A stretch of 64,000 nt of DNA from the IMG/VR virus record IMGVR_UViG_3300047650_000023; one strand, given 5' to 3'. Below, one piece after another: positions 1 through 64,000 of the stretch. The position numbers were made by a program, and so were the translations under genes. This stretch comes from a virus. The notes under the pieces are model-generated. The model was not told where the DNA came from, made no database searches, and saw only the letters and a list, made by a program, of their open reading frames with translations. Within the stretch, counting starts at the first letter, position 1; each line of letters starts with the position of its first letter.

Positions 1-2
1 GA

Positions 3-179
3 AAATTTGGAGGCTATAAGAGGTTTGAAATACAACAGGCTAATGATAGATTAAAAGACAAATTAGTTAAAGAACATGGATATAAAATATTACATATTGA
101 TATTGATTCTAATTGGACTAATACTGAATATTTAACACAACGAGTTAACGATATCCTAAAAGATATCGAAATAGCATAA
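3..179 (+). CDS. 3' end of a probable Vsr/DUF559-like PD-(D/E)XK endonuclease (partial, runs off window)
   Basis: Own translation of frame 3: KFGGYKRFEIQQANDRLKDKLVKEHGYKILHIDID...EIA*. Q..D..K....GY..L.I pattern is typical of this C-terminus. Confidence 0.5.
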   Translation, partial: KFGGYKRFEIQQANDRLKDKLVKEHGYKILHIDIDSNWTNTEYLTQRVNDILKDIEIA

Positions 180-303
180 ACAATAAAATTAAATTAAATA
201 ACTGAACTTAGATTTATAAGGAACAGTGATAAGTGGTCAAATATCACTGTCATTGTTCCTATTTTTTACAGTTTTTATAACACAAGAAAGGAGAATAAAA
301 TTT

Positions 304-678
304 ATGCTAAATATATTTCTCAAGTATTGGGAGATTATTTTGCCTGTCCTAACAGGTGTGAGTGCTTTAATTATGTTTTTTGTAAACATTGATAAATGTG
401 TGAATTATGTAAAAAATAAAATTAAAAGAATATTCAATCACAATAATTTTAATAAACTACATAAAAAGATTGATGAAAATAATTCAGAAACAAATAATAA
501 TTTAACTGATATTAAAACTCAAATATCAGAAATGCAGAAACTAATAGCAAACATGCAGATAGAAATGAACGATAGATTAACCAAACAAGATAATGTTTTA
601 GATGGGCAAAATGTTGTTATTGCAAAAATAGATGGTAAAACTGATGTTCTTGAAGATTTTTGTAAATCAAAAAACTGA
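304..678 (+). CDS. membrane protein, N-terminal TM helix + coiled coil (holin-like)
   Basis: Track ORF 226..678. AAGGAG SD precedes ATG at 304. Hydrophobic stretch EIILPVLTGVSALIMFFV followed by heptad-rich tail. Confidence 0.55.
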   Translation: MLNIFLKYWEIILPVLTGVSALIMFFVNIDKCVNYVKNKIKRIFNHNNFNKLHKKIDENNSETNNNLTDIKTQISEMQKLIANMQIEMNDRLTKQDNVLDGQNVVIAKIDGKTDVLEDFCKSKN

Positions 679-751
679 TTATTTTAATATATCCCAATAG
701 AAAGTAAGTTTGCTTGGGTTTGAATTTAACAAGAAAAAGAGGTGATTTAAT

Positions 752-1309
752 ATTCAAAAATTAAAATTAGTATCCCCTATTCCCTGTTCGGTCAATCATT
801 ACATCAAGCCAAGAGCATTTTTAGTTCATGGAAAACCACAAGTTAGTCTATATGAAACAACAGAAGCTAAAAAGTATAAAAAGGATTTTTGTACATATGT
901 AAAAGAACAAGTGAAATTACAACAATTTAATATCATACCAAATAAAACACAGCATTTTTATATTGACTGTGTTTTTTATTTTGACCGTATAGATAAAGAT
1001 TGTAATAATTATTTTAAACTTCTGCTTGATGCGATTACAGACACACAAGCAATATGGGTTGATGATAATGTGACACTTGAAAGAGTCAATGCAATCTATT
1101 ATGATTCGCAAAACCCTAGAATAGAATTAACTATATATCCTGTTGATTATATCGGAATTTTTAATAATCAAGAACAATTAGAAACTTTTGAATCTAATTG
1201 CATCCAATGCAAAAAGTATAAGGAAAGGAAATGTAGTGTTCTAAATAAAGCTATTGAGGGCAGAATTCAAGAAGAGATAGTTGATGGAAAATGTTCAAAA
1301 TTTAAATAA
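752..1309 (+). CDS. rusA: RusA-like Holliday junction resolvase, probable ATT start
   Basis: Frame is open from TGA 743-745 and encodes LVSPIPCSVNHY and DKDCNNYFKLLLDAITD...WVDD (RusA catalytic motif). No ATG/GTG/TTG before 911. GAGGTGA SD lies 6 nt before ATT 752. Confidence 0.75.
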   Translation: MQKLKLVSPIPCSVNHYIKPRAFLVHGKPQVSLYETTEAKKYKKDFCTYVKEQVKLQQFNIIPNKTQHFYIDCVFYFDRIDKDCNNYFKLLLDAITDTQAIWVDDNVTLERVNAIYYDSQNPRIELTIYPVDYIGIFNNQEQLETFESNCIQCKKYKERKCSVLNKAIEGRIQEEIVDGKCSKFK

Positions 1310-1338
1310 TAAATAAATTAAAGGTGGTAAATTAATTA

Positions 1339-2067
1339 ATGTTAAAAATAACGAAAGCACAACTAGATAGAATTTGCAAGTCAATCAATGAATTTGAAAA
1401 TGGAAATGTTATAATTCCTTTTGAAATTAGTAAAGATGAAACAATAAATATAGAGTTTAAGACTTCCCTATCATTAGTAAATACAAGTCTATTTATTGAT
1501 AGGGTTGTATCTAGTTCATTTACAAAAGATAATGAATACTTGCCAGAATATCATAGACTTATGTTTTTCGCAACGTTAATTCAAATGCTTTCTAATATTC
1601 CTATACCAGAAATAAAACAAATTGTAAATGATAAGGAAATTAAAGTTCTTGATTTAGCAAAAATACAAGATATTATGAATGAAACTAATTTGATGGAAAA
1701 AATTTATGGATTTAATTCTTGCCATGGTTTAGAGAACGAAAATAGGCTTTATGAATTTATTAGAAATCTTGAGATTATGGTAAATGAGAAAATTAAGATT
1801 AGACAAGATGAGATTTTGAGTGAGAAGAATAATGTTTCAGATAAAGTTATTAACGATTACAGTCAGATAACTGGATTAATTTTAGGATTACTAGGTAAGG
1901 CAAATTCTATGATGGATGGATTAGATGTTCAGAAAATTATGTCAGTTGTATCTGAATTAAATAAAGGTGGAGAAAAGATTACTTCTGATAGTATTGCAAA
2001 AACTTTCATCAAGCAAATGTATCCAAATGGTGTTGTTGCAACAGAAAGTGTAAATAAGGCAGAATAA
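1339..2067 (+). CDS. hypothetical protein (possible tail assembly chaperone by position)
   Basis: 242-aa ORF, AAGGTGG SD, no recognised motif. Confidence 0.6.
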   Translation: MLKITKAQLDRICKSINEFENGNVIIPFEISKDETINIEFKTSLSLVNTSLFIDRVVSSSFTKDNEYLPEYHRLMFFATLIQMLSNIPIPEIKQIVNDKEIKVLDLAKIQDIMNETNLMEKIYGFNSCHGLENENRLYEFIRNLEIMVNEKIKIRQDEILSEKNNVSDKVINDYSQITGLILGLLGKANSMMDGLDVQKIMSVVSELNKGGEKITSDSIAKTFIKQMYPNGVVATESVNKAE

Positions 2068-2099
2068 TAAATTAAATAAATGATTTAAGGATTGATTAA

Positions 2100-2261
2100 A
2101 TGAAGAAAATATTTAATATCTATCAGGCAAATGTGTTTATACAAAATGGTTGTACTGTTGATGGGTGTGGACTCGGAAATAAATATAAAACCTACGTTTC
2201 GTTTGTTGAAGATAAAAAATTTAAAGAAATGATGCAGAGATGGATGGCTAAAGAATTTTAG
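2100..2261 (+). CDS. small DUF5659-like protein (53 aa, not in track)
   Basis: MKKIFNIYQANVFIQNGCTVDGCGLGNKYKTYVSFVEDKKFKEMMQRWMAKEF. AAGGA SD. Resembles 40235 and 42897 ORFs. Confidence 0.6.
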   Translation: MKKIFNIYQANVFIQNGCTVDGCGLGNKYKTYVSFVEDKKFKEMMQRWMAKEF

Positions 2262-2263
2262 TC

Positions 2264-2288
2264 ATCCTCTTTTGATTTTAAGGAGGAT
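2264..2288 (+). promoter_or_regulatory. hairpin occluding the SD of the HNH gene
   Basis: ATCCTCTTT (2264-2272) pairs with AAGGAGGAT (2280-2288), which contains the SD of 2295. Confidence 0.55.
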
Positions 2289-2294
2289 TTTAAA

Positions 2295-3353
2295 ATGTTA
2301 ATATTACCACAAGAGGTTGAAATTAAATGGGCAGGTGCAATAACAAAATATTATACGGATAAAGGATATAAACCAGTACCATATAGAAGTATTATTAAAA
2401 TAAATGTATTAGATTTATCAAAAGGTTCATTAGCTAAAGTGAATATACAATGTGATGAATGTGGAGAAATAGTTCCTGTAATTTGGAGAAATTATTTACA
2501 ACGAGAAACAGAAGAATATTATTGCCCAAAATGTTTTAGAAGTAAAATAAGACATAGAGATGAAAATGGTAAATTAATATTGGAAGAACCAATTTATCAT
2601 AATAAAGAATGGTTATATAATGAATACATAATTAAAGACCGTAGTGGTGAAGAAATTTCTGATGAATTAAAAATTGATTTGCGTACAATAAGATATTGGA
2701 CTGCAAAATACGGTTTTGCGAAAGAAGGATTATTAACAGGAATTATTAGTGAAGATGAATTATATGACTTATATATTAATCAGAGTTTATCTACCACTGA
2801 AATTGGAGAAATATATGGTCTGTGCGATAATTCTATTTCAAAATTATTAAGAGAATACGAAATAGATGTAGCAGATCAATCAGAAGCAATGAGAAAGTAT
2901 TATTATGAAAAAGGTGGATTAGAAAAATCAATTGAATATGCTAATAGATTAGAAAATCGTATTATTCGTTCATGTAGAGTTAGAGGTATTAATGTTGAAG
3001 ATTTTGACGGATTTTTATCAGATGAAACAACATTAATTAGAGGTACTCAAGATTATAAAAAGTGGCGACAGGCGGTATTTGAACGAGATAATTATACTTG
3101 TCAATGTTGTGGTCAACGAGGTTATAAATTACAAGCACATCATATAGAAAATTTTTCATCTGAAATAGATAAAAGATTTGATATTAAAAATGGTGTAACC
3201 ATGTGTGAACATTGTCACGGAATAAAATATAAAGATAGTTTTCACAACGTGTATGGAAAAAGAAATAATACAAAAGAACAATTAGACGAATATATAAAAA
3301 ATAAAAGACAACTAATTAAAGTTGATATTGAAAGTGAGGAATCAAATGGCTAG
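2295..3353 (+). CDS. free-standing HNH endonuclease with N-terminal Zn/HTH region
   Basis: YKKWRQAVFERDNYTCQCCG..LQAHHIENF..NGVTMCEHCH. Confidence 0.85.
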   Translation: MLILPQEVEIKWAGAITKYYTDKGYKPVPYRSIIKINVLDLSKGSLAKVNIQCDECGEIVPVIWRNYLQRETEEYYCPKCFRSKIRHRDENGKLILEEPIYHNKEWLYNEYIIKDRSGEEISDELKIDLRTIRYWTAKYGFAKEGLLTGIISEDELYDLYINQSLSTTEIGEIYGLCDNSISKLLREYEIDVADQSEAMRKYYYEKGGLEKSIEYANRLENRIIRSCRVRGINVEDFDGFLSDETTLIRGTQDYKKWRQAVFERDNYTCQCCGQRGYKLQAHHIENFSSEIDKRFDIKNGVTMCEHCHGIKYKDSFHNVYGKRNNTKEQLDEYIKNKRQLIKVDIESEESNG

Positions 3354-4380
3354 AAAAACACAACAAAACTCAATTACAAGTCCTGAATTAATATCAAAAG
3401 TTAATCCTGAAAACATAAGATTACTAGATGATTTTATTATATTTATGAGGTCTGTAAAACGAAGTGAGAAGACGATTGGTGGTTATCAAAACGATATACA
3501 TATATTCTTTGTTTGGAATTTAAAATTTAATAAGAATAAATTTTTTGTAGAAATTACAAAAAGAGATATAATAGCTTATCAAAATTGGATAACAAACACT
3601 AATGGAAATTCGCCTGCTCGTATTCGTAGACTTAAATCTGCATTAGCTTCAATGAGCAATTATATCGAAAATATACTCGATGAAGATCCAGATTTCAAAG
3701 GTTTTAAGAAGATAGTAAATAAGATTGAAAATCCTGCAAATCAAGCAGTTAGAGAAAAGACTGTATTTACAGATGAACAATTACAAATATTACTTGATTA
3801 TTATGTTGGTAAAAAACAATATATTAAAGCATGTGCTACTGCAATTTGTATGTGTTCTGGAGCAAGAAAATCAGAAATAGTACGTTATAAGGTAAGTTAT
3901 TTTACAGATGAAAATATTATTTATGGTTCTTTGTACAAAACACCTGAAAAGATGATTACAAAAGGTCGTAACGGTGGAAAATTAATCAATAGATATATTT
4001 TGGCTAATCAGTTTAAACCCTATCTTGATTTATGGTTAAAACAACGTGAAGAATTAGGTGTAGAAGGTGATTGGTTATTTTCAACGCAAGATGAAAACGG
4101 TAATTGGGTACAAATGAATGCAGATACTTTAAATAGTTGGGCAGAAACAGCAACAAGAGTATTGAGTGTTGATTTTTATTGGCACAGTTTAAGACATTAT
4201 TTTTGTACTCATCTTGCGAAATTAGGACTACCAGATAGCGTTATTATTGAGATTATCGGTTGGGAATCAGCAGATATGGTAAAAATTTACAATGATATTT
4301 CGGCAGATGAACAAATAGGTAAATATTTTGATGAAAATGGGATTAAAGAAATTAAGAAAGCTGAACTGTCGGATTTGTAA
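3346..4380 (+). CDS. tyrosine recombinase (XerC/D-like) in the tail module
   Basis: Catalytic set GARKSE (R), HSLRH (HxxR), IGW, KIY (Y). ATG at 3346 after GAGGA SD. Confidence 0.9.
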   Translation: MARKTQQNSITSPELISKVNPENIRLLDDFIIFMRSVKRSEKTIGGYQNDIHIFFVWNLKFNKNKFFVEITKRDIIAYQNWITNTNGNSPARIRRLKSALASMSNYIENILDEDPDFKGFKKIVNKIENPANQAVREKTVFTDEQLQILLDYYVGKKQYIKACATAICMCSGARKSEIVRYKVSYFTDENIIYGSLYKTPEKMITKGRNGGKLINRYILANQFKPYLDLWLKQREELGVEGDWLFSTQDENGNWVQMNADTLNSWAETATRVLSVDFYWHSLRHYFCTHLAKLGLPDSVIIEIIGWESADMVKIYNDISADEQIGKYFDENGIKEIKKAELSDL

Positions 4381-4478
4381 ATCCCAATCAATCCGTAATT
4401 TGATAGTATTATTCCCTATTCAAACATTAAATTAATTAAACAATATTAAAAACAATTAATTAAAAAAGGAGGCGATTT

Positions 4479-6344
4479 ATTATAGCGGATGTAAACTATA
4501 TGCAGGGATTAAGGCAAAATGTCCCTGCAATTTCAACAGATGATTTAACATGGTATTTTGCAAATGATACAGGCGAAATATTTAAAGGGACTGGACAAGG
4601 TTTACCAGTTATCAAAATCGGAGATATTTATCCTCTTGCTACAGATGCAGACAGACAAAATTTATCTGGGGCATTTTTAATAAATGGGAAATGCTATTAT
4701 GTTCAAAGTACAAAAACGCTTTGGTACTATTCAACTTCTACTTTATGGCAAATTATTACCAGTTCACCAGTTCAATCTTCATGGAGTGAATCAGACAACA
4801 CACAATTGGATTATATAAAAAATAAACCAGTTTTTGATACTACATCAGCTGATATACAACCAAATGGTACACAAGCGGCAGGTTCAACAGGTATGATTGC
4901 AGATGCAGGACATGTACATCCTATTGATACAACTAGAGCAAGTTTAAGTTCAAATACATATAGTGGCAATCAAACTGCACCTGAGTTTATAGGTTCATTA
5001 AATGGTAATGCAACAACATCTACAACAGCAAGCACGTTAGCTACACCAAGAATAATATCAACAAGTGGAGATGTAACTGCTACACCTACAGATTTTGATG
5101 GCAGTTCAAATATAACAATTCCATTAACTTTATCGCCATCAGGAGTTGCTGTAGGTACATATCCAAAAGTTACTGTAAATATAAAAGGATTAGTTACAAA
5201 TGGTACAACCTTATCCCCTACTGATATACCTACACTTACTCATACATCTATATCTGATTTTGATACAGAAGTACATACTAGTAGATTAGATCAAATGAGC
5301 AATCCCACATCTAGTGTATCTATGAATAATCAAACAATAATAAATTTAGGTACACCTGTTAACTCAAATGATGCAGCCAATAAATCATATGTAGATGCTG
5401 TAACACAAGGGATGCAGCCAAAATTAGCAGTTAGAGTTGCTACTACTGGTTCAAATATAACTTTATCTGGGATTCAAACTATTGATGGAATTTTATTAGC
5501 AGTGGGAGATAGAATATTAGTCAAAGACCAAACCAATTCTACGCAAAATGGGATTTATGTTGTATCTTCAAGTACATGGAGTTTATCCTCCGATGCTAAT
5601 TCTTCAACTAATATAAAAGCAGGAATGTATACATTTGTTGAAATGGGTACTATCAATATAAATACAGGATGGTCTTTAGTATTAGATCCTGATATTACCA
5701 TTGTTATAGGTACTACTAATTTTATATTTACACAATTTACTGGTGTTGGAGATATAATCACAGGAACTGGTTTAAGTAAGAGTGGTAATACCCTTTCTTT
5801 AGCAGCATCTGGAGTTACAGCAGGAACTTATACAAAAACGACCGTAGATGCTACAGGTAGAGTTATAAGTGCAACAAATTTAACTTCATCTGATTTACCA
5901 ATTGCCACAACATCTTCCACTGGTATAGTCAAAGTTGGTAATGGATTGTCAGTAGATATATATGGTAATTTAAGTTCTATAAATATTAATACAATACAAG
6001 CAACTGTCTCAGAAACATTGACAGCAGGAGCATTTGTTAATATTTATAATAATAGTGGTACGTTATCTGTTAGGAATGCAAATGCAACTGATAATACTAA
6101 ACCTGTAAATGGATTTATATTAAATTCATATAATGTTGGGAATACCGCTACAATTTATTTGTCTGGTATGAACAATCAATTATCTGGATTGACTATAGAA
6201 AATCAATATTATTTATCAACAACTAATGGTGTTGTTAGTACAACGATTCCAGTAAGCACTGGAAATTTAATTCAGTTTGTCGGAAGTGCGATAAATACAA
6301 CAACTATTGTATATCAGCAAAATATATTATTCACAAATTTATAA
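4479..6344 (+). CDS. tail fibre / virion adhesin-like protein (probable ATT 4479 or ATA 4482 start)
   Basis: Thr/Ser/Gly-rich. Fibre motifs GTYPKVTVNIKGLVT, GTYTKTTVDATGRV, DAANKSYVD, GDRILVKDQT..QNGIYVV. GGAGG at 4468-4472 is too far from ATG 4500. Confidence 0.75.
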   Translation: MIADVNYMQGLRQNVPAISTDDLTWYFANDTGEIFKGTGQGLPVIKIGDIYPLATDADRQNLSGAFLINGKCYYVQSTKTLWYYSTSTLWQIITSSPVQSSWSESDNTQLDYIKNKPVFDTTSADIQPNGTQAAGSTGMIADAGHVHPIDTTRASLSSNTYSGNQTAPEFIGSLNGNATTSTTASTLATPRIISTSGDVTATPTDFDGSSNITIPLTLSPSGVAVGTYPKVTVNIKGLVTNGTTLSPTDIPTLTHTSISDFDTEVHTSRLDQMSNPTSSVSMNNQTIINLGTPVNSNDAANKSYVDAVTQGMQPKLAVRVATTGSNITLSGIQTIDGILLAVGDRILVKDQTNSTQNGIYVVSSSTWSLSSDANSSTNIKAGMYTFVEMGTININTGWSLVLDPDITIVIGTTNFIFTQFTGVGDIITGTGLSKSGNTLSLAASGVTAGTYTKTTVDATGRVISATNLTSSDLPIATTSSTGIVKVGNGLSVDIYGNLSSININTIQATVSETLTAGAFVNIYNNSGTLSVRNANATDNTKPVNGFILNSYNVGNTATIYLSGMNNQLSGLTIENQYYLSTTNGVVSTTIPVSTGNLIQFVGSAINTTTIVYQQNILFTNL

Positions 6345-6364
6345 GAGAAAGAAGGAAATCAACT

Positions 6365-7015
6365 ATGTTATTTCAAGGAATTTTAAATAATGAATTTATT
6401 GTTAAAGATCCTGTTTCTACAGATATGTCAGAAACCACTTTAAAATCAGCCACACAGTCTGGAACAACAAATGTCTATAATGTTACTGGTATAGGTACAC
6501 TTTATGATGGTATGCCAATAACGGCACGTTTTGACACGGCAAGCACAGGAGCAATATCAATTATACTTAACGGTGGTACAACTACATATCCAGTTGTAGA
6601 TTTTACAAGCACAGGCTATTCAAACATTGCGGCTAATTCAATTTTATCTATGCGATACAATGCGGTAACTTCAAATTTTATGTCGTGGGTTAAAGGAGGT
6701 GATAAATCAAATCCGAATCTGACAGGGCTTGTGGTGACTTATGCAAATGCTCACGGTCAAAGTACGCTTGCGTTAAATCCAGGCTTTACGTCAGCGGGTC
6801 ATGCATACACTGCTACTTTAACAAGTAGTATTGGAACTGTAAATGTTACCGCAACAGCACAATATCCAAATTCCAAGCTGTCGATTGCCGGAACGCCGAT
6901 TACAAGCGGAGTAACTTATCCTTACATTATTGGAACAGGTACATCTATTGAAATTGACATAACGCAAGCCGATGGAACAGTGGTAACACCCTATATTATT
7001 ACACTGACACGTTGA
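6365..7015 (+). CDS. virion accessory protein: fibre-type N-domain + cadherin-like beta-sandwich
   Basis: C-terminus NLTGLVV..LALNPGFTS..AYTATL..VNVTATAQYPNSKLSI. N-domain is paralogous to part of the 35590 ORF. Confidence 0.6.
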   Translation: MLFQGILNNEFIVKDPVSTDMSETTLKSATQSGTTNVYNVTGIGTLYDGMPITARFDTASTGAISIILNGGTTTYPVVDFTSTGYSNIAANSILSMRYNAVTSNFMSWVKGGDKSNPNLTGLVVTYANAHGQSTLALNPGFTSAGHAYTATLTSSIGTVNVTATAQYPNSKLSIAGTPITSGVTYPYIIGTGTSIEIDITQADGTVVTPYIITLTR

Positions 7016-7068
7016 TAATTAAATAACAAGAAATTATAATATATAAATAAAGTTTTGAATTAATAATA

Positions 7069-8181
7069 TTATTCTTGTAAAATAATATTATCAACATTAG
7101 GTGTTCCTAAACCAGTGATTAAATCCCAACCTATTTGTGCTTTATAACCATTATTATCTTGACCGATTGTAATATCATTAAAACACTTATTTGAATTTGT
7201 ATAGCTTGTTTTACCTGCTAAATCATATAACGATCCTGCATTTTTTATAAAATGTCCATTCTGATTAATATCAGCTATAATTCCCGCCCAAGCAGGTACT
7301 CCCAAACTTGTTCCACCAGCAACATACCATTTGTTAGAATTATATACATTAACACCTGTAGAAGTATTAGCATCAAATGACACATCAGGACTTTTTCTAT
7401 AATTTCCACTAATTTTAAAATTAAAAGTAGTTTGCCATGATGGTTCTATTTCATAAGCACTTTGACCACCAAATGAATATTGCCATGTGCTTTCTTCATA
7501 TTTATTATTAGAATTTATTGATAATGTAGTACCTCCTACTGATATCACATTATTTGCTGTGGCAGGATATTGAGGTATACCATTACCATCACCTGAAGTT
7601 GATAAAAATATTACATTTGGATTTGAAAAATGATAGTCATACTGTATATCTTGAGCAAATTCATCAGTTCCCCAACTCATAGATACTATATTAGCACCAT
7701 TTTTAACAGCATAATCCACTGCATTTAACAAAGAATCTAAAGTATTATCTGCTTCAACAATCATTATATGAGCATCAGGAGCCATTGCATGTGACCATTC
7801 TGTATCGACTGATGTTTCAATTGACCAATTGCTCATATTAATATTAGTTGTATTTTTATTTAAATTAATAATAGATATATTAGCATTAGGTAAATTATAT
7901 TTAGCATCAAAAATTTTAACATCATTTTGAATATTAGAATCTCCGTAAGAAATAATCAATGCAATTGTTTGACCTTTACCTGTTGGTGTAATATTTGACA
8001 TATCATATGCTTGTTTTATTTGTGTTGGCGTATAACCTATATTAGCAGAAGAATTATTAGAATCGTTTGTTTGTATTAATGGTATAACAATTTGATTTTG
8101 ACTATTATTAACATTATTATTAAAACTGATACTAAATAAAATACATATTAATAGTATAGCAACTAATTTTATCTTTTTCAT
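7069..8181 (-). CDS. secreted S53 (sedolisin/kumamolisin-type) serine peptidase moron
   Basis: GYTPTQIKQAY, ETSVD (Glu/Asp), SMSWG, SGDG (oxyanion Asp), GGTS (Ser), GWDLITGLGTP (Ca site). N-terminal signal/TM segment. Confidence 0.9.
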   Translation of the reverse strand: MKKIKLVAILLICILFSISFNNNVNNSQNQIVIPLIQTNDSNNSSANIGYTPTQIKQAYDMSNITPTGKGQTIALIISYGDSNIQNDVKIFDAKYNLPNANISIINLNKNTTNINMSNWSIETSVDTEWSHAMAPDAHIMIVEADNTLDSLLNAVDYAVKNGANIVSMSWGTDEFAQDIQYDYHFSNPNVIFLSTSGDGNGIPQYPATANNVISVGGTTLSINSNNKYEESTWQYSFGGQSAYEIEPSWQTTFNFKISGNYRKSPDVSFDANTSTGVNVYNSNKWYVAGGTSLGVPAWAGIIADINQNGHFIKNAGSLYDLAGKTSYTNSNKCFNDITIGQDNNGYKAQIGWDLITGLGTPNVDNIILQE

Positions 8182-8213
8182 ATAAATCACTCTTTCTATA
8201 TTAGATTAACTAT

Positions 8214-8242
8214 ATTATACAATTAATATAATGAAAAGTCAA
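8214..8242 (-). promoter_or_regulatory. sigmaA promoter of S53 gene
   Basis: TTGACT-17 nt-TATAAT with TG extended -10 on minus strand. Confidence 0.8.
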
Positions 8243-8330
8243 GCGGTTTAATACTATTATTTTAATTTGTTTTAGTTGAATATAATCAAATGTATACTTA
8301 TAAAATAATTTCACGAAAGGAGGACAAAAA

Positions 8331-8666
8331 ATGACAGATTGTATGAAAACTATTGGAATAATTAAAAGAGGCGATACTTTTTCATTTACTGTGTCTTTAA
8401 CTGATTCTTCAACAAATGAAGCATTAACAGGTATATCTGCTAATTTAAAATGTCAAGGAAAATATAAAGTTGATGATATAATACCTCTTGTTATTATGAC
8501 AGTTTCTGAAACTTCAATAGGTGGAACGTATCTTTTTACAGCTCCTTCAACTAATGCATGGAAATCTAGTAATGTTTATTTTGATATTCAATATACAAAT
8601 GATAGTGGAATAGTATCTTCAACTGAAACATTTTATGTTCAAGTAATAGGTGATATTACACGATGA
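8331..8666 (+). CDS. BppU-N-like baseplate/fibre adaptor domain protein
   Basis: IKRGDTFSFTVSLTD...VYFDIQYT...VSSTETFYVQVIGDIT pattern. Confidence 0.55.
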   Translation: MTDCMKTIGIIKRGDTFSFTVSLTDSSTNEALTGISANLKCQGKYKVDDIIPLVIMTVSETSIGGTYLFTAPSTNAWKSSNVYFDIQYTNDSGIVSSTETFYVQVIGDITR

Positions 8667-9490
8667 GTGATATTAATTTTACTATTAATTCTACTTCTGC
8701 ACCAATTAAACTAGGTACTATCGGTATACGTTTAGCTGGTTTAAATGGAACTGCTACTGATGTTACATACACAAATGATACAGAGACTTATATTAGTGTA
8801 GGTGGTATATCAACTGGAGAAACATTTGATTCTCAGACTGTTGTGCAAATGTTTGATAGATTATTATACCCTTACGTTCAAGCATCAATAAGTTTAAATA
8901 GTTCACCAAATCCTTCTGTACAAGAATTTGGTACAAGTATAGATAGTGTTACTTTAAATGTTAATGTTACTAAAATGTCAAATAATATAACTAAAATTTG
9001 GTATTATAAAAATGGTGTGTTAATAAATGAAAATGATTCACCTAATCCTAATGGTGGCATGAATTCTTTTGTTGATAATAATAGTATAAACATGACAACA
9101 ACTTATTATGTTTCTGTAACTGATGACAAACCTTATACAATTAATAGTTCATCTACAACATTTCAATATGTGTATCCGTTTTATGTGGGAGATGTGTCTT
9201 CTCAAAACCCGACAGAATCAGATATAAAAGCCATGAATAAACAAGTTAAAGTTAAATCTAACACTACTTATAATTATACTTTAACAAATTCAAGATTTGC
9301 GATAGCATTTGATTCTTCGTTAGGATTACTAACACATATTTATGATGCTAATATGTTTGACATTACAAGTGATTTTACATTAAGTACTCTAATTTTTACA
9401 ATGTTGGATGGACAAAATATACAGTATAATGTTTATGTTAATAATAATATGACTACTCAAACAGGATTTAATGTTTATTATAATTTTTAA
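8663..9490 (+). CDS. virion structural protein, Ig-like beta-rich
   Basis: ATGA overlap with previous gene. Beta-rich, T/S/N-rich composition. Confidence 0.55.
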   Translation: MSDINFTINSTSAPIKLGTIGIRLAGLNGTATDVTYTNDTETYISVGGISTGETFDSQTVVQMFDRLLYPYVQASISLNSSPNPSVQEFGTSIDSVTLNVNVTKMSNNITKIWYYKNGVLINENDSPNPNGGMNSFVDNNSINMTTTYYVSVTDDKPYTINSSSTTFQYVYPFYVGDVSSQNPTESDIKAMNKQVKVKSNTTYNYTLTNSRFAIAFDSSLGLLTHIYDANMFDITSDFTLSTLIFTMLDGQNIQYNVYVNNNMTTQTGFNVYYNF

Positions 9491-9512
9491 AATAAACTAA
9501 ACTTGAAAGGAG

Positions 9513-12500
9513 ATGATATATATTCCTATAAATCTTTCGTCAAATATATCAATGAATACTAATTTACCTATTGATTCTCGTTTCGTATTTCCTGATTTAG
9601 TTTCAAGAGATAATCTTAATATGTCTTTTCGATATATAGGTTTAAAATCATATGTAGTGTCTGAAAGTAGATTTTATTCTTTGAATTCCGATTTAGAAAC
9701 TTGGACGGCTGATGTTAATACTACAGATTTAAATACTAAGGTAGATAAAATAACAGGATATAGTTTGTCCGAGAACGACTTCAGCAATCAGTATAAATCA
9801 GATATAGATAATCTATCCACTGTGGCAACTTCTGGTCTGTACAGTGATTTAATCGAAACACCTCAAATTCCGAACAAAATAAGCCAATTAACAAATGATA
9901 CTAATTTTGCTATAGATAGTAATTATATACATACTGATAATAATTTTACAAGTCTTGAAAAGAATAAATTAGATAATCTTGCAACTGTTGCAAGTTCTGG
10001 TAATTATAATGATCTTCAGAATTTACCCACAATTAGTAATGGTGATGTAAATAGTGTTAATAATCAAACGGCTGATACAAGTGGAAATGTAGTTTTAACT
10101 ACTGCTAATATTAATGATTCCGTAGACAAACGATATATAACTGATACTGAAAAATCAATTATAAATGCAATATCAGGTATAAATACAGGAGATGAAACAC
10201 AATCTAGCATTGAATCAAAACTTGGCACAGCTTCATCTACTACAAATGGTTATCTAACTGAATCTGATTGGAATACATTTAATAATAAACAAACGGATTT
10301 AGGTTTTATACCTGAAAATATAATTAATAAAGATATTGCAAATGGGTATGCAGGATTAGATGTTAATAAAAAACTTATTGAGATGCCAACAGCAAGTGAT
10401 GTTGGTGCAGATGCGAGTGGAACTGCTACAAATGCCGTTTATATACATAATAACGATGTAAATGCTCATTCTGCTCTTTTTGAAAATAAAGTTGACAAGG
10501 TTAATGGTAAGGGGTTGTCAACCGTTGATTTTACAGATACAAACTATGTGCATACAGATAATAATTATACAACAACCGAAAAAGATAAATTAGCAGGAAT
10601 TGCAAATGGTGCAGAAGTTAATGTAAATGCAGATTGGAATGCTACAAGCGGAGAATCGCAAATACTTAATAAACCAACAAGTACAGCAACAGAAATTGAT
10701 ACTGCCGTAAGCGAAGCACATACTCATACTAATAAAAATGTTCTTGATGAATTATCTGATAATAGTGGTTTCTTAAATTATGATGGAAATCCAATTGGTG
10801 TTCAACCAGATTGGAATGAAAACGATAATAGTAAATTAGATTATATTAAAAATAAACCAAATTTAGCTACCGTTGCAACAAGTGGAAGTTATAATGATCT
10901 AATTAATAAACCTACAATTGTAGCAATTAATGATAGTGGTACTACAGGTGATATAACAGATACATATAGTGTAAATCAAATAATTACTCTTTTAGCAACA
11001 AAACAAGCATCTATTGTTATATCTTCAATAACACCATCATCTCCAACAACTAATTTAATTTGGATTGATACAACTCCACCATATACTTTACAAATTTATA
11101 ATGGAAGTTGGATTACTGTTGGTGGTACACAAATTAATTTTTGGACATCTGGAACAAACTATATTGTTGGAACACTTATTATTTATTCTAATGCTTTATA
11201 TATCTGTTCTAGCACTAATTCCAACACAACATGGAATCCAAATAATTGGACATTAATTGGTGCAAGTAGTTCAGCTCCTATATTTCCTGATTGGATTAGT
11301 GGTGGAAATTATATTCAATTTCAAATTATTGCTTATAATTCATTTTTATATCGTTTAAATAGAGATGCACCTAATTCAACTATTAGTCCTACGGCAGATA
11401 CATCATCTTATTGGTTTACTTTACTTGATAACTATTCTTATAAAGCAAATACATCGGACGTTAATTCTGCTTTAGCATTAAAGGCAGATAAAGTTATTGG
11501 AAGCACAGTTGGTGATATTGCAACACTTGATGTAAATGGAAATCTTGTTGATAGTGGAAGTAGTGTATCAACAATAAATTCAAATATAAGTACATTACAA
11601 ACTAATAGTGGTAGAATACAAATAAATAGTTCTGATACTTTTGATTACATAGGAAATAAAATTGATGGAACAACAATTCAAATTTTAACTAATAAAATTG
11701 TCGCTACAACTCTGAATGGATTAACAGCAACTATTACAGAATTAAATTATGTTCATGGCGCAGCATCAAGTCTACAGTCACAAATAAATGCGTTAGGTGC
11801 TGCTTTTCAGTTAAAAGGTAGTATTGCTACACATGCATTATTGATAGCCATTTCTTCACCTTCTGTTGGCGCTGCATATATTGTAAATTCAGATGAGTCT
11901 CAAAGTGGTTCACCTCAGGATTGGTATGTTTATACAAGTTCAGGTTGGGTGTTGATGGGTGTTACATCTATTACGGTTAGAAATTTTACAAGTAACCCTA
12001 TAAATTTAACAAGCGAAGTAACTGGAATTTTACCACAAGCTAATATGAATCTTGTTGGAATAGCTACTACCGCAAATTTAGCAACAAAGACTCAAATCAA
12101 TGATTCAGAAACATCTTCAAGTGTCGACACTTTTTCGATAACAAAATTAATGTCTTTGTTTAATGCAAAACAAAATAAAATAACGTTTGCTACAACTGAT
12201 CCAACTTCACCATCTATATATGATTTATGGGGAAACACTACAACTGATCCTGCTATTTTAAATTTTTATAATGGTTCTATATGGAAACAAATCGGAGGAA
12301 ATAGTGGAACAATCAGTAATTGGATTGCTTCAACTTCTTATAGTATAGGTCAACTTGTTATTTACAATGCTCAAATATACCAAACAAAAATTGCTAATTC
12401 GGATTCAGTTTTTAATTCTCTAAATTGGATAAATTTATCTTCTAACGCATCCATAACTTTCGCTGGTGATATAGCCGGAACTAATACTTCTCAAACAGTA

Positions 12501-14045
12501 GCAAAAATTCAAGGTATACCAATATCTACAGCAAGTATGACGAATGGACAGGTATTAGCTTATAATTCTACATCTGGTCAAATTCAAGCAACTAATGTTA
12601 ATATTTCTGGGATTGTGGGTTCAACACAAATTACACAGTCTGGTTCAGACATCACAATTGCACCCGCGACAGAACAAATATTTAATTATACTTCTTCAAG
12701 TAAGATACTTGCCAATATATACGAAGTTATACCTAGTTCCACTGTAAATGATACAACTGTTGCTTTTGATAGTGCGAGCAAATATAATCAGCAAAACAGC
12801 ACTTATACAAGTATAGGCACAGGAATTGCACAATTAGTAAACGGCGGCATTGACACCTATGCAAAGTTAATGTTTCACTTTGATGGTACAAATGGAAGTG
12901 CCATAATCACAGATAGTGAATTAACACCTAAAACAATAACCAATAATAATGTAACGATAAATACCTCATATTCTGAATTTGGGGGAGCAAGTGGATATTT
13001 TAATGGTACTTCAAGTGCCTTATCTATTCCGCATTCTTCTGATTTCGATTTTGGTTCAAATAATTTTACGGTAGATTTGTGGATTAATCCAGTATCTGTA
13101 TCTGGCAAATATTATGTGCTTTTTACCAATAGAGCGAGTAGCAGTCCAACTTATGGATTGGTTTTATGGCTTTATAACGGTAATGTTCAGATTAGTTTTT
13201 CATCAAATAATTCTACGTGGGTGTGGCAAGCCGCTACAATTATTAGCGGTGTTCCATATGGTACTTGGAGTCATGTTGAAATAGATCGAAACGGTTCTAA
13301 CTGGTATGGATTTTTAAATGGGGTTTTATCGAATACTCTTACTTCAGCATCTTCTATAGCTACTAGCACGTACCCATTAAGAATTGGGGGAGAAACTGAT
13401 TCAGACTGGTTTAATGGGTATATTGATGAATACAGAATAAGCAATGGAATATCAAGGCATACAGCTAATTTCACACCTGCGAATATAGCATATTATGCTT
13501 ATTTAAACAATGTCCCATCTTATATTTCAACAATTGGTGCATCTGACTATTCGTTAAGTACTATTTCTCAAATAAATTCATTAACAATACCTGTTACGAC
13601 ACCAACTAATACATCTATATTTATATTATGTTCATTTGATAATCGTAATAATTGGCTATATCACAATGGGACTGGTTGGCATATTTATAGCGGAAACTTA
13701 ACTTCCGTTTGGACAAGTAGCAATTTAAATACTGATTTGCAAACTTATTTCACCAATCTAACAATCACTCAATTAACTTCAGATTTATCTTCTTTAGGAG
13801 TTGTTCCTGTATCTCTTGATTTTATGTGGCAATTATATACAACAACTAACTCAGCTACTCCATCCATTTCCGCATTAACTTGTAATTATACAACTAATTC
13901 ACATCTTGAGGGTGCAAGTGTTGGTAGTTATTCTGATAGTTTAAGCAGATATGGGTTAAAGATTATTGGAAATACAAGTTTGTCTGTTAAAAACAAAGAT
14001 ACAATAAGTCATACTGTTAGAGTTTATACTGTTGTAAGTAGTTAA
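9513..14045 (+). CDS. large tail fibre/adhesin with internal repeats and LamG/concanavalin-like domain
   Basis: Repeats LATVATSGSYNDL, NYIHTDNN, DWN..D...YIKNKP. LamG-like KLMFHFDGTNG...DFDFGSNNFTVDLWINP...FNGYIDEYRISNG (~12850-13480). Confidence 0.8.
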   Translation: MIYIPINLSSNISMNTNLPIDSRFVFPDLVSRDNLNMSFRYIGLKSYVVSESRFYSLNSDLETWTADVNTTDLNTKVDKITGYSLSENDFSNQYKSDIDNLSTVATSGLYSDLIETPQIPNKISQLTNDTNFAIDSNYIHTDNNFTSLEKNKLDNLATVASSGNYNDLQNLPTISNGDVNSVNNQTADTSGNVVLTTANINDSVDKRYITDTEKSIINAISGINTGDETQSSIESKLGTASSTTNGYLTESDWNTFNNKQTDLGFIPENIINKDIANGYAGLDVNKKLIEMPTASDVGADASGTATNAVYIHNNDVNAHSALFENKVDKVNGKGLSTVDFTDTNYVHTDNNYTTTEKDKLAGIANGAEVNVNADWNATSGESQILNKPTSTATEIDTAVSEAHTHTNKNVLDELSDNSGFLNYDGNPIGVQPDWNENDNSKLDYIKNKPNLATVATSGSYNDLINKPTIVAINDSGTTGDITDTYSVNQIITLLATKQASIVISSITPSSPTTNLIWIDTTPPYTLQIYNGSWITVGGTQINFWTSGTNYIVGTLIIYSNALYICSSTNSNTTWNPNNWTLIGASSSAPIFPDWISGGNYIQFQIIAYNSFLYRLNRDAPNSTISPTADTSSYWFTLLDNYSYKANTSDVNSALALKADKVIGSTVGDIATLDVNGNLVDSGSSVSTINSNISTLQTNSGRIQINSSDTFDYIGNKIDGTTIQILTNKIVATTLNGLTATITELNYVHGAASSLQSQINALGAAFQLKGSIATHALLIAISSPSVGAAYIVNSDESQSGSPQDWYVYTSSGWVLMGVTSITVRNFTSNPINLTSEVTGILPQANMNLVGIATTANLATKTQINDSETSSSVDTFSITKLMSLFNAKQNKITFATTDPTSPSIYDLWGNTTTDPAILNFYNGSIWKQIGGNSGTISNWIASTSYSIGQLVIYNAQIYQTKIANSDSVFNSLNWINLSSNASITFAGDIAGTNTSQTVAKIQGIPISTASMTNGQVLAYNSTSGQIQATNVNISGIVGSTQITQSGSDITIAPATEQIFNYTSSSKILANIYEVIPSSTVNDTTVAFDSASKYNQQNSTYTSIGTGIAQLVNGGIDTYAKLMFHFDGTNGSAIITDSELTPKTITNNNVTINTSYSEFGGASGYFNGTSSALSIPHSSDFDFGSNNFTVDLWINPVSVSGKYYVLFTNRASSSPTYGLVLWLYNGNVQISFSSNNSTWVWQAATIISGVPYGTWSHVEIDRNGSNWYGFLNGVLSNTLTSASSIATSTYPLRIGGETDSDWFNGYIDEYRISNGISRHTANFTPANIAYYAYLNNVPSYISTIGASDYSLSTISQINSLTIPVTTPTNTSIFILCSFDNRNNWLYHNGTGWHIYSGNLTSVWTSSNLNTDLQTYFTNLTITQLTSDLSSLGVVPVSLDFMWQLYTTTNSATPSISALTCNYTTNSHLEGASVGSYSDSLSRYGLKIIGNTSLSVKNKDTISHTVRVYTVVSS

Positions 14046-14073
14046 TAAATTAAGAAAGAAGTGATAATTATAT

Positions 14074-14427
14074 ATGATTGCTTATATTTATAGATCAAAT
14101 GACAATATTATTACCAATAAAATTAATAATATTATTAGTGTTGATACCAATTTTGATGGATGTATAACAATTGTAGGTGATACAACTGAAATACTTGGTA
14201 GTATATATAATTATATTGTATTATCAAATGATTTACCTAATCAAAATATCGGTGATGTTTTTAATGAAGATCACCTTACAGACGTAAGTTCTATGTTAGA
14301 TTTGACAGAAAATCAAATCTTATTAAACGATATATCTAGTCTACAGACTCAAATTAATGATCTGACAACTAATTTTAATGATTTTGTAGATTATATTTTA
14401 ACTAATGTTCCTAATCTACCACAGTAA
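14074..14427 (+). CDS. fibre-associated chaperone-like protein
   Basis: Lies between fibre and XkdX-like gene. C-terminal short coiled coil. Confidence 0.5.
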   Translation: MIAYIYRSNDNIITNKINNIISVDTNFDGCITIVGDTTEILGSIYNYIVLSNDLPNQNIGDVFNEDHLTDVSSMLDLTENQILLNDISSLQTQINDLTTNFNDFVDYILTNVPNLPQ

Positions 14428-14441
14428 AGGAGGTGATATAA

Positions 14442-14663
14442 ATGGCAGCACAAATTTTAAGTTTTATGGTTTCTACTTATGCAATGGAAATTTACATTCA
14501 AGGAACTAACACTCTTACGGCAATTCCAAGTAGTTATTATATTCCTGTAGAAGAATACGCCGCAACAAATTATACAGGTATACAGATTGAACAAGCTTGG
14601 TCAAATGGTTGGATAACAGCACAGCAATATCAAGAAACAATGTCTTATGTACCAGTAAAATAA
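14442..14663 (+). CDS. XkdX-like small protein
   Basis: AWSNGWITAQQYQETM matches XkdX GWITxEQYxEI motif. Confidence 0.6.
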   Translation: MAAQILSFMVSTYAMEIYIQGTNTLTAIPSSYYIPVEEYAATNYTGIQIEQAWSNGWITAQQYQETMSYVPVK

Positions 14664-14688
14664 AATGTGTAATTGATGGGGGTTTCAA

Positions 14689-14716
14689 AAAGAGGGTAAA
14701 TTAATATACCCTCTTT
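14689..14716 (+). terminator. intrinsic terminator
   Basis: AAAGAGGGTA / TACCCTCTTT stem. Confidence 0.7.
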
Positions 14717-14756
14717 AAATTTAAGAAATTAATAAAGAAAAGAAAGAGGAATTTTA

Positions 14757-15215
14757 ATGAATTATACTATTATTCTAGCCGTTCTTATTTTAGTAGTTGG
14801 TATGGTAGTTGCGTATTTTACAGGTAGTTTTATTACGAAAAAAGGTATCTCAATAAAAACTGTTGAAACTGATGTAGAAAAAGTTATTAATTATGCTGAA
14901 AGCGCGGCAGATGCACTTGCGCCATTTTTACCGTCACCTTACAATTCAATTATAAGTGTTATTGAAAAGTATGTTGCTAAAGCAGTAAATACAGTTGAGA
15001 GTTTGTATAATGCTTCACAACTTACTGGTGATCAGCGTAAAGTTGCAGCAACAACTATTATCACAAAAGATTTGCAAGATTTACATATTAATGTTGATGC
15101 GAATGTTCAGAAACTTATTTCTGTTGCTATTGATTCAGCTTGTATAGTACTTCCTAATCATATTACTACTACTGTGGCTACAAGTGCTACAAGTACAGAA
15201 GTAACAAAAAAGTAA
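14757..15215 (+). CDS. putative holin (LL-H-like)
   Basis: N-terminal TM, KAVNTVESLY...GDQRKVAA...LISVAIDSAC pattern. Confidence 0.65.
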   Translation: MNYTIILAVLILVVGMVVAYFTGSFITKKGISIKTVETDVEKVINYAESAADALAPFLPSPYNSIISVIEKYVAKAVNTVESLYNASQLTGDQRKVAATTIITKDLQDLHINVDANVQKLISVAIDSACIVLPNHITTTVATSATSTEVTKK

Positions 15216-15273
15216 TTTAGTTTTGAGAACAGAGGATTAGTCGATAGATTAGTCTTCTGATTTGAAAACTAAA
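15216..15273. terminator. long hairpin after holin
   Basis: TTTAGTTTT/AAAACTAAA outer stem, CAGAGGATTA/TAGTCTTCTG inner stem. Confidence 0.5.
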
Positions 15274-15427
15274 TAAGCAATTTCAAGTTTCAAGTTATTA
15301 TATGGCAAAAATTTAGTCATAAAATTGATATGTTGAAAGGTGGTATTGATAATATTAATCGGATTATATTTGATAGATACTTAAAATAGACACAATAAAT
15401 AAATTAAAAAGTTGAGGTATTGAAACT

Positions 15428-16033
15428 ATGAATACAAAAACCAAACTTGAAACAATTAATCTTGATGAACTTTTAGGCAATCAAGCACAGTTATCTCCTG
15501 CTACATATCAGTATTATAAATGTCTAAATGAGAGGAAAATAATAATTAATGATGAAATAACGTCTGATATAGTTGAAAATTATATTCTTCCTTTATTAGA
15601 ATGGGATAATGATGGAACAGGAAATCCAATAGATATAATTTTAAATTCTTGTGGAGGTTCTGTTTTTGACGGATTAGTGCTTTGTAATATTATTGAAAAG
15701 TTAAAAACACCTACAACCATTACTGTTTTAGGATATGCTTATTCAATGGCAGGTTTGATTTTGTTAAGCGGAGCAAATAACAAAAATGTATTCCGTAAAT
15801 GTTATGAATTTTCTACAGGTTTGATACATTCGGGGCAATCGTGTCTCGAAGGAAGTACGTCTATTGTAAAAGATACCTTTAAATTTCAAGAAAAAATTGA
15901 TATTAAAATTAAAGAATTTATCTTAACTCATTCAAAAATTACAGAAGAAGAATATGAAAAAATGGAACGGTACGAATGGTACATGACTAGCGATGAAATG
16001 ATTCGTACTGGACTTATTGATGAAATAATATAA
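15428..16033 (+). CDS. clpP: ClpP-like protease subunit
   Basis: IILNSCGGSVFDG, AYSMAG (Ser), IHSG (His), WYMTSDEMIRTGLIDEI. Confidence 0.85.
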   Translation: MNTKTKLETINLDELLGNQAQLSPATYQYYKCLNERKIIINDEITSDIVENYILPLLEWDNDGTGNPIDIILNSCGGSVFDGLVLCNIIEKLKTPTTITVLGYAYSMAGLILLSGANNKNVFRKCYEFSTGLIHSGQSCLEGSTSIVKDTFKFQEKIDIKIKEFILTHSKITEEEYEKMERYEWYMTSDEMIRTGLIDEII

Positions 16034-16093
16034 ACAAAAATAATTGACAATTAAAATCTACTAAAATAAAAATGAAAGTTGGATTTGAAATGT

Positions 16094-17530
16094 ATGGGAA
16101 AAGTTAAAAGCAAAATAAGAGTATCATTTATAGGACAGAATGCCGAAGATGTAACTGGGTCTTGTATTCATATTAAAACAGAAACAAAACAATTACTTTT
16201 AGAATGTGGTTTGCATCAAAGTTGTGGAACTTTATTAAACGATTACAAAATAAATAGTGAAAAGTTTAAATTTAAAGTCAAGGACATTGATTACATTTTT
16301 GCAAATCACATTCATATTGATCATATTGGGAAAATTCCTAAACTATATGCAGAAGGATGTACGGCAAGAATTATTGCTCCTATGGGAACTTATGAACTAG
16401 CAAAAATATTATTAGAAGATTGTGCTTTTATTATGAACAAAGATGTTGAAAGCATTAAAAGAAAAACAGGAAAAGAATACCAACCTATTTATACAAAAGA
16501 TGATGTGAACACTTGTTTACAATATTGGGATGAATATAATATTGGAGATCTAACTAATTTAGGAGACAATGGAGAATCTATTGCTTTTTGCTGGCAACCA
16601 TCTGGTCATATTTTAAACTCAGCACAATTGGAATTGTACTTGGGACAGAATGGAAATACCAAAAAAATCGTTTACTCAAGTGATATTGGTTCAAATACGA
16701 TTCCTAAATATTATGTAAATGAATTTAAGCCTGTTGTTAAATCAAACTTACACATTGTAGAATGCACGTACTCAAATCAAGTTAGAAACATTACATTAAA
16801 AGATAGAGAAAAAGACTTAGAGAAGATAAAAAGTATTGTTGAAACAACTTGTATTGATAATAATGCAAAAGTGTTGTTTCCTGTTTTTGCAAATGATAGG
16901 CTTCAAAATATGTTAACTTATTTATATGATATTTTTGGAGAAGATGAAAGTTTTACTATACCAATATTAATAGATTCTCCGTTAGGAATAAAGATTTCTA
17001 AATTATATTTGCAATTACTTGAAGGTGAGCAACTAGAAAAATATAAAAAAGTGTTTACGTGGAAGAATATTAAGTTTATTCAAGATTATGAAATAAGTAA
17101 ATATAATCAAAATCTAAAAGAGCCACAAATCATATTGGCGGCATCAGGAATGCTTGCTGCTGGGAGAGCTGTAACATGGGTTTCAAAATTGTTACCTAAT
17201 GATAGAAATCATATAATTTTTTGTGGATATTCTCCCGCAAATTCTCTAGCAGGGAAGATTAAAGAAGGTAAGAAAAAGACTTTAACTATTGATGGTAAGT
17301 TAATTGCAAACAGATGTGGAATTACTTCACTACAGTCATTTAGCAGTCATATGCAAAGAATTGAATTATTAAAATATTATAGTGAATTGCAAACGGAAAA
17401 AGTAGCTTTAGTCCACAGCGACATGCAATCAAAAATTCAATTTAGTAGAGAATTACAAGAGGAAGTAAGTAAAAAGAATCGCAATTATAAGATTGTGGCT
17501 GTTAATAAATCTACTGAATTGCTTCTTTAA
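16094..17530 (+). CDS. metallo-beta-lactamase / beta-CASP nuclease (CPSF73/YSH1-like)
   Basis: VTGSC, HIHIDHIG (HxHxDH), SGHILNS, SDIG, VECTY, AASGML, FSSH, LVH. Confidence 0.9.
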   Translation: MGKVKSKIRVSFIGQNAEDVTGSCIHIKTETKQLLLECGLHQSCGTLLNDYKINSEKFKFKVKDIDYIFANHIHIDHIGKIPKLYAEGCTARIIAPMGTYELAKILLEDCAFIMNKDVESIKRKTGKEYQPIYTKDDVNTCLQYWDEYNIGDLTNLGDNGESIAFCWQPSGHILNSAQLELYLGQNGNTKKIVYSSDIGSNTIPKYYVNEFKPVVKSNLHIVECTYSNQVRNITLKDREKDLEKIKSIVETTCIDNNAKVLFPVFANDRLQNMLTYLYDIFGEDESFTIPILIDSPLGIKISKLYLQLLEGEQLEKYKKVFTWKNIKFIQDYEISKYNQNLKEPQIILAASGMLAAGRAVTWVSKLLPNDRNHIIFCGYSPANSLAGKIKEGKKKTLTIDGKLIANRCGITSLQSFSSHMQRIELLKYYSELQTEKVALVHSDMQSKIQFSRELQEEVSKKNRNYKIVAVNKSTELLL

Positions 17531-17640
17531 AATGTAATCCCAATCAATTATCTCTTTTATTGTATATTTGTTTGTTATATTAACTAATATATATTCAATA
17601 TAAATAAGATATTTTAGTGATAATACACAATAGTAAAACA

Positions 17641-17717
17641 AAAAAATAGGAACTTGTGCTGACAGTAAAAACACAAGTTTCCTATCCCCATAACGCATCT
17701 TAGAGAAAATAATTGTC
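17641..17717 (-). ncRNA. candidate small RNA A (~75 nt, ORF-less)
   Basis: Minus-strand TTGACA-17-TATAAT (17752-17724), then stem ATAGGAAACTTGTG/CACAAGTTCCTAT followed by a T-run. Confidence 0.5.
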
Positions 17718-17794
17718 GTATTAATTATAGTATATATTTTAGTATTTGTCAATAAAAATGTAAAATAAAACAAAAACAAAGAAGGTGATAAATA

Positions 17795-17890
17795 ATGTTT
17801 GCAATAATTATTTCTGGTGTAGTAGGTATTGTAATTGGTATACTGGGTACACTTGGTTATCTAAAAATATTAAGTAGTGTTATAGAATAA
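17795..17890 (+). CDS. 31-aa single-TM peptide (possible type I toxin; not in track)
   Basis: MFAIIISGVVGIVIGILGTLGYLKILSSVIE. GAAGGTGA SD. Confidence 0.55.
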   Translation: MFAIIISGVVGIVIGILGTLGYLKILSSVIE

Positions 17891-17904
17891 TAAATAATAT
17901 TTAT

Positions 17905-17975
17905 AAAAATAAAAACTCGTGTAACACAAAATCACACGAGTTCTTATCTAATGTAGAAAGTTGCTTGACCTCTAC
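17905..17975 (-). ncRNA. candidate small RNA B, convergent with the 31-aa ORF
   Basis: Minus-strand TTGACA-17-TATGAT (18010-17982). Ends in bidirectional hairpin AACTCGTGT/ACACGAGTT (17914-17942). Confidence 0.4.
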
Positions 17976-18043
17976 TAATTAATCATAATATAAAATATAC
18001 CAATTGTCAATATATAAAACAAATAAATTATAAAAAATAAATT

Positions 18044-18571
18044 ATGACAGCTTATATAATAAATAATAAAAAAGAGGTGTCAAAATTAAAACAAAATCTG
18101 AAAGGACAAGTGATGTTAATGGCAGAATTTAATGAAGAACTTATTAATGAAAAGTTTAAAAATATAAATGAAAAAGATAGTGAACAAGATGAGAGATTAT
18201 CTAAAATAGAAAATAAAGTTATAGAGATGGATAAAACATTTAATGTAATATTTGAGGGTATTAATCAATCTTTAAAACAACTTTCTATACTCCCACAAGT
18301 TATGTCTGAGGCAACAAAGGCTACAAATGAAATGCGTATTAGTATGGGACAAATGCAAATTGAACTTCAAAATAACACACAAGAAATTAAAGAAGTCAAA
18401 GCAGATGTGAAAGAACAAATTGGAAATATAAAACAAGATGTAAAACAAATTGATAATGATAGTTCTTTTAAAATAACTTTATGGGCAAGACAAAATATAG
18501 GTAAAATACTTGCAGGTGGAACAATTGTTATTGCAGTTGGAGGATATATTCTTTATAAACTGTTTGCTTAA
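18044..18571 (+). CDS. coiled-coil protein with C-terminal TM (holin/XhlA-like); true start probably ~18110-18119
   Basis: Long heptad region then KILAGGTIVIAVGGYILYKLFA. Confidence 0.55.
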   Translation: MTAYIINNKKEVSKLKQNLKGQVMLMAEFNEELINEKFKNINEKDSEQDERLSKIENKVIEMDKTFNVIFEGINQSLKQLSILPQVMSEATKATNEMRISMGQMQIELQNNTQEIKEVKADVKEQIGNIKQDVKQIDNDSSFKITLWARQNIGKILAGGTIVIAVGGYILYKLFA

Positions 18572-18660
18572 ATTATGGTTTAGAGAAATATGTTATCGTA
18601 TGTTATAGAGAAGGTCTAATCCCCTTCTCTATTTACATTTATGCTTATTTTAAATATGTA

Positions 18661-19086
18661 ATGAGTGTAAATATAAGTAGAGAAATAAATAATTTTAAGG
18701 AGGAAATTATGAAATCTAAAAATATTAGAAAGATAAATGATAGTATCGCAGATAAACTTTCAAATGTACTGTCAAATATGGCAATGTTTTATGGTGTAAC
18801 TTTTCTCGTTGTTGCTCCCCTATTCTTTCAGCGTCCTACAAGTTTAGTTGCGTGGATGCAATATATTGTGAGCGTGTTCTTTCAGGGCGTAGCACTACCG
18901 TTATTAGGTTATACAAGTAATAAGAATGGTAAAAAATTAGATGAAGCCATACAACAAATTTCAGATAATACAAGTAAAACGGAAAAAATATCTGAAGATA
19001 TAGATAGACTTGTTAAAGCCATTTTGAAAGATGAAGATAAAGAAATTGAAATATTAGAAGATATTGAAAATTTGGAAACAAAATAA
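18661..19086 (+). CDS. two-TM membrane protein (DUF1003-like)
   Basis: INDSIADKL...MFYGVTFLVVAPL...VSVFFQGVALPLLG. Confidence 0.5.
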   Translation: MSVNISREINNFKEEIMKSKNIRKINDSIADKLSNVLSNMAMFYGVTFLVVAPLFFQRPTSLVAWMQYIVSVFFQGVALPLLGYTSNKNGKKLDEAIQQISDNTSKTEKISEDIDRLVKAILKDEDKEIEILEDIENLETK

Positions 19087-19106
19087 ATTAGAAAGTTATT
19101 GAGGAA

Positions 19107-19580
19107 TTGATACATATGGCAGATACAGAAACAAAATCACATGAGGTCAAAAGAACACTTAAAGAAGATATAATATATCCTGACCATGAATCAAGAACAA
19201 CTTCTGAATTGTTTCTTAAATCAAAAGAAAGATTGAAAGAAGACGGTCATGACGAATGTTTTATTTGTGGTTCAAAAGAAAATATTGAAACACATCATTT
19301 TGGATGCGAGTACTCACTTGCAAATAATTGTGATTTTGAAAAGTTAAAAAAACTGTTACTTATTTTTGATATTTATGGGTACAGTGGGTTATTAAAAGAT
19401 ATACCAATAGAAAATGTCGATGATATCAGAAATATGATGAACCTATGTAGGCATCATCATATTGAAACTGAAACAGGAATTCATGAATGTAGTTTTCCAA
19501 TTTTCATTTCACAATTCATCGAAAAAGATGGGATTAATATGATACCTAATGATGCAAATCAAACTATTAATAAAATCTAA
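19107..19580 (+). CDS. HNH-like Zn-binding protein
   Basis: CFICGSKENIETHH...MNLCRHHH. Confidence 0.5.
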   Translation: MIHMADTETKSHEVKRTLKEDIIYPDHESRTTSELFLKSKERLKEDGHDECFICGSKENIETHHFGCEYSLANNCDFEKLKKLLLIFDIYGYSGLLKDIPIENVDDIRNMMNLCRHHHIETETGIHECSFPIFISQFIEKDGINMIPNDANQTINKI

Positions 19581-19629
19581 ATCCTATGGGAGTTTTTATA
19601 AAATATTATTGTGATATTATACATTTTTA

Positions 19630-20115
19630 ATGATAAAGGAAGTGATTATTTTGGCTGATATGACGTTTAGTAGTATTGAAGAATTAATGGCTGCAGCACA
19701 AATTGCTGTAAATAAAGGACTTAAAGTTGAAGTTGCTGAAGTCGTAAAGAATGTTGAGTCTCAACAAATTATAGATAAAGTTTTAAATGTATATGATCCG
19801 ATATCATATGATAGACGTACTTCTGGCGGTATAGATGATATACAAAACATTAATGGAAATTTAATTGGAGATTGTTTATTAGAAGTCACTAATAATACAC
19901 CTTTAAATGATGCTTATGGCATTAACAGAAGTGGAAACACTTTAAATGAGATTGTACTTAGCGGTGATGGGTATATGTTTGATTATGATTATGCATATAA
20001 TCAACCAAGAGACTATGTTACCGCAACTGAAGAAGAATTGGAAAGTACACAGGCTCATGTAATTGCTATGGCAGAGAGTTTGAAACGTCAAGGATTTAAT
20101 GTAGTAGTTGGATAA
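19630..20115 (+). CDS. putative tail-completion/neck-type structural protein (likely start ATG 19660)
   Basis: VLNVYDPISYDRR..GGI motif seen in SPbeta-like phages upstream of the TMP gene. Confidence 0.5.
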   Translation: MIKEVIILADMTFSSIEELMAAAQIAVNKGLKVEVAEVVKNVESQQIIDKVLNVYDPISYDRRTSGGIDDIQNINGNLIGDCLLEVTNNTPLNDAYGINRSGNTLNEIVLSGDGYMFDYDYAYNQPRDYVTATEEELESTQAHVIAMAESLKRQGFNVVVG

Positions 20116-20163
20116 CAGGATTAAACAATAAGAAAATATTTCTATTATTTTTGGTAAATAGTA

Positions 20164-20192
20164 TTGACAATGAACTTCTTTTGTCATATAAT
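20164..20192 (+). promoter_or_regulatory. sigmaA promoter with overlapping palindromic operator
   Basis: TTGACA-17-TATAAT. TGACAA (20165-70) / TTGTCA (20181-86) inverted repeat. Confidence 0.75.
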
Positions 20193-20216
20193 TGATTACA
20201 TAAAGGAGGTTATCAA

Positions 20217-20414
20217 ATGTCAGATGTCCGTAAGGTTTTTATTACTAAAGAAGTTTCTGATATACTTGATATGTCACCTGCTTATCTTATTCGAGTAGCA
20301 AGAGAATTAAATTTTTCTGATAGTGAATTTAGAGATGCTGGAAAACGAAATTATCTTTTTAGTGAAGAAGCTATTGAGAAACTTCGTCAGAAATTTAATA
20401 GTAATAAAAAATGA
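20217..20414 (+). CDS. small HTH (MerR/excisionase-like) DNA-binding protein
   Basis: FITKEVSDILDMSPAYLIRVAREL...RDAGKRNYLFSEEAIEKLR. Confidence 0.7.
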   Translation: MSDVRKVFITKEVSDILDMSPAYLIRVARELNFSDSEFRDAGKRNYLFSEEAIEKLRQKFNSNKK

Positions 20415-20485
20415 GAACAACCTCTCCCTACCAAAGTCAAGGTTGTTCCCATACATACAAACCAATACTATTTTCATAGTAGGTT
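20405..20485 (-). ncRNA. candidate antisense small RNA C
   Basis: Minus-strand TTGACA-17-TATAAT (20520-20492). Stem GAACAACCT/AGGTTGTTC (20415-20448) followed by T-run on minus strand. Confidence 0.5.
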
Positions 20486-20544
20486 AAATTTATTATAACC
20501 TTTATGAAGTAGTATGTCAAATACTATTTTATGGAGGTAGTTTT

Positions 20545-20766
20545 ATGTCAAAAATCGAAGATGTACGCATTCAAGTTGCAAATTCCCTACATAACGTTTT
20601 AGATGAATCTTTCTTTTTGTTCAATGAAAATTTAAACCAAAATCAATATCGAACTACTTGGATGAATCGTGATGGGACTAGATGTGTAGTTTGTCAAGTT
20701 GGTGATGTAGATATTGTCGAATGCCCTATTATCACAGTGATATTTTCTAATGTTTGTGTTGGTTGA
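20545..20766 (+). CDS. hypothetical protein
   Basis: GGAGG SD + ATG, 73 aa. Confidence 0.6.
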   Translation: MSKIEDVRIQVANSLHNVLDESFFLFNENLNQNQYRTTWMNRDGTRCVVCQVGDVDIVECPIITVIFSNVCVG

Positions 20767-20837
20767 TTGTTAGATTTGAGATGTTTGGGATGTTGCTTTT
20801 ATTTTAAATTTTTAATTTGAAGGAAGTATTATTATCT

Positions 20838-21296
20838 ATGAAAATTTATAACAATGAAAATCAAGTGGTATTCAACGGTAAATTTACTCCAGAGATGTTG
20901 GACTTAGAAAACATGATTGATCAAGGCGATTCATTACTGATACCAATTACCGACCCTAAAATTCAGTTACATACAAATGATTTGGCGTGGAGTTTTGCGG
21001 AAAGTCATGATTGGATAGCAACTGATGATAGTAAAGTTAAAGTTTATTTGTACATAGATTTAATTAAGGGTGACAAGACAATTATGATTGAAAGTTTTCC
21101 TTATTTACCCTGTGATCAAGACTTGAAAATTGAGTTAAATAGTTTTGATGATAAGAATGAACGCAACGGCATTAAAGCATATTATGAGGAAATTAAAGAC
21201 TATTTAAATGAACATACTTGTGGTGAATTTGATTGTGTAAAGGTTGAATTTAGCGAAAATGAATTGATTTGTTTAAATAGTATTTTAGATAGATAG
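20838..21296 (+). CDS. hypothetical acidic protein
   Basis: Track ORF 20817. AAGGAAG SD precedes ATG 20838. Confidence 0.6.
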   Translation: MKIYNNENQVVFNGKFTPEMLDLENMIDQGDSLLIPITDPKIQLHTNDLAWSFAESHDWIATDDSKVKVYLYIDLIKGDKTIMIESFPYLPCDQDLKIELNSFDDKNERNGIKAYYEEIKDYLNEHTCGEFDCVKVEFSENELICLNSILDR

Positions 21297-21359
21297 AATT
21301 TAGGTAAAGTCTTTGAATGTCAAATATCACTCCTGCATATAATAAGAAGTATTAAATGA

Positions 21360-21388
21360 TTGAAAATTGTATGTTGGAGTGATATAAT
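21360..21388 (+). promoter_or_regulatory. sigmaA promoter of PIN operon
   Basis: TTGAAA-17-TATAAT. Confidence 0.6.
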
Positions 21389-21440
21389 TATGGATAAGGA
21401 TAAATATGATAATATTATAAAATTTGATAGGAGAATAAAA

Positions 21441-21584
21441 ATGAATACAATTGTGGAAAGAGAACCTAAAACTTTAGATTGTTTATTACATGCTCGTAGT
21501 ATTATTCAAAAAACAATAAAAGATAAAGGATTAACCGAAAATGAAGTACGTAAATCTTTTGGTATAAAAAGGTATGAAAAATAA
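21441..21584 (+). CDS. small putative antitoxin (47 aa)
   Basis: AGGAG SD + ATG 21441. Overlaps the PIN gene start. Confidence 0.45.
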   Translation: MNTIVEREPKTLDCLLHARSIIQKTIKDKGLTENEVRKSFGIKRYEK

Positions 21585-22062
21585 ACCGACAGTTGTATTA
21601 GATACTAACGTATTTATTAATGGCTTATTTTATCCTAATGAATATATTTATTGTGATAAAATTATGAGCTATGTTATTAGTCAAAAAATAAGTTTATTCT
21701 TTGGTCAAGATACATTTGGAGAATTGATTTATTTAGTTAAACATTTTGCAAGATATAATATTGATAATGTTGACGAAAGAATAAACTTATTAAAAAACAT
21801 AGTGGAATTGTTTTATTATTCAATGTCTTATGATACTCGAAATATTAAAATACCTAAAATTAATGATTGTTATGATGAAATGTTCTTGAGATGTGCTATT
21901 AGAGGTAAAGTTAATTATTTGGTATCTGATGATTTAAAAAGTGGTTTACACAAAGTTAAAATAAATAAACTAAAAATTGTTACATCGGAAGAATTTTGTC
22001 AATTAGAGAATTTAGAAGCTGACGATATTAAACAAGAAATTGCTGTAATAGACGCTAGCTGA
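21574..22062 (+). CDS. PIN-domain (VapC-like, PIN_3-type) ribonuclease
   Basis: VVLDTNVFI, ELI, DEMFLRCA, YLVSDD acidic tetrad. Confidence 0.85.
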   Translation: MKNKPTVVLDTNVFINGLFYPNEYIYCDKIMSYVISQKISLFFGQDTFGELIYLVKHFARYNIDNVDERINLLKNIVELFYYSMSYDTRNIKIPKINDCYDEMFLRCAIRGKVNYLVSDDLKSGLHKVKINKLKIVTSEEFCQLENLEADDIKQEIAVIDAS

Positions 22063-22108
22063 AATTAGATTGGTTTTATTTTATATGATAAATTACAGTG
22101 CTAATAAT

Positions 22109-22175
22109 GAGCAAGGGATATCTGTATCTGATCAATACAAAGATAAGAGGTCTAATCTCTTCCTCTTCCCTGCTC
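22109..22175 (+). promoter_or_regulatory. structured three-stem RNA leader upstream of Zn-finger endonuclease
   Basis: GAGC(A)AGGGA/TCCCTGCTC closing stem enclosing TATCT-GTAT/ATAC-AGATA and AGAGG/CCTCT hairpins. Confidence 0.5.
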
Positions 22176-22228
22176 TTTATTATAGATTTTTTGTTTGGTT
22201 AGAGATTAAAATAAATTAAGAAAGAGGT

Positions 22229-24295
22229 TTGAAATTAAAAATGCGTGGAGAAAAAATAAGTTTTAAATGTGAAAATTGTGGAACAGATTGTGAAAGATTA
22301 TTAAGCCATTACAAAAGAACCAAAGATCACTTTTGTTCTAAAAAATGTGCATATGAGTTTAAAGAAAAGAATTGTTATACATATAATACGTGTAAATATT
22401 GTGGAAAACAATTTAAATTAAAACCTAGTAGAAATAAACAACAATACTGTTCTATGGATTGTAAAAACAAATGGCAATCTGAAAATGTAAGAGGAGAAAA
22501 TCATCCTTCTTATAGTAAAATAAAATATAATTGCGACTGTTGTGGAAAAGAAATCTTAATAAGTCCTTTTGATATAAAACATGCAATTAAACATTTTTGC
22601 GATGATAAATGTAAAAGAGAATATTTTAGTAAAAAACCGTCAAATATCAAAATCTGTAAAATATGTGGTCAAGAAAAACCAATCGAAGAATTTGCATCTC
22701 AATCAAATAAATGTTATGTTTGTCAATATTTAAATAAACATAGTGATTTAATTATATTACCAAATTGGACTTTGGATGAATATAAAATTATATTAGATAA
22801 TTTATATAATAAAAGAGTAAATTGTGTCAATGAAATTTTACCTATATTAAATAATAAATCATTAGATAATTTAGTTGATGTACTATACATATTGAAAATA
22901 ACACTTCAAAATTATTCAATTAGAATAAAAAGAAATTGTTTAAATTGTGGAAAAGAATTTTATTGCAATGTAAGTGAATATAAAAATGGAGTTGGTTTAT
23001 TTTGTTCTAAAGACTGTTCCTATAATAATCTACATCTTAATAATTGTGGCGAAAAGAATTCAAGGTGGAATAGAGTAAAATGTAATTGTGATTGGTGTGG
23101 AAAAGAATTTACTACAAAAAACTATCAGTATCAGAATAACGAACATAATTTTTGTTCTATGGATTGTAAACAAGAGTATTTTAAAAATGTGACAATCAAA
23201 ACAGATGAATGGAAGAATCAATTAAGAAATGTTGCGTTAAATAATTTACAGAATGGTGCTTGGAATACTGATACAGATATTCAGAAAATAATTAATGATT
23301 CATTAAGAAAAAATAATATTAATTTTGATAATGAAATAACATTTGGATATTATTCAGTTGATAATTATTTAAAAGATTATAATTTAATAATTGAATTACA
23401 AGGTGATTATTTTCATTGCAATGTTAATAAATATTCAATTATTAATTATGAAATGCAAGTGGATAGGATATATAGAGATAAAGCAAAACATTCTTATATT
23501 TTAAATAATTGTAATATCAATGTCTTATATTTATGGGAATATGATATAAAGAATAATTTAGATATTTGTGAAGCATTAATTAGTAGATATATTGAAAATA
23601 AAGGCGTTTTGAAAAATTATAATTCTTTTAATTATAGTTTTATAAATAATAAATTAAAATTAAATAAAACTATAATTAAATCTTATCAAGAGTGTAAAAA
23701 TACAGAAATATCAGATCATATTGATTTATCAATTAAAGAAAAACCAGAATTCTATATTCATTATTTATGTGAAAATTGTGGAGAAGAATGTAGTCAATTG
23801 ATTTCTAAGTATCAAAAACAAAATCATCATTTTTGTTCCAGAAAATGTTCAGGCGATTATAAGAAAATGATTGGTAGCAAAATTGTAAAATGTGATTATT
23901 GTGGCAAAGAAGTTAATAAGAAAAATTCAGAATTAATTAATCATGAAAATAATTTTTGTGGTAAAGAATGTTATGATAATTGGCAAAGAGATAATGGAAT
24001 TTGGATAGATGTCGTTTGTAATAATTGTGATGAACATTTTAAAATAAAAAAATGTAGTTACGAAAAAAATATTACTAAGACTTTTTATTGTTCGCAAAAA
24101 TGTTATAGAGAAAAAATAAAGCAAAAAAATATTATATGTAATTGTGAATACTGTGGAAAGGAAATAATAAAACCTGAAGTAAATTATAATAAAAATAAGC
24201 ATCACTTTTGTAATTTAAGTTGCGCTACAGCTTATAACAATAAACATAGAAAAGTTAAGGAATTAAATATAGATATAAATTTAGAGAGTGCTTAG
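22229..24295 (+). CDS. multi-zinc-finger protein with central Vsr-like PD-(D/E)XK endonuclease domain (homing-endonuclease-like)
   Basis: Many CxxCG..HFCSxxC repeats flank EITFGYYSVDNY..IIELQGDYFH..RIYRDKAK..VLYLWEYDI. Confidence 0.8.
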   Translation: MKLKMRGEKISFKCENCGTDCERLLSHYKRTKDHFCSKKCAYEFKEKNCYTYNTCKYCGKQFKLKPSRNKQQYCSMDCKNKWQSENVRGENHPSYSKIKYNCDCCGKEILISPFDIKHAIKHFCDDKCKREYFSKKPSNIKICKICGQEKPIEEFASQSNKCYVCQYLNKHSDLIILPNWTLDEYKIILDNLYNKRVNCVNEILPILNNKSLDNLVDVLYILKITLQNYSIRIKRNCLNCGKEFYCNVSEYKNGVGLFCSKDCSYNNLHLNNCGEKNSRWNRVKCNCDWCGKEFTTKNYQYQNNEHNFCSMDCKQEYFKNVTIKTDEWKNQLRNVALNNLQNGAWNTDTDIQKIINDSLRKNNINFDNEITFGYYSVDNYLKDYNLIIELQGDYFHCNVNKYSIINYEMQVDRIYRDKAKHSYILNNCNINVLYLWEYDIKNNLDICEALISRYIENKGVLKNYNSFNYSFINNKLKLNKTIIKSYQECKNTEISDHIDLSIKEKPEFYIHYLCENCGEECSQLISKYQKQNHHFCSRKCSGDYKKMIGSKIVKCDYCGKEVNKKNSELINHENNFCGKECYDNWQRDNGIWIDVVCNNCDEHFKIKKCSYEKNITKTFYCSQKCYREKIKQKNIICNCEYCGKEIIKPEVNYNKNKHHFCNLSCATAYNNKHRKVKELNIDINLESA

Positions 24296-24311
24296 TCGGC
24301 ACTCTCTTTTC
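24283..24311. terminator. bidirectional terminator
   Basis: AGAGAGTGC/GCACTCTCT + T-run between convergent genes. Confidence 0.7.
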
Positions 24312-24318
24312 TTATATA

Positions 24319-24684
24319 TCAAAACTTATTTTTACAGTTCAGACACACTCTATCAATCTTATTAGTTAAGAATCCAGTTAATAAAGACCATTTACGTGGA
24401 ACTGCTTGTATTTGGGTACTGCCACATTTCGGACAGTGTACTTGAGGTGGAGTTTGTTGTGTTTGAAATTGTGGATGATTTCTTTCCCACTGATTTCTTA
24501 AATAATCATTTTTATTTAATATTTTAGTTGAATCATTATTACATGAAGGACATTTAATAGATTCTTTAAGAATAAATGTTGTTGCATTTTCAGAAGATAA
24601 TAAACATTTATCCATATTAAAATGTTTATTACATTTTTCACATGTTACAAATAAATCAGTATCACGCTCTACATAACACATCAT
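24319..24684 (-). CDS. zinc-ribbon moron protein
   Basis: CEKC, CPSC, CPKCGSTQI..RKWSLLTGF..VCLNCKNKF. Own promoter. Confidence 0.7.
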   Translation of the reverse strand: MMCYVERDTDLFVTCEKCNKHFNMDKCLLSSENATTFILKESIKCPSCNNDSTKILNKNDYLRNQWERNHPQFQTQQTPPQVHCPKCGSTQIQAVPRKWSLLTGFLTNKIDRVCLNCKNKF

Positions 24685-24703
24685 ATTATATCACCTCAAA
24701 TTA

Positions 24704-24732
24704 ATTATATCTATTATTTTACATATTGTCAA
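24704..24732 (-). promoter_or_regulatory. sigmaA promoter of zinc-ribbon moron
   Basis: TTGACA-17-TATAAT on minus strand. Confidence 0.8.
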
Positions 24733-24786
24733 TACCAAATTTAAATAAATTAAATATTCCATAATCGAAAGGAGGAGTTTAAACAA

Positions 24787-25622
24787 ATGGGACAAATGTC
24801 AATTTTAATACAAGCTCTTATTGATCCTGCGTCAAGTTCAAAGTTTCAATCACAAATCCAAGAAATGGCTAAAAATGTTAATGCCGAAGTAAATATTCAA
24901 GTTAATACTTCTACAACGGATGCTACTATAGATCAATTCATCACAAGAACACAAAACAAAATTCAAAATCTCCAATCCAGAAATAACAAAATATTTGATG
25001 ATCCTGCTGTGCAAGCAGAAGTAACAAAAGTACAGGGAATGTTGGATTCTTTAAAGATGAATCCAGAGACATTTACTACAGCTAGTAAAGTTATTAATAC
25101 TGAGATGGATTCAACGAGAACTGCATTTAATTCAGTTTCTAGTGCATCCGAAAATTTTGGAAGTAGTTTAGTAGCTGACAGTCTGAAGTTCGGAATCTGG
25201 ATGATGGCAGCTTCAGCCCTCATGATCCCTCTCAACAGTATAAAAACCGGAATTTCCTCGATTATTTCCATGAATGATTCACTTACAATGACTGCTGAAG
25301 CCATGAATACTTCAGTGTCGAATTTAGGACAATTGGCTTCAGGTTCTCAGCAAATTGCGGAGAATATGGGATCAAATTTAAACGATGTTCTCGCAATCGC
25401 ACATGTATATGCAAACGTAAATGAAACTCAAGCGTCAATACTTGCTCAAACTAAAGCAACGGTTGAATTATCTAATATCAGCGGACTTGATGGAAATTCA
25501 GCCACAAACGCCATGCAAGCAATCGAGCAAGCTTGGAACATGGGTGCAGATCAATTACAACATGTAGATGATGTTATGGCAACAATCGCTAGTAATCTAA
25601 AGGAAAATTATCAAACTGCCAT
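24787..25622 (+). CDS. tail tape measure protein, exon 1
   Basis: AAAGGAGG SD. TP901-type TMP core (LKFGIWM..SMNDSLT..TVELSNISGLD..NAMQAIEQAW). Frame is interrupted after YQTAI. Confidence 0.85.
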
Positions 25623-25921
25623 AGATTTTTGTGGCATAGCGGCATAATACATAAACCGTTATTTAAATTCTTTCTAATTAATGGCGAAAGTCTAAACTCG
25701 TAAAAGAGCAAGGCAACGCTCAACAAGCAAGAAAGTGATTCTTTTTAGAATATCATTTTGTGCAGTTGCAACGACTGAATGAAAGAACTGTTCTTAGGAA
25801 TAGAAGCAACAGTCTGAACATCTATGGAAATCATAGAGAAGAATGGTCGGTATGAAATAATTACCTAAAGAAGAACCATTCTCGCCTATTAAATAAATAG
25901 GTCATAAAAGTAACAGAATTG
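25623..25921 (+). ncRNA. group I intron 1 (299 nt, ORF-less)
   Basis: P1 UGCCAU|AGAUUUUU-GUGGCA with U.G at splice site. P10 UUUUGU/ACAAAA. P3 UUCUUUC/GAAAGAA. GCAACGACU + AGUC P7 (25773-76/25811-14). Ends in G. Confidence 0.85.
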
Positions 25922-25977
25922 ACAAAATATCTCAAGTGCTACATCTGTAGCAGGTACAATGGCGCAACAAGCAGGAT
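25922..25977 (+). CDS. tape measure protein, 56-nt micro-exon 2
   Basis: Encodes (I)QNISSATSVAGTMAQQAG(L) and restores the TMP frame when both introns are removed. Confidence 0.85.
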
Positions 25978-26329
25978 TAACAAAATAGTCCCCTTATGTA
26001 GTAATACATATTGAATAAGTTGGTGAACTTATAAATATAAGGTGTACAATTAACGTTTTAGTCACTATAGGAAATGATAGTTAATAATTGTGCTAACAGG
26101 GAAAATCTAAATTAGAAATCATCTAAAATGATAATCCTGTGCCAAGCTTGAAAGGAAACTTTCTTGAAGGTGCAACGACTAGGATATACGACCTAAAGAG
26201 AAATCTATGGTTATGAAATCTATACTGTAAGAATGAAATGTCTTATGGAAAGTGCCAACCATTTGTTCTATGACAAATGATGATTTAGTCTACTCCCTAA
26301 TAAATATCAGGAAACTGAGGGTATAAAGG
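25978..26329 (+). ncRNA. group I intron 2 (352 nt, ORF-less)
   Basis: P1 GGAU|/GUCC with U.G. P2 UAUGUA-GUAA-UACAUA. P3 GUUGG/CCAAC. P4 ACAGG/CCUGU. GCAACGACU + AGUC P7 (26177-80/26287-90). P8 CAUUUGU/ACAAAUG. P9 CAG-GAAA-CUG. Ends in G. Confidence 0.85.
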
Positions 26330-29300
26330 TATCATTTGAACAATTCGCTTCAATTATCGGTGTCGTTTCAGAAAAAACAAGACTTTCGGGCGATACTTTG
26401 GCTAATTCCCTAAAAATGATCATGGCTCGTGTCGATCAAATAAAATCAGCACAAGATGCTACCGGAAGCACTGCGACAGATTCCAGTAACGCTGCAAAGG
26501 CTTTACAGTCAATCGGCGTGAGTGTGCTTGATGCGAATGGTCAACTTCGCAATATGCAGGATATTTTAGGTGATGTTGCCACAAAATGGGACACATTATC
26601 ATCAACAGAAAAATCATATATTTCATATATGGCAGCCGGAACTCGCCAATATTCAACCTTTGAAAGTCTCATTATGTCGTTTTCCAAGAGTCAGGATTTA
26701 GCAACACAGGCAACATATTCTAATGGCGAAGCACTCAAGGCACAATCTGTTTATTTAGAATCTACATCTGCAAAAATCAAAGAATTTCAAACTTCCGTAG
26801 CAATCATGTGGGATAATGCTATTTCATCTAATACTTTAGGTGATGTAGTACAATTTGCCAATCTTCTCGTTGACCACATTGTACCCACACTCGGTACAAT
26901 CCTCGGTTTAGTAATTGCTTTGAATAGTGCATCAATGGTCAATGGATTAGTCAAAATGGCAACTAATATTTCAACTGCATTTCAAAATGTGGGTAAAACT
27001 ATTAGTGGAACATTTACTAATGCTAATATAGACTCATACACAAATGCATTACAAAAATTAAAAGATGCACAAACAGCCTCAACAGTGGCACAAGAAACAG
27101 CTAATATTGCTCAACAAGACGCTACAGCAAAAGCCTATGCTTTACAAATGGCACAGAATGCCTTATCAACAAGTGAAGAAGATACTAATTTTGTTTCAGA
27201 ACAACAAATTGCTGTAACAGTAGCACAAGCCGCCGCGGATAACGCAGCAACAGAAGCAACAAATGCTGAGACTGCGGCAATTGAAGCACAAAAGGTCGCA
27301 TCTGCGGCATTAACCACTGTATTTACAGGATTTCTAGGAGTTATAGGGTTAATAGTTACAGCTGTAAGCATTGGTGGAAGTATAATAAGCGGTGTTAATC
27401 AAGTAACACAAGCAGCGGCGCGAGCAGCAACGGACGCAGCAACATCATATCAACAAGAATCAGACTCTCTTTCATCTTTAATTAGCCAATATGACCAAAT
27501 TGGCTCTAAAGTAAATCAGTCAGCCAACGATAAACAAACGCTTACTGGTATTCAACAAAGTCTTATAAGTAGCTATGGTGACGAAGCTAAATCCATAAAT
27601 CTTTTAAATGATTCATATGACACGTCAATACAAAAATTACAAGCATTGTCTAAAGCAGAAGCAGATAATTATTTAATACAAAATAAAAAATCTGTTGATA
27701 CAAGCGAAGATGAAGCAAATAATCCCACAACAAATTATTTTAGTCCTAGTATGTCTAAATCATCATATGCAGGAGCAGATTATAAAGAAAATTTAGGTGG
27801 TATTTTTGATAACGTAAGTAATGTTGATGTTGTAACTCGTGGTGATAGTAATAATTTAGTTGATCAAGTGGCTATTACAGGCGCACTTAATGAACGTGTA
27901 GCTGCTATGAAACAAATTCTTGAAAACGGAGATGAACTAGAACAAAAAACAGGTACTCAAACTAAAGAAGAAAAAGATTTTCTTGAAAGTATAAGTACCG
28001 AATACACTAAACTTCTAGCAGTACAGAAAACGGCACAAGAAAATGCTTCTATTAAACTTGCTTCAACTAATTCTACTGACATAGCTAATCTCAATGAACT
28101 TGCAACTGCGTATCAAAATGCTGTGAAATCTGGTAATACTTCTGACATAGATAAAGCACAAAAAAGTTTTGATGATCTTGCTACAAGTGTAAATAACGCA
28201 TTAAAAAAATCACCTGAATTAAAGGCAGTATGGGATGCTTTAGTTAATAGTTTGGGAGTAGGTGAAACATCCACTAAAAAAGCCACAACCTCTGCATCAG
28301 ATTCAATTCCAGTATATGATGCAATGGGTAATGCCTTAAATGATGCAGCGCAAGCGGCAGATTCCGCAGCAGGTAGTAGCAATACTATGGCTGATCAAAT
28401 TAAAAACGCTACATCTGCCGTATCTGATTTAAATGGTGCTTTACAAACAGTTCAAAGTGGACAATCACTAGATGCAACTACAGTAATGGGTTTAATTCAA
28501 ACATATCCTCAATTAATATCTGCTGTTAAACAAACTAAAGATGGATATACAATTGAAGCATCAGCTTTACAAACATTAATAAATGCTAAAAAAACTGAAG
28601 CAGAAACAGGTATCCAATCTGAAATAAGTAATGCTACTGCTACTATTAATGCAATAAATACACGTATTAAAGGATATAATGACGAAGAAAAAGCTATTCA
28701 ATCATTATCAAATGCACAACAATTACTTGCATTAAATAATTTAAAAAAAATGAATGGTGAGCAAATACTTTCTAATTTTGGTTCAATGGCTGCTTATGAG
28801 CAAGAAATAAAAAATCTTCAAACAGTTATAAATGATAGTGCCTCTGCTACAGCTAGTAAAGCAAATTTAGCAAATTTAAATGCACAATTAGCGAATATGA
28901 AGAAGTTGTTAAATGATATTGGTACATCGTCTGATACAAAAAGTACAGCTTCTGGTTCATCCTCTTCAACAACAGCTAAAGACGCATTTTCAACCAACCT
29001 TCAAAATATAGAAGATTCTGCCACCAACGGAAATATAACTTCACAACAGGAACTTCAGCAATTACAAACGCTTAAGCAACAGACAACTACTTCCGCAGAA
29101 AAGCTTGAAATTGATAAGCAAATAAAAACAGTAGCAACAGCAATAGCAGAAGGTGCATATCAAGACCAAGAAACACAAATTTCACATCTTAATGCAATGG
29201 GACAACTTTCTGATCAACAGTTGTTAAGTGAATATCAAACAGCTTTAAAACTCGCTACAACTACAGCGGAGTATGAAAAAGAGCAAGAAAATGTACTTGC

Positions 29301-31092
29301 TACTCAGAATAAAATAAATGAAGATGCTGTTACAGCCATACAGACCAAAGAAGCATATCAGAAATCTATGGGAACTCTCACAGATGCCCAACAAATTGCT
29401 GATGACAAAGAAGTAGTTACTTTATATCAGCAAGACTTAGCAGTAGCGCAAAAAAATAAAGATTTAACTGATGCATTAAAATACACAGACGAACTTAATA
29501 CTGCTAATGAAACTCTTCATTCAGACCAAAATTCACAAAATAGTGATGCTATAACTGCTCAACAGAATCAAGAATCTTATTTAAAGAGTATGGGGCAACT
29601 CACTTCAGACCAAGAAATTATCACAGATAAACTTATAGATAACGAACTTCAAAAAGCATATGCTTTAGCAGTACAGAATAAAGATTTAACAACACAAGGA
29701 ATTTTGTTAGGTCAAATTCAGCAAGAAAATGAAGCAATATATACAGCACAAAATGCTACTGCTTCTAATATTTCCTCAATCGTTTCTGATACATCTGATT
29801 ATGGCACACTCACGGATAGTCAGATGCAAACACTTATTCAGGATGAAACAGCTGTAGCTAACAATGGTGCTAATGCTACAGAAAATTTAAATAATTATAC
29901 AACACAACTTCAACAAGCTAATGAGGCGGCAGAACAACAAAAGCTACTAACAGCGGTGCAAGTTGGTGCTTTACAAGATCAAGAAACAGCATTAGAAAAT
30001 GCTAATACAGCTCGACAAGCGGCTAATACACTTCTTCAAGACCAAAATAACTTGCTTTTAGCACAACAGCAATTAGCAGAAGATATCGCTAATAAAAACG
30101 TACAAGTTATAGAGAATGGCAAATGGGTAAATGTTTCTGATGCAACCACGGTAGCTTCGGATACAACTGCTGTTAATAATGCTCAAAATTCATTAAATAA
30201 TGATACTACTTCACAAGCATTTGATGATCAAAAAACAGCACTTGAAAATCAAATTGCTGTACTTAATGGCACAACTTCAGCAGAAGCAACAGCTATACAG
30301 AATGTAGTTAATTTCAATCAACAAGAGGCAAACACAACAGCAGTTGATGCTTATACTAAACTTATGCAAAGTCAAGGTGAGTATGTTTCAACTAATGCTG
30401 GAAATATTTCAGATGCCAATACAAATACACAAACGTTAGCAACTACACAATCTAGTACAGTAACCACACAAGCTGTTGGTGGTTTTACTACATTAGTAGA
30501 TACTCAAGGAACAGCATTTCAAAATTTAGCTACTCAAATAGAAACTGCCACAACTAAATTGCAAGCATTACAAGTACAAGAAGCAAAAGGGACATCTGGT
30601 ACAACTGCATCTACAGCAACCACATCTGCAACTACTACCAGTAAATCTTCTGTTACTACAGTACCTGCACATTCTCAAGGTGGTGTTACTTCATCAGGAG
30701 TAAATTTATTTGGTGAAGGAAATTCTCCAGAAGCTATAATTTCTTCTAATGGCACTTCAGCACAAATTGTTACTGCACCCACATTACTAAATGTACAAGG
30801 TGGAGAACAAGTCATACCATTGAATCAATCAAGTTCTAATTGGGTAAGTGCGAGTTCTCTAATAAGTAGTTTAGCTAGTGGTAGTGGAAGTGGTTCTAGT
30901 TTGTATAGTAATAACGTTACTCCTAATATAACACCTTACAGTATGAATCCAAATAATATTGTGAGCAATACTAGTAATTCCACAACAGGTGGAGATACGA
31001 TTTATCAATTTAGTGGTGACATCAATGTAACAAGTACAAATCCCAAGAATTGGGTTCAAGATTTTAACAGAAATATAAGTACAAAAATTTAA
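26330..31092 (+). CDS. tape measure protein, exon 3 (spliced product 1884 aa)
   Basis: (L)SFEQFASIIGVVSEKTRLSGDTLANSLKMIMARV. Long Ala/Gln/Thr helical region. C-terminal HSQGG..GEGNSPEAII motif. Confidence 0.9.
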
Positions 31093-31110
31093 TAAAATTA
31101 TAATTTTAGT

Positions 31111-31144
31111 AAAGAGACATGGGAGATATCCTTTGTCTCTTTTT
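31111..31144 (+). terminator. intrinsic terminator after TMP
   Basis: AAAGAGACA/TGTCTCTTT + T-run. Confidence 0.7.
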
Positions 31145-31194
31145 ATATTGATTCAATTATTTTTAAAATTTAAAAGTAAACGAGGTGACTTTTA

Positions 31195-32601
31195 TTGATA
31201 TATTTTCCTAAAAATATGATGCCTTTAAACTCAACGATTGATGCTAGTCAAAGTAATATTTTTACTAGTACTATCCGAGTGAGTGGTGGTTCAAGTTGTA
31301 CAGGATACATTATTCAAATTTATTTAAATACAACAGCAAACACTCTTGTATATACTAATACAGTGACTTTATCAACAGTATTGTATGATCAGCAAACTTT
31401 ATCTATTCCATTAATTGCTAATGTACTTATAAATGGAAATAGCTACAAGTGGGTGCTAAAATTAACACAAGATAATTCAACATATGTTTCTTCATATGAA
31501 AATGTTTTCTACACGCATCTTACACCAGTAATGACAATTCCAACAATAGTGTCTCCAGTTACTCAAAATAGTTATTTATTCACAGCTAATTATGTTCAAC
31601 CAGATGGCGATCCGATGAGTTGGTTTGAATTCATTCTTTATGATAATTTAGGTAATGAATTATCTAATTCAGGTGAACTTCAAGGTGTTATTCAATGGGA
31701 ATGTTCAGGATTATTAAATAATACTACATATGGAATAGCGTGTGTAGGAGCATCAAATTCAGGAGTTGGTTTTTCAAGTCCTATTTATCCTTTTACAGTT
31801 CAATTTTCTGAACCATTTATACCTAATAATTTTCTAAATCCACAATTAACAATTAATTATGAAAGAGATTCTGTAAGTATATCAAATGTGTTTACTCAGA
31901 TTAATGGTAGTGCAGAAGGAACTTATTCATATGGTACTTATTCTAATGGTCAAAGTGATGTGATTATTAATACTAATAGTGAAATTTATTGGGACACAAA
32001 TTTATCTATTCCAGAAAATTTTACTGTAGAAATGTCAAGTGAATTTCCTGTAAATTTTGAAGGTGAAATTATTGATTTAACAAATACAGTATCTAATACT
32101 TTATATAGAGTTTATTATGCAATTGATAGAATAACTTTAATAAATTCAACAAATTCATTTACTATAGGAACTAATAATGAATATATATATCCTTTGAATT
32201 TTGAAGATGTATCTAATATACAATTAGCTTTTAATGGTTTATCTAATGGTAATATCATTAATCCACAATTTGTTTGTACTGATGGAACTAGGACAAGTTT
32301 ATTAACTATATTAGGTACAATAGGTCAAAATGATAGATTTGTATGGGATGGTAGTATTGGATATATAAATAATATACCTGTTTCCACAACTGGAAATTTA
32401 CAAGCATATAAGAATGGAATTTTTACTATTCAAAATACTAAGATTATTCCGAATTTAGAATTAACTTATCAAATGAGTTCAGGTCACATGTTTTATGTTA
32501 TTGATAATAATACATATAATATACCTTTTGCTTTACAAGCAAATATTTCATATAAATTTGGATTATTGCCTACCAATTTGTACATAAAGGAGTTGAGTTA
32601 A
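31195..32601 (+). CDS. distal tail/baseplate protein (FN3-like beta domains)
   Basis: Position after TMP, beta-rich, GAGGTGA SD + TTG. Confidence 0.65.
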   Translation: MIYFPKNMMPLNSTIDASQSNIFTSTIRVSGGSSCTGYIIQIYLNTTANTLVYTNTVTLSTVLYDQQTLSIPLIANVLINGNSYKWVLKLTQDNSTYVSSYENVFYTHLTPVMTIPTIVSPVTQNSYLFTANYVQPDGDPMSWFEFILYDNLGNELSNSGELQGVIQWECSGLLNNTTYGIACVGASNSGVGFSSPIYPFTVQFSEPFIPNNFLNPQLTINYERDSVSISNVFTQINGSAEGTYSYGTYSNGQSDVIINTNSEIYWDTNLSIPENFTVEMSSEFPVNFEGEIIDLTNTVSNTLYRVYYAIDRITLINSTNSFTIGTNNEYIYPLNFEDVSNIQLAFNGLSNGNIINPQFVCTDGTRTSLLTILGTIGQNDRFVWDGSIGYINNIPVSTTGNLQAYKNGIFTIQNTKIIPNLELTYQMSSGHMFYVIDNNTYNIPFALQANISYKFGLLPTNLYIKELS

Positions 32602-33549
32602 TTGTATTTATCAGGAATTATTTTAGGTAGTTCTAATTTTAATGGATATCCTCCATCAATTACAATTATTCCTTCTTATAATAAAATAACTGTATTTGGT
32701 CAACAAACTATTAATTATATAAAAGTTTATAATCGAGTTTTACAAATAAATGAATTGGATAGTGTTACATTAAGTACAATTCCAGAATGGGATATAAACA
32801 CGGTTGCTTTAGCAACATTTAATAATAGTATTGATGCTGGAACTATTAGTAATTTATCAGATCCTATTACACAAGTTAATATACAAAGACTTGATTCTAA
32901 TGAAAGTGTAGCTACAAATTTGGGAACCGTACCAGTAAATTCATCAACTTTTTATAATAATCTCATTCCATATTTTGAAGATTTAACTGTTGCAACAAAT
33001 AGAAATTATATATATTATGTCACACCTATGACAGCTACTACAAGTGGTAGTATTTTGACTAGTGATCCTATTGATGTAGATTTTTATAATTGGAGTTTAA
33101 CGGATAGTGTAACTGGTGATGTTTTTATATTTGATTTAGATATTAAAAGTGGCGAATTAGACCAACAAACAGATCATACTGAGTACCCCACTTTTAATTC
33201 ATATAATAAAATGCAATTTGGAGAGAGATCATTCATAAAAGGAAGTTTAACTTGTACAGCAGGAAGTATAACTGATTTAGGTGGGTATACTTGCACAGCA
33301 GATTTTATAGATAATCTTAAAAGTGTAATTTCAAATTCAAATTTAAAGTATATCAAATCTCGAAAAGGCGATTTTTGGGTATGTGTAAGTTATGATTTTA
33401 AATGTCAATATACTGATGAGTCTTCATTACAACCAGCCCAAATAACGTTCTCTTTTCAAGAAGTGGAAAATATAAATCAACCGATATTACAAACTTCTAA
33501 TAATGTAAGTATAACAGTAAGTGGAAACAGTCAGTGGGGATATTTTTAA
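32602..33549 (+). CDS. tail/baseplate protein
   Basis: Abuts previous gene. FGERSFIKGSL..KSRKGDFW..QITFSFQE pattern. Confidence 0.6.
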   Translation: MYLSGIILGSSNFNGYPPSITIIPSYNKITVFGQQTINYIKVYNRVLQINELDSVTLSTIPEWDINTVALATFNNSIDAGTISNLSDPITQVNIQRLDSNESVATNLGTVPVNSSTFYNNLIPYFEDLTVATNRNYIYYVTPMTATTSGSILTSDPIDVDFYNWSLTDSVTGDVFIFDLDIKSGELDQQTDHTEYPTFNSYNKMQFGERSFIKGSLTCTAGSITDLGGYTCTADFIDNLKSVISNSNLKYIKSRKGDFWVCVSYDFKCQYTDESSLQPAQITFSFQEVENINQPILQTSNNVSITVSGNSQWGYF

Positions 33550-33598
33550 ATAATAATTTAATGAATATAGAATAATTACAAGGAGGTGATAATCTCTA

Positions 33599-35122
33599 TT
33601 GGCAACATATTTTAATAAAATAACAACTGATTATTTAAATGCAATAGAAAGTCCTATTGTTCAAGGAATTTTTCGTGTTGATCTCCTAAATTCATCAGAC
33701 GAGTCATTTTATAAAACAATTACAAATAGTGCTGTAAATAACAATGGAACTTTAACTACAAACTGGAATAATGGTTTACGAAGGACATTCACTTTAGACC
33801 TCGTAAATGAGGATAATTCATATCTTTTTAATCCAAATAGTAACACTGGATTATGGTTAGATTCAAAAATGAAGGTCTATAATGGCATACAAGTTAATGA
33901 TGATCAATATTATTTTTCTCAAGGAGTTTTTCTCTTAAATGCACCAGCAGTAATATCACAGTTTAGTGACAGACGTATTACAATAAATGGAAGTGACAAG
34001 TACTGTTTACTGGATGGTTCTAATGGTGCAGGATATTTATCACAAGACACGGAGATACCGTTAGGTACTATTTTTTATGAAGCGATCAAATTAATCTTAC
34101 AATTATCAAACGATCCTATTTCTCCAGTAATTTCAGAAACATATTTTAATCAAGTTATTCCTTGCAATATAATTGTCAACGCAGGAGGGAAAATTTCTGA
34201 TCTACTTGACCAAGTGTGTCAGTGTTTTTCTTGTAATTATGGATACTCAACGGACGGAATACTGACGATCAGCGATGGGAGTCAGGATTTAGACGATTCA
34301 CTCAAACCATCTGAATTTGACTTTTCAACGATCAGTAATGTATATGGTGGTACAAATAGTTCTGGAAATGTATTTAACACAAGTCAAATTTATAATATTG
34401 TGAGTGTCATTGGAAACAATGTAAATGGGCAGACCACATCTACGGCAATAGTGGCTTCACATATAATTACATATAACCTTTCAAATATTGTGGGATATTT
34501 TGATCCAACAAATGGAGAATTAATTTCAAATTTTATTTTAGGCGGTACAAACGTATCTGACTTAGGTCATATTACAAGTATTGCGTTATTAAATTCTAAT
34601 TCAACGGCACAAATCACAATCAGTGGAACAATTGGTGCAATAACACAAAACTATACTATCGCACCATTACAGGCTGCTTTAGGAACAGGATATACAGCAC
34701 CCACAGCGATACAAATTAATGTGTTTGAAAATCCCGAAGATGCTACAACGATAACAACAAATGGTATTACTGCTTCAGCTATTGCAACAAATGATGATCT
34801 TACCAGTCCATTATGTGTACAACGAATTGGAGAGAGAGTAGCTCCATTAGTACAAGACCAAAACATATCCACAAATGCTTTAGCACAGCAACGTGCGGCA
34901 TATGAGTTGAAAAAGTATACTATAGCACAGACTACCTTTAACTTCACATCAAGTTTTGTACCACACTTACAAGAAAATCAGGTCGTGACGATTTCTGATC
35001 CTTTTTTAGATTATAGTCAGCAAAGAGTCTTACTTACACAGATACAATTCGACCTTAACACTGCAGGAAATGTTACATATCAAGGAAGTAATACTAACGA
35101 ATTAGATTTTTCAATAACGTAA
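33599..35122 (+). CDS. baseplate hub/Tal-like tail protein
   Basis: WNNGLRRTFTLDL, YYFSQGVFLL, IYNIVSVIG, AQQRAAYELK motifs typical of hub proteins. Confidence 0.7.
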   Translation: MATYFNKITTDYLNAIESPIVQGIFRVDLLNSSDESFYKTITNSAVNNNGTLTTNWNNGLRRTFTLDLVNEDNSYLFNPNSNTGLWLDSKMKVYNGIQVNDDQYYFSQGVFLLNAPAVISQFSDRRITINGSDKYCLLDGSNGAGYLSQDTEIPLGTIFYEAIKLILQLSNDPISPVISETYFNQVIPCNIIVNAGGKISDLLDQVCQCFSCNYGYSTDGILTISDGSQDLDDSLKPSEFDFSTISNVYGGTNSSGNVFNTSQIYNIVSVIGNNVNGQTTSTAIVASHIITYNLSNIVGYFDPTNGELISNFILGGTNVSDLGHITSIALLNSNSTAQITISGTIGAITQNYTIAPLQAALGTGYTAPTAIQINVFENPEDATTITTNGITASAIATNDDLTSPLCVQRIGERVAPLVQDQNISTNALAQQRAAYELKKYTIAQTTFNFTSSFVPHLQENQVVTISDPFLDYSQQRVLLTQIQFDLNTAGNVTYQGSNTNELDFSIT

Positions 35123-35178
35123 GTTAGATAAATAAATTAAATTATTATTAACGAGCAAATAATATTAAAGGAATTGAA

Positions 35179-35526
35179 GTGATACATAAAAATATGGATT
35201 TAACTAAATTAAATCAGCTTGATGAGTCAATGAGTTTAGCAGATCAAAAAACGCTTTTATTAACTATTCAGAAGATAGTCCGAGAAGAAATAAACAATGC
35301 TCCTAACATATTGCGAGGATATCCTGCAATTGTAGTGGCTGTTAATAACAATGGATTGAGTATAGATGTTCAACGAGTTGGTAGCACAGTAACACTTCAT
35401 GGGTTTAAAAATCCATATAAGTTTACATTAATTGTTGGTCAATTGGTTTATTTGTGTGCGTTGAATTGTAGTTCAAACAATAATAGTGGAAATCTAACAA
35501 ATGCTTTTATACTTGTAAAACCATAA
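35179..35526 (+). CDS. small OB-fold spike-like tail protein
   Basis: PAIVVAVNNNG.SIDVQ...IVGQLVYL. Confidence 0.5.
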   Translation: MIHKNMDLTKLNQLDESMSLADQKTLLLTIQKIVREEINNAPNILRGYPAIVVAVNNNGLSIDVQRVGSTVTLHGFKNPYKFTLIVGQLVYLCALNCSSNNNSGNLTNAFILVKP

Positions 35527-35589
35527 ATATAAAAATAAAACAATCAAAAGATACAGCAAAAATTAAATATAGAAAGGAAAGGTGATTTA

Positions 35590-36660
35590 ATGTCAGAAAC
35601 AAAATATGATTTAATAACTACATACAGTGCTGATTATACTGAATATCAAACATTATTCAATTTATATTTAGCAGGTACAATATCAACTACTGGTGTATTA
35701 AGTTGGACATCTACATCAAGTGGAAATGTTTATTCGACTACTACTGGTGGACAAACAGCGGTAATGCAACAAATTAAATCAACAATTCATAACTATTTAT
35801 GGACTGCAAGCGATGCTAATTCGATTGCTTCATCTACGCAACTTGGTAATATTATGATCGGTAGTGGATTATCCATTGATAGTTATGGACATTTAAGTAC
35901 CAGTAATACGACTAATCCTAATTATGGAGTTGACACAGGAACAGTAAATACATATGTTATAACGTTTAATCCTGTACCTACATCTTATGTAGATGGTATG
36001 TTAGTTGCAATAAAAATATCACATACGAGTACAGGAGCATCAACATTAAATGTTAATGGACTTGGTGCTAAAACAATATCAGATAGTTATGGTAATGTAA
36101 TTGTTTCAGGGGAATTAATAGCAGGAATAATATATTCAATGCGCTATAACGCTACCACAGGGGATTTTATATTACAAAGTGGAGGAAGTAGTAATTCTGT
36201 ATTAAATCCAGTTTGGGATGCTATTAATTTAACTGTAGGTTCAGGGACACTTACAACAGACAGCCTTTGTTGGTTGGGTAGTAATATTCAATATACACAA
36301 CCCGCATCTAGTATGGCATTAGTTACAGTAGCAAGTGTTTCCTATAATTTACTTCGTTATGGTCAATATTCTGTTGGATTTAGACTTAAAAGCAGTAATA
36401 TAACATCTGCTACTGCTGTAACTACATTAAAAGTATTAAATAGTAGTGGAAATGTTGTAAATAGTGTTGGGATTTTAGGAACGAACTTTGCTATTGTGGG
36501 TGCAAATGTTTATAATACATTTTATTTACCGTTTAATAATTCAGGTCAATCTACTGGAAATGTATTTACATTTGAATTCACATCGGAGGCTGTTGCAAGT
36601 ACATTAATTGCAATAGATTCTATTATAGTTGCTCCTATGCAATTAGCACAATATGGATAA
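35590..36660 (+). CDS. tail fibre / receptor-binding protein
   Basis: STQLGNIMIGSGLSID, DTGTVNTY..DGMLVAIKI..STGASTLNVNGLGAK, C-terminal CBM-like beta sandwich. Confidence 0.7.
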   Translation: MSETKYDLITTYSADYTEYQTLFNLYLAGTISTTGVLSWTSTSSGNVYSTTTGGQTAVMQQIKSTIHNYLWTASDANSIASSTQLGNIMIGSGLSIDSYGHLSTSNTTNPNYGVDTGTVNTYVITFNPVPTSYVDGMLVAIKISHTSTGASTLNVNGLGAKTISDSYGNVIVSGELIAGIIYSMRYNATTGDFILQSGGSSNSVLNPVWDAINLTVGSGTLTTDSLCWLGSNIQYTQPASSMALVTVASVSYNLLRYGQYSVGFRLKSSNITSATAVTTLKVLNSSGNVVNSVGILGTNFAIVGANVYNTFYLPFNNSGQSTGNVFTFEFTSEAVASTLIAIDSIIVAPMQLAQYG

Positions 36661-36692
36661 TATTTAAATAAACTTAGATAGGAGAAAATATA

Positions 36693-38000
36693 TTGATACC
36701 TAAAAATGGATTATATTTATCATCTGCCGATTATGAATCGTGGCAAGATTATTTTAGTGGAATAGCAGATAAAGATTACATAAAACCAAGTTGTAATGGA
36801 TGCTGTTCTGACCCTGATTTGAAAGTCAAAAATATAACTTTTGTTGTTACTGAGAGGTGTAACCTTTGTTGCACCTACTGTTACGAGGTTCATAAATCTG
36901 GTGCGGTAATGAGTAAACAGGTTGCTAAAGATGCTGTTGATTTTCTTTTTAATAAAGAAAAAGTTAATGGTTATTATAGTGATGAAATTTCACCTGCTGT
37001 AATATTAGAGTTTATTGGTGGAGAACCATTACTTGAAATTGATTTGATTAATTATATAGTAGAATATTTTAAGTTTAAATCTTTTGAAGCAGGAAGTGCG
37101 TGGGCAACAAATTATGTAATTAGTATTACAACAAATGGTATTTTATACAAAAGAAAAAATGTTCAAGATTTTTTAAAACGTAATAAAGGACATATAAGTA
37201 TAGGTTTAACTATAGATGGGAATAAAGAGTTACATGATTCATGTCGAATTTTTCCTGATGGTAGTGGAAGTTATGATATAGTTGAATCAGCCGCAAAAGA
37301 GTGGATAAAATTTAATAATCATCCACAAACAAAAATAACTTTATCTCCGTATAATATTTCTTATGTTAATGATGCTTTAAAAAACGTATGGAATATCGGA
37401 ATAACAGGAGCATTTACTAATTGTGTTTATGAAGAAGGTTGGACAATAGAACATGCTAAAATATTTTATTCAGAATTAATTAAATTAGCAGATTATCTTT
37501 TAGAGAACGAAAATTATTCTAAATATTACACTTCTTTATTTGATGAATCTATAGGAAAACCACTTACAGAAGATAGAAACTGGTGTGGCGGCAATGGCAA
37601 AATGTTAGCTATAGGTACAGATGGTAGATGCTTTCCATGTATTAGATTTATGAAATATTCATTAAATACACCTAATCGTAAAGAAAAGTGTATAGGAAAT
37701 ATTTATAATGGTCTTGAAAGTAAAACTAAAAATGTATGGTTATGTGAGTTAAAAAAAGTAACAATGTCAAGTCAGTCAAATGATAAATGTAATAATTGTC
37801 AAATAGCTTCTGGATGTTCTTTATGTACTGGTTATAATTATGATAAATTTGGTACTCCGAATAAAAGAGCAACATTTATTTGTGATATGCATGTTGCCAG
37901 AGTAAAAGCTAATGTTTATTATTGGAATAGATTATATAAATTATTAGATATCAATAAAGTTTTTATAGATAATATTCCCATGAATTGTGAGGTGATATAA
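36693..38000 (+). CDS. radical SAM/SPASM peptide maturase (CXXX-repeat target type)
   Basis: CNLCCTYC (CxxxCxxC), EFIGGEPLLE, ITTNG, GLTIDG..HD. SPASM region WCGG..CFPC..IGNI..CNNCQIASGCSLC..FIC. Confidence 0.92.
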   Translation: MIPKNGLYLSSADYESWQDYFSGIADKDYIKPSCNGCCSDPDLKVKNITFVVTERCNLCCTYCYEVHKSGAVMSKQVAKDAVDFLFNKEKVNGYYSDEISPAVILEFIGGEPLLEIDLINYIVEYFKFKSFEAGSAWATNYVISITTNGILYKRKNVQDFLKRNKGHISIGLTIDGNKELHDSCRIFPDGSGSYDIVESAAKEWIKFNNHPQTKITLSPYNISYVNDALKNVWNIGITGAFTNCVYEEGWTIEHAKIFYSELIKLADYLLENENYSKYYTSLFDESIGKPLTEDRNWCGGNGKMLAIGTDGRCFPCIRFMKYSLNTPNRKEKCIGNIYNGLESKTKNVWLCELKKVTMSSQSNDKCNNCQIASGCSLCTGYNYDKFGTPNKRATFICDMHVARVKANVYYWNRLYKLLDINKVFIDNIPMNCEVI

Positions 38001-38001
38001 T

Positions 38002-38586
38002 ATGGCATGCACAAGTTGTGATGGTGTTTGTACTGGATGTACTGCTGGTTGTCAAGGAAGTTGTGAAAAAACTTGTAATGGTTGTAGCGGAGGTTGTACT
38101 GGATGTTATGGTTCTTGTACTGGTTCTTGTACTAATGGTTGTAATACTAGTTGTACTGGTAGTTGTAAAGGAAGTTGCAACAATGCTTGCACTGGTTCTT
38201 GTGGTAGTTGTACTGGTACTTGTACTGGATATTGCGACAATGCTTGTACATCAGTTAATTCAGCGCAAACTATAGCTAATTTAGGATTAAATATTTTACA
38301 AAAAGGTATTGTTACAAATAATGATTTTCTAGATTTAAAAACTGTATTACGTAATGAATTTAGTAGACGTAGTATGACATTGCCTATTAATGATACATAT
38401 TCAGTAACTCCGGCTAATGGTGTAACAATTTATAAAGAAGAAGCTACAAAAATATTTGGTGATATTAATCAGATGAATAGTGCATTAAATTATTCTATAA
38501 ATGCATCGAATGTTATTTTAACTAGTGACATGAATGCAACTATTGCATATATTCAAACATTAATGAGTCAAAGCATAAGATCATAA
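38002..38586 (+). CDS. Cys-rich CxxxC-repeat protein (putative rSAM substrate) fused to a ~110-aa non-Cys domain
   Basis: 22 Cys in residues 3-82 (16 CxxxC and 5 CxxC intervals). Starts 1 nt after the rSAM stop. Confidence 0.85.
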   Translation: MACTSCDGVCTGCTAGCQGSCEKTCNGCSGGCTGCYGSCTGSCTNGCNTSCTGSCKGSCNNACTGSCGSCTGTCTGYCDNACTSVNSAQTIANLGLNILQKGIVTNNDFLDLKTVLRNEFSRRSMTLPINDTYSVTPANGVTIYKEEATKIFGDINQMNSALNYSINASNVILTSDMNATIAYIQTLMSQSIRS

Positions 38587-38622
38587 TAAAGGTATAAATA
38601 AAAAAAATAAAGGAGTGTTTTT

Positions 38623-39075
38623 ATGGATACAAATCAAACTGCAATATTAGCGGCATTATTAGCATTAAGCAACGAGGTAATAGTTAACAATATAAGCGAT
38701 CCTGAAATTCAAACAAATATTACAAGTATAAATAGTATTACTGCAACAGATAGTTCTTTTGTGCAACTAATTATTGATAACATTCGTAATATGATTGATA
38801 TTTCAACAGCAAGTAATCAGCCTATTTTAACAACAATCATTAATGGTTTAACTTCTATTACTATAAATGCACCAGCATTATTAGGTGTTTTAACTATGCG
38901 TAATCTTAATAATCCTCAAAGTATTGCTAATTACATAGATTCTGAAATTATAAGTAATATTAATGATTTTAATTATTATAGTGCTTTATCAAGATTAGCA
39001 ATATCGTTAGGAGATTCTAAAAGAATATCAGCAGTTTTGACAAAAATACAATCATTAACGACATCAGGTAGTTAA
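38623..39075 (+). CDS. hypothetical helical protein in the rSAM cassette
   Basis: AAGGAG SD, tight junctions. Confidence 0.6.
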   Translation: MDTNQTAILAALLALSNEVIVNNISDPEIQTNITSINSITATDSSFVQLIIDNIRNMIDISTASNQPILTTIINGLTSITINAPALLGVLTMRNLNNPQSIANYIDSEIISNINDFNYYSALSRLAISLGDSKRISAVLTKIQSLTTSGS

Positions 39076-39076
39076 T

Positions 39077-39475
39077 ATGGAGAAAATAGAATCAGAAAAG
39101 TTATTACAAGTGATAACAGAATTAATTGAAGATCAAAGAATTTTCATTGATTTTCCAATAGAAATATCTAATAAATTAGAATTATTGCAACTAAAAATTA
39201 ACTCATCTGAGTTGTTATTTACTGCTTACATTAATAATACTTCAGAATTAGCAAATGAATTTAATCTTGAAAAGTTTTTAACTTTTTATGCTAATTTAAC
39301 TAATGAAAAAGATTTTTTATTTAAAGATACTGCATTATCTATTATAGGAACAGAAATTTATAATTATTGTTTAGAGCAATCTAACAGAATTATATTTTTC
39401 TTAGATAATGATCTTAAAAAATTAATATTTAGGAAATTACCAAAGATAAATGAAGTATCTAATATATCTATATAA
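39077..39475 (+). CDS. hypothetical helical protein, possible maturation-system accessory
   Basis: 1-nt junction with previous gene. Amphipathic helices. Confidence 0.55.
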   Translation: MEKIESEKLLQVITELIEDQRIFIDFPIEISNKLELLQLKINSSELLFTAYINNTSELANEFNLEKFLTFYANLTNEKDFLFKDTALSIIGTEIYNYCLEQSNRIIFFLDNDLKKLIFRKLPKINEVSNISI

Positions 39476-39499
39476 TATCTATATAAAACATAATGGGAA

Positions 39500-39940
39500 G
39501 TGATGAAATTTATGAAAAGAATTTTAAAACATATTAGTCATTCGATAATATTGTTCACAGTTTTGGGACTAATTTACTATTTTTTAGAAGTCATATACAG
39601 GGGACATTCTCATTGGGAAATGCTTATAATTGGCGGTTTATGTGGGCTTAGTCTTTCATACCTAAATTCCTTTCTGTCGTGGAAAATGCCATTAGTAATT
39701 CAAGCTGTCCTTGGCATGTTAATTTGTTTGATTATAGAATTTACGAGTGGCTGTATTTGTAACCTCGCATTAAATTTAAATTTATGGAACTACAATGGCT
39801 TACCTTTTAACTTACTTGGACAGATACAATTATACTATGCTGGGATGTGGTATGTGCTTTCTATCGTAGGCATTATTTTGGATGATCATTTAAGACATTG
39901 GTTATTTGGTGAACCTATGGGAAAGTACATAATATTCTAA
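39500..39940 (+). CDS. multi-TM protein of 'putative ABC-transporter type IV' family
   Basis: LEVIYRGHSHWEM..GG, IEFTSGCICN..LWNY..LPFNLLGQI. Confidence 0.75.
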   Translation: MMKFMKRILKHISHSIILFTVLGLIYYFLEVIYRGHSHWEMLIIGGLCGLSLSYLNSFLSWKMPLVIQAVLGMLICLIIEFTSGCICNLALNLNLWNYNGLPFNLLGQIQLYYAGMWYVLSIVGIILDDHLRHWLFGEPMGKYIIF

Positions 39941-40089
39941 AATATAATAGAATGATGGTTTGATGGGGACTATTGGAGATTATATCTCTTGTTTTCTCTA
40001 TAATGCTTTAGTATGCTCTGTTTTAAATGTGAACAAAATATGAATAAAATTAGGAAATCAGAAACAAATTAAATATTTTAATGTAATTG

Positions 40090-40118
40090 AGAGAATCTAT
40101 TAATTTAGGTTCTCTTTT
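40090..40118 (+). terminator. intrinsic terminator ending tail/rSAM transcript
   Basis: AGAGAATCTA/TAGGTTCTCT + T-run. Confidence 0.65.
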
Positions 40119-40234
40119 ATTATATGTAAGGAACGTCTTGTATGTAGACAAGCTACATACGCTTTTGCTTATGCCTGAAGGCAACGCAACACTATAAATA
40201 TGAAATAAATAAGAATGTATACGAAGGTGAATAA

Positions 40235-40426
40235 ATGTCAGAAGATGTTTTTGTATGTAAGAGTAGTATTCTTACAGCGTTTTTAATTCGTAATAAATGT
40301 AATTGTTTTAAAGTAGACCTAGATAATAAAAATTCAGATTATTTAATCCATTTGTTTGATAGAGATGAAAATTTAAAATCAGCTATGGATAAATGGCAAA
40401 CTAGATTCTTTAGAACAATTCAATAG
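40235..40426 (+). CDS. small DUF5659-like protein
   Basis: FVCKSSILTAFLI...LFDRDENLKSAMDKW. Preceded by hairpins at 40140-40183. Confidence 0.6.
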   Translation: MSEDVFVCKSSILTAFLIRNKCNCFKVDLDNKNSDYLIHLFDRDENLKSAMDKWQTRFFRTIQ

Positions 40427-40450
40427 AGAAAGGTTGTAGGTGATTTTATA

Positions 40451-40983
40451 ATGTCAAAAGAAATAGAAACTGTAAAAATAGAAAATGGAGATTATCTAGT
40501 TATTGATAAAGAAACTGGAAGTGTAATAAATACTATCAACAAAGGAGATAGAGTTATTCATAAAGAACAGATTGAATATTGCAAAGAGTATGATAATAAT
40601 TTTGGGAAAGGTAGAAATTTTGTGAAACTATTTGATGATTTAGAAGATATGCTTACAAATAAACTAACTAATGCTGAAATTGTTTTTATACTTAAAATTC
40701 GTAAATTTGTTTCTTATAATGATGCTATTCTTCGTGATGATTTTGGTAAAGGTGAAGTTCTTACATATGACACAATTGCTGGAAAAACAAAAATGTCTTA
40801 TTCTGGTGCTAGAAAAATAATTGAATCATTAATGAAAAAGGTGTACTAGCAATAAGCAAAACTGGAACAAGAGACAATGGCAATCTACTTACAAAGACGA
40901 TTCATGCAAATCCTAATATCTTTATTAGAGGAAATAAAATGGCAAGGTCTACTTCTGATTTATTTAGAAATAGTGGTTGGTAA
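40451..40983 (+). pseudogene. RepL-like winged-HTH gene broken by a -1 frameshift
   Basis: ORF stops at 40849. After ATG AAA AAG (40832-40) the -1 frame reads GVLAISKTG..IHANPNIFIRG..LFRNSGW* to 40983. Confidence 0.6.
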
Positions 40984-41051
40984 TATAGTAGTTTAATAAA
41001 GAATAAGAAGATAAATCCGTTAAAAAGTGATTATATACCTATGTTTGTGAG

Positions 41052-41117
41052 TAAAAAAGTGACCCAAATCGGGACACTTTTTCCTATATTAATGACCCAT
41101 TGTAGGTCACTTTTTTA
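41052..41117. repeat. twin palindromic operator/iteron-like sites
   Basis: GTGACCC-AAATC-GGGACAC (41059-77) and ATGACCC-ATTGT-AGGTCAC (41092-110). 13-bp perfect outer IR TAAAAAAGTGACC/GGTCACTTTTTTA. Confidence 0.65.
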
Positions 41118-41136
41118 AAAAATAAAGGAGAATTGT

Positions 41137-41862
41137 ATGAATAAAGAAGTAGAAACTATAATTTTAGATCCGAATAATGTAATTGAGAATTTTAATGAAG
41201 GTGTTCCGTATATAAAATTATATGATAATATAGCTAAAAATCTAAGAAAAATTTTAACACAGACTGAATTTGTAACTGCTTATAGTTTAGTAGATTATAT
41301 AGATGAATTTAATGTAATTAAGTTTGATGAAAAATTTTTATCCATGCAAAATTTATCTGAATATTTAAATGATACATATTCATCTATGAGAAGAATTATT
41401 CCAAGTTTAATAAATAAAAATGTTATTTGTAATTATTACATTGAAATCTATGATAACAAATATACAAAAGCATTTATATTAAATCCTTCTATAGCAACAA
41501 AAGAAAATTATAATTCTAAATATAAAGAGTTATTTGAAAATCCTAAATTAGTTGAAATAAATCATGCTATGTATTCAAATAATTCAGATAGAAGTACACC
41601 AGAATATCGTCAATGGATACAAGACTCATTAGACCGTGATAATTATACTTGTCAATGTTGCTGTTCTACAGAAAATTTAGAAGTACACCACATTTTGAAT
41701 TATGCACAATACAAAGATTTGAGGACTAATTTAGATAATTCAATTACATTATGTCAATGTTGTCATAGTCCTATGATTAAAGGTTCATTTCATAATATAT
41801 ATGGAACTAAAAATAATACAAAAGAGCAGTTGGATGAATACTTAGGACAAGCCAAAAAGTAG
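41137..41862 (+). CDS. RepL-like wHTH fused to HNH endonuclease
   Basis: PYIKLY..FILNPSIA N-domain. EYRQW..RDNYTCQCC..LEVHH..ITLCQCCH C-domain. Confidence 0.8.
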   Translation: MNKEVETIILDPNNVIENFNEGVPYIKLYDNIAKNLRKILTQTEFVTAYSLVDYIDEFNVIKFDEKFLSMQNLSEYLNDTYSSMRRIIPSLINKNVICNYYIEIYDNKYTKAFILNPSIATKENYNSKYKELFENPKLVEINHAMYSNNSDRSTPEYRQWIQDSLDRDNYTCQCCCSTENLEVHHILNYAQYKDLRTNLDNSITLCQCCHSPMIKGSFHNIYGTKNNTKEQLDEYLGQAKK

Positions 41863-41935
41863 CCATATAGTCCCATTTGGGACAAATACAATAAATTAAA
41901 TAATAAAAATAAACTAAGAAAAGAAAGGGATTTTA

Positions 41936-42871
41936 ATGTTAAATTTAAAAAGTAAATATCGTAAAATAGTTTCTTTGGTGTTAGCAATGGTTTTGGTGGG
42001 GAGTGTATTAATTATACCACAAAGTTTAACTGCTAGTGCAGCAACTAAAAATGGTTTGGACGTTTTTCATGGTACAACTCAATATAACCTAGTGGATTGG
42101 TCGCTGTTAGCTAAACAAGAACAATTTATTTACATAAAAAGTACGGAAGCAACGAATTTTAAAGATCCCACATATGTTTCAAATTACACAAATGCTAAGA
42201 AAGTCGGTTTAAGTTTTGGGGCGTATCATTTTTTAAGATTATATTCTGTTTCAAGTTGTATAGCGCAAGCTGATTTCTTTTGGTCACAAATTAAAGGCAC
42301 AGGTTTCTCGCTAGTTCCAGTTTTGGATTGTGAATCGTACGATTCTCAAACTACATCTGTAGGTGTAAGAGCATGTATAGCTTCATTTTTAAATGAGTTC
42401 TATAAAGATTCTGGTATACATTGTTTAATTTATGCTTGTCCAGATTATATAACAAACAATGACCTAAATTCTTATTTTTATTCGGATATGCTGTGGGAGG
42501 CTCAATACAATATTACACCTGATAAGATAAAAAATTGGAATTGGGTTTTGTGGCAATTTAGTTCTACTAGTCATTTATCATCTATTGGTGATGGTTTAGT
42601 AAATCTTGATTTTGATACAACATCATCTAATAGATTTTATTTAAAATATAATATTTATACTACTACAGTAAAACCTAAAAATAATGCTGTTACAAAATCA
42701 AAAGTACAAGTTTATGATGCAAACGGAAATATAGTAACTGGTTATACAATTCCAGCCAATACTTGGATTTATATTAAACGCTACACTTCAACATTCTGGG
42801 AAGTTATATATCCAAGTGGAACACATTGGACTAATGGATATATTTCAACAGCAACAAATCTCAAGAGATAG
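41936..42871 (+). CDS. GH25 muramidase endolysin with signal peptide and C-terminal SH3-like domain
   Basis: GLDVFH, YIKSTE, GAYHF, PVLDCE (DxE), WQFSS. Signal KIVSLVLAMVLVGSVLIIPQSLTASA. Confidence 0.9.
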   Translation: MLNLKSKYRKIVSLVLAMVLVGSVLIIPQSLTASAATKNGLDVFHGTTQYNLVDWSLLAKQEQFIYIKSTEATNFKDPTYVSNYTNAKKVGLSFGAYHFLRLYSVSSCIAQADFFWSQIKGTGFSLVPVLDCESYDSQTTSVGVRACIASFLNEFYKDSGIHCLIYACPDYITNNDLNSYFYSDMLWEAQYNITPDKIKNWNWVLWQFSSTSHLSSIGDGLVNLDFDTTSSNRFYLKYNIYTTTVKPKNNAVTKSKVQVYDANGNIVTGYTIPANTWIYIKRYTSTFWEVIYPSGTHWTNGYISTATNLKR

Positions 42872-42896
42872 AGAAATAAATTAAAGGAATGATTAA

Positions 42897-43088
42897 ATGC
42901 AAGAACAGGAAGTAGATTTATTTCCTTGTTATAGTAAACCATTAAAAGATTATTTAAATAAACAAGGTTTTATCTATAAGATTACAGGGTTGTCTATTGA
43001 AACACATAAACAATTTTGGGTATTTATTAGAACAGAACAATTCAATAACGCATTAACAAAATGGGGAGTAACTAATCCGAAAGGTTAG
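42897..43088 (+). CDS. small DUF5659-like protein
   Basis: FPCYSKPLKDYLNKQG...FWVFIRTEQFNNALTKW. Confidence 0.65.
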   Translation: MQEQEVDLFPCYSKPLKDYLNKQGFIYKITGLSIETHKQFWVFIRTEQFNNALTKWGVTNPKG

Positions 43089-43098
43089 TTACTCTTTT
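43066..43098 (+). terminator. terminator/attenuator hairpin before GIY-YIG gene
   Basis: GAGTAACTAA/TTAGTTACTC with GAAA loop + T-run. Confidence 0.6.
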
Positions 43099-43141
43099 AC
43101 TTTGTATTTTAAAATTTTAATTAGAAGGAAGTTGATATATA

Positions 43142-43927
43142 ATGGCAAATAAATGTTTTTATGTCTATAAGTTTTTAGATGATAATAATAATATTATCTA
43201 TATTGGAAAAGCGAAAAATTTAAACCATAGAATAATAAATCATTTTGGAAAGTTTGGGCATTTACCTAAAGAATGTTATAAAAATATTTCTAAAATAGAA
43301 TATTGTATTTTTAATACTAATACTGATATGTCTATATTTGAAATTTATATGATAAATAAATATCGCCCAATTTATAATATACACTCTAAATATAATGAGA
43401 ATATTAATAATTGTATATTTCAATTATAAGAACCTATTTGGAATAAATATATAAAAGAAGATAAAAGAAAAGTTAATAAACATAAAATTATTAATAAACG
43501 AAACATAAAAGTAATTTGTCTTACAACAGGTTTAATCTTTAATTCTTTATCAGATGCTAATAAATATTATAATATAAAAAGTCATAACGCAGTAAATAGT
43601 GTTTGTCAAGGGAATTCTAAGTCTGCTGGTAAAAATCAAATTACAGGTGAAAGATTGTATTGGGCTTATTATAATGATTATTTATCTGGGAATTATAGTA
43701 TATACAATAAATGTTTTAAAATTATATGTTTAAATAATAAAATGATTTTCAATAATTTAGAAGATGCTAAAAATTATTTTAATTTAGATAATGTCACTAG
43801 AATTTCGGAATGTTGTCATAATAAAAGTAGATACGGAGGTAGAGATCCAAAAACAAATGAAAAGTTACAATGGATGTTTTATAATGATTATTTAAAATTA
43901 AACAATCAAAATAATAAAATAGCATGA
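43142..43927 (+). pseudogene. GIY-YIG endonuclease with NUMOD1-like repeats, in-frame TAA at 43427-43429
   Basis: YVY..IIYIGKA..R..H and FEIYMI. Same frame continues KVICLTTGLIFNSLSDA.. into track ORF 43655. Confidence 0.75.
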
Positions 43928-43933
43928 GAAAAT

Positions 43934-43977
43934 AAAATAGAAGGACTTTATATTAATTTATAAAGTTCTTCTATTTT
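43934..43977. terminator. bidirectional terminator
   Basis: AAAATAGAAGGACTTTATA/TATAAAGTTCTTCTATTTT. Confidence 0.7.
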
Positions 43978-44243
43978 TTACGATTTTATTTTCATTTCAA
44001 TATATCTACTAGAGCCATCACAATGCCCTACAATTGTTTAAATATAAATACTAATAACTATAGCAAAAATGTATTTATACTAGCCTAGTCGTAAAATTAA
44101 ACGTATAGGAGTATATTTATATATACAAATCAGTAATTAATATTATTTAAACAAACAATCTTCTATTTTTTATATCTTATATATTCAGTAAAAATTGATA
44201 ATAATATCAACATCAAAATAAAATTTATAAAGAAGGTGATGCC

Positions 44244-44405
44244 ATGAACACAAATAGAATACCCAATAGATTAATCGGTGAGAAATCTCCTTATCTTTTA
44301 CAACATGCTTATAATCCTGTTAAATGGTTTCCTTGGGGAGATGAAGCTTTTAATAAAGCAAAGCAAGAAGATAAACCGATTTTCTTATCTATTGGGTATA
44401 GCTAG
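44244..44405 (+). CDS. phage-borne 53-codon 5' fragment of a host YyaL-like thioredoxin-domain gene (not in track)
   Basis: [63 protein letters not shown]. Candidate promoter TTGATA-18-TAAAAT at 44195-44224. Confidence 0.85.
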
Positions 44406-44408
44406 TTT

Positions 44409-44456
44409 GGTTACTATAATGTACCTGCCACTGGTGCCATATCGGCTAAAGTAACC
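44409..44456. mobile_element. putative attP of the serine integrase (48 bp, central TG at 44432-33)
   Basis: GGTTACT/AGTAACC terminal IR symmetric about CAC-TG-GTG. Core ACCTGCCACTGGTGCCAT encodes TCHWCH. Overlaps integrase stop. Gene strands converge here. Confidence 0.75.
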
Positions 44457-45960
44457 TTTTATAGACAATTTCTAATATGGTTTCGGTTTCGTTACATATC
44501 CAAATAATTTTATTAACTATAGATTTATATAATTGATTCCTTTTTTGGGGTGTATCTGCTAAAGATATATCATTAACAAACTTTTTTAAATTGTTAATAT
44601 CTTCTTCGTAATTATAATTTGACGTAGCTTTTAATTGAATATTTAGATCATTGATTTCTTTCCTAATCAACTTAATTTTTTTGTTCCATTTTTCTTTTCT
44701 TAATCTCCATTCTTCTTTATTATAATCTCCTATTTCATACATTTCATTAACTTTATCAAGAGCTTTTAAATATTTATCGAGTTCATTTGTCTTACTTAAT
44801 ATATTATCTTGAATAATTTTAATATCTTCTGTATTATCAAAATTATTTTGCAAAGAATAAATGCTTAAATATTGTTTAACTTTATTTATCACTAATTCTT
44901 CTAATGTTTTTTCCATAATTCCTTTGTTAATGCACTTATTTCCGTATGGATCTTTAAACCAACATGGTTTCATTAATACATTACCATTTGGTTTAGTAAG
45001 AAAACTATGGGTATGACCACATCTTCCACACTTTATTAAGCCACTAAAAGCAAATACTGATTGTTTTGTTCTTGATGGCATTTTATTATTATCTAATATT
45101 AATTTAAGAATTTTATCATGTTCAGATTGCGTTTTTACTGGATCATGGCAATTTTCAATAATAATCCATTGGTCTTTTGAATTTTTATGAAGTTGTTTAG
45201 CGTTAGGTTTTTTTGTTTTATGACCATCTCCAATAGATTTATTACTTATTATTTTTCCTAAATGAGTTTCGTCTACCAATAATCTGGAAACAGTCAAGTT
45301 ATTCCATTTCATATGTCTTGGAGATAAAATATTTTGATTATTAAGAATGTTAGATATTTGAGTTGTTGAATTTCCAGATATATATAATTCTATGATTTGT
45401 CTATAAACTTTAAGTTTTTCATCATTAATAACAAGTCCTTTTTCATTATATTTATCTTTGTATTTTTCATATTCATATGGATATGGTGGTGTTCCATTAG
45501 TCCAATTACCTCGTCTTGATCCAACCATTTTACCTTGTTTAAATCTTTTAGAAATCATTTTATATTCTTGTCGCGCAAATAACCCCTTAAAATCAGCATA
45601 TGTATCATCTAAATCATTATTTAGATCATATACTTTTTCAGGGGTTATTATTAAAGTATTAGATTTTTGAAATGCTTTTTTAATTCTATCTTGTTCTCCT
45701 AAGTCACCACGTCCCAAACGATCATAATCAACGCTACATACAGCATCATATACCCCTGCTTCAACATCTTTTAATAATTGTGTCATTTTTGGACGCATAT
45801 CAATACTATCTGAAGTTCCCACTTCTGCGTATTCTACATATTTAAAATTATTTTTAGTACATAAATCTGTTAAAATAGTTCTATGTTTCATTAAATCATC
45901 TTCATTATCTGCACGAGATTTTCTAATATATAAAGCTACAAATTTAACGTTATATTCCAT
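44446..45960 (-). CDS. large serine recombinase (phage integrase)
   Basis: YIRKSR (nucleophile Ser), DRLGR, GTPPYPY, zinc ribbon CGRCG..C..C, coiled coil. ATG 45960 follows AAGGA SD. Confidence 0.92.
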   Translation of the reverse strand: MEYNVKFVALYIRKSRADNEDDLMKHRTILTDLCTKNNFKYVEYAEVGTSDSIDMRPKMTQLLKDVEAGVYDAVCSVDYDRLGRGDLGEQDRIKKAFQKSNTLIITPEKVYDLNNDLDDTYADFKGLFARQEYKMISKRFKQGKMVGSRRGNWTNGTPPYPYEYEKYKDKYNEKGLVINDEKLKVYRQIIELYISGNSTTQISNILNNQNILSPRHMKWNNLTVSRLLVDETHLGKIISNKSIGDGHKTKKPNAKQLHKNSKDQWIIIENCHDPVKTQSEHDKILKLILDNNKMPSRTKQSVFAFSGLIKCGRCGHTHSFLTKPNGNVLMKPCWFKDPYGNKCINKGIMEKTLEELVINKVKQYLSIYSLQNNFDNTEDIKIIQDNILSKTNELDKYLKALDKVNEMYEIGDYNKEEWRLRKEKWNKKIKLIRKEINDLNIQLKATSNYNYEEDINNLKKFVNDISLADTPQKRNQLYKSIVNKIIWICNETETILEIVYKRLL

Positions 45961-45993
45961 ATTATTTAACATCCTTATTATTAGTATGGTTCT

Positions 45994-46022
45994 ATTATAT
46001 TATATTGTGTCATGTTCGTCAA
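45994..46022 (-). promoter_or_regulatory. sigmaA promoter of integrase
   Basis: TTGACG-17-TATAAT on minus strand. Confidence 0.75.
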
Positions 46023-46164
46023 TATAATTTTGAAGCATTTTCTGTTTTATTAATTTTGCGTATTCTTTATTAAAAGCTTCAATGGCTTCTCTACTAGGCT
46101 CATTTGTTATTATTGTTATAGGATATGTTTTTTTACCTATGGTATATGTAGATTGTTCAATCAT
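46000..46164 (-). CDS. 54-aa protein upstream of integrase, candidate recombination directionality factor (not in track)
   Basis: MIEQSTYTIGKKTYPITIITNEPSREAIEAFNKEYAKLIKQKMLQNYIDEHDTI. AGAAAGGA SD. Confidence 0.5.
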   Translation of the reverse strand: MIEQSTYTIGKKTYPITIITNEPSREAIEAFNKEYAKLIKQKMLQNYIDEHDTI

Positions 46165-46390
46165 AAAAAATTCCTTTCTAATTCAATTATTCAAATCTAT
46201 TCATCCACAAACCTATATATTACAAAATATTTTTCATCTAATTTCAACCCATCTTTTATGTATAAACTCCACTAATTTCTGTCCATACTATTCTTGTCAG
46301 ATAAATCATCAATTCTTTTAGTTTCTAGTTTCCCATTTTCTTCTTTCAATTTCCTATAATACAAACCTGCGTTGGCGATTGTAGGAAGAT

Positions 46391-46439
46391 AAAATAACGG
46401 ATATGAGATGGCTTAATTGTCAATCATATCCGTTATTTT
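46391..46439. terminator. 16-bp perfect hairpin ending the early operon
   Basis: AAAATAACGGATATGA/TCATATCCGTTATTTT. Confidence 0.7.
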
Positions 46440-46497
46440 TTACAATTTAAACTCCAAATATACCATAAAATGTTAGTTCTATTAACTATTTGAAATA

Positions 46498-46857
46498 TTA
46501 ATTATTCTTAATACCAGAACTATTTTCTAGTATCCAATTTCCTCTTTTTTCTGCATTTTGAGATAAATAATCATCTTTTTCAATAACATCATTACACTTA
46601 AACAATTCAACTTCTGAATCATTTAGACTATTAAAAAACATTAATTTATTATTATCATATATAGTAATACCTAATGTTTCATAGTCTGAAAAGAATACAA
46701 TCTTATCCTTTGAATCTTTAACAATCAACTGATATTGTGCTACAATAATTCTTGCTTTACTCCTTGAAGTATCAGTATCGTCTATATTATTTTTGCTATT
46801 ATCAAACACCCACAAGTTTCGACTGAGTATATCTAATATTGATTTATTAATATTCAT
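46498..46857 (-). CDS. hypothetical protein
   Basis: Track ORF trimmed to ATG 46857 directly after the dut stop. Confidence 0.55.
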   Translation of the reverse strand: MNINKSILDILSRNLWVFDNSKNNIDDTDTSRSKARIIVAQYQLIVKDSKDKIVFFSDYETLGITIYDNNKLMFFNSLNDSEVELFKCNDVIEKDDYLSQNAEKRGNWILENSSGIKNN

Positions 46858-46858
46858 A

Positions 46859-47341
46859 TTATTTAGTCTCTTTTTTTGTTGTTGAACCAAAACCACCTGT
46901 ACGTTTAACGTCTGTATTACCACTATCTGCTACAAGGTAATTAATAAACATTCCTTGACCTATCTTGTCACCTGCATTAATTATGTATGGTGTATCTCCT
47001 AGATTTAAAAGTCTAAATCCTATATTTCCATCATTACTTTCATTTGAATAATAATCACTCTCGATCCAACCTTGAATATTAGCAATTATAACAGGTTGTT
47101 TACCCATAGAACTGCGTACATTAAGTAATAATGCTTCATTTGGGAAAAAGTATGATTTAACATCTGTCCAAATCATTTGATTTTTATTAGGCTGAATTAT
47201 AACATCAATAGGTGAAAAGAAATCATATGCTATTGAATGTTCTGTTGCTCTTTGTGGAATTGTAATCTCACCTACTGTTTTACGAAAATCATCTGATACT
47301 ACTTCAAAACCTCTTGCTTTATGAATAGGTCTTCCCATCAA
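46859..47341 (-). CDS. dut: trimeric dUTPase
   Basis: RATEHSIAYDF, RSS, GWIESDYY..NDGNIG, GDKIGQG, RTGGFGST. Confidence 0.92.
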   Translation of the reverse strand: MMGRPIHKARGFEVVSDDFRKTVGEITIPQRATEHSIAYDFFSPIDVIIQPNKNQMIWTDVKSYFFPNEALLLNVRSSMGKQPVIIANIQGWIESDYYSNESNDGNIGFRLLNLGDTPYIINAGDKIGQGMFINYLVADSGNTDVKRTGGFGSTTKKETK

Positions 47342-47985
47342 TTATTATCTCCTTTAAATTTTAGTTTATTATATATAGGTACTAACCAACTACCAAAACA
47401 GTTTCCTATTGTAACTACTACAATAAATTTGAGTGCTTTTAAAGAAATAAGTGATAATCCATTCATCATACCGAAATAAAACATATCTGCAATACAGTGT
47501 TCAAATTTACAAAGAATAAACACGGAAACACATAAAAATACTCCAATATATTTTCCTATATCAGATTTATTATTTTTAAAATTATCAACTGCTATATACA
47601 TTAACAGTCCACAAAAGAATGCCAAAATTAATGTAGAATATATCGGCTGTATTAATTTAGCATTACATAATGTCGTTGCTTTAAGTGCCAAATCAGGTCT
47701 AATATAATATAAACCTTGACAATATAAATCTGTTCCAAATAAATTTCCAAACCATATAATAACAAGACTAATCATATAATTAGGTTTATTATATAACAGA
47801 TATCCCACTTTACCTGTGAATAAATTAAATTGAAATACTAAAATTACGAATAATCCTATACCAAATAATAGTGATCCAATTACATGATTGTCGGTGGACA
47901 GATAAACTGTTCCACCAATACTAATCATAATACCTGCTATAATAGCTGAAATAAACGTTCTGAGATAGATTTTTAATTGTTCCAT
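47338..47985 (-). CDS. formate/nitrite transporter (FNT) family channel
   Basis: AIIAGIMISIGG, LFTG, GNLFG, LAFFCGLLM, FEHCIADMF, GNCFG. Confidence 0.88.
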   Translation of the reverse strand: MEQLKIYLRTFISAIIAGIMISIGGTVYLSTDNHVIGSLLFGIGLFVILVFQFNLFTGKVGYLLYNKPNYMISLVIIWFGNLFGTDLYCQGLYYIRPDLALKATTLCNAKLIQPIYSTLILAFFCGLLMYIAVDNFKNNKSDIGKYIGVFLCVSVFILCKFEHCIADMFYFGMMNGLSLISLKALKFIVVVTIGNCFGSWLVPIYNKLKFKGDNN

Positions 47986-48461
47986 AGAATTACCTCACTT
48001 TGTTTTAAACTCTCATTTACATTAATTATACGTTGATTAGATGAACCTTTGAATTTCAGTGATGTATCTTTTAACTTTTCAATAAATTCACCATCAACAA
48101 GAACATCAATATATTTAAGCATTTCATGATTTTTTATATCTTCAAATTTAAATCCTGTATATGCCCAAATTGTTTTAGTTGGTGATTTACTTTTAATTTG
48201 TTTAAGAAATTCAATCAATTCATCTTCTGAATATAATGGATCACCGCCACTAAGAGTAATTCCATCAATTAAAGAATCTGTGTTTATATAATTAATAATA
48301 TAATCCTGCATTTCTTTGTTAAATGGTTTTCCATAATTAAAATTAGATAATCTTTGGTTATGACAATTAAAACAGTTATGTTTACAACCACTAATAAAAA
48401 GAACTGTTCTTATACCAATACCATCATTTAAACTTTCATGAATTATTCCACCAATATTCAA
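47973..48461 (-). CDS. nrdG: anaerobic RNR activase
   Basis: DGIGIRTVLFISGCKHNCFNCHN, GITLSGGDPL, DVLVDGEF, FKGSSNQR. Confidence 0.95.
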   Translation of the reverse strand: MNIGGIIHESLNDGIGIRTVLFISGCKHNCFNCHNQRLSNFNYGKPFNKEMQDYIINYINTDSLIDGITLSGGDPLYSEDELIEFLKQIKSKSPTKTIWAYTGFKFEDIKNHEMLKYIDVLVDGEFIEKLKDTSLKFKGSSNQRIINVNESLKQSEVILWNN

Positions 48462-50692
48462 TTATTATCACCACCAAAATCTACTGTGAAATTATGATCA
48501 ACTCTATCAACTACTTCTGCTTGTTTGCCTTCATTGAAGTTAGATACATCAGAACTAAGATATCCAGTAACTCTAGCTATGCGCCAAATTTTTTGACTAT
48601 GGCAAATAGGACAATTATTTTCTATTTCACCTTGATATCCACAATCCAAACAAATATCACTTGGAAAATTAATAGCACCATATGGAATACCCAATTCCAT
48701 CATTCTATCAATAATTTTTTCTACTCCATCTTGATTATTATTTAGTTTACTATCAAGTTCAAGATATGTAATACAACCCGCCGTTTCATATTGAGTAAAT
48801 GGTGCTTCAAGTTCAAGTTTTTGTTCCATAGAAACCTTTTCCCAAACTGGAACATGGCTTGAGTTTGTTAAATATTTTTTATCTGTTACAAATGGAATTG
48901 AACCATATTCTTTTTTTAGTTTCTCAACTGATGTTTTACAAAGATTTTCTGCTGGAGTAGCATATGTAGAAAAATTGAGATTATATTTTTCAGAAGATGC
49001 TTTTGCATAATCATAAACATGTTTTACAACAGATAAGGCAAAGTTATATACTTTTTTATCATGTACAAAATTTGTACCAAATAAAGCTTGACACATTTCA
49101 GCAATACCAATAAATCCAAATCCTAATGTTCCATGTTTCATTGCATTATAAACATTATCTTCACATTTATCATAATCAGCAATAGTACCATTATCATACA
49201 TAAATGGAGCAGATTTTAAAGATTGATTACAAATATAACTAAATCTATTCAATAAAGATTCTCTTGTTATATCAAGAATATTATCAAGTGCCTTCCAAAA
49301 TCCTTCTATATCTGGTGTTTTACGTTTACCTTGACAGATACCATACTCAATACCAATCTTAGGAAGTATAATTGTTGTAGGACAAATATTTCCTCTTCCT
49401 ACTTGTTTATATCCTAATCCATGTCTATCAAATCCAAGTTGAGTTCTACATCCCATAGTGGCTTTAATTGTATCAATATCATCAGGATTTTCTAGATGGG
49501 TAGGTGAATCACAATTAACCCAATTAGGATAAAATCTTTTTGTCATAGATTGAATTGCAAGTTTTTTTAGATAATAATTTGGTGTTCCTTCTTTATCATT
49601 TATACCTTTTTTATATTGAAATATGGCAATTGGGAAAATACTAGTTTTATGTACTTTACCAATACCATCAATAGATGCTTTCAATAGCCACTCTGTTACT
49701 AACTGTCCTTCTTTGCTTGTATCTCGTCCATAATTTATTGAAGTGAATGGAACTTGTGCGCCAGCTCTTGATTCAAGTGTATTAAGATTATGATAAAGTG
49801 CTTGCGCTCCTTGCATACCTTCTCTATAAGTCATATCATAAGCATATTGATAAACCGATTCATACGCTTTTGCATTTTCACTGTTTAATGAAATATCAAA
49901 TCCATTATTAATAGTTTCTTGAATCAATTCATCTGTATAATGAGATATATATTTCATACCATCTTTATAATGTTTAACGAATGATTTTTTTACGTATGGT
50001 GCGATATCATAATCTATATGGGCTGAAGCCACACCACCAAATTGAACTTGTGATTGAATTTGAAATATAACAGCTATAAGTTGAAAAGCTGTTGCTATAG
50101 AATTAGCACCTCTTACATCACCATTTCTTGTAGAAAATCCTTCTTTTAGAAGTTTGCCTACATCAGCAAAAAGACAGTTATGAGAACCAATTGCATATTT
50201 ATCAAAATCATGAATATATATATAACCATCTTCAAAAGCTTTTTTTACCGATTCTGTCAATAGATTATCTTTTGCATATTGTTTATGTAATTCTGAACCA
50301 ACTCTATTTTCCCTACCAGAAAAAGAATATTGGTCAATATTTGCATTATTGTTATCAATATTACTACAAGAAATTATATCATGTGTTTTCTGATAAAGTT
50401 CTTTGTTTAAGTTTCTTACCCTAGTGCGTTCTTGTCGATACGTAATATACTCTTTAGCAACATCCTTACGGCTACTTGCCATAAGTTTATCTTCTACAAT
50501 ATCTTGAATAGATTCTACTGAAATCTTTTTAATATTTGAATCTTCAATTGTATGTGCAATTTTATTTGAAATGCTTAATGCAATTTCACGATTTATTCCA
50601 TTGTCTGTTCGCTCCATTGCTTTAATAATTGCATCAGTTATTTTCGTTCTATTAAATTCTACTTTTCTACCATCACGCTTAGTGACTTCCAT
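48458..50692 (-). CDS. nrdD: class III ribonucleotide reductase with ATP cone, intron-free
   Basis: VTKRDGR ATP cone, YIHD, HNC, MGCRT, TPAE, CLDC/CPIC Zn site, RVTGYL glycyl-radical motif. Confidence 0.96.
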   Translation of the reverse strand: MEVTKRDGRKVEFNRTKITDAIIKAMERTDNGINREIALSISNKIAHTIEDSNIKKISVESIQDIVEDKLMASSRKDVAKEYITYRQERTRVRNLNKELYQKTHDIISCSNIDNNNANIDQYSFSGRENRVGSELHKQYAKDNLLTESVKKAFEDGYIYIHDFDKYAIGSHNCLFADVGKLLKEGFSTRNGDVRGANSIATAFQLIAVIFQIQSQVQFGGVASAHIDYDIAPYVKKSFVKHYKDGMKYISHYTDELIQETINNGFDISLNSENAKAYESVYQYAYDMTYREGMQGAQALYHNLNTLESRAGAQVPFTSINYGRDTSKEGQLVTEWLLKASIDGIGKVHKTSIFPIAIFQYKKGINDKEGTPNYYLKKLAIQSMTKRFYPNWVNCDSPTHLENPDDIDTIKATMGCRTQLGFDRHGLGYKQVGRGNICPTTIILPKIGIEYGICQGKRKTPDIEGFWKALDNILDITRESLLNRFSYICNQSLKSAPFMYDNGTIADYDKCEDNVYNAMKHGTLGFGFIGIAEMCQALFGTNFVHDKKVYNFALSVVKHVYDYAKASSEKYNLNFSTYATPAENLCKTSVEKLKKEYGSIPFVTDKKYLTNSSHVPVWEKVSMEQKLELEAPFTQYETAGCITYLELDSKLNNNQDGVEKIIDRMMELGIPYGAINFPSDICLDCGYQGEIENNCPICHSQKIWRIARVTGYLSSDVSNFNEGKQAEVVDRVDHNFTVDFGGDNN

Positions 50693-50908
50693 TTATACTC
50701 TCCATTCTTTTTTATAATTATAATAATTATCTTTACTTAGTTCTGCAATTTTCCCCATCAAATCCTTATTTGCTTGTCTTAATTCATTGTTTTCATCTAT
50801 CACTTCCTTATATTGAGTTTCTTTGATGTCACTAGCCATATAATAGCCTGCGAAAATACAAAGTAGACATGCCCATATCACCCCAATTATAACTACTATT
50901 TCATCCAT
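50693..50908 (-). CDS. small membrane-anchored coiled-coil protein
   Basis: N-terminal TM. Confidence 0.55.
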   Translation of the reverse strand: MDEIVVIIGVIWACLLCIFAGYYMASDIKETQYKEVIDENNELRQANKDLMGKIAELSKDNYYNYKKEWRV

Positions 50909-50914
50909 ATAAGT

Positions 50915-51535
50915 TTATTTCGTCCTCCAAATTGTATTTTGTTCAATAATCTCTTTTATTTGAACTATCTTTTCAATTTCATTATAAATTTCAGACCAAT
51001 CATTTACTCTAATTAAATTATTTTGAATATCATCGACATTTTGATTCCACGGATAAGAATAAAGAATTTTATAATAATTACCACCAATTAAATTATGTAA
51101 AGCATCGTCAATACAAATGTCAGATTTCACAGAAAGTTTATCTTCTGTAATAGTTACTTGTTCCCATTTTAAAAATGGATAGTAATGAAATAACCAATCC
51201 ATTTTAATTGATATGGTTTTATAATAACTTGCTGTTACAATTTTTACTTTATATTTATTATTGAGTATTTCAAGATATTTTTGAGAGTTTGGAAGTGGTT
51301 TAAGACTTTTCCATAACGATTCATCAAGTAATGGTGAAATGATTTGCTGCTCAGTAAGTGTTGTAAAAGCTTTTTGCATATTCCATTCTTTAATATCTGA
51401 TAGCTTAACATTTAGATTATATTGTCTATTGAGTGTTTGAGTCCAAATTGGATTAAGATCATTAAGAATATTATCAAGATCACAAGAGATAATAATATTC
51501 TTATTCATGTTCAACCTCATATTCTTTGATGTCAT
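50915..51535 (-). CDS. HAD-family 5'(3')-deoxyribonucleotidase
   Basis: CDLDNIL, IVTAS, KMDWL..YPF, ICIDD..HNL. Confidence 0.8.
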   Translation of the reverse strand: MTSKNMRLNMNKNIIISCDLDNILNDLNPIWTQTLNRQYNLNVKLSDIKEWNMQKAFTTLTEQQIISPLLDESLWKSLKPLPNSQKYLEILNNKYKVKIVTASYYKTISIKMDWLFHYYPFLKWEQVTITEDKLSVKSDICIDDALHNLIGGNYYKILYSYPWNQNVDDIQNNLIRVNDWSEIYNEIEKIVQIKEIIEQNTIWRTK

Positions 51536-52238
51536 TTATAATGTCTTGAATACATTTATCAAAATTATAATTTTGGACTATGTAATCACAATTCGCCTTT
51601 ACTGTGAAATAATCAAATACTTGCTCGTCATCTTTTAATCTACGTTGCCATTCTGTTTCATCATAACCATATCTGCGTTTTGCTCTGAACTCTCTTTCGC
51701 TAGAATCTACTTTTATGTAAAATGAAATAACTTTATCACCATATTCTTGCTTGAAAGCTTTAAGACCAACAATATCAAGAACTACAATGTAACTATTTTC
51801 TTCAAGGTTAATGCTGTCTTTATGTACACCATAAAACCATGTATTAGGAATATTATTTACAAGAGTTTCATATTTTCTAAATTCGATTAATTCATTATTA
51901 TCAATCATCTGCTCAAACTTATTTCGACTAATAAAATGATATGGATTATTCTCCGTTTCATCTGGTCTAGGAGGTCTTGATGTATGAGAAACTACAAATT
52001 TATATCCATAATGTTCTGAAAAATAACTTGCAATTTTGTCTTTACCACTAGCTGAAGGTGCTACAAAAATAATTATTTTATTATTTTTTAATCTATTTAA
52101 TTTTTCAGTTGTCTTTTTGGATAATTCTACAATAGTTCCATTATGTATTCCGTCCATTAAATCATCCATAAGTGTATATAATGTTGCTAAATTATTAAGA
52201 CTGTATGCATCTTGTATGCGTTGAAGAATATTAGTCAT
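51501..52238 (-). CDS. gmk: guanylate kinase-like protein with N-terminal extension
   Basis: APSASGKD P-loop, VSHTSRPPRPDE, YHFIS, WFYG. Confidence 0.8.
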   Translation of the reverse strand: MTNILQRIQDAYSLNNLATLYTLMDDLMDGIHNGTIVELSKKTTEKLNRLKNNKIIIFVAPSASGKDKIASYFSEHYGYKFVVSHTSRPPRPDETENNPYHFISRNKFEQMIDNNELIEFRKYETLVNNIPNTWFYGVHKDSINLEENSYIVVLDIVGLKAFKQEYGDKVISFYIKVDSSEREFRAKRRYGYDETEWQRRLKDDEQVFDYFTVKANCDYIVQNYNFDKCIQDIINDIKEYEVEHE

Positions 52239-52473
52239 TTTGTGTATTAACTCCTTCTTTTTCTTCACCATCTTTTTTCAATTTATTAATTATTAAACTT
52301 GTTGCTTTTTGCTGATTTTTCATCATTTTACGATATTCCATAATCTTAAAAGAAAGTGTTTGCGCTAGCTCATAAATTTCATTTATACGCCCATCTTCAT
52401 ATATGGAATATTGATTTAAGATTTCAATTTCTTTATCATACTTCCCCATTATTATTTCCTTTCTCAATTTCAT
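52231..52473 (-). CDS. hypothetical protein
   Basis: Co-oriented ORF in operon. Confidence 0.5.
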   Translation of the reverse strand: MKLRKEIIMGKYDKEIEILNQYSIYEDGRINEIYELAQTLSFKIMEYRKMMKNQQKATSLIINKLKKDGEEKEGVNTQND

Positions 52474-52678
52474 TTAAAATAGTTTCAATATCAATACAAT
52501 GTTGTTCACACACTTCATTAAAATCAATATATCTAAATCCTTCAGCATTTCTCACTTGTCTACTGTAAGAAACATAATCTCTTAAATGTATAATTGTTTC
52601 TTCAAGATTACTCGATATAATAGTTTCTTTATTTACTTCTGTATTATTAATTTGTTGTTCTTGGTTTTGTTCGTCCAA
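52436..52678 (-). CDS. hypothetical protein
   Basis: GGAG SD, co-oriented. Confidence 0.55.
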   Translation of the reverse strand: MDEQNQEQQINNTEVNKETIISSNLEETIIHLRDYVSYSRQVRNAEGFRYIDFNEVCEQHCIDIETILNEIEKGNNNGEV

Positions 52679-52679
52679 T

Positions 52680-52907
52680 TTAATTCTCCTTTAAAACTTC
52701 AAATCTGTTAAACATATTTTCATCTTCTTTATTTTCAAACTTAACAATTATAGGATTGTTTAAATTTAAGCTCATTAAGCCCAATAATGATTTTGCACAT
52801 AGAATTCTATTCCCTGTTTCAGACTGAGCTGTTATATCTCCTTTACATAATTGTGCTAATGTAAAAAACTGATCACGATCAATAATCTTATGTAAATCAA
52901 GTGTCAT
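52680..52907 (-). CDS. HPr-like protein lacking the His15 region
   Basis: RILCAKSLLGLMSLNL matches the HPr Ser46 motif (xAKSxxGxxxL). Confidence 0.7.
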   Translation of the reverse strand: MTLDLHKIIDRDQFFTLAQLCKGDITAQSETGNRILCAKSLLGLMSLNLNNPIIVKFENKEDENMFNRFEVLKEN

Positions 52908-52927
52908 TTAATTTATTATTCCTTTCT

Positions 52928-53158
52928 TTATTTCTTTTTAGACCATAATATATAACCTTGAATATTCAGTACAATATAAAAAAGATACATTATTAACTGA
53001 AACCAATTATGTAAATAAACGTCTACTACAATCCAAACTACATTACTAATAATCCAAATTGTATATCCTTGTTTATTTTGTTTGTTAATTAACCAGTTTC
53101 CCCATAAACTAAATATTAGTGCAATAAACGAAAATATTTGAAAACTTAAATTATTCAA
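52928..53158 (-). CDS. half-size PnuC-like (nicotinamide riboside transporter family) membrane protein
   Basis: Three TM segments. SLWGNWL..K...GYTIWIISNVVW...LNIQGYILW. Confidence 0.6.
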   Translation of the reverse strand: MNNLSFQIFSFIALIFSLWGNWLINKQNKQGYTIWIISNVVWIVVDVYLHNWFQLIMYLFYIVLNIQGYILWSKKK

Positions 53159-53160
53159 AC

Positions 53161-53757
53161 TTATTTTACCTCATAAAAATCATTGTTATACAAATCATAT
53201 CTTGATTGAATATTAGTCAAATCTTCATTTCTATGTTTAGAAATAAATTTATTCCAATATCCACATGACTTAAATTCACAACAACCACATCTATAAATAC
53301 AATTTGGTACAAGAACATTTGACAATTCAGATTCACACGGTTTAATGTTTATTTTAAAATCTACGGCTAGTTCTCTTGTTTCAGGACTTGCCATAAAACA
53401 CAGACGTTTACGCCAAGAATCAATTAAATGTTGTGCATTAGCTTCGCCATCAAATTTAACTAATTCACTTTGACTTAAATTTTTTCTATCTACACCAGTT
53501 CTATCACTTCTTTGTGTTTCAATAAAACATTCCCATTTATGTCTTGACCAATGTGTAGCAACCCATGAATAAATATTATTCCATGTCCAATCAATTTTAA
53601 GTAATCTAATTGGACTATGTTCTGATATAAGAAGTTTTCTTTTAAATTCGATTGTAGGAATATTTTCGGTATAATTTTTTCCAATAGTGGTTCTACATTT
53701 ATTTTTAATATTTACCCAATCTGCATCAATTTTATTAAATATTGTCTTTAATATCAT
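53161..53757 (-). CDS. thyX: divergent FAD-dependent thymidylate synthase-like protein
   Basis: EHSP, THWSRH, TQRSDRTG, RKRLC..ASPETR, LVPNCIYRCGC. Confidence 0.6.
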   Translation of the reverse strand: MILKTIFNKIDADWVNIKNKCRTTIGKNYTENIPTIEFKRKLLISEHSPIRLLKIDWTWNNIYSWVATHWSRHKWECFIETQRSDRTGVDRKNLSQSELVKFDGEANAQHLIDSWRKRLCFMASPETRELAVDFKINIKPCESELSNVLVPNCIYRCGCCEFKSCGYWNKFISKHRNEDLTNIQSRYDLYNNDFYEVK

Positions 53758-53948
53758 TATTCACTTTCTTTCTTTTCAAATTTCTTCTTAGTGTTCTTAT
53801 TATTGAGAATACATCGTTCTAGTTTTACCTTATCTATTATTACACAACAATCTACGGCACAATGATATTCAAATTCTACAGATTTATCAACCTTGGTAAG
53901 TGTAACTGAAAATAACTGGTCACAGCCTTCACATTGTTCAATAGTCAA
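53757..53948 (-). CDS. small Cys-containing hypothetical protein
   Basis: Co-oriented, abuts thyX-like gene. Confidence 0.45.
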   Translation of the reverse strand: MTIEQCEGCDQLFSVTLTKVDKSVEFEYHCAVDCCVIIDKVKLERCILNNKNTKKKFEKKESE

Positions 53949-54188
53949 TTTTAGACTTCTTCTTTCTCTTATTTAATTTATTGTTTATATTCTTGTTTTC
54001 ATCATCTCCATATTCTCTAAGATTACGTTTGCTTTTCTTGTATTCCTTAATACGGTCTTTTTCTTTTTGCTCTGGTGTTTTCAAACTTATGTATTCCTTT
54101 CTATTTCTGTTTTTAATTTATTTTAGTTGCTGATAATATTATACTATACAATCCCGACTATGTCAATACAATTCTTAATTTATTTCAG

Positions 54189-54395
54189 TTATCTTTTGAT
54201 TTCACCGATTGTATATAATTCATCTTCAAGTTCTTTTGAAATATTCATAGAAGTTCCTATAGATTCTTCATTATGATAATAGAAATTAGTATCTTCTGAA
54301 GATACGCGATATTTAACACCTTTAAGATATTCTATATGACTAATCGGATTAATAAAATCATTCAAAAAATAAATATATTTTTGTGGTTTAGACAT
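54189..54395 (-). CDS. hypothetical protein
   Basis: AAGGAG SD. Confidence 0.55.
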   Translation of the reverse strand: MSKPQKYIYFLNDFINPISHIEYLKGVKYRVSSEDTNFYYHNEESIGTSMNISKELEDELYTIGEIKR

Positions 54396-54409
54396 TTATA
54401 ATTACTCCT

Positions 54410-54586
54410 TTACGATTTATTTATTTTACCACAGTTACCTTCACATTTCCAAATAACATTCTGTAGTTCATAAATTCTAGTTATTGAAGAACCACAAGCA
54501 GGACAGAATTCTAGATTTGGCTCAGTCATTTTCTTTTGTATTTCAATTATCCCACATTTGGGACAATTGTATTTATAATAAGCCAT
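54410..54586 (-). CDS. FmdB-family zinc-ribbon protein (58 aa, not in track)
   Basis: MAYYKYNCPKCG..IQKKMTE...CPACGS..RIY. Confidence 0.7.
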   Translation of the reverse strand: MAYYKYNCPKCGIIEIQKKMTEPNLEFCPACGSSITRIYELQNVIWKCEGNCGKINKS

Positions 54587-54601
54587 TTATTATTTATCAC
54601 A

Positions 54602-54799
54602 TCACTTCATAAAAAATATTCCAATACATATTGCTATTATGTTAGTAATTAGCCCAACAGTAAAACCAATAAAAAATCCTTTATAATATTCTTGATTAAA
54701 ATTTTTGCTGTTTAATTTTTTATTATCATCTTTTTCACAGATTTCATTTAACTTATCATCAACTTGTTTCATTGATTTATAAATATGTGTCACCTTCAA
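54602..54799 (-). CDS. small C-terminal TM protein
   Basis: GFFIGFTVGLITNIIAICIGIFF. Confidence 0.55.
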   Translation of the reverse strand: MKVTHIYKSMKQVDDKLNEICEKDDNKKLNSKNFNQEYYKGFFIGFTVGLITNIIAICIGIFFMK

Positions 54800-54832
54800 T
54801 TCTTACTAAATCTCACCAAAAGATTTTTTTAT

Positions 54833-55021
54833 TCACATTATTTTTGCATTAATCTGATATTCGATTTCACCATTTATTCTTGAAACAGAATATGAAATGA
54901 GTTTTGCATTACCAGCATTGTCAAAATTGATTTTAGAATAGATATTTAAATTATGTACATCATATTTTGTTATGACTTTATTTGCAATATTAACTAAAAT
55001 ACGCTTAAAAGGACTCTTCAA
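54833..55021 (-). CDS. hypothetical protein
   Basis: GGAGGTGA SD. Confidence 0.55.
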   Translation of the reverse strand: MKSPFKRILVNIANKVITKYDVHNLNIYSKINFDNAGNAKLISYSVSRINGEIEYQINAKIM

Positions 55022-55055
55022 TATATTTCACCTCCAATCAATTGAACATATCATG

Positions 55056-55247
55056 TTAAGTTTTATTAAAATAATTAGGATGTTCATTTAAAAACTGTAG
55101 ACCATTTTTTAAATATTTTTTATATTCATATTGTTTTTGAATATACTTCCACGGTTTTGCTTCATAATAAGGAACGTTTTTATATTCCTCTATGATTTCT
55201 CCTGTTTTAGAATCTTTTAAAGTTATATCTACACTATCATTTCCCAT
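55056..55247 (-). CDS. hypothetical protein
   Basis: Co-oriented ORF. Confidence 0.5.
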   Translation of the reverse strand: MGNDSVDITLKDSKTGEIIEEYKNVPYYEAKPWKYIQKQYEYKKYLKNGLQFLNEHPNYFNKT

Positions 55248-55310
55248 TAGAAATTCATTTATAATTTATTCACTTCCTAATATACAATCAAAGTTGTATT
55301 TGTTGATATA

Positions 55311-55574
55311 TTAATCATCATAATCATTTTTAGCTTCATCATATCCATCATCGTAACCTTCGGTGTATGATTTATCTTTTATTGTTTCAATAACTTCCTC
55401 ATTAATTGAAGCCTCATAATTATTTATATAATTAGATATTTCTTTATTAACTTCCAATAACAAATTTTCAATATCCTCTTTTGATTCAATTTTACCTACA
55501 ATATAAGCTGGAATAATAATCACCTCCCATCGTATAACCTTATATAAGCCTACAGACTCACTTATTTTCTCCAA
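55311..55574 (-). CDS. hypothetical protein
   Basis: Co-oriented ORF, GYDDGYDE tail. Confidence 0.5.
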   Translation of the reverse strand: MEKISESVGLYKVIRWEVIIIPAYIVGKIESKEDIENLLLEVNKEISNYINNYEASINEEVIETIKDKSYTEGYDDGYDEAKNDYDD

Positions 55575-55758
55575 GCATAATTATTGCACTATAATCGTCA
55601 GATGCTGATATAACGCCTAGAATTGGCTTGTATGTATCTTCTGATTGAATAAATACAAGTGCGAGAGAATCATCATGAAACTTGCTTTTATCATTTAGTT
55701 GTTCTTTTAAGTCTTTTACTGTTAAACAACTTTGACCCATTTCCAGTCCTCCTTTCAT
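55558..55758 (-). CDS. hypothetical protein
   Basis: AAAGGAGG SD before MGQS. Confidence 0.55.
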   Translation of the reverse strand: MKGGLEMGQSCLTVKDLKEQLNDKSKFHDDSLALVFIQSEDTYKPILGVISASDDYSAIIMLGENK

Positions 55759-55783
55759 TTAAAACTATCACCAATGGTACGAT

Positions 55784-56389
55784 TTATGGTAGTTGTGTGG
55801 TTTCTATATTAACAAGTTCTTCTTTTAGACTTTTAATCTGATCTTTTATATATTGTTTTCTTTGTTCTATCTTTTGTTTTTCAACTACTTCGCTTTTATT
55901 TAATTCATTTTTACTAAACTCTTCTTCAAATTTCCAATAGTCACTTTCATCTCCATTCCAACTACTATTAAGAATAGATTCAACTTTTTCAATTGTAAAA
56001 GCAGGAGCAAACCAATCACATCCGTGCCCACAACAATCGTGTTTTGAATTATAATCTTTATCTTCAGGAGAACATTGACAATATCCCCAACTACGTTCAT
56101 CTGATTTAAATGTAATTCTATAATAATAATTCTCATCATCATTTTTAATTATGTAAACAGAAATACTACCATACGTGTACCCGCCTGTATTATCTTCCTC
56201 ATAACTACTAATTCTATATTCATTTCTTGTAATATCATTGATAAAAACATTGCTATCATTAATATTTTGATCTATTATTGATACCATATAGCATATATCT
56301 AATGGTCGCTTATTGTTATCTATTCTGTATTCATTTTCCCTATTTAAAGTATCAATTAATTCTCTTATAAAGTAATCTTTAACTTCCAT
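55784..56389 (-). CDS. hypothetical protein with Cys/His cluster
   Basis: WGYCQC....HDCCGHGCDW. AAGGAG SD. Confidence 0.65.
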   Translation of the reverse strand: MEVKDYFIRELIDTLNRENEYRIDNNKRPLDICYMVSIIDQNINDSNVFINDITRNEYRISSYEEDNTGGYTYGSISVYIIKNDDENYYYRITFKSDERSWGYCQCSPEDKDYNSKHDCCGHGCDWFAPAFTIEKVESILNSSWNGDESDYWKFEEEFSKNELNKSEVVEKQKIEQRKQYIKDQIKSLKEELVNIETTQLP

Positions 56390-56427
56390 TTTTTATCTCC
56401 TTTAAATTTTTATTATTAATCAATTAT

Positions 56428-56922
56428 TTAATCTATTGGGTTTTGCAAGTCTTTAATAACATTTATTCTGTATTCTTCGAGCCAATGATCTTTATATTTA
56501 ATTGTTTGTAATATTGGAATTAAACAATCATATTCCCAATTTTCAAAACACCTAATTGTAATATCATTAATCTCAACATTATTATATTTCAATCCGTAAG
56601 TAACCATATCAATAATTAGTATATTAACATCTCGACTATTAAAATGAGATAAAATATGAAATATTGAAATCAGTCTATGATTATTATTTAGATTTTGTCC
56701 AAAGATTATATATAACCAATCTACTTTATCTTTTATGTTTTCTTTACATAAATTAAAATATGCTTCGGACGAAGATGTCATTCCTGATTCACAACTTTCA
56801 TTATCTATCAGAGATAAAAATAAATTTGTATTCAATTTTATAATTTCCTTTCTAAATGTTAATGAAATGGGAAATCTATATCTGTTTGTAATTATAAATA
56901 TTAATAATTGCCAAACATCCAT
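56428..56922 (-). CDS. hypothetical helical-repeat protein
   Basis: Co-oriented ORF. Confidence 0.5.
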   Translation of the reverse strand: MDVWQLLIFIITNRYRFPISLTFRKEIIKLNTNLFLSLIDNESCESGMTSSSEAYFNLCKENIKDKVDWLYIIFGQNLNNNHRLISIFHILSHFNSRDVNILIIDMVTYGLKYNNVEINDITIRCFENWEYDCLIPILQTIKYKDHWLEEYRINVIKDLQNPID

Positions 56923-57054
56923 TCATTGCAGCCATTATTAAATCAATTATTCCTAAATAACTATCATTATTACATAAACAAATAAATGTCGAAATAAGAC
57001 AAAATATAAAAGTTAATATATTAAATATAATTATTCCTAAAATAAATTTCCTCA

Positions 57055-57339
57055 TTATTCATTCACCTCAATTAAATCTTCAATATTAAACAACCACTTA
57101 GGATTATTTGTATCTTCAACAAGCGATACAAAATTTTTATAATATTGATTAGGTTCAATATGTAGGATAGTATCTCTATTAGTTGTTATAAATTCTTTAT
57201 ATGTATTAGGTTTGAAATCATAAGTTTTATCTTTGCTAATGTTTTTATAATTTAATCTTATTTTTCTACCTTCTATTTTATCATAATTTTTAACATTTGA
57301 TACATTATTAATAATATTTTCTACTTCTGTAAATCTCAT
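57055..57339 (-). CDS. hypothetical protein
   Basis: Co-oriented ORF. Confidence 0.55.
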   Translation of the reverse strand: MRFTEVENIINNVSNVKNYDKIEGRKIRLNYKNISKDKTYDFKPNTYKEFITTNRDTILHIEPNQYYKNFVSLVEDTNNPKWLFNIEDLIEVNE

Positions 57340-57365
57340 TTATTTTTTCTTCTTTCTTACTTTAT

Positions 57366-57551
57366 TTATTCACATTTTAATTTCTGTAAAGTTTCATTTA
57401 TTATTAATTGATCTTTGTCATTTAACGTTTCATTATCTGCTTGACATTTATTAAATATTTCAGTAGGACATTGAAATACATTCTCATGGTTTACACTCAT
57501 GTAATCACATACTAAAGTTCCACCTAGATATTTTTTAAAGGGACATTTCAT
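57366..57551 (-). CDS. hypothetical protein
   Basis: GAGGA SD. Confidence 0.5.
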   Translation of the reverse strand: MKCPFKKYLGGTLVCDYMSVNHENVFQCPTEIFNKCQADNETLNDKDQLIINETLQKLKCE

Positions 57552-57593
57552 TTAATTATTCCTCATTTCTTATCAATATCATGATTTATTAGA

Positions 57594-58061
57594 TTACATT
57601 CCAACAATATCAATGATTTTATCTGAATATTTGTTCATTATATTGTTAGAAAACGTTTCTGCATCTTGTTCGGTCCATTTATATTTATACTTTGTTTTAT
57701 TAAGTTTCTTATCATTATATTTATCTGATATATATAACCTTTGATATTGATGTCTTATTTCATGAAAAATGGTTTTTATAGCATACATTTTTTCAATACT
57801 ATAATTAGTAATATCGAAGTTAAACAAATATATAAAACATTTATTATAATATTGACAAGATGATCCTTCTATTTTACCTAAAAATATATTTGGAATTAAA
57901 CTTATGTAATGCTTTTGATTAATCCATTTTAAACACTGTAATTTATTTTTAGGAAAGATCACATCAATATTTAAATTTTGGTATTCAGGTGGTAATAAAT
58001 TTACAAGTTCTTGAATTTGCTTATTGTTAAATTTATTTGAATAATTAATTAAGTTAATCAT
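57594..58061 (-). CDS. HExxH zincin-like protein
   Basis: TIFHEIRHQYQ ... WTEQDAE. Confidence 0.55.
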   Translation of the reverse strand: MINLINYSNKFNNKQIQELVNLLPPEYQNLNIDVIFPKNKLQCLKWINQKHYISLIPNIFLGKIEGSSCQYYNKCFIYLFNFDITNYSIEKMYAIKTIFHEIRHQYQRLYISDKYNDKKLNKTKYKYKWTEQDAETFSNNIMNKYSDKIIDIVGM

Positions 58062-58102
58062 ATGATTTCATTAATAACTCCATATCATTATAATTGCTCT
58101 TT

Positions 58103-58690
58103 TTATGTAATATTAATTATTTCTTCGTCTTTTGTATTAATAATATGAAATGGTCGTTGTACTCCACAAGAAATGTGTTCTGCTGCCTCTAGTGCGATCT
58201 TTATTTTATTTGGAATAGGAATGTCTAAATCTTTAGTTGAATAAAGACTTCCCATAGCTATATCTTCTCCACAACCAACTGACGTATAACCATCAGATGG
58301 TTCAAGAACAGAATAATCACATTGAACCTCAAATAATTTATCTTTTGCTCCAATAATAAAATTAGCACCTTTTTCTTTCTCTATTTCTGATTTAATTCCA
58401 TTATTAAATAGTGTAATAATATTAGGAATAAACTTTGTTACCATATATTTATGATCTAATGTAGTATTTTTATAAAAATCTGCTTCATTAAATAATGAAT
58501 CTGCATATTTAAGTAAATCAATATGTCTAAATGTTGAGGTTGATCCCATAATTACATTTTTAAAGATTTCATTTCTAAATATCTTTGATTGTGCATTAAC
58601 TTCTTTTGTATAACCATTACTACCTAAACTATCACCTCCTACCCATACACAAGCATTAACCAAATCCACATACCCAATAACGCAAGTCAT
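58103..58690 (-). CDS. Ntn-hydrolase, HslV/proteasome-beta-like threonine protease
   Basis: N-terminal (M)TCVIG..VWVGGDS, SVGCGEDIAMGSL, IALEAAE. Confidence 0.75.
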   Translation of the reverse strand: MTCVIGYVDLVNACVWVGGDSLGSNGYTKEVNAQSKIFRNEIFKNVIMGSTSTFRHIDLLKYADSLFNEADFYKNTTLDHKYMVTKFIPNIITLFNNGIKSEIEKEKGANFIIGAKDKLFEVQCDYSVLEPSDGYTSVGCGEDIAMGSLYSTKDLDIPIPNKIKIALEAAEHISCGVQRPFHIINTKDEEIINIT

Positions 58691-58937
58691 TAATTATCTC
58701 CTTTAATTTTAATTTATTTTATACAATCAATCTCATCTTTTATGAACATATCTATTAATTTGATTTCGATATTCAATACATTTATTCCAAATAGTATCAC
58801 GTTCAACACTACAATCTACACAAGTTCCAACATCACTTTCAGGGTTACCAAAAGTAGCACATTTACTTAGTTTAATATATTTTGTTATTTCTATTTCAGT
58901 CATTTTATCAACTCCTTGTTTCTCTTAGAAAATATAC

Positions 58938-59180
58938 TTATACTGTACTTCCATATAATTCGCTTTCATGCTCAACTTGCTCATTTTTGTTTTTATTTTT
59001 TAATATACTAATTGCCGTATTAAGACACCATAGTTCTTCAGTTGTTATATCATAAATATCATATTCTTCTTCATGATCAAGTTTCCATTGTAATCGTTCA
59101 AGTTCATTAGCTATATCTGTTGGTGTATATGACTTACTTTCCATAATATTTTTCACCTCACTTTCAATATTTGTTAACAT
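58938..59180 (-). CDS. hypothetical protein
   Basis: Co-oriented ORF. Confidence 0.5.
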   Translation of the reverse strand: MLTNIESEVKNIMESKSYTPTDIANELERLQWKLDHEEEYDIYDITTEELWCLNTAISILKNKNKNEQVEHESELYGSTV

Positions 59181-59181
59181 A

Positions 59182-59397
59182 TTATATACAACTTAATACA
59201 AGTCCTGTTATTTTAGTGTTTATAGGTTTGATAGTATCAATATATAATTTATTCACATTAAGAAGTATATATTTATCATATACATCTCCATATTCTGGAT
59301 AAATATATTTTTTACCAAGTTTATCATTAATTAAAATTGCATAATTCCCATTATATTTCATAGAACTTAAACTATTAATACATTCTTTTACGGTCAT
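59182..59397 (-). CDS. hypothetical protein
   Basis: GGAG SD. Confidence 0.5.
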   Translation of the reverse strand: MTVKECINSLSSMKYNGNYAILINDKLGKKYIYPEYGDVYDKYILLNVNKLYIDTIKPINTKITGLVLSCI

Positions 59398-59433
59398 AAT
59401 TTTTCATCTCCTATCTACCATGAAATAACACTT

Positions 59434-59697
59434 CTATTGTACTTTTTCAATACCAAAACTAAAATCAAACCTAATATTATACACATTAGCATTACATTTT
59501 GAACAATTTTTAGTAACAATTTTATTCGCTAAAATATGTACTAGATCATAATTGATATTATTATCATTAGTATAATACATTTCTTTGTTGTAAAGATTAT
59601 TAATTCTATTATTACAGACAATACATTCTGTTGACATCTTAACAATATTTATATTGATTTTATAAGACACATTATCTAAATCATTATTGCTAGTCAT
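59434..59697 (-). CDS. small CxxC..CxxC zinc-binding protein
   Basis: CIVC, CSKC. Confidence 0.5.
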   Translation of the reverse strand: MTSNNDLDNVSYKININIVKMSTECIVCNNRINNLYNKEMYYTNDNNINYDLVHILANKIVTKNCSKCNANVYNIRFDFSFGIEKVQ

Positions 59698-59810
59698 ATT
59701 AATTAATTCTTTCCATACTTCATAAGATATGCTAATTCTTCTCTTAATATTATCTTCTCTAAAACCATAATTCTTAATTAATAAAATTGAAGTAGAATCT
59801 AAATTAATAT

Positions 59811-60020
59811 CTATTTAATTCTATCTTTAATTTTATTAAATATTTCACAATCAATGCAAGACCTTTCTCCTAAATAGTTATTAATACAAAATGGATTGTT
59901 TGTACTACTATAAGCATGACATGTGCAACCACCTGTTATTTCTTTTGCTGTTTCATAATTCATCTCGTTCACATTAAGATTTAAATTATCAAACAAATTT
60001 TTTACCTCAGTATTATTCAT
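59811..60020 (-). CDS. small Cys-rich hypothetical protein
   Basis: CTC..C..CIDC. Confidence 0.5.
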   Translation of the reverse strand: MNNTEVKNLFDNLNLNVNEMNYETAKEITGGCTCHAYSSTNNPFCINNYLGERSCIDCEIFNKIKDRIK

Positions 60021-60055
60021 TATTATTTCTTCTTTAATTATTAATTTATTATTGT

Positions 60056-61069
60056 TTAACTTGCTAATTGGTCTTCGTTATGTAATTGCAAATATTCATC
60101 ATAATACATCCAAACCAATGGTGTCCCATCTGGGAGTTTTCCTACTGATTTCTGTTTTCCTTTACAACAATTTTGAATATTATTAATATTATATTTTTCT
60201 GACGCTTCTTTGGTAGTATTAAATATTTCATTAGTAGTAATACAAATTACTTTTTTTATATGATTATTTTTATATGTTTTTTTATCATTACCTACTTTCA
60301 AATACTCACTATAATACATCCATTGTAATAGCTCACTTGTAATCGGGTGCTTACCACAAGATTTTCTTCGACCATTACAACATGCACAAATACTACTATA
60401 ATCTATATTATATTTCAGACTAGCTTCTTTTTCTGTATTAAATATTTCTTTTGTATTAATACAAACAATTGACTTTTTATTAAAACTATCTTTCCCTGTA
60501 AATAATCCATAAATATCTTTATTCCAAGGAATACAACCTTTTTTATTTTCACTCATTTTTTCTTTAGATTCATCACTCATGTGTTTTCCGAACCAATAAG
60601 AATTTTTACTTTTTAATATTGCATGATTATTTTTAATCTTTTCGATTGATTCCTTTGTATGGTGTCTTCCATACCACGATGAATTAATTCCACTATATTT
60701 ACCTTTCCTTGTTTCACTTATTCTATTATAAATATTTTTAATTTCATCATCTGTTTTACCTAATATTAAATTTCCACCATCTCCACCAGAAGCAATATTA
60801 TAATAGTCATTTGACTCAGTAGCATTGTGATTTTTTATGTATTCTATTTCTAATTGATTTAATTCTTCTTTAGAATAAGCTATTGAGAGTATTTCACGAA
60901 TAAAGTTTTCTTTACCATATTTGATTATCGCACGTTTTAAGTGTTTTCCACTTCCCAAATATGTAATCCACGTATTAGATATATCAAATTTCTTTTGACC
61001 AATATACTTTTTACCATTGATTAAATTAGTTGTGATATAAATAAATCCATAAGGATCTTTTACTTCCAA
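60056..61069 (-). CDS. free-standing GIY-YIG homing endonuclease with NUMOD3/NUMOD1-like repeats
   Basis: YGFIYITTNLINGKKYIGQ, YLGSG, GRHHTKES, FGKHMSDESKEKMSE, VICITTNEIFNT. TTG start 8 nt after GGAGG. Confidence 0.9.
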   Translation of the reverse strand: MEVKDPYGFIYITTNLINGKKYIGQKKFDISNTWITYLGSGKHLKRAIIKYGKENFIREILSIAYSKEELNQLEIEYIKNHNATESNDYYNIASGGDGGNLILGKTDDEIKNIYNRISETRKGKYSGINSSWYGRHHTKESIEKIKNNHAILKSKNSYWFGKHMSDESKEKMSENKKGCIPWNKDIYGLFTGKDSFNKKSIVCINTKEIFNTEKEASLKYNIDYSSICACCNGRRKSCGKHPITSELLQWMYYSEYLKVGNDKKTYKNNHIKKVICITTNEIFNTTKEASEKYNINNIQNCCKGKQKSVGKLPDGTPLVWMYYDEYLQLHNEDQLAS

Positions 61070-61076
61070 TATTTTA

Positions 61077-61097
61077 TCCTCCCTGATCAGAGGAGGT
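61077..61097 (-). promoter_or_regulatory. hairpin occluding the SD of the GIY-YIG gene
   Basis: Minus strand CCTCCTCT-GATC-AGGGGAGG. Confidence 0.6.
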
Positions 61098-61379
61098 GTG
61101 TACACACATTTTAACTTGCAAGTTCTCCTTAATACTATCCTTTCTTAAAATTTAATATTAATTTATTATAGTACCCAATCGTCTTCAATATGTTCGCAAA
61201 TTCTATAATGATTTCTATCGTCTTTAATAAATTCTGCCATAACATTATCAATCTTAACAAGTTGATAATTACTCTTTATAAACTTCCTTACATGCTTTCT
61301 ACGTGAATTATAACTAAGGCTCATTACTTATTTCTCCTTTAGTTTTAAAATGTGAATCAACTACCAATTTGGTAGTATA

Positions 61380-61643
61380 TCATATTTCAATTTGTTTCAA
61401 TAGTGTAAAATCAATAGTATTATCAAAATCATTTATATCTCCAATATGTATTGCGACATAATAACAATCTGAACCGTTTAAAATAATAGTTGCTCTGTAT
61501 TGATTATCTTCTAGGGTTTCTTGAAAGAAATACGGTGGACAATTATGGGCATATATCAATGAATTATTAGGAATTTGATTTTTTAAATAAGAAATAACTT
61601 GATTCTGAATTAATTTAACGTCTTGTAAATATAATTTATTCAT
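61380..61643 (-). CDS. hypothetical protein
   Basis: AAGGA SD. Confidence 0.55.
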   Translation of the reverse strand: MNKLYLQDVKLIQNQVISYLKNQIPNNSLIYAHNCPPYFFQETLEDNQYRATIILNGSDCYYVAIHIGDINDFDNTIDFTLLKQIEI

Positions 61644-61666
61644 TTAATTACCGTCCTTTTCATTCA

Positions 61667-62308
61667 TCAAAGTTTATCGTATTCATCTTTCATTTTTAAT
61701 ACATTTTGAACTGCTTTAGTAATATAAATTCCTTTTCTTTTAGCATGTTTCATACCCTTAATACCTAGCCCATATGCAACCAAACCTGATTTTTGTCCAT
61801 ATGATAAGAGCAATGGTTTTAAAACTATAATTCCAGCCTTAATGTTCTGATAAGGGTCGAGAAGATTAGTTATACCTTGTTTTTTTAAGTCTGGAATATG
61901 ACAACTATTCACTTGGCACAAACCTCGATCTATACTGTGATTACTATTAATGTGAATCTTATTAGCTTCAAATCGGCTTTCCTCCCACATAATACTCAGT
62001 AATAGTTTATAGTCCACATTATTTGTTCTACATAAATCATAAGTGTATTCCTGTAACTCTTTAGAAAGTGGAATTTGCGGAATATAATACGAATAATCAA
62101 CTGGTGTTACTTTAGTTTGTTTTACAAATTTATTGTTACTATATTCAATTTTAAATTGCTCATTCTTTAATTCTGCTATTGAGGAATATTTTTCTATTAC
62201 CTCAACAGTTTTGGGTTTTATGTTTATATTAGGTATTTGAGTATTCATTATAACGAAATTCAAAGCCAATACAAAACATATGACCTTTTTATAAGACATT
62301 TTCGCCAC
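61667..62308 (-). CDS. SLT-like lytic transglycosylase with N-terminal anchor
   Basis: LLLSIMWEESRF (catalytic Glu), DRGLCQVN, DPYQNIKAG. Confidence 0.8.
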   Translation of the reverse strand: MAKMSYKKVICFVLALNFVIMNTQIPNINIKPKTVEVIEKYSSIAELKNEQFKIEYSNNKFVKQTKVTPVDYSYYIPQIPLSKELQEYTYDLCRTNNVDYKLLLSIMWEESRFEANKIHINSNHSIDRGLCQVNSCHIPDLKKQGITNLLDPYQNIKAGIIVLKPLLLSYGQKSGLVAYGLGIKGMKHAKRKGIYITKAVQNVLKMKDEYDKL

Positions 62309-62318
62309 CCTTTACTTT

Positions 62319-62555
62319 TTAATTTATAGGATAATTTTTAACTAAAAAACTCTGTCTCTTTTCTAGTTTATCGTTATATTTGACACAATAACTATCTTCA
62401 TATAATGCTTTACAAACTTCGCTTCCATATTCAGATAATATTTTATTCATAGATTCAATAAATTGTTTATGCAATTTACTACTTTCATTATAATCTTCTA
62501 AATTATCTTTTACTTCAAAGTCTATTGTAAATCTATGTTTACCCATTAATATCAC
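62319..62555 (-). CDS. hypothetical protein
   Basis: Co-oriented ORF. Confidence 0.5.
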   Translation of the reverse strand: MILMGKHRFTIDFEVKDNLEDYNESSKLHKQFIESMNKILSEYGSEVCKALYEDSYCVKYNDKLEKRQSFLVKNYPIN

Positions 62556-62601
62556 TTCTTTCAGTTTATTTATTCTATAGAAAGATAATTTGGTTAGGAT
62601 T

Positions 62602-62913
62602 TTACAACATATATTTATTTGATATATCAGACCATATTTCTTGAAGAAAAGTATCGTGTTTTTCTTCTTCGTCTACATATGCCAAACTTAAAAAATATCG
62701 TTCCCAACATTGAAGTTTTTCTTCTGTTGTACAATGATCTTGACCATCAAAATCAAATTGTTCGTCTTTTTCTATACACTTCTTTTCACCCATATACCGA
62801 ATATTTTGAGAAAAAGCAATATAAGGACATTCTTTATTTTCATCTATAAATATTCTTTTACAAGTTAATCGTAACGCTTTTTTATAATCTTCAATTTTAA
62901 AATCTATATCCAT
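62602..62913 (-). CDS. hypothetical protein
   Basis: AAGGAG SD. Confidence 0.55.
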   Translation of the reverse strand: MDIDFKIEDYKKALRLTCKRIFIDENKECPYIAFSQNIRYMGEKKCIEKDEQFDFDGQDHCTTEEKLQCWERYFLSLAYVDEEEKHDTFLQEIWSDISNKYML

Positions 62914-63294
62914 TTTAATCTCCTTTTCTACTATAAAATATAATTTTGGTCGTATTTTAGTTTTCTTTTTTAAATTTTCGTAATATCATCTGCCCCACAT
63001 TCAGCTTCGTTTAGTATTTCTTCAAGATTATTATAACATTCATTTACGTCAAGAATATACATTGTTGCTTTATATAGTTTAGCCATTATATTTTCCTTTC
63101 TCAACTACCATCAAATTTAAGATTGATTCACTTTATATATACATCCAAATAATGATATGATAAGAATAATCATTGAAGTCATACAAATTTTCATGCTAAA
63201 TGAATTTAAAGTCCAAAATACAATTAATCCAGAAAAGAAAAATATAATTGCACAAATAATAGCTGCTTTTTTAAAAAAGTTTAAACTCATAATT

Positions 63295-63597
63295 TCACTC
63301 TTTCTTAACCCAATAATCAGGATATTCTCGTCTCAAAATCCTCATAGCTAATATTTGTTGGCATTTATGTATTCCATCTTGAAATATATCAATGTCATCT
63401 GGATGTTGTTTTTCTAATTGATTATATTCATTCCAAGCTGAAATTAGATTATCTATAACTTTCTGTTCTTGCTCTGTTAAACCTGAATTTATTTCTACTT
63501 CCATATAACCACAAGTAGTACATCTATATTGTTGAAAATACGAATCCCAATCCATTAAATCACTACATTGAGGACACATTTTAGTTTTATGAATCAT
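63295..63597 (-). CDS. zinc-ribbon-containing hypothetical protein
   Basis: CPQCSDLMDW....YRCTTCGY then HPDD..F..GIH..Q.ILA.R. Confidence 0.6.
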   Translation of the reverse strand: MIHKTKMCPQCSDLMDWDSYFQQYRCTTCGYMEVEINSGLTEQEQKVIDNLISAWNEYNQLEKQHPDDIDIFQDGIHKCQQILAMRILRREYPDYWVKKE

Positions 63598-64000
63598 GAT
63601 TATTTTACTCCTTTTTCTAAATCTCTAATCAATTTTAAAATTTATTGACAGTCGCATGTATCTTCGTGACATTGAATTATGTCTATTGTTTGATATCTTA
63701 ATTGACTTTGAATTGAAAATAATAAATCGTTAAAATCTGGTCTATCTTCTTCTAAATCTATATGTAGATTTGAATAAATCTCTATCCTAAGATTTTCAAT
63801 TTCATCTGCAATTTCTTTTAATCTATTACTATAATACGTTTACCTCACCTCTTAACTATCGTAGAATGGCAGATTGATGATATATTTTAATTACTTATAT
63901 ATAATGAACCATTTGCTTTTAATCTTGGTGTTATAGCAATTGCAGGACTATCTCCACCATAACCTCCTGATCCTGATACAACTATATAATTTACACCAGT

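Follow-up and report, generated by a model that had tools for sequence, protein, structure and literature searches.

Does a phage tape-measure gene that appears as two separate reading frames encode two proteins, or one that is restored at the RNA level, and does the interruption serve the phage? In the window (the whole 64-kb stretch of viral DNA analysed), the ORF list gives 24787..25647 (286 aa) and 26398..31092 (1564 aa), a long ORF being absent in between. The explanation we favour, and regard as very probable, is that a large low-GC Firmicutes-type phage separately acquired two endonuclease-less group I introns, which lie 56 nt apart in the conserved PhageMin_Tail domain and would be spliced independently. 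The features concerned are listed in Table 1.

Table 1. Exons, predicted introns and P1 helices of the interrupted tape-measure gene
Feature	Coordinates	Strand	Description	Basis
Tape-measure exon 1	24787..25622	+	278 codons + 2 nt, last base U25622	ORF list, PF10145
P1 of intron 1 (predicted)	25617..25636	+	25617-25622/25631-25636; U25622·G25631 at 5' splice site	
Intron 1 (predicted)	25623..25921	+	299 nt, ORF-less group I	RF00028 local match, family covariation
Micro-exon	25922..25977	+	56 nt; Ile codon base 3, QNISSATSVAGTMAQQAG, Leu codon base 1	
P1 of intron 2 (predicted)	25974..25991	+	25974-25979/25986-25991; U25977·G25988 at 5' splice site	
Intron 2 (predicted)	25978..26329	+	352 nt, ORF-less group I	RF00028 local match, blastn, A2 covariation
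Tape-measure exon 3	26330..31092	+	2 nt + 1586 codons + stop	PF10145, tblastn

Exons and the predicted spliced product

Together the exons amount to 5655 nt, which is divisible by 3, and give a conceptual product of 1884 aa in a single frame with a single terminal stop. This product aligns without gaps over both junctions with uninterrupted homologues (P0004-P0007; 52–57% identity). The initial annotation had proposed the same product and the same boundaries for both introns and for the micro-exon (Table 1), and all of these hold by frame and by homologue alignment. Removal of both introns leaves the junction peptide ...YQTAI-QNISSATSVAGTMAQQAG-LSFEQFASIIG..., and the peptide predicted over both junctions of the spliced protein reads ...ENYQTAIQNISS...QQAGLSFEQ.... 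When only intron 1 or only intron 2 is removed in silico, stops are encountered. It had also been claimed that unspliced RNA gives 286 aa and that skipping of the micro-exon leads to an early TGA; the former corresponds to the first listed ORF, and in silico skipping indeed gives ...TAIII followed by TGA.

The PhageMin_Tail profile (PF10145) is divided among the exons. Its positions 32-91 match residues 215-273 of exon 1, which alone scores 22.4 bits, and positions 113-194 match the first 96 residues of exon 3 (46.1 bits, the cut-off being 33.2). The match in exon 1 ends at position 91 and that in exon 3 begins at 113; the micro-exon supplies precisely what the profile lacks between them, and a 70-aa junction peptide gives an unbroken match over positions 84-142. 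A phmmer search with exon 1 returned 514 homologues, and annotated tape-measure proteins were matched by exon 3 (tblastn); exon 1 gave no tblastn match among cultured phages, nor did it find related loci when used as query against viral contigs. A tail protein gene (phrog_1887) lies downstream. By its PF10145 match, the gene is identified as a phage tape-measure gene within a tail-gene block.

In two intron-less homologues (L261 and L263), the stretch corresponding to the micro-exon is uninterrupted. L261 has CAAACTGCCATACAAAATAT, identical to the 20-nt ligated exon 1/exon 2 junction sequence, and L263 is almost identical to the spliced sequence at the insertion site of intron 2 (site 2). Ligation of the predicted exons would restore an intact, conserved host gene. 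The search for close relatives of the phage covering the junction found none, which counts against the favoured explanation.

Two putative group I introns of separate families

A P1 with its U·G pair, P3, P4-P6, P7, P8, P9 and a terminal G were placed by coordinate in both introns, in agreement with the initial annotation, which had named P1, P3, the P7 core and the last base. In intron 1, P7 is formed by 25773-25777/25810-25814 and P3 by seven Watson-Crick pairs (25668-25674/25781-25787), the last base is G25921, and P1 occupies the same position in the Rfam alignment; P4-P6 were placed from the single sequence only. P7.1/P7.2 are absent, and the extended 3' domain consists of P9, P9.1, P9.1a and P9.2. 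In intron 2, P7 is formed by 26177-26181/26286-26290 and the last base is G26329. Its P3, placed from the single sequence only, is weak, with four pairs of which two are G·U. The stretch from P7 to P3' holds hairpins at 26191-26211 and 26225-26248 that correspond to P7.1/P7.2, and the P9 tail is typical of Herelleviridae and SPbeta introns. We read intron 2 as having an IA2-like build, the formal subgroup being our own assignment.

The initial annotation had suggested a covariance-model check, and its outcome was mixed. When the search was confined to 1.2 kb, the Rfam group I model (RF00028) matched both introns: intron 1 with 24.3 bits (E = 9.5e-4) over 25613-25838 and intron 2 with 39.5 bits (E = 2.7e-8) over 26042-26312. 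However, both scores fall short of the gathering threshold of 50 bits, and whole-window Rfam scans missed both introns in gathering mode as well as in E-value mode. These results count against the favoured explanation, as do the short P1 stems (6 bp including intron-side pairs) and the weak P3 of intron 2.

For the family of intron 1 (alignment A3: P7, P8, P9.1 and P9.2), 95.3% of cells are paired and both sides have changed in 18 of 30 pairs, a level reached in 0 of 500 shuffles; slid controls did not exceed 0.106. Compensatory changes among homologues of its 3' domain fall in each of these four helices, and eight aligned members have a G 3–5 nt past a conserved ...ACAGA. For the family of intron 2 (alignment A2: the 5' half up to P4), covariation was 0.466 versus 0.215 in shuffles (0 of 500), and the helices are 97–100% paired, with compensatory changes. 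The guide sequence of intron 2 also co-varies with the third base of a Gly codon among site-2 introns of other tape-measure genes. The predicted core helices, including the putative guanosine-binding helix P7, are backed by this covariation, and the data support the view that two genuine group I introns flank the 56-nt exon.

Similarity between the two introns is limited to the GCAACGACT core, an exact word found at just two places in the window, 25768 and 26172. The introns fall into two separate families and are of different origin, which fits the independent invasions that had been suggested. The relatives of intron 1 are abundant in metagenomic phages and share a conserved P9.1-P9.2 tail. 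They are often found in tape-measure genes, sometimes in several copies per gene. The family, of which a conserved 20-nt 3' tail is the mark, occurs in more than 119 contigs of IMG/VR and in more than 120 from metagenomes, both figures being lower bounds. No viral contig contained the exact pattern GCAACGACTGAATGAAAGAA. Six loci with the 18-mer AGCAACAGTCTGAACATC were set aside as probable chance matches, having neither further similarity nor an RF00028 match. RF00028 is a weak detector for the family of intron 1, since it recognised only 3 of 20 of its loci.

Intron 2 matched 268 phage records by blastn, and its 3' tail shares 85–90% identity with introns from phages of Listeria, Staphylococcus and Enterococcus. 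Relatives lie between the halves of a split DNA polymerase I gene in Staphylococcus phages KSAP7 and Golestan101-M (Twortvirinae), and between the parts of three other split genes, yonO (phi3T), nrdD (Clostridium CS04) and DnaE (Bacillus phage G); in phage Romulus, a relative lies within a stretch whose sole annotation is ‘similar to DNA polymerase’. The two introns in the window were described as endonuclease-free, and no endonuclease ORF was found in either, all + strand ORFs being of 31 aa or less.

Insertion sites, splicing and alternative readings

Homologous tape-measure genes are interrupted repeatedly. Homologous ORFs have C-terminal ends that fall into clusters, at residues ~275-286, ~297-301, ~323-333, ~400-405 and ~517-526. 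L004 and L102 each have a single interruption at or near the insertion site of intron 1 (site 1), and L006 has one at site 2; the ORFs of L003 and L007 end at site 2, and their contigs stop before any identified downstream exon. The intervening sequence of L004, 8 nt from site 1 of the window, was not recognised by RF00028. Related introns at the same or other sites contain ORFs (353 aa in L006, 319 aa in L001, an HNH ORF in TR-TP1). A 688-aa zinc-finger nuclease is encoded just upstream of the tape-measure gene (22229-24295) and has no blastp similarity to the L006 and L001 intron endonucleases.

We propose that each intron, on the late transcript, would fold into its own ribozyme from P1 to P9. 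Free guanosine would then cut behind the U of the U·G pair (U25622 and U25977), and the exons would be joined after the terminal G (G25921 and G26329). Only the doubly spliced mRNA would encode the 1884-aa protein. The initial annotation spoke of ‘ordered’ splicing events, which is not borne out: P10 of intron 1 would use only the first 5–6 nt of the micro-exon and P1 of intron 2 no more than the final 4 nt. Nothing in the sequence imposes an order, and the two reactions could probably proceed independently, in either order. The anatomy, the junctions, the family membership and the structural covariation are shown by our analysis; self-splicing in vivo, its independence of order and the mode of spread are inferred.

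A first alternative, which we consider very unlikely, is that the inserts descend from group I introns, one or both of which now splice poorly, the gene being a decaying copy (in a prophage that is defective or an assembled genome that is not viable) that yields no full-length protein. The sub-threshold Rfam scores, the weak P3 of intron 2 and the lack of ORFs, which marks the phase before an intron is lost in the course of its life cycle, would agree with decay. Against this, the helices are intact and every family-invariant position is kept (43 columns of A3 in intron 1, 45 of A2 in intron 2). Moreover, exon 3 is open across 1586 codons, which argues for expression of the gene through splicing, and the adjoining tail genes are intact.

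Very unlikely, in our view, is also the proposal that ordered or GTP/Mg-sensitive splicing gates tail assembly, or that partial splicing or skipping deliberately yields an N-terminal product of ~281-302 aa beside the full-length protein. The ‘GTP/Mg-sensitive checkpoint’ of the initial annotation was speculation for which the sequence holds no evidence. It is true that the full-length protein requires both splicing events and that, in the accounts of PMC10136302 and PMC11878797, documented instances of exon skipping by tandem introns include Twort orf142, the 23S rRNA of Coxiella and a polymerase gene of Bastillevirinae. However, no sequence link between the two ribozymes was seen, and their guides use opposite ends of the micro-exon. 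The introns are also dissimilar, and distinct splice-site recognition elements disfavoured skipping in engineered introns (PMC10136302). Finally, the number of introns in homologous genes ranges from zero to two and their sites vary, which matches the prediction for selfish insertion and not that for a conserved regulatory design. We are equally doubtful that the introns are non-neutral in a broader sense, with splicing efficiency tuning tail assembly, whether incomplete or skipped splicing sets the amount of the ~281-302-aa fragment or delays the full-length protein until late infection. The reading in which the inserts are not introns, the gene being split into separate polypeptides or interrupted by an assembly artefact or other insertion, agrees with the two ORFs given by gene callers but is already strongly disfavoured, and close to negligible, given that a 56-nt piece without a start codon fills the exact Pfam domain gap, that the junction recreates the sequence of intron-less L261 and that both inserts have covarying ribozyme structure.

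Group I introns such as these are usually seen as selfish elements residing in conserved gene segments. Under our preferred explanation of two separately acquired introns, the most likely course is that members of different families arrived separately, conserved tape-measure stretches acting as recurrent landing sites. The introns would be selfish passengers rather than a regulatory device and may persist, as we propose, because they splice well.

Known systems and significance

In prophages of the Bacillus cereus group, tape-measure genes have been found to hold group I introns, named TMP-IVS1, IVS2 and IVS3 (Tourasse and Kolsto 2008, PMC2504315). As in the window, they lie in conserved parts of the gene and several lack a complete endonuclease gene; they are of class IA, with up to two per gene. 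One site there can hold different introns, and similar introns occur at different sites. In contrast to those prophages, whose host lineage and gene are only distantly related to ours and for which no micro-exon-separated pair is described, the introns studied here flank a micro-exon. A parallel in this respect is Twort orf142, a tail-structure gene with several self-splicing group I introns, including a pair that flanks a 23-nt exon (Landthaler and Shub 1999, as related in PMC10136302 and PMC11878797). Both are phage tail genes with group I introns around a very short exon (56 nt here), and intron 2 belongs, by sequence, to the same broad Firmicutes-phage intron group as the Twortvirinae DNA polymerase I introns. 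However, introns 2 and 3 of orf142 are, in those accounts, highly similar and exon skipping has been shown, whereas the pair described here shows no relationship beyond the P7 core, and loss of the micro-exon by skipping would disrupt the reading frame. Twin group I introns of different subgroups with a 34-nt exon between them are also reported, in the account of PMC10136302, from 23S rRNA of Coxiella burnetii, a bacterial rRNA gene as opposed to the phage protein-coding gene considered here.

Introns of Thomasclavelia phage TR-TP1 and faecal phage MT835481.1 have the same 3' module as intron 1 (P9.2 and the ...AAAAGUAACAGA... tail), and the match to MT835481.1 continues through P9 and P9.1. 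Their host gene is likewise a tape-measure gene, and both are gut-associated low-GC phages. Unlike intron 1, their introns carry endonuclease ORFs, and they occupy other positions; that of MT835481.1 is near residue 399 in the numbering of the window protein, with a middle exon of ~0.5 kb versus 56 nt here. In neither record are the introns annotated as such.

Published cases already exist of tape-measure genes with group I introns and of tiny exons flanked by tandem introns, and the arrangement is less unusual than the initial annotation implied. It is one more naturally occurring example in which two dissimilar group I ribozymes share a tiny exon, and could be used to study how exons come to be included or skipped; no new question is raised by it. 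The mis-annotation of a split gene, here as ORFs of 286 and 1564 aa, also occurs in public records (TR-TP1, phi3T yonO and MT835481.1). As the Rfam group I model mostly misses the family of intron 1, a dedicated covariance model would improve phage annotation and could map intron hot spots in tail genes.

The split tape-measure gene and its junctions

Ligation in silico of positions 24787–25622, 25922–25977 and 26330–31092 gives 5655 nt encoding 1884 amino acids, with a single, terminal stop and the junction peptide ...YQTAI-QNISSATSVAGTMAQQAG-LSFEQFASIIG.... According to translation, retention of both intron 1 (25623–25921, 299 nt) and intron 2 (25978–26329, 352 nt) yields a 286 amino acid product, excision of either one alone brings stops in frame, and skipping of the micro-exon between them gives ...TAIII followed by TGA. 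No substantial ORF lies between the 286 and 1564 amino acid ORFs in the ORF list. The observation made in the initial annotation, a gene split by two introns, is confirmed: all its coordinates and sizes were correct when rechecked against the ORF list and the in silico splicing, and neither intron encodes an endonuclease, since none of their plus-strand ORFs exceeds 31 amino acids.

The exact junctions originally proposed were borne out by uninterrupted homologues, whose match across them fixes both. A phmmer search with exon 1 against 1.8 billion representatives returned 514 homologues; four uninterrupted ones (P0004–P0007) align with the spliced product without gaps over both junctions (52–57% identity). 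In Pfam profile PF10145 (PhageMin_Tail), exon 1 reaches position 91 and exon 3 begins at 113, and a 70-residue peptide spanning both junctions is one continuous match to positions 84–142. At the DNA level, an intron-less homologue (L261) contains CAAACTGCCATACAAAATAT, which matches base for base the sequence made by joining exons 1 and 2, and a second one (L263) is nearly identical near junction 2. In group I introns U precedes the 5' splice site and G the 3' splice site; the junctions of both introns conform.

Ribozyme features and phage context

The inserts are very probably both group I introns. Each intron has a single copy of GCAACGACT, and the rest of the window has none. The helices found are listed in the table; two hairpins of intron 2 occupy the P7.1/P7.2 position, as is typical of IA2-type phage introns. 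The expectation that covariance models would recover the introns held in part: the Rfam group I model RF00028 matched both in a 1.2-kb scan (intron 2, 26042–26312, 39.5 bits, E = 2.7e-8; intron 1, 25613–25838, 24.3 bits, E = 9.5e-4), but neither was matched at the gathering threshold or in an E-value scan of the full 64-kb window.

Features of the tape-measure region, its introns and other window genes
Feature	Coordinates	Strand	Remark
ORF	24787–25647	+	286 aa
ORF	26398–31092	+	1564 aa
Intron 1 P1	25617–22/25631–36	+	U25622·G25631
Intron 1 P3	25668–74/25781–87	+	seven Watson-Crick pairs
Intron 1 P4, P5, P5a, long P6		+	present
Intron 1 P7	25773–77/25810–14	+	
Intron 1 P8	25788–93/25798–803	+	
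Intron 1 P9, P9.1, P9.1a, P9.2	3' of P8	+	3' domain; last base G25921
Intron 2 P1	25974–79/25986–91	+	U25977·G25988
Intron 2 P2-type hairpins		+	present
Intron 2 P3		+	short, GUGC/GUGC
Intron 2 P4	26096–101/26135–40	+	
Intron 2 P7	26177–81/26286–90	+	
Intron 2, two hairpins	between P7 and P3'	+	P7.1/P7.2 position
Intron 2 P8	26260–66/26273–79	+	then P9; last base G26329
Zinc-finger protein	22229–24295	+	688 aa; zf-FCS; HNH-endonuclease match (phrog_1271)
HNH endonuclease	2295–3353	+	free-standing (phrog_8446)
Integrase-like ORF	3322–4380	+	follows HNH gene
GIY-YIG/NUMOD3 endonuclease	60056–61105	−	segE-like
Radical SAM enzyme	36693–38000		within tail block
NrdD	48458–50692		anaerobic ribonucleotide reductase
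Serine recombinase	44446–45972		large
Lysin	41936–42871		GH25

Taken together, the radical SAM enzyme, NrdD, serine recombinase and GH25 lysin indicate that the phage is large and temperate, with an anaerobic low-GC Firmicute as its host (window GC, 28%). The HNH endonuclease, the integrase-like ORF and the GIY-YIG/NUMOD3 endonuclease are further genes of mobile-element type; homing-type nucleases are numerous in this phage.

Relatives of the two introns

The first search of cultured-phage records with intron 1 gave a single match, faecal phage MT835481.1, whose second tape-measure intron has the entire 3' domain in common with it; P9 and P9.1 differ by compensatory changes. The 20-mer TAGGTCAYAAAAGTAACAGA, 3' of P9.2 in the 3' tail (25862–25921), was found in >119 IMG/VR and >120 metagenome contigs (L021–L259), and this tail is the mark of a very large intron family. 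Soil, freshwater and gut are among the sources of these contigs. At least 12 loci retrieved by this motif alone fall in tape-measure genes, among them that of cultured Thomasclavelia phage TR-TP1 and that of L102/L223, in which an ORF-less intron lies 2 nt off site 1 of the window. In the family alignment (nine sequences; P7, P8, P9.1, P9.1a and P9.2), 95.3% of cells are paired, both sides change in 18 of 30 pairs, and covariation is 0.394 versus 0.156 when shuffled (0/500; slid controls ≤0.106). A G stands 3–5 nt 3' of ...ACAGA in each of the eight members of the alignment for which the tail was read, which speaks for G25921 being the 3' splice site. RF00028 detects just 3 of 20 sampled family loci, which explains the low score of intron 1; a dedicated model for the family seems to be missing.

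Blastn with intron 2 matched 268 phage records, the genomic position being known for those inspected. The match separates DNA polymerase I halves in Staphylococcus Twortvirinae KSAP7 and Golestan101-M, yonO halves in phi3T and, together with an HNH gene, nrdD halves in Clostridium phage CS04; in Bacillus phage G it lies in a DnaE-like gene adjoining a homing endonuclease, in Romulus within a stretch annotated solely as 'similar to DNA polymerase', and in an Enterocloster phage and SPbetaL4 between two neighbouring hypothetical CDSs. Across eight family sequences aligned over the 5' half of the intron, three helices are 97–100% paired with many compensatory changes (covariation 0.466 versus 0.215 shuffled, 0/500; slid controls ≤0.118). 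The tape-measure gene of L006 is likewise interrupted at site 2, and its downstream exon was located; the ORFs of L003 and L007 stop at this site, on contigs that end before a downstream exon could be made out. Site-2 intervening sequences in other tape-measure genes start TAA(C/T)AA..., as in the window, and their guide varies in step with the Gly codon at its third base (GGAU/GUCC in the window, GGGU/GCCC in L003, CAGGCU/AGCCUG in L007).

Splicing, spread and precedents

The two introns differ in sequence, as first noted, and belong to different families; they would best be read as two independent self-splicing ribozymes. Ordered splicing had also been proposed, as had a GTP/Mg-sensitive checkpoint gating tail assembly. 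Intron 1 P10 pairs with the first few micro-exon bases and intron 2 P1 with the last four, and since these guides use opposite ends nothing points to an obligatory order. The checkpoint is likewise unsupported by the sequence, and homologues differ in intron number (none, one or two) and in intron position, which argues instead for selfish insertion. That the introns are decayed and no longer splice is unlikely, because positions invariant in the family are kept and the downstream 1586-codon frame is intact.

Insertion appears recurrent. C-termini of homologous ORFs (P0002–P0151) cluster at ~275–286, ~297–301, ~323–333, ~400–405 and ~517–526 of this protein; the five clusters look like recurrent interruption sites inside and just past the PhageMin_Tail domain, the pattern expected if conserved domain stretches are repeatedly hit. 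Several contigs (L080, L027/L091/L229, L049, L105, L171, L167 and L146) hold two or three intron 1 tail copies 510–1020 nt apart, with an open frame of just 10–240 nt past the first; in L146 a ~130-nt tape-measure exon separates an intron end (214) from an RF00028 match starting at 345. These arrangements suggest further multi-intron genes, in which short internal exons are not rare. Public records break up intron-containing genes into several CDSs: TR-TP1 (L260, PQ571309.1 26508–33544) has a 'tape measure', an 'HNH endonuclease' and a 'hypothetical protein', and phi3T (L002) has two hypothetical proteins for yonO. MT835481.1 (L001) is a further such record, and its tape-measure gene has two introns, one scoring 75 bits with RF00028.

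As the introns lack nuclease genes of their own, their spread would depend on recombination between phages infecting the same cell or on a nuclease supplied in trans. The 688 amino acid zinc-finger protein, whose gene ends ~490 nt upstream of the tape-measure gene, is possibly a free-standing homing nuclease and is a candidate for this trans-acting role; blastp detected no resemblance between it and the endonucleases in related tape-measure introns (L006, L001).

As in the window, group I introns occupy the tape-measure gene of Bacillus cereus group prophages, at three sites and with up to two per gene, as reported in 2008 (PMC2504315). Short exons among such introns are likewise described (PMC10136302) for Twort orf142 (three introns, one 23-nt exon) and Coxiella 23S rRNA, whose 34-nt exon (56 nt here) is flanked by introns of different subgroups, where the window has different families. 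Introns that are spliced have also been shown in tail and capsid genes of Cluster J mycobacteriophages (PMC3706429), and exon skipping has been reported in one Bastillevirinae polymerase gene (PMC11878797). The present tandem introns are a clean further example of this known phenomenon.

Follow-up and report, generated by a model that had tools for sequence, protein, structure and literature searches.

The window analysed here, a 64,000-nucleotide stretch of viral DNA, is a prophage of an anaerobe in which a radical SAM (rSAM)/SPASM maturase cassette sits inside the tail-fibre genes. This arrangement suggests that the phage enzymatically staples a part of its tail, and we give an even chance to the reading that the cassette represents the CXXX-repeat radical SAM maturation system in a form adapted to the phage tail, acting on a fibre-associated tail component. 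The features of the region, in window coordinates, are:

35590..36660, + strand: fibre-like tail protein, 356 aa, directly 5′ of the cassette (phrog_28171 and phrog_4900 matches)
36693..38000, + strand: radical SAM/SPASM maturase of the CXXX-repeat target family, 435 aa (TIGR04115 above cut-off)
38002..38247, + strand: cysteine ladder, residues 1–82 of a 194-aa protein (22 Cys, spacing 3 or 4)
38248..38586, + strand: conserved helical domain, residues 83–194 of the 194-aa protein (hhalign, AF2 model)
38623..39075, + strand: p150 accessory protein, 150 aa (only in the domain-permuted subfamily)
39077..39475, + strand: p132, of the small accessory family acc1, 132 aa (hhalign, joint alignment, AF2)
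39500..39940, + strand: multi-pass membrane protein, 146 aa (PF06541, phrog_20274, hydrophobic segments)
40089..40161, + strand: two terminator-like hairpins closing the tail and cassette transcription unit (first + strand sites after 31000)

The cassette shares one transcription unit with the tail genes of the window. The gene positions given for 35590–39940 by an earlier, sequence-only reading of this DNA coincide with the ORF coordinates, and its description of 1–36-nt junctions with no terminator until about 40090 is equally accurate: the intergenic gaps from the fibre gene to the membrane protein gene are 32, 1, 36, 1 and 24 nt, and terminator-like sites on the + strand lie at 40089–40116 and 40139–40161, with none between 31000 and 40089. 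Moreover, a purine-rich ribosome-binding site precedes every cassette ORF start. Family profiles were run against eight ORFs (33599–39940), including the six of the cassette region (35590–39940), and no peptidase or ABC ATPase was matched among them, in agreement with the same reading, which had reported no dedicated peptidase or ATP-binding exporter; a non-phage relative does have exporters. The window tail includes a tape measure protein and is siphovirus-like, and no match to Baseplate_J or Gp48 was obtained among the window ORFs scanned. The 356-aa fibre-like protein matches phrog_28171 (1.2e-24) and phrog_4900, ‘tail protein’ (9.8e-13), over residues 107–222, and no Pfam or NCBIfam family; its homologues lie 5′ of the rSAM gene in loci L003 and L071. 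At the other end, the 146-aa membrane protein (PF06541, 3.6e-8; phrog_20274, 3.4e-30) is the last gene before the terminators and has no ATPase partner in the scanned ORFs. Its membership of the cassette is uncertain, and a homologue two genes after the rSAM is found in locus L050 only.

The product of the gene at 36693 is a CXXX-repeat-family rSAM/SPASM maturase. The HMM search that the sequence-only reading had suggested for its proposed enzyme of this type gave 408.8 bits against the curated NCBIfam model TIGR04115 (cut-off 350; E 2.4e-122), with enzyme residues 46–410 aligned to profile positions 2–359 of 359. The radical SAM CX3CX2C motif is at C56/C60/C63 (CNLCCTYC, residues 56–63), and the C-terminal SPASM Cys cluster comprises residues 298, 313, 316, 333, 351, 366, 369, 375, 378 and 397. 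The ORF opens with a TTG start, the N terminus is conserved in relatives and the protein ends 25 residues past the TIGR04115 match; it has neither a fused RRE domain nor a TIGR04119 extension, and TIGR04119 matched none of the other seven ORFs scanned (33599–39940). After TIGR04115, the nearest enzyme families are the thioether or Cys-rich peptide maturases PapB, CcpM and SCIFF. The PapB family (NF047865) is second best at 179.6 bits, under its cut-off of 340, and the SCIFF/CteB family (TIGR03974) scores 103.6 bits, under its cut-off of 425. Among solved chains, CteB 5WGG is the closest (E 3.4e-21); unlike CteB, the window enzyme has no N-terminal RRE, and the alignment begins at CteB residue 94 and enzyme residue 43.

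PapB (freyrasin), other ranthipeptide maturases and the CteB/SCIFF enzymes form Cys-to-carbon thioethers in Cys-rich peptides, and they share the rSAM/SPASM architecture of the window enzyme. By analogy with these nearest characterized relatives, the window enzyme would install thioether cross-links from Cys sulfurs to nearby residues. In contrast to the ranthipeptide and SCIFF systems, the substrate is here a protein with 22 or more Cys, in which Asp, Glu or Thr form no obvious pattern of acceptors.

An adjacent CXXX-repeat target is encoded 1 nt after the enzyme gene. The 194-aa ORF (38002–38586) reads through the ladder and then the helical domain in one frame, with Cys at residues 3, 6, 10 and onwards to 82. 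The count of 22 and the spacings (16 of 4 and 5 of 3) are those described from the sequence alone, and there is no Cys in the remainder of the protein. The tract is composed of C, G, T, S and N and is 27% Cys. Its DNA is partly a period-12 and period-57 repeat, and ORFs in alternative frames overlap it. Against the repeat model TIGR04114 the ladder scores 19.1 bits, borderline under the cut-off of 20, and the 194-aa protein matches no Pfam, PHROG or NCBIfam tail family. The near-miss with TIGR04114 and the overlapping frames would fit a coincidental pairing, in which the rSAM has a different substrate and the Cys-rich ORF arises spuriously from low-complexity sequence. However, the ladder frame runs into a domain whose profile finds 652 representative clusters, the ORF is preceded by its ribosome-binding site and the 1-nt junction, and in 93 of 104 related loci a Cys ladder is encoded on the enzyme's own strand, no more than 3 kb away. 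Conservation, as judged from these sequences, already contradicts a chance pairing, which we regard as extremely improbable; most likely, the 435-aa enzyme acts on the 22-Cys ladder of its neighbour.

What is new here is the assignment of the C-terminal ~110 residues, on profile homology, to the helical domain of this protein family. The sequence-only reading had likened this segment to small tail-tip domains, a resemblance that did not hold up: the AF2 model has five helices (pLDDT 78.9), no Pfam family is matched, and Foldseek searches with the model against the PDB and BFVD returned nothing at E ≤ 0.001. By contrast, comparison of profiles A1 and A2 by hhalign relates the window C-terminal domain to the domain found N-terminally in most phage CXXX-repeat proteins (probability 97.8%, E 1.3e-12, 90 columns). 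Because its C-terminal ~110 residues are homologous to the N-terminal domain of its relatives, the 38002 product is, on this evidence, a domain-permuted form of the phage CXXX-repeat protein. The earlier label ‘leaderless’ is therefore literally true, whereas the accompanying picture of a core fused to a tail-tip domain gives way to the permuted form.

Conserved motifs mark the junction between ladder and domain, CDNAC-T-S in the permuted form and S-C-R-G-x-C-T in the common form. The rSAMs divide in the same way: identity to the window enzyme is 60–81% within the permuted subfamily and at most 49% for all others, a split that we count in favour of co-evolution. The helical domain may be a handle by which the ladder is offered to the enzyme, attached to the tail fibre, or both. 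The permuted form suggests that such a domain for recognition or docking can function whether it precedes or follows the substrate tract, which would be useful for reconstituting the enzyme or for engineering stapled repeat proteins. A further elaboration is seen in the ladder protein P0014, which carries an extra 177-aa N-terminal domain showing no similarity to the window 356-aa fibre (BLASTP). In tblastn searches of 50,697 phage records with the Cys-ladder protein and with two N-terminal domains as queries, only one uncultured gut phage was found, and no cultured phage carrying the conserved helical domain was found.

Two small accessory genes follow the ladder gene and are conserved among relatives. 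The p150 gene is the next one after the ladder gene in the window, L003, L004, L071/L002, L005 and L006, and is confined to the domain-permuted subfamily; comparison of profile A5 against A6 gave an hhalign value of 94.4% (E 8.7e-8). No NCBIfam, Pfam or PHROG family matches p150, and its Atlas model has weak matches, mostly to helical-repeat families, with TM below 0.5. On sequence profiles, p132 is assigned to acc1, a family of small accessory proteins encoded beside the rSAM in most phage cassettes: hhalign gives 71% (E 3.6e-5), and the joint alignment A3 is coherent, with a C-terminal W-x-LDF hairpin in common. Its AF2 model (pLDDT 92.2) comprises a strand, a long helical hairpin and a β-hairpin, and the nearest Atlas clusters are viral proteins of 96–120 aa (TM 0.58–0.76). 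Fold searches with the p132 model, against the PDB by Foldseek and VIA-wide, gave only generic helical-hairpin matches and so do not support a PqqD-like RRE. Prediction of a complex between p132 (A3) and the conserved helical domain (A4) scored 0.00, which gives no answer and is neutral on binding. In the favoured reading, p132 probably takes part in ladder modification.

The linkage to the tail module proposed by the sequence-only reading was followed up by a synteny survey, which shows it to be general rather than peculiar to one prophage. Baseplate or tail-fibre genes, as members of gene clusters annotated as tail, are present in at least 76 of the 104 related loci, and PHROG scans place tail genes in five further loci. 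The neighbours include Baseplate_J, Mu Gp48, tail-collar fibre N-terminal domains and tail-fibre PHROGs, and the permuted subfamily is flanked by a Tal-type tail protein, a tail-collar fibre stub and a BppU/collagen/β-helix spike. In L108, the interval between Gp48 and the lysis genes holds only a 216-aa tail-collar stub, the Cys-ladder protein, the rSAM and a 110-aa ORF. The cassette recurs at a constant position among baseplate and fibre genes across different tail types. Phage cassettes of the common form share with the window the enzyme family, the conserved domain, the accessory family and the tail context; they differ in having the domain before the ladder, the inverse of the window order, and the window differs in its additional subfamily-specific gene, p150, and in its tape measure protein with no Baseplate_J or Gp48 match.

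Gene context is what points to a tail role for the Cys-ladder protein, and neither the protein nor its domain matches a tail family or fold, which weighs against a place in the virion. The position after the fibre gene is also typical of assembly chaperones, the genes for which usually follow the fibre gene in P2- and Mu-like tail modules. The ladder might bind metal or Fe–S, or act as a chaperone or scaffold for fibre assembly that is absent from the finished particle, with the rSAM modifying the ladder or something else. A Cys density of 27% resembles that of metal-binding proteins, and the rSAM itself requires Fe–S clusters. However, the strict spacing of 3–4 with Gly, Ser and Thr is the signature that NCBIfam curators tied to the TIGR04115 maturase, and a tract ranging from 22 to 126 Cys across relatives would be odd for a stoichiometric chaperone. 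We consider a factor of this kind quite improbable.

The NCBIfam/TIGRFAMs CXXX-repeat set comprises the maturase TIGR04115, the targets TIGR04114 and TIGR04117, the associated protein TIGR04116 and the maturase domain TIGR04119. The window resembles that system in its TIGR04115 enzyme and adjacent target with Cys at every third or fourth residue. It differs from the example G310/L113, which is non-phage, in lying in a phage tail operon. In G310/L113 the precursors are 75 aa long, ABC exporters are encoded and both the TIGR04116 and the TIGR04119 marker are present (TIGR04119 is fused within its 725-aa enzyme, at 236 bits), whereas the window cassette (ORFs 33599–39940) lacks the short precursor, the exporters and both markers, its target being a 194-aa protein with a folded domain of ~110 aa. 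Both p132 and p150 belong to families other than those of the set, and neither matches TIGR04116 at E ≤ 0.01. A 101-aa protein beside the L113 rSAM had been a candidate homologue of acc1/p132; hhalign gives it 1% against the p132/acc1 profile and it matches TIGR04116 instead, and for this reason p132 was dropped as a core component common to phage and non-phage contexts.

The non-phage cluster bears on whether the cassette encodes a phage-borne RiPP, with the helical domain as a long follower (elsewhere a leader) recognized by the maturase and the ladder cleaved away, then set free by lysis as a peptide with an antimicrobial, signalling or host-modulating role. The enzyme is a member of a RiPP maturase superfamily, its family occurs in the classical RiPP-type cluster G310 with short precursors and exporters, and the two junction motifs could be processing or recognition sites. 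A conserved domain of ~105 aa beside a core of repeats is also what a long RiPP leader or follower would look like, and lysis could release a peptide with no need for an exporter; both points tell against a virion part. By contrast, the window cassette has no detected peptidase, ladders of 200–500 residues with 60–126 Cys are far beyond RiPP core sizes, P0014 is fused to a further domain, and the cassettes keep their place with the baseplate and fibre genes, not at the moron sites close to lysis or lysogeny genes. A released peptide is, on balance, rather unlikely; instead of being exported, the 38002 product is most likely expressed together with the late structural genes as a tail component associated with the fibre.

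From synteny and family resemblance, we infer modification of the ladder, its thioether chemistry, its incorporation into virions and the role of its domain. Cross-linking would turn a floppy Gly/Ser/Thr-rich tract into a covalently stapled rod. In its broadest form, the proposal is that phages of anaerobes recruited a RiPP-type rSAM to thioether-staple a tail-fibre-associated virion protein, giving a rigid filament or adhesin without disulfides in an anoxic setting, by means of a module that is portable between tail types and free in its order of domain and ladder; we hold this to be a serious possibility, with a probability somewhat under one half. The earlier idea of phage RiPP chemistry on a tail protein stands in part, in its maturase family, its tail linkage, the conserved family of the 39077 product and the absence of a peptidase or exporter, and falls in its tail-tip domain. 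Functional analogies are available. With T4-like gp38 adhesins, a fibre tip is capped by a small protein in its own right that combines an attachment domain with a Gly-rich repeat domain, and the HK97 capsid chainmail illustrates that covalent cross-links can harden a virion. The window protein has no sequence or fold relationship to either; moreover, the HK97 cross-links are autocatalytic isopeptides, whereas the window system would need a dedicated radical enzyme.

Literature searches returned no paper combining ‘CXXX repeat’ with ‘radical SAM’, and none was found that characterizes a CXXX-repeat system product or the chemistry of a TIGR04115 enzyme; TIGR04115 is named once, in an unrelated pig-microbiome paper. 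Titles and abstracts of papers on radical SAM or SPASM enzymes in connection with tail fibres, prophages or Cys-rich proteins contained nothing relevant. If the ladder protein is a virion part, RiPP chemistry would extend from small secreted peptides to virus structural proteins, and phages of anaerobes would have a new means of hardening or shaping their receptor-binding organelles. Such stapling, if true, would be the first case in which a protein of a virus particle is cross-linked by a radical SAM enzyme. The window offers a compact test set, in which a single enzyme is paired with a substrate of 22 Cys and a couple of small accessory proteins.

The regularity of the ladder extends to its relatives. 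Among 83 distinct tracts, 74.5% of the Cys spacings are 4 and 22.9% are 3. The longest ladder has 522 aa with 126 Cys, and that of the window is the shortest among the domain-bearing forms listed. In one gut-phage group, the ladder proteins are 98.7% and 99.6% conserved, compared with 94.7% for the enzyme.

All of the ORFs described in the sequence-only reading are present in the window, and the junctions between them, which had been put at 1-36 nt, have gaps of 32, 1, 36, 1 and 24 nt with a ribosome-binding site at each. Plus-strand terminator-like sites are absent between 31000 and 40089, in agreement with the claim that no terminator occurs until ~40090. The window has a low GC content (about 26-33%) and a long plus-strand block of phage genes, in which the cassette lies as follows:

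26398-31092, + strand, 1564-aa ORF, putative tape measure protein, with no family match of its own
next, + strand, two ORFs of 468 and 315 aa
next, + strand, 507-aa tail protein (phrog_1887)
next, + strand, 115-aa ORF
next, + strand, 356-aa fibre-like protein (phrog_28171, phrog_4900 'tail protein'), with the cassette directly 3'
36693-38000, + strand, radical SAM/SPASM enzyme, 435 aa
38002-38586, + strand, Cys-ladder protein, 194 aa
38623-39075, + strand, p150
39077-39475, + strand, p132
39500-39940, multi-pass membrane protein (PF06541, 'ABC_trans_CmpB'; phrog_20274)
40089-40161, + strand, two terminator-like hairpins 3' of the cassette, followed by small genes
41936-42871, GH25 endolysin, downstream of the hairpins and small genes
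44446-45972, − strand, large serine recombinase

The 1564-aa ORF is assigned as a putative tape measure protein on the basis of its size and position and of a weak PhageMin_Tail match of the preceding ORF. The element looks like a temperate phage of siphovirus type.

The enzyme scores 408.8 bits against TIGR04115 ('radical SAM peptide maturase, CXXX-repeat target family'; cut-off 350) and falls far under the cut-offs of the other families that it matches (PapB ranthipeptide maturase, 179.6/340; CcpM, 108.9/500; SCIFF maturase, 103.6/425). C56, C60 and C63 form its CX3CX2C motif, and a Cys cluster of SPASM type lies towards the C-terminus. The proposed link to CXXX-repeat systems is thus borne out for the enzyme, and the Cys tract encoded next to it reaches 19.1 bits on the model TIGR04114 (cut-off 20). 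Among solved chains, CteB (5WGG; E 3.4e-21) is nearest. Its residues enter the alignment only from position 94 onwards, so that the window's enzyme has only ~45 residues opposite the 93 further N-terminal residues of CteB, which we take to be the peptide-recognition domain of that enzyme. It is very likely that the enzyme modifies the ladder, and thioether formation is the likely chemistry by analogy with PapB, CteB and CcpM. A literature search found no characterisation of any TIGR04115 enzyme.

The predicted substrate carries, as first noticed, 22 Cys, which fall within residues 3-82 of the 194-aa product with 16 spacings of 4 and 5 of 3. This ladder contains little besides C, G, T, S and N; beyond it the protein has no Cys. 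The underlying DNA is partly repetitive, with periods of 12 and 57, a pattern that fits the differences in ladder length among relatives. The 112 residues that follow the ladder gave two matches in a word-indexed search, one being the window's own protein and the other a Desulfosporosinus ORF that is in fact the C-terminal half of a wrongly split 246-aa Cys-ladder protein.

A survey of relatives of the enzyme yielded 68 viral and 36 genomic loci, and ORFs were called in each. The Cys-ladder proteins in these loci take three forms: an N-terminal domain of ~105 aa ahead of the ladder (78 ORFs); a bare ladder (37 ORFs, mostly a second gene beside the first form); and the ladder followed by a C-terminal domain of ~110 aa (6 script-scored ORFs, including those of the window, L004-L006 and L102). 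The loci L002/L071 and L003 also have the third form and stand outside the count of 6, their ORFs having been missed or mis-started by the caller. A profile of the C-terminal domain matched that of the N-terminal domain with 97.8% probability (hhalign; E 1.3e-12, 90 columns), and both share the motif LK-x3-[KR]-x-E-x2-RR ... Y-x3-P-x2-G-x2-I-x2-EH. These results show that the window's protein is a domain-permuted member of the family. The C-terminal domain had initially been likened to a small tail-tip domain; given this homology, the protein is not a core fused to such a domain. When the domain profile was searched against 1.84 billion representatives, 652 clusters were found at E <= 0.001 and 376 at E <= 1e-10. 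Of the best 150, nearly all are proteins of 170-240 aa whose first ~110 residues form the domain, and the permuted order is the rarer one in the family. AF2 models the domain as helical (pLDDT 78.9), with no fold match in the PDB or BFVD, and no Pfam family covers it. As a separate observation, L050 243-6653 encodes five Cys-ladder proteins in a row, of 100 to 968 aa with up to 104 Cys, upstream of a 653-aa radical SAM protein; the 968-aa protein has ~690 more residues after its ladder, which match only phrog_6085.

A same-strand Cys ladder lies within 3 kb of the enzyme in 93 of the 104 loci. The suggested linkage to tail genes was found in at least 76 of the 104, which have genes from clusters annotated as Baseplate_J, Mu Gp48, tail-collar fibre N-terminus or tail fibre; PHROG scans of loci that those clusters missed revealed tail genes in five more (L004, L006, L079, L081 and L084). 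Within the permuted subfamily, the cassette follows a 2076-aa Tal-type protein in L004, lies between a 655-aa tail protein and a BppU/collagen/beta-helix spike in L006, follows a 229-aa tail-collar fibre stub in a Baseplate_J/Gp48 module in L005, and sits within a Baseplate_J/Gp48 module in L002/L071 (Desulfosporosinus). Across these contexts the module moves between siphovirus- and myovirus-type tails while keeping its place among the distal tail genes.

Whether the product becomes a fibre-associated part of the virion is, on this evidence, about an even call. In a rival reading, the Cys-ladder protein is an assembly or metal-binding factor outside the virion. Two observations are relevant to a structural role. 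Between Gp48 and the lysis genes, L108 has only a 216-aa tail-collar stub, a ladder protein, the enzyme and a 110-aa ORF, leaving this locus with no fibre of normal length unless the ladder protein supplies one; and the ladder protein P0014 has an additional 177-aa domain ahead of the conserved domain and ladder. Ladder proteins of one abundant gut-phage group exceed both the enzyme and acc1, a small accessory protein, in conservation: their mean identities are 98.7% and 99.6%, against 94.7% for the enzyme and 91.9% for acc1. Such conservation speaks for a defined structure over a hypervariable tip. Gut phage loci of the L014 type (for example, L037 12712-13989) encode a reverse transcriptase (RVT_1, phrog_1423) a short way 3' of the cassette and immediately behind a 760-aa fibre-like protein, which a diversity-generating retroelement may target.

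In most phage cassettes, acc1 (94-125 aa) is encoded directly upstream of the enzyme. The window's p132 is linked to this family by hhalign (71%, E 3.6e-5), with a coherent joint alignment and a common C-terminal W-x-LDF hairpin. Its confident AF2 model (pLDDT 92.2) comprises one strand, a long helical hairpin and a beta-hairpin; PDB searches gave nothing beyond generic helical hairpins, and among Atlas clusters the nearest are viral proteins with lengths of 96-120 aa (TM 0.58-0.64 by query, 0.69-0.76 by match). In L108 8001-9005 (P0023), one ORF on a single contig joins the N-terminal domain, the Cys ladder and an acc1-like protein, which could be explained by a genuine Rosetta-stone fusion or by loss of a stop codon. 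p150 has no family match; a homologue lies directly 3' of the ladder gene in all permuted loci examined (L003, L004, L071/L002, L005 and L006), the L005 and L006 proteins being linked by hhalign (94.4%). Enzymes of permuted loci are 60-81% identical to the window's, and all others at most 49%. Together with the recurrence of p150, this indicates that enzyme, permuted substrate, p132 and p150 travel together. The PF06541 membrane protein recurs only in the otherwise distant L050 (10079-10522) and is not counted as a core part of the cassette; it could be lysis-related or cassette-linked.

A non-phage counterpart came from a sample of 400 genomes of the phylum, the centre genome being extra. Only one other genome, G310, encodes an enzyme above the TIGR04115 cut-off, in a classical CXXX-repeat cluster (L113; G310:C48, 9926-18302). 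There, a 725-aa enzyme with TIGR04115 and TIGR04119 domains is followed by a 101-aa protein resembling TIGR04116, a pair of 75-aa precursors that both have a short leader and hold 12-13 Cys, and two ABC export systems, of MacB/FtsX and bacteriocin type. The 20 kb that were read around it contain no recognised phage genes, and by inspection the flanking genes resemble AraC-type regulators and ABC transporters. Another rival reading takes the ladder of the window as a RiPP released by lysis, with the conserved domain as a long follower. Both clusters pair a TIGR04115 enzyme with a Cys-rich target; the TIGR04119 domain, TIGR04116-like protein, short precursors and ABC exporters of L113 are all lacking from the window. 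Of all the evidence, this difference argues best for the phage cassettes as a separate branch of the system whose product meets a different fate.

The enzyme-target family is a long-curated entry of NCBIfam, and the kind is thus already known; our literature search found no paper on the product of a CXXX-repeat system or its place in phage tails. The window adds the domain permutation, which is demonstrated, a p150 gene specific to the permuted subfamily, an explicit contrast with the classical exporter-linked cluster, and a small substrate convenient for experiments.

Elsewhere in the window, a 1510-aa ORF early in the plus-strand block (9513-14045) matches Laminin_G_3 (concanavalin-like) and CBM_5_12, and a 483-aa beta-CASP/metallo-beta-lactamase RNase-like protein is encoded inside the phage-like region (16079-17530). 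Beyond the serine recombinase, at the GC-skew flip, lies an anaerobic ribonucleotide reductase gene, NrdD (48458-50692, − strand), in a region that belongs either to the host or to a second arm of the element.

Follow-up and report, generated by a model that had tools for sequence, protein, structure and literature searches.

A widespread arrangement in which the attachment site of a large serine recombinase adjoins a copy of the 5' end of its target gene, yyaL

Introduction

Elements that integrate by a large serine recombinase (LSR) may sit inside a coding sequence and restore the interrupted gene when they excise, as SPbeta does in spsM, skin in sigK and A118 in comK. To our knowledge, none of these elements carries a copy of the gene end that it displaces. 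The attachment sites of one such recombinase have been modelled: for the LI/A118 integrase, the zinc-ribbon-domain (ZD) motif is placed at approximately 16–24 in attP, and is shifted inwards by 5 bp in attB (PMC3783163).

The dusA-associated integrase islands deal with their target in a different way. They use tyrosine integrases, integrate in the 5' part of the gene and supply a new 5' end, which is fused in frame to give one continuous open reading frame (ORF), while the old 5' end stays behind at the island's outer edge; the replaced segment includes a β-strand that is needed for the fold (Farrugia et al., 2015; PMC4482086). Judged by analogy of arrangement, these islands are the closest functional counterpart of the locus described here.

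We have analysed a stretch of 64,000 nucleotides of viral DNA (IMG/VR record IMGVR_UViG_3300047650_000023), called the window below, following up an earlier note made from its sequence alone. The window contains a copy of the 5' end of yyaL beside the attP of an LSR, an arrangement that is widespread among mobile elements and apparently undescribed so far. Literature searches found nothing on yyaL or DUF255 as an integration target, and no recombination assay for this LSR clade. Genomes and loci are referred to by our own handles (G and L numbers).

The attachment site in the window

Full-length YyaL (DUF255) proteins have about 680 residues, and consist of a thioredoxin-like domain with a CHWCH motif followed by an (alpha/alpha)6 domain. 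The features of the window that bear on this protein are as follows.

44195..44224, plus strand: promoter-like candidate TTGATA-18-TAAAAT upstream of the N-copy, from a consensus scan
44231-44239, plus strand: Shine-Dalgarno sequence GAAGGTGAT of the N-copy, read from the sequence
44244-44405, plus strand: ORF of the yyaL 5' copy (N-copy), with ATG at 44244, 53 codons (44244-44402) ending in ...FLSIGYS, and TAG at 44403-44405
44403-44422, plus strand: 20 nt, TAGTTTGGTTACTATAATGT, read as the N-copy stop codon and the distal part of the left (P) arm of attP
44409-44456, no strand: attP, a 48-bp imperfect inverted repeat with GGTTACT at 44409-44415 and AGTAACC at 44450-44456
44423-44440, plus strand: 18-bp core ACCTGCCACTGGTGCCAT, codons T-C-H-W-C-H, 11/18 G+C, common to host yyaL
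44432-44433, no strand: inferred crossover dinucleotide TG, bases 1-2 of the Trp codon, at the symmetry centre of attP
44446-45972, minus strand: LSR (integrase) of 508 aa, its stop codon (44446-44448) inside the right (P') arm

The N-copy ORF matches the Pfam profile PF03190 (Thioredox_DsbH/DUF255) with an E value of 1.5e-20, but only over positions 1–47 of 163, and the CxxC codons lie outside it. The ORF is a fragment of the YyaL family, and not a member protein. The CxxC codons are found in the core, which reads ACC TGC CAC TGG TGC CAT in the window, and which was recognised as common to hosts by comparison with 45 intact host yyaL genes. No other part of yyaL was found in the window by tblastn. 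Comparable Shine-Dalgarno sequences, of the type GGAGGTGAT, stand ahead of the N-copies in L001 and L002. The promoter candidates from the consensus scan are not above chance in this AT-rich DNA. What the earlier note had described here stands: a Shine-Dalgarno-led YyaL N-terminus closed by a stop, a gap of 20 nt including that stop between Ser53 and the TCHWCH codons, whose exact deletion restores the frame, and a 48-bp site that overlaps the integrase stop.

The 508-residue product of the adjoining gene has the three domains that define an LSR of approximately 450–550 residues, in a single protein: PF00239 Resolvase (E 1.7e-17), PF07508 Recombinase (5.2e-14) and PF13408 Zn_ribbon_recom (1.2e-8). 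The YxRxS motif and S19 of its catalytic region are invariant in 29 relatives, and it has 372 homologues at E <= 1e-50. As a single-protein query of IMG/VR it gave no confirmed relative, whereas an alignment of N-copies used as the query did find relatives. Homologues that are 31–47% identical to it adjoin an N-copy in seven IMG/VR contigs (six distinct sequences) and in L001. The LSR gene is either convergent with the N-copy, as in the window, or directly upstream of it in the same direction.

The three-domain architecture is that of the Listeria A118/LI model, SPbeta SprA, phiC31 and Bxb1, and the A118/LI type of system likewise has an attP of about 50 bp, with imperfect inverted arms and a central dinucleotide, and a target inside a protein-coding gene. 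Unlike in those systems, the first 53 codons of the target, as a selected, translated copy closed by a stop, lie immediately ahead of the left arm of attP in the window, and attB is the coding segment of an active-site CxxC, conserved across classes of Firmicutes.

Upstream of the site are tape-measure, tail and head-decoration genes, a GH25 lysin and GIY-YIG/HNH endonucleases, and downstream are a dUTPase and NrdG/NrdD. Since phage DNA is present on both sides, and no yyaL remainder in the window, the window represents the unintegrated form of a large temperate phage, as the earlier note had concluded. An LSR identical to that of the window is on record in a contig of 187,759 bp (~188 kb). 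Contigs of this kind are often cut from host genomes, and the site might on that account be a prophage junction (attL or attR), or else an assembly artefact, rather than an attP. We regard this as extremely unlikely: besides the two phage flanks and the missing remainder, the right arm mirrors the left one and is not a continuation of yyaL, and independent IMG/VR contigs share the layout.

It may be added that the phage carries a gene of the formate/nitrite transporter family next to NrdG/NrdD and the dUTPase, a radical-SAM gene, and several genes of homing-endonuclease type, with HNH, GIY-YIG and LAGLIDADG-like matches. These genes are at 47338-47985 (minus strand), 36693-38000 (plus strand), 41137-41862, 43142-43429 and 60056-61105.

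Geometry of attP and attB

Sites were aligned on the TG of the Trp codon. In the window, GGTTAC lies 23–18 bp from the central TG on both the left and the right arm. The attP of the G311 element, rebuilt from its attL and attR, is 50 bp long and has GGTTA at 23–19 on both arms. In host yyaL the motif is GGNTA, formed by the Gly-Tyr codons of IGYS, and it is found at 18–14, both in 40 host B arms and in the attL of G311; on the right host arm (B') the likeness to the ZD motif is weak, at 3 of 5. Other subfamilies show the same 5-bp shift with ATTG. The site in the window is thus of the kind expected of an LSR attP, an imperfect inverted repeat of about 50 bp with a central dinucleotide, adjoining the integrase gene; its ZD motif is 5 bp further out than that of attB, as in the LI/A118 model (PMC3783163).

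Because GGTTAC is mirrored in the right arm and is shifted by 5 bp relative to the host GGNTA, the 20 nt, which the earlier note had called an unexplained insert, are explained, on this alignment, as the N-copy stop codon plus the distal P half-site with its ZD motif.

The host attB segment consists of ...ATTGGNTAYTCN, the same six codons as in the core of the window, and then GTN ATG.... Its central part, ACNTGYCAY TG GTGYCAYGT, is quasi-palindromic and invariant across hosts, and is thus a natural LSR target. The attL/attR pairs of relatives place the switch between host and element DNA inside the shared segment TTGGTG, and the symmetry of the site would put the exact cut at TG. The relatives together provide a set of naturally paired LSR attP and attB sites, all on a single quasi-palindromic target of deep conservation, and their arm motifs follow the 5-bp rule. 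Such a set should be of use in understanding and engineering integrase specificity.

A TTAG-like element 12–15 bp from the centre is the source of many further in-frame stops. The P' arms have the same element, which is probably a recognition feature too. An ATG that recurs out of frame, 13 nt to the left of the centre, might be taken for a translation signal; this was rejected, since the P' arms have it too, and it probably belongs to the integrase motif. The first stop codon is the only part of the insert with no integrase explanation. It stands directly after Ser53 in 28/28 distinct inserts (the first set examined), and at a variable distance from the centre, the inserts being 14–54 nt long and in all three frames.

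A stop directly after the last sense codon, followed by a short non-coding gap, recalls the take-off site of T4 gene 60. The earlier note had accordingly listed a recoding or RNA-processing event among its options. Ribosomes would bypass the insert, or the 20 nt would be removed from the mRNA, to give full-length YyaL from attR; the restoration of the frame by excision of exactly 20 nt would fit. Translational bypass depends on a conserved gap between take-off and landing codons that match. Neither feature is seen here: the take-off codon in the window is AGC (Ser), which does not match the TGT before ACC, and the conservation of the insert in relatives, when checked, proved to be confined to the LSR arm motifs, and these recur as mirror images in the P' arm. 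Together with the variable length and frame of the inserts, many of which have extra in-frame stops, this contradicts the idea, and we give it hardly any credence.

Selenocysteine or pyrrolysine read-through of the ORFs that end in ...IGYS was also rejected, given that TAG, TAA and TGA are interchangeable in this position and are followed by more stops.

Distribution of the arrangement

The 53-residue peptide was compared with proteins of similar length, giving 816 clusters. Among the best 120 of these, 100 end exactly at IGYS, and about 14 run on as TCHWC with a short foreign tail. The stop after Ser53 is retained in 100 of about 104 element-type clusters. The remaining four or so read past Ser53 (IGYS-W-R-G..., IGYS-C-D-I...), apparently by loss of the stop, for example by TGA becoming TGG. 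Hundreds of puzzling annotations of a 'DUF255 domain-containing protein' of 53–54 residues are explained in this way: they belong to attR junctions of a single mobile-element family, or to the scars it has left. Lentibacillus cibarius and Ruminiclostridium herbifermentans, for example, have a 53-residue ORF, a stop, a few bases and then the remaining 626–634 codons of yyaL. Sporomusa and Anaerocolumna likewise include strains with an attR.

In IMG/VR, the N-fragment is found on 12 contigs. Eight of them have the layout of the window (IGYS, stop, 15–41 nt, TCHWCH core, inverted arms); another two, at contig ends, are left junctions, and the last two are intact genes. In 400 genomes of Clostridia species, PF03190 is present in 117, and in 18 of these 117 yyaL is split exactly at IGYS|TCHWCH with an N-copy, as confirmed at the DNA level. 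This accounts for the 'broken' yyaL in about 15% of the sampled Clostridia species that bear the gene.

One more Clostridia genome, G206, has a junction at the same site of yyaL and no N-copy (L065:760-1150, minus strand). This attR-like junction has a core that encodes TCRWCH, with CGC in place of CAY, and apparently belongs to a different element that uses the same target.

A search that started from the LSR found 58 relatives in species genomes, ranging from Oscillospiraceae to Sporomusa, Alicyclobacillus and Lentibacillus. A yyaL N fragment lies within 2.5 kb of the LSR in 42 of the 58, these including 28 attR, 5 attP-like and 4 attL sites. The pattern is far beyond chance; phage contigs of IMG/VR and many bacterial genomes have the same order of N-fragment, stop, insert and core beside a homologous LSR.

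The earlier note had placed attB in the CHWC codons of a host yyaL gene, with a central TG, and had predicted the products of the two junctions. The attL/attR pairs of relatives (G311, G232, G180 and G264) bear this out. Both junctions of one element were identified in G311 (approximately 17.5 kb apart), G119, G232, G180, G264 and G040. In the lysogens of relatives, attL has the host N-terminus followed by TCHWC and a short tail, and attR has the element 5' copy, a stop, the insert and the host remainder. The closest relative of the window N-copy (L081, 91% identical in amino acids) agrees, being an attR that consists of the LSR, N-copy, TGA and a GC-richer host remainder, with an insert of 20 nt that includes the stop. 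For the window phage itself, searches of IMG/VR, species genomes and JGI metagenomes with the exact P-arm and P'-arm patterns gave no lysogen, attL or attR, and no GenBank phage matched the region in a DNA search at near identity. Its integration is therefore inferred from relatives.

This distribution invites comparison with the dusA islands. In both cases the insertion is in the 5' part of a conserved gene, the replaced segment has a β-strand essential to the fold, and the element supplies a new gene end while the displaced one stays at the far junction. In the six genomes with both junctions, the element's copy is at attR and the host end at attL. Unlike the islands, the elements described here use an LSR, and their copy ends in a stop and is separated from the remainder by a recombinase arm of 14–54 nt, so that at best a two-piece protein would result, and not a continuous ORF.

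The N-copy is borne by the element and under selection

The N-copies are well conserved at the protein level. Their dN/dS is 0.08, and that of intact host genes 0.07. Most pairs of copies are saturated at synonymous sites, with dN at about 0.15; in unsaturated pairs dN/dS is 0.13, and is alike with or without a restart codon in the insert. The window N-copy and its closest relative differ by 8.5 synonymous and 8.5 non-synonymous changes (dN 0.08, dS 0.40). None of 60 distinct element copies has an internal stop or frameshift, though the copies were detected by motif and strongly decayed ones could escape. The host-like dN/dS, the absence of broken copies among the 60 and the exact end at Ser53 together indicate protein-level selection in the element lineage. 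Purifying selection on the peptide, as suggested in the earlier note, is thereby borne out, and the decay that had been named beforehand as evidence against it was not seen.

The copies also travel with the element, as judged by their sequence relationships. Three species with host remainders only 61–69% identical share one N-copy at 100% nucleotide identity, and in two more groups of elements the copies are 87–94% identical against 65–71% for the remainders. The nearest neighbour of an element copy is another element copy with a frequency of 0.80, compared with 0.50 for shuffled labels. Element copies tend to have WFPW, and hosts WYPW.

Within one genome, the host N-terminus at attL and the element N-copy at attR are only 67–77% identical. 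Recent capture from the host and gene conversion are on this ground both rejected as the cause of the conservation.

Temperate elements commonly capture flanking host DNA, and the copy could be a neutral relic of aberrant excision, carried along or repeatedly refreshed, and devoid of function. That an element can use the same site with no copy (G206) is in keeping with this. A neutral relic would hardly have remained intact in 60 of 60 cases while synonymous sites became saturated, with dN/dS at about 0.1, nor have kept its stop after Ser53 in all distinct inserts of the first set and nearly all element-type clusters; refreshment sits badly with the 23–33% of nucleotides in which copies differ from the N-terminus of the host in the same genome. 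The copy moreover persists across LSRs that are only 31–47% identical. We therefore consider a neutral relic very unlikely.

A possible two-piece YyaL

We hypothesise, and think it reasonably probable, that the window carries the attP of a yyaL-targeting LSR and that the selected N-copy complements the host remainder as a two-piece YyaL. In the proposed mechanism, the LSR would recombine the 48-bp attP with attB, namely the T-C-H-W-C-H-V codons of host yyaL, the GC-rich core of 18 bp being the segment common to the two. The ZD motif would have to be 5 bp further from the centre in attP than GGNTA is in attB. A P-type arm cannot encode the native residues too, and for this reason the element's own 5' copy has to sit outside the arm, closed by a stop. 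After integration the host 5' end would stay at attL as ...IGYSTCHWCH plus two residues, and the phage promoter, Shine-Dalgarno sequence and 53-codon copy would become joined via the P arm to the host remainder at attR. The peptide would then give the remainder two parts of its thioredoxin-like domain, the N-terminal helices and the central β-strand.

Structure prediction is consistent with this proposal. The model of a complex between the window N-fragment and residues 1–125 of the L001 remainder has an ipSAE of 0.88 (best control 0.01), a mark reached by 58/80 solved complexes and 2/110 mismatched pairs, but since the two chains are halves of a fold that has been solved as a single chain (3IRA, 7TKV), this success may reflect that likeness only. 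The contacts agree between runs to at least 99%, and the partner pLDDT is at least 88. In the model, residues 45–53 of the fragment form a strand between two strands of the remainder, central in the thioredoxin-like sheet. The conservation pattern of the fragment, which equals that of the intact family, also argues that it folds in the context of YyaL. The existence of an element at the same site that has no N-copy counts against complementation.

The difficulty lies in the second piece. In the window, the reading frame runs TAA TGT ACC into TCHWCH, with a stop two codons upstream of the Thr codon ACC and no start, and the single ATG of the arm is in another frame, so that the remainder could start only at Val59 or Met60. 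In a lysogen of the window phage, translation of the remainder would thus begin at these host codons, after the CxxC; GGTG lies 7 nt upstream of the Met60 ATG, and is a weak Shine-Dalgarno sequence at best. The CxxC would be carried instead by the host peptide at attL (...IGYSTCHWCHIG*). Restoration by the window phage would be partial or altered, and excision would be needed to give the fully native gene. In the largest subfamily, TGA stands directly before the Thr codon. With such a stop, or with no restart, a second piece that bears the CxxC is often impossible, and the rebuilt protein would be without its most conserved motif.

Some inserts do create a clean second ORF, beginning M-S-(T/S)-C-H-W-C-H, M-P-T-C-H-W or TTG-T-C-H-W. 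The first of these occurs in L001, L002, L047 and L093 with three different Ser codons, which looks like selection for a native-like second piece in at least some lineages.

A designed restart codon was considered as a general feature of the inserts and rejected. In-frame restart codons are present in 8/16 attR inserts, where shuffled sequences give an expected 4.9 (P = 0.08, not significant), and in 1/12 attP forms.

The main alternative is a gene switch, in which integration inactivates yyaL, only excision restores it, and the 53-residue fragment does something else. It could drive transcription or ribosomes into the remainder and the genes downstream, solubilise a misfolding-prone remainder, or have some other partner. 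Genes that are interrupted by LSR elements and restored on excision are an established class, and the elements described here resemble skin/sigK, SPbeta/spsM and A118/comK ('active lysogeny') in that an LSR element lies inside a coding sequence which precise excision remakes; they differ in that nothing seen here links their excision with a developmental programme. A switch would also account for the many attR junctions, and the window attP, that provide no in-frame start before the CxxC, and for the intact host remainders, which are open frames of 627–716 residues in all split genomes, as expected if excision matters. Against it, the fragment keeps the invariant residues and the dN/dS of intact host YyaL N-termini, as expected if it folds within YyaL, and such conservation is not needed in a mere driver of transcription or translation. 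The modelled position of the fragment as a central strand of the sheet formed by the remainder, and the inserts that recreate M-S-(T/S)-C-H-W-C-H, point the same way. We regard a switch as rather unlikely.

Fragment complementation to give a two-piece YyaL is the best reading, if an incomplete one. It is a puzzle that a fragment of a host protein should be maintained by the element, with an obligatory stop and under purifying selection like that in hosts, when a full second piece is often impossible. A bolder and more tentative suggestion, of which we are doubtful, is that LSR elements make the host enzyme into a two-subunit one, here a variant that lacks the redox site while the element is resident, with the native enzyme back on excision. 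This would apply to a large LSR clade across Firmicutes, comprising phages, conjugative elements and small islands, with the element keeping the 53-residue subunit. If it were true, the element would rewire its target and not merely repair it.

Variant arrangements

Several genomes have unusual forms of the locus. G288, a metagenome-assembled genome of Anaerofustis sp., has two N-copies on a contig of 220,859 bp, at L061 (attR, ~94.8 kb) and L077 (~143.2 kb). The left flank of this 48-kb element is an attP-like site (N-copy, stop, P arm, core and P' arm), and not an attL. The two N-copies are 97.9% identical, and the DNA upstream of each is unrelated (31%). Either a converted attL or homologous insertion at an older 'scar' would fit this pattern.

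The chromosome of G308 (L078, which covers 20 kb upstream of an apparently intact yyaL) has three separate modules of N-copy, stop and attP-like site, located 10.8–19.1 kb upstream of that gene, with right cores of the TGG TGG CAA type. A single similar module is found about 1 kb upstream of an intact yyaL in G248 (L079), and G359 (L073) has an attL-like relic about 2.7 kb upstream of an intact yyaL. These modules look like tandem accretion, or relics of past elements.

In Ruminiclostridium herbifermentans (G001, L002:1-6200), PF03190 matches nothing in the complete genome but the split yyaL, and hence no displaced host N-terminus remains. Genes for Abi_2 and HEPN proteins lie upstream, and there is a clean ATG-S-T-C-H-W-C-H restart. 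The locus looks like a fixed scar, or a decayed element that carried defence genes.

Finally, one subfamily has a small GC-rich hairpin, of the type TAGCCCTGCGGGGCTA, directly 3' of the N-copy stop. Its members are L112, L113, L119, L120, L122, L123, L126, L136 and L138, from Alicyclobacillus, Ferroacidibacillus and Bacilli, and L013:4139-4180. The insert before the TCHWCH core is 41–54 nt long in this subfamily, and 78 nt in L113. The hairpin might act as a terminator, or be a structured element that separates the copy from the P arm.
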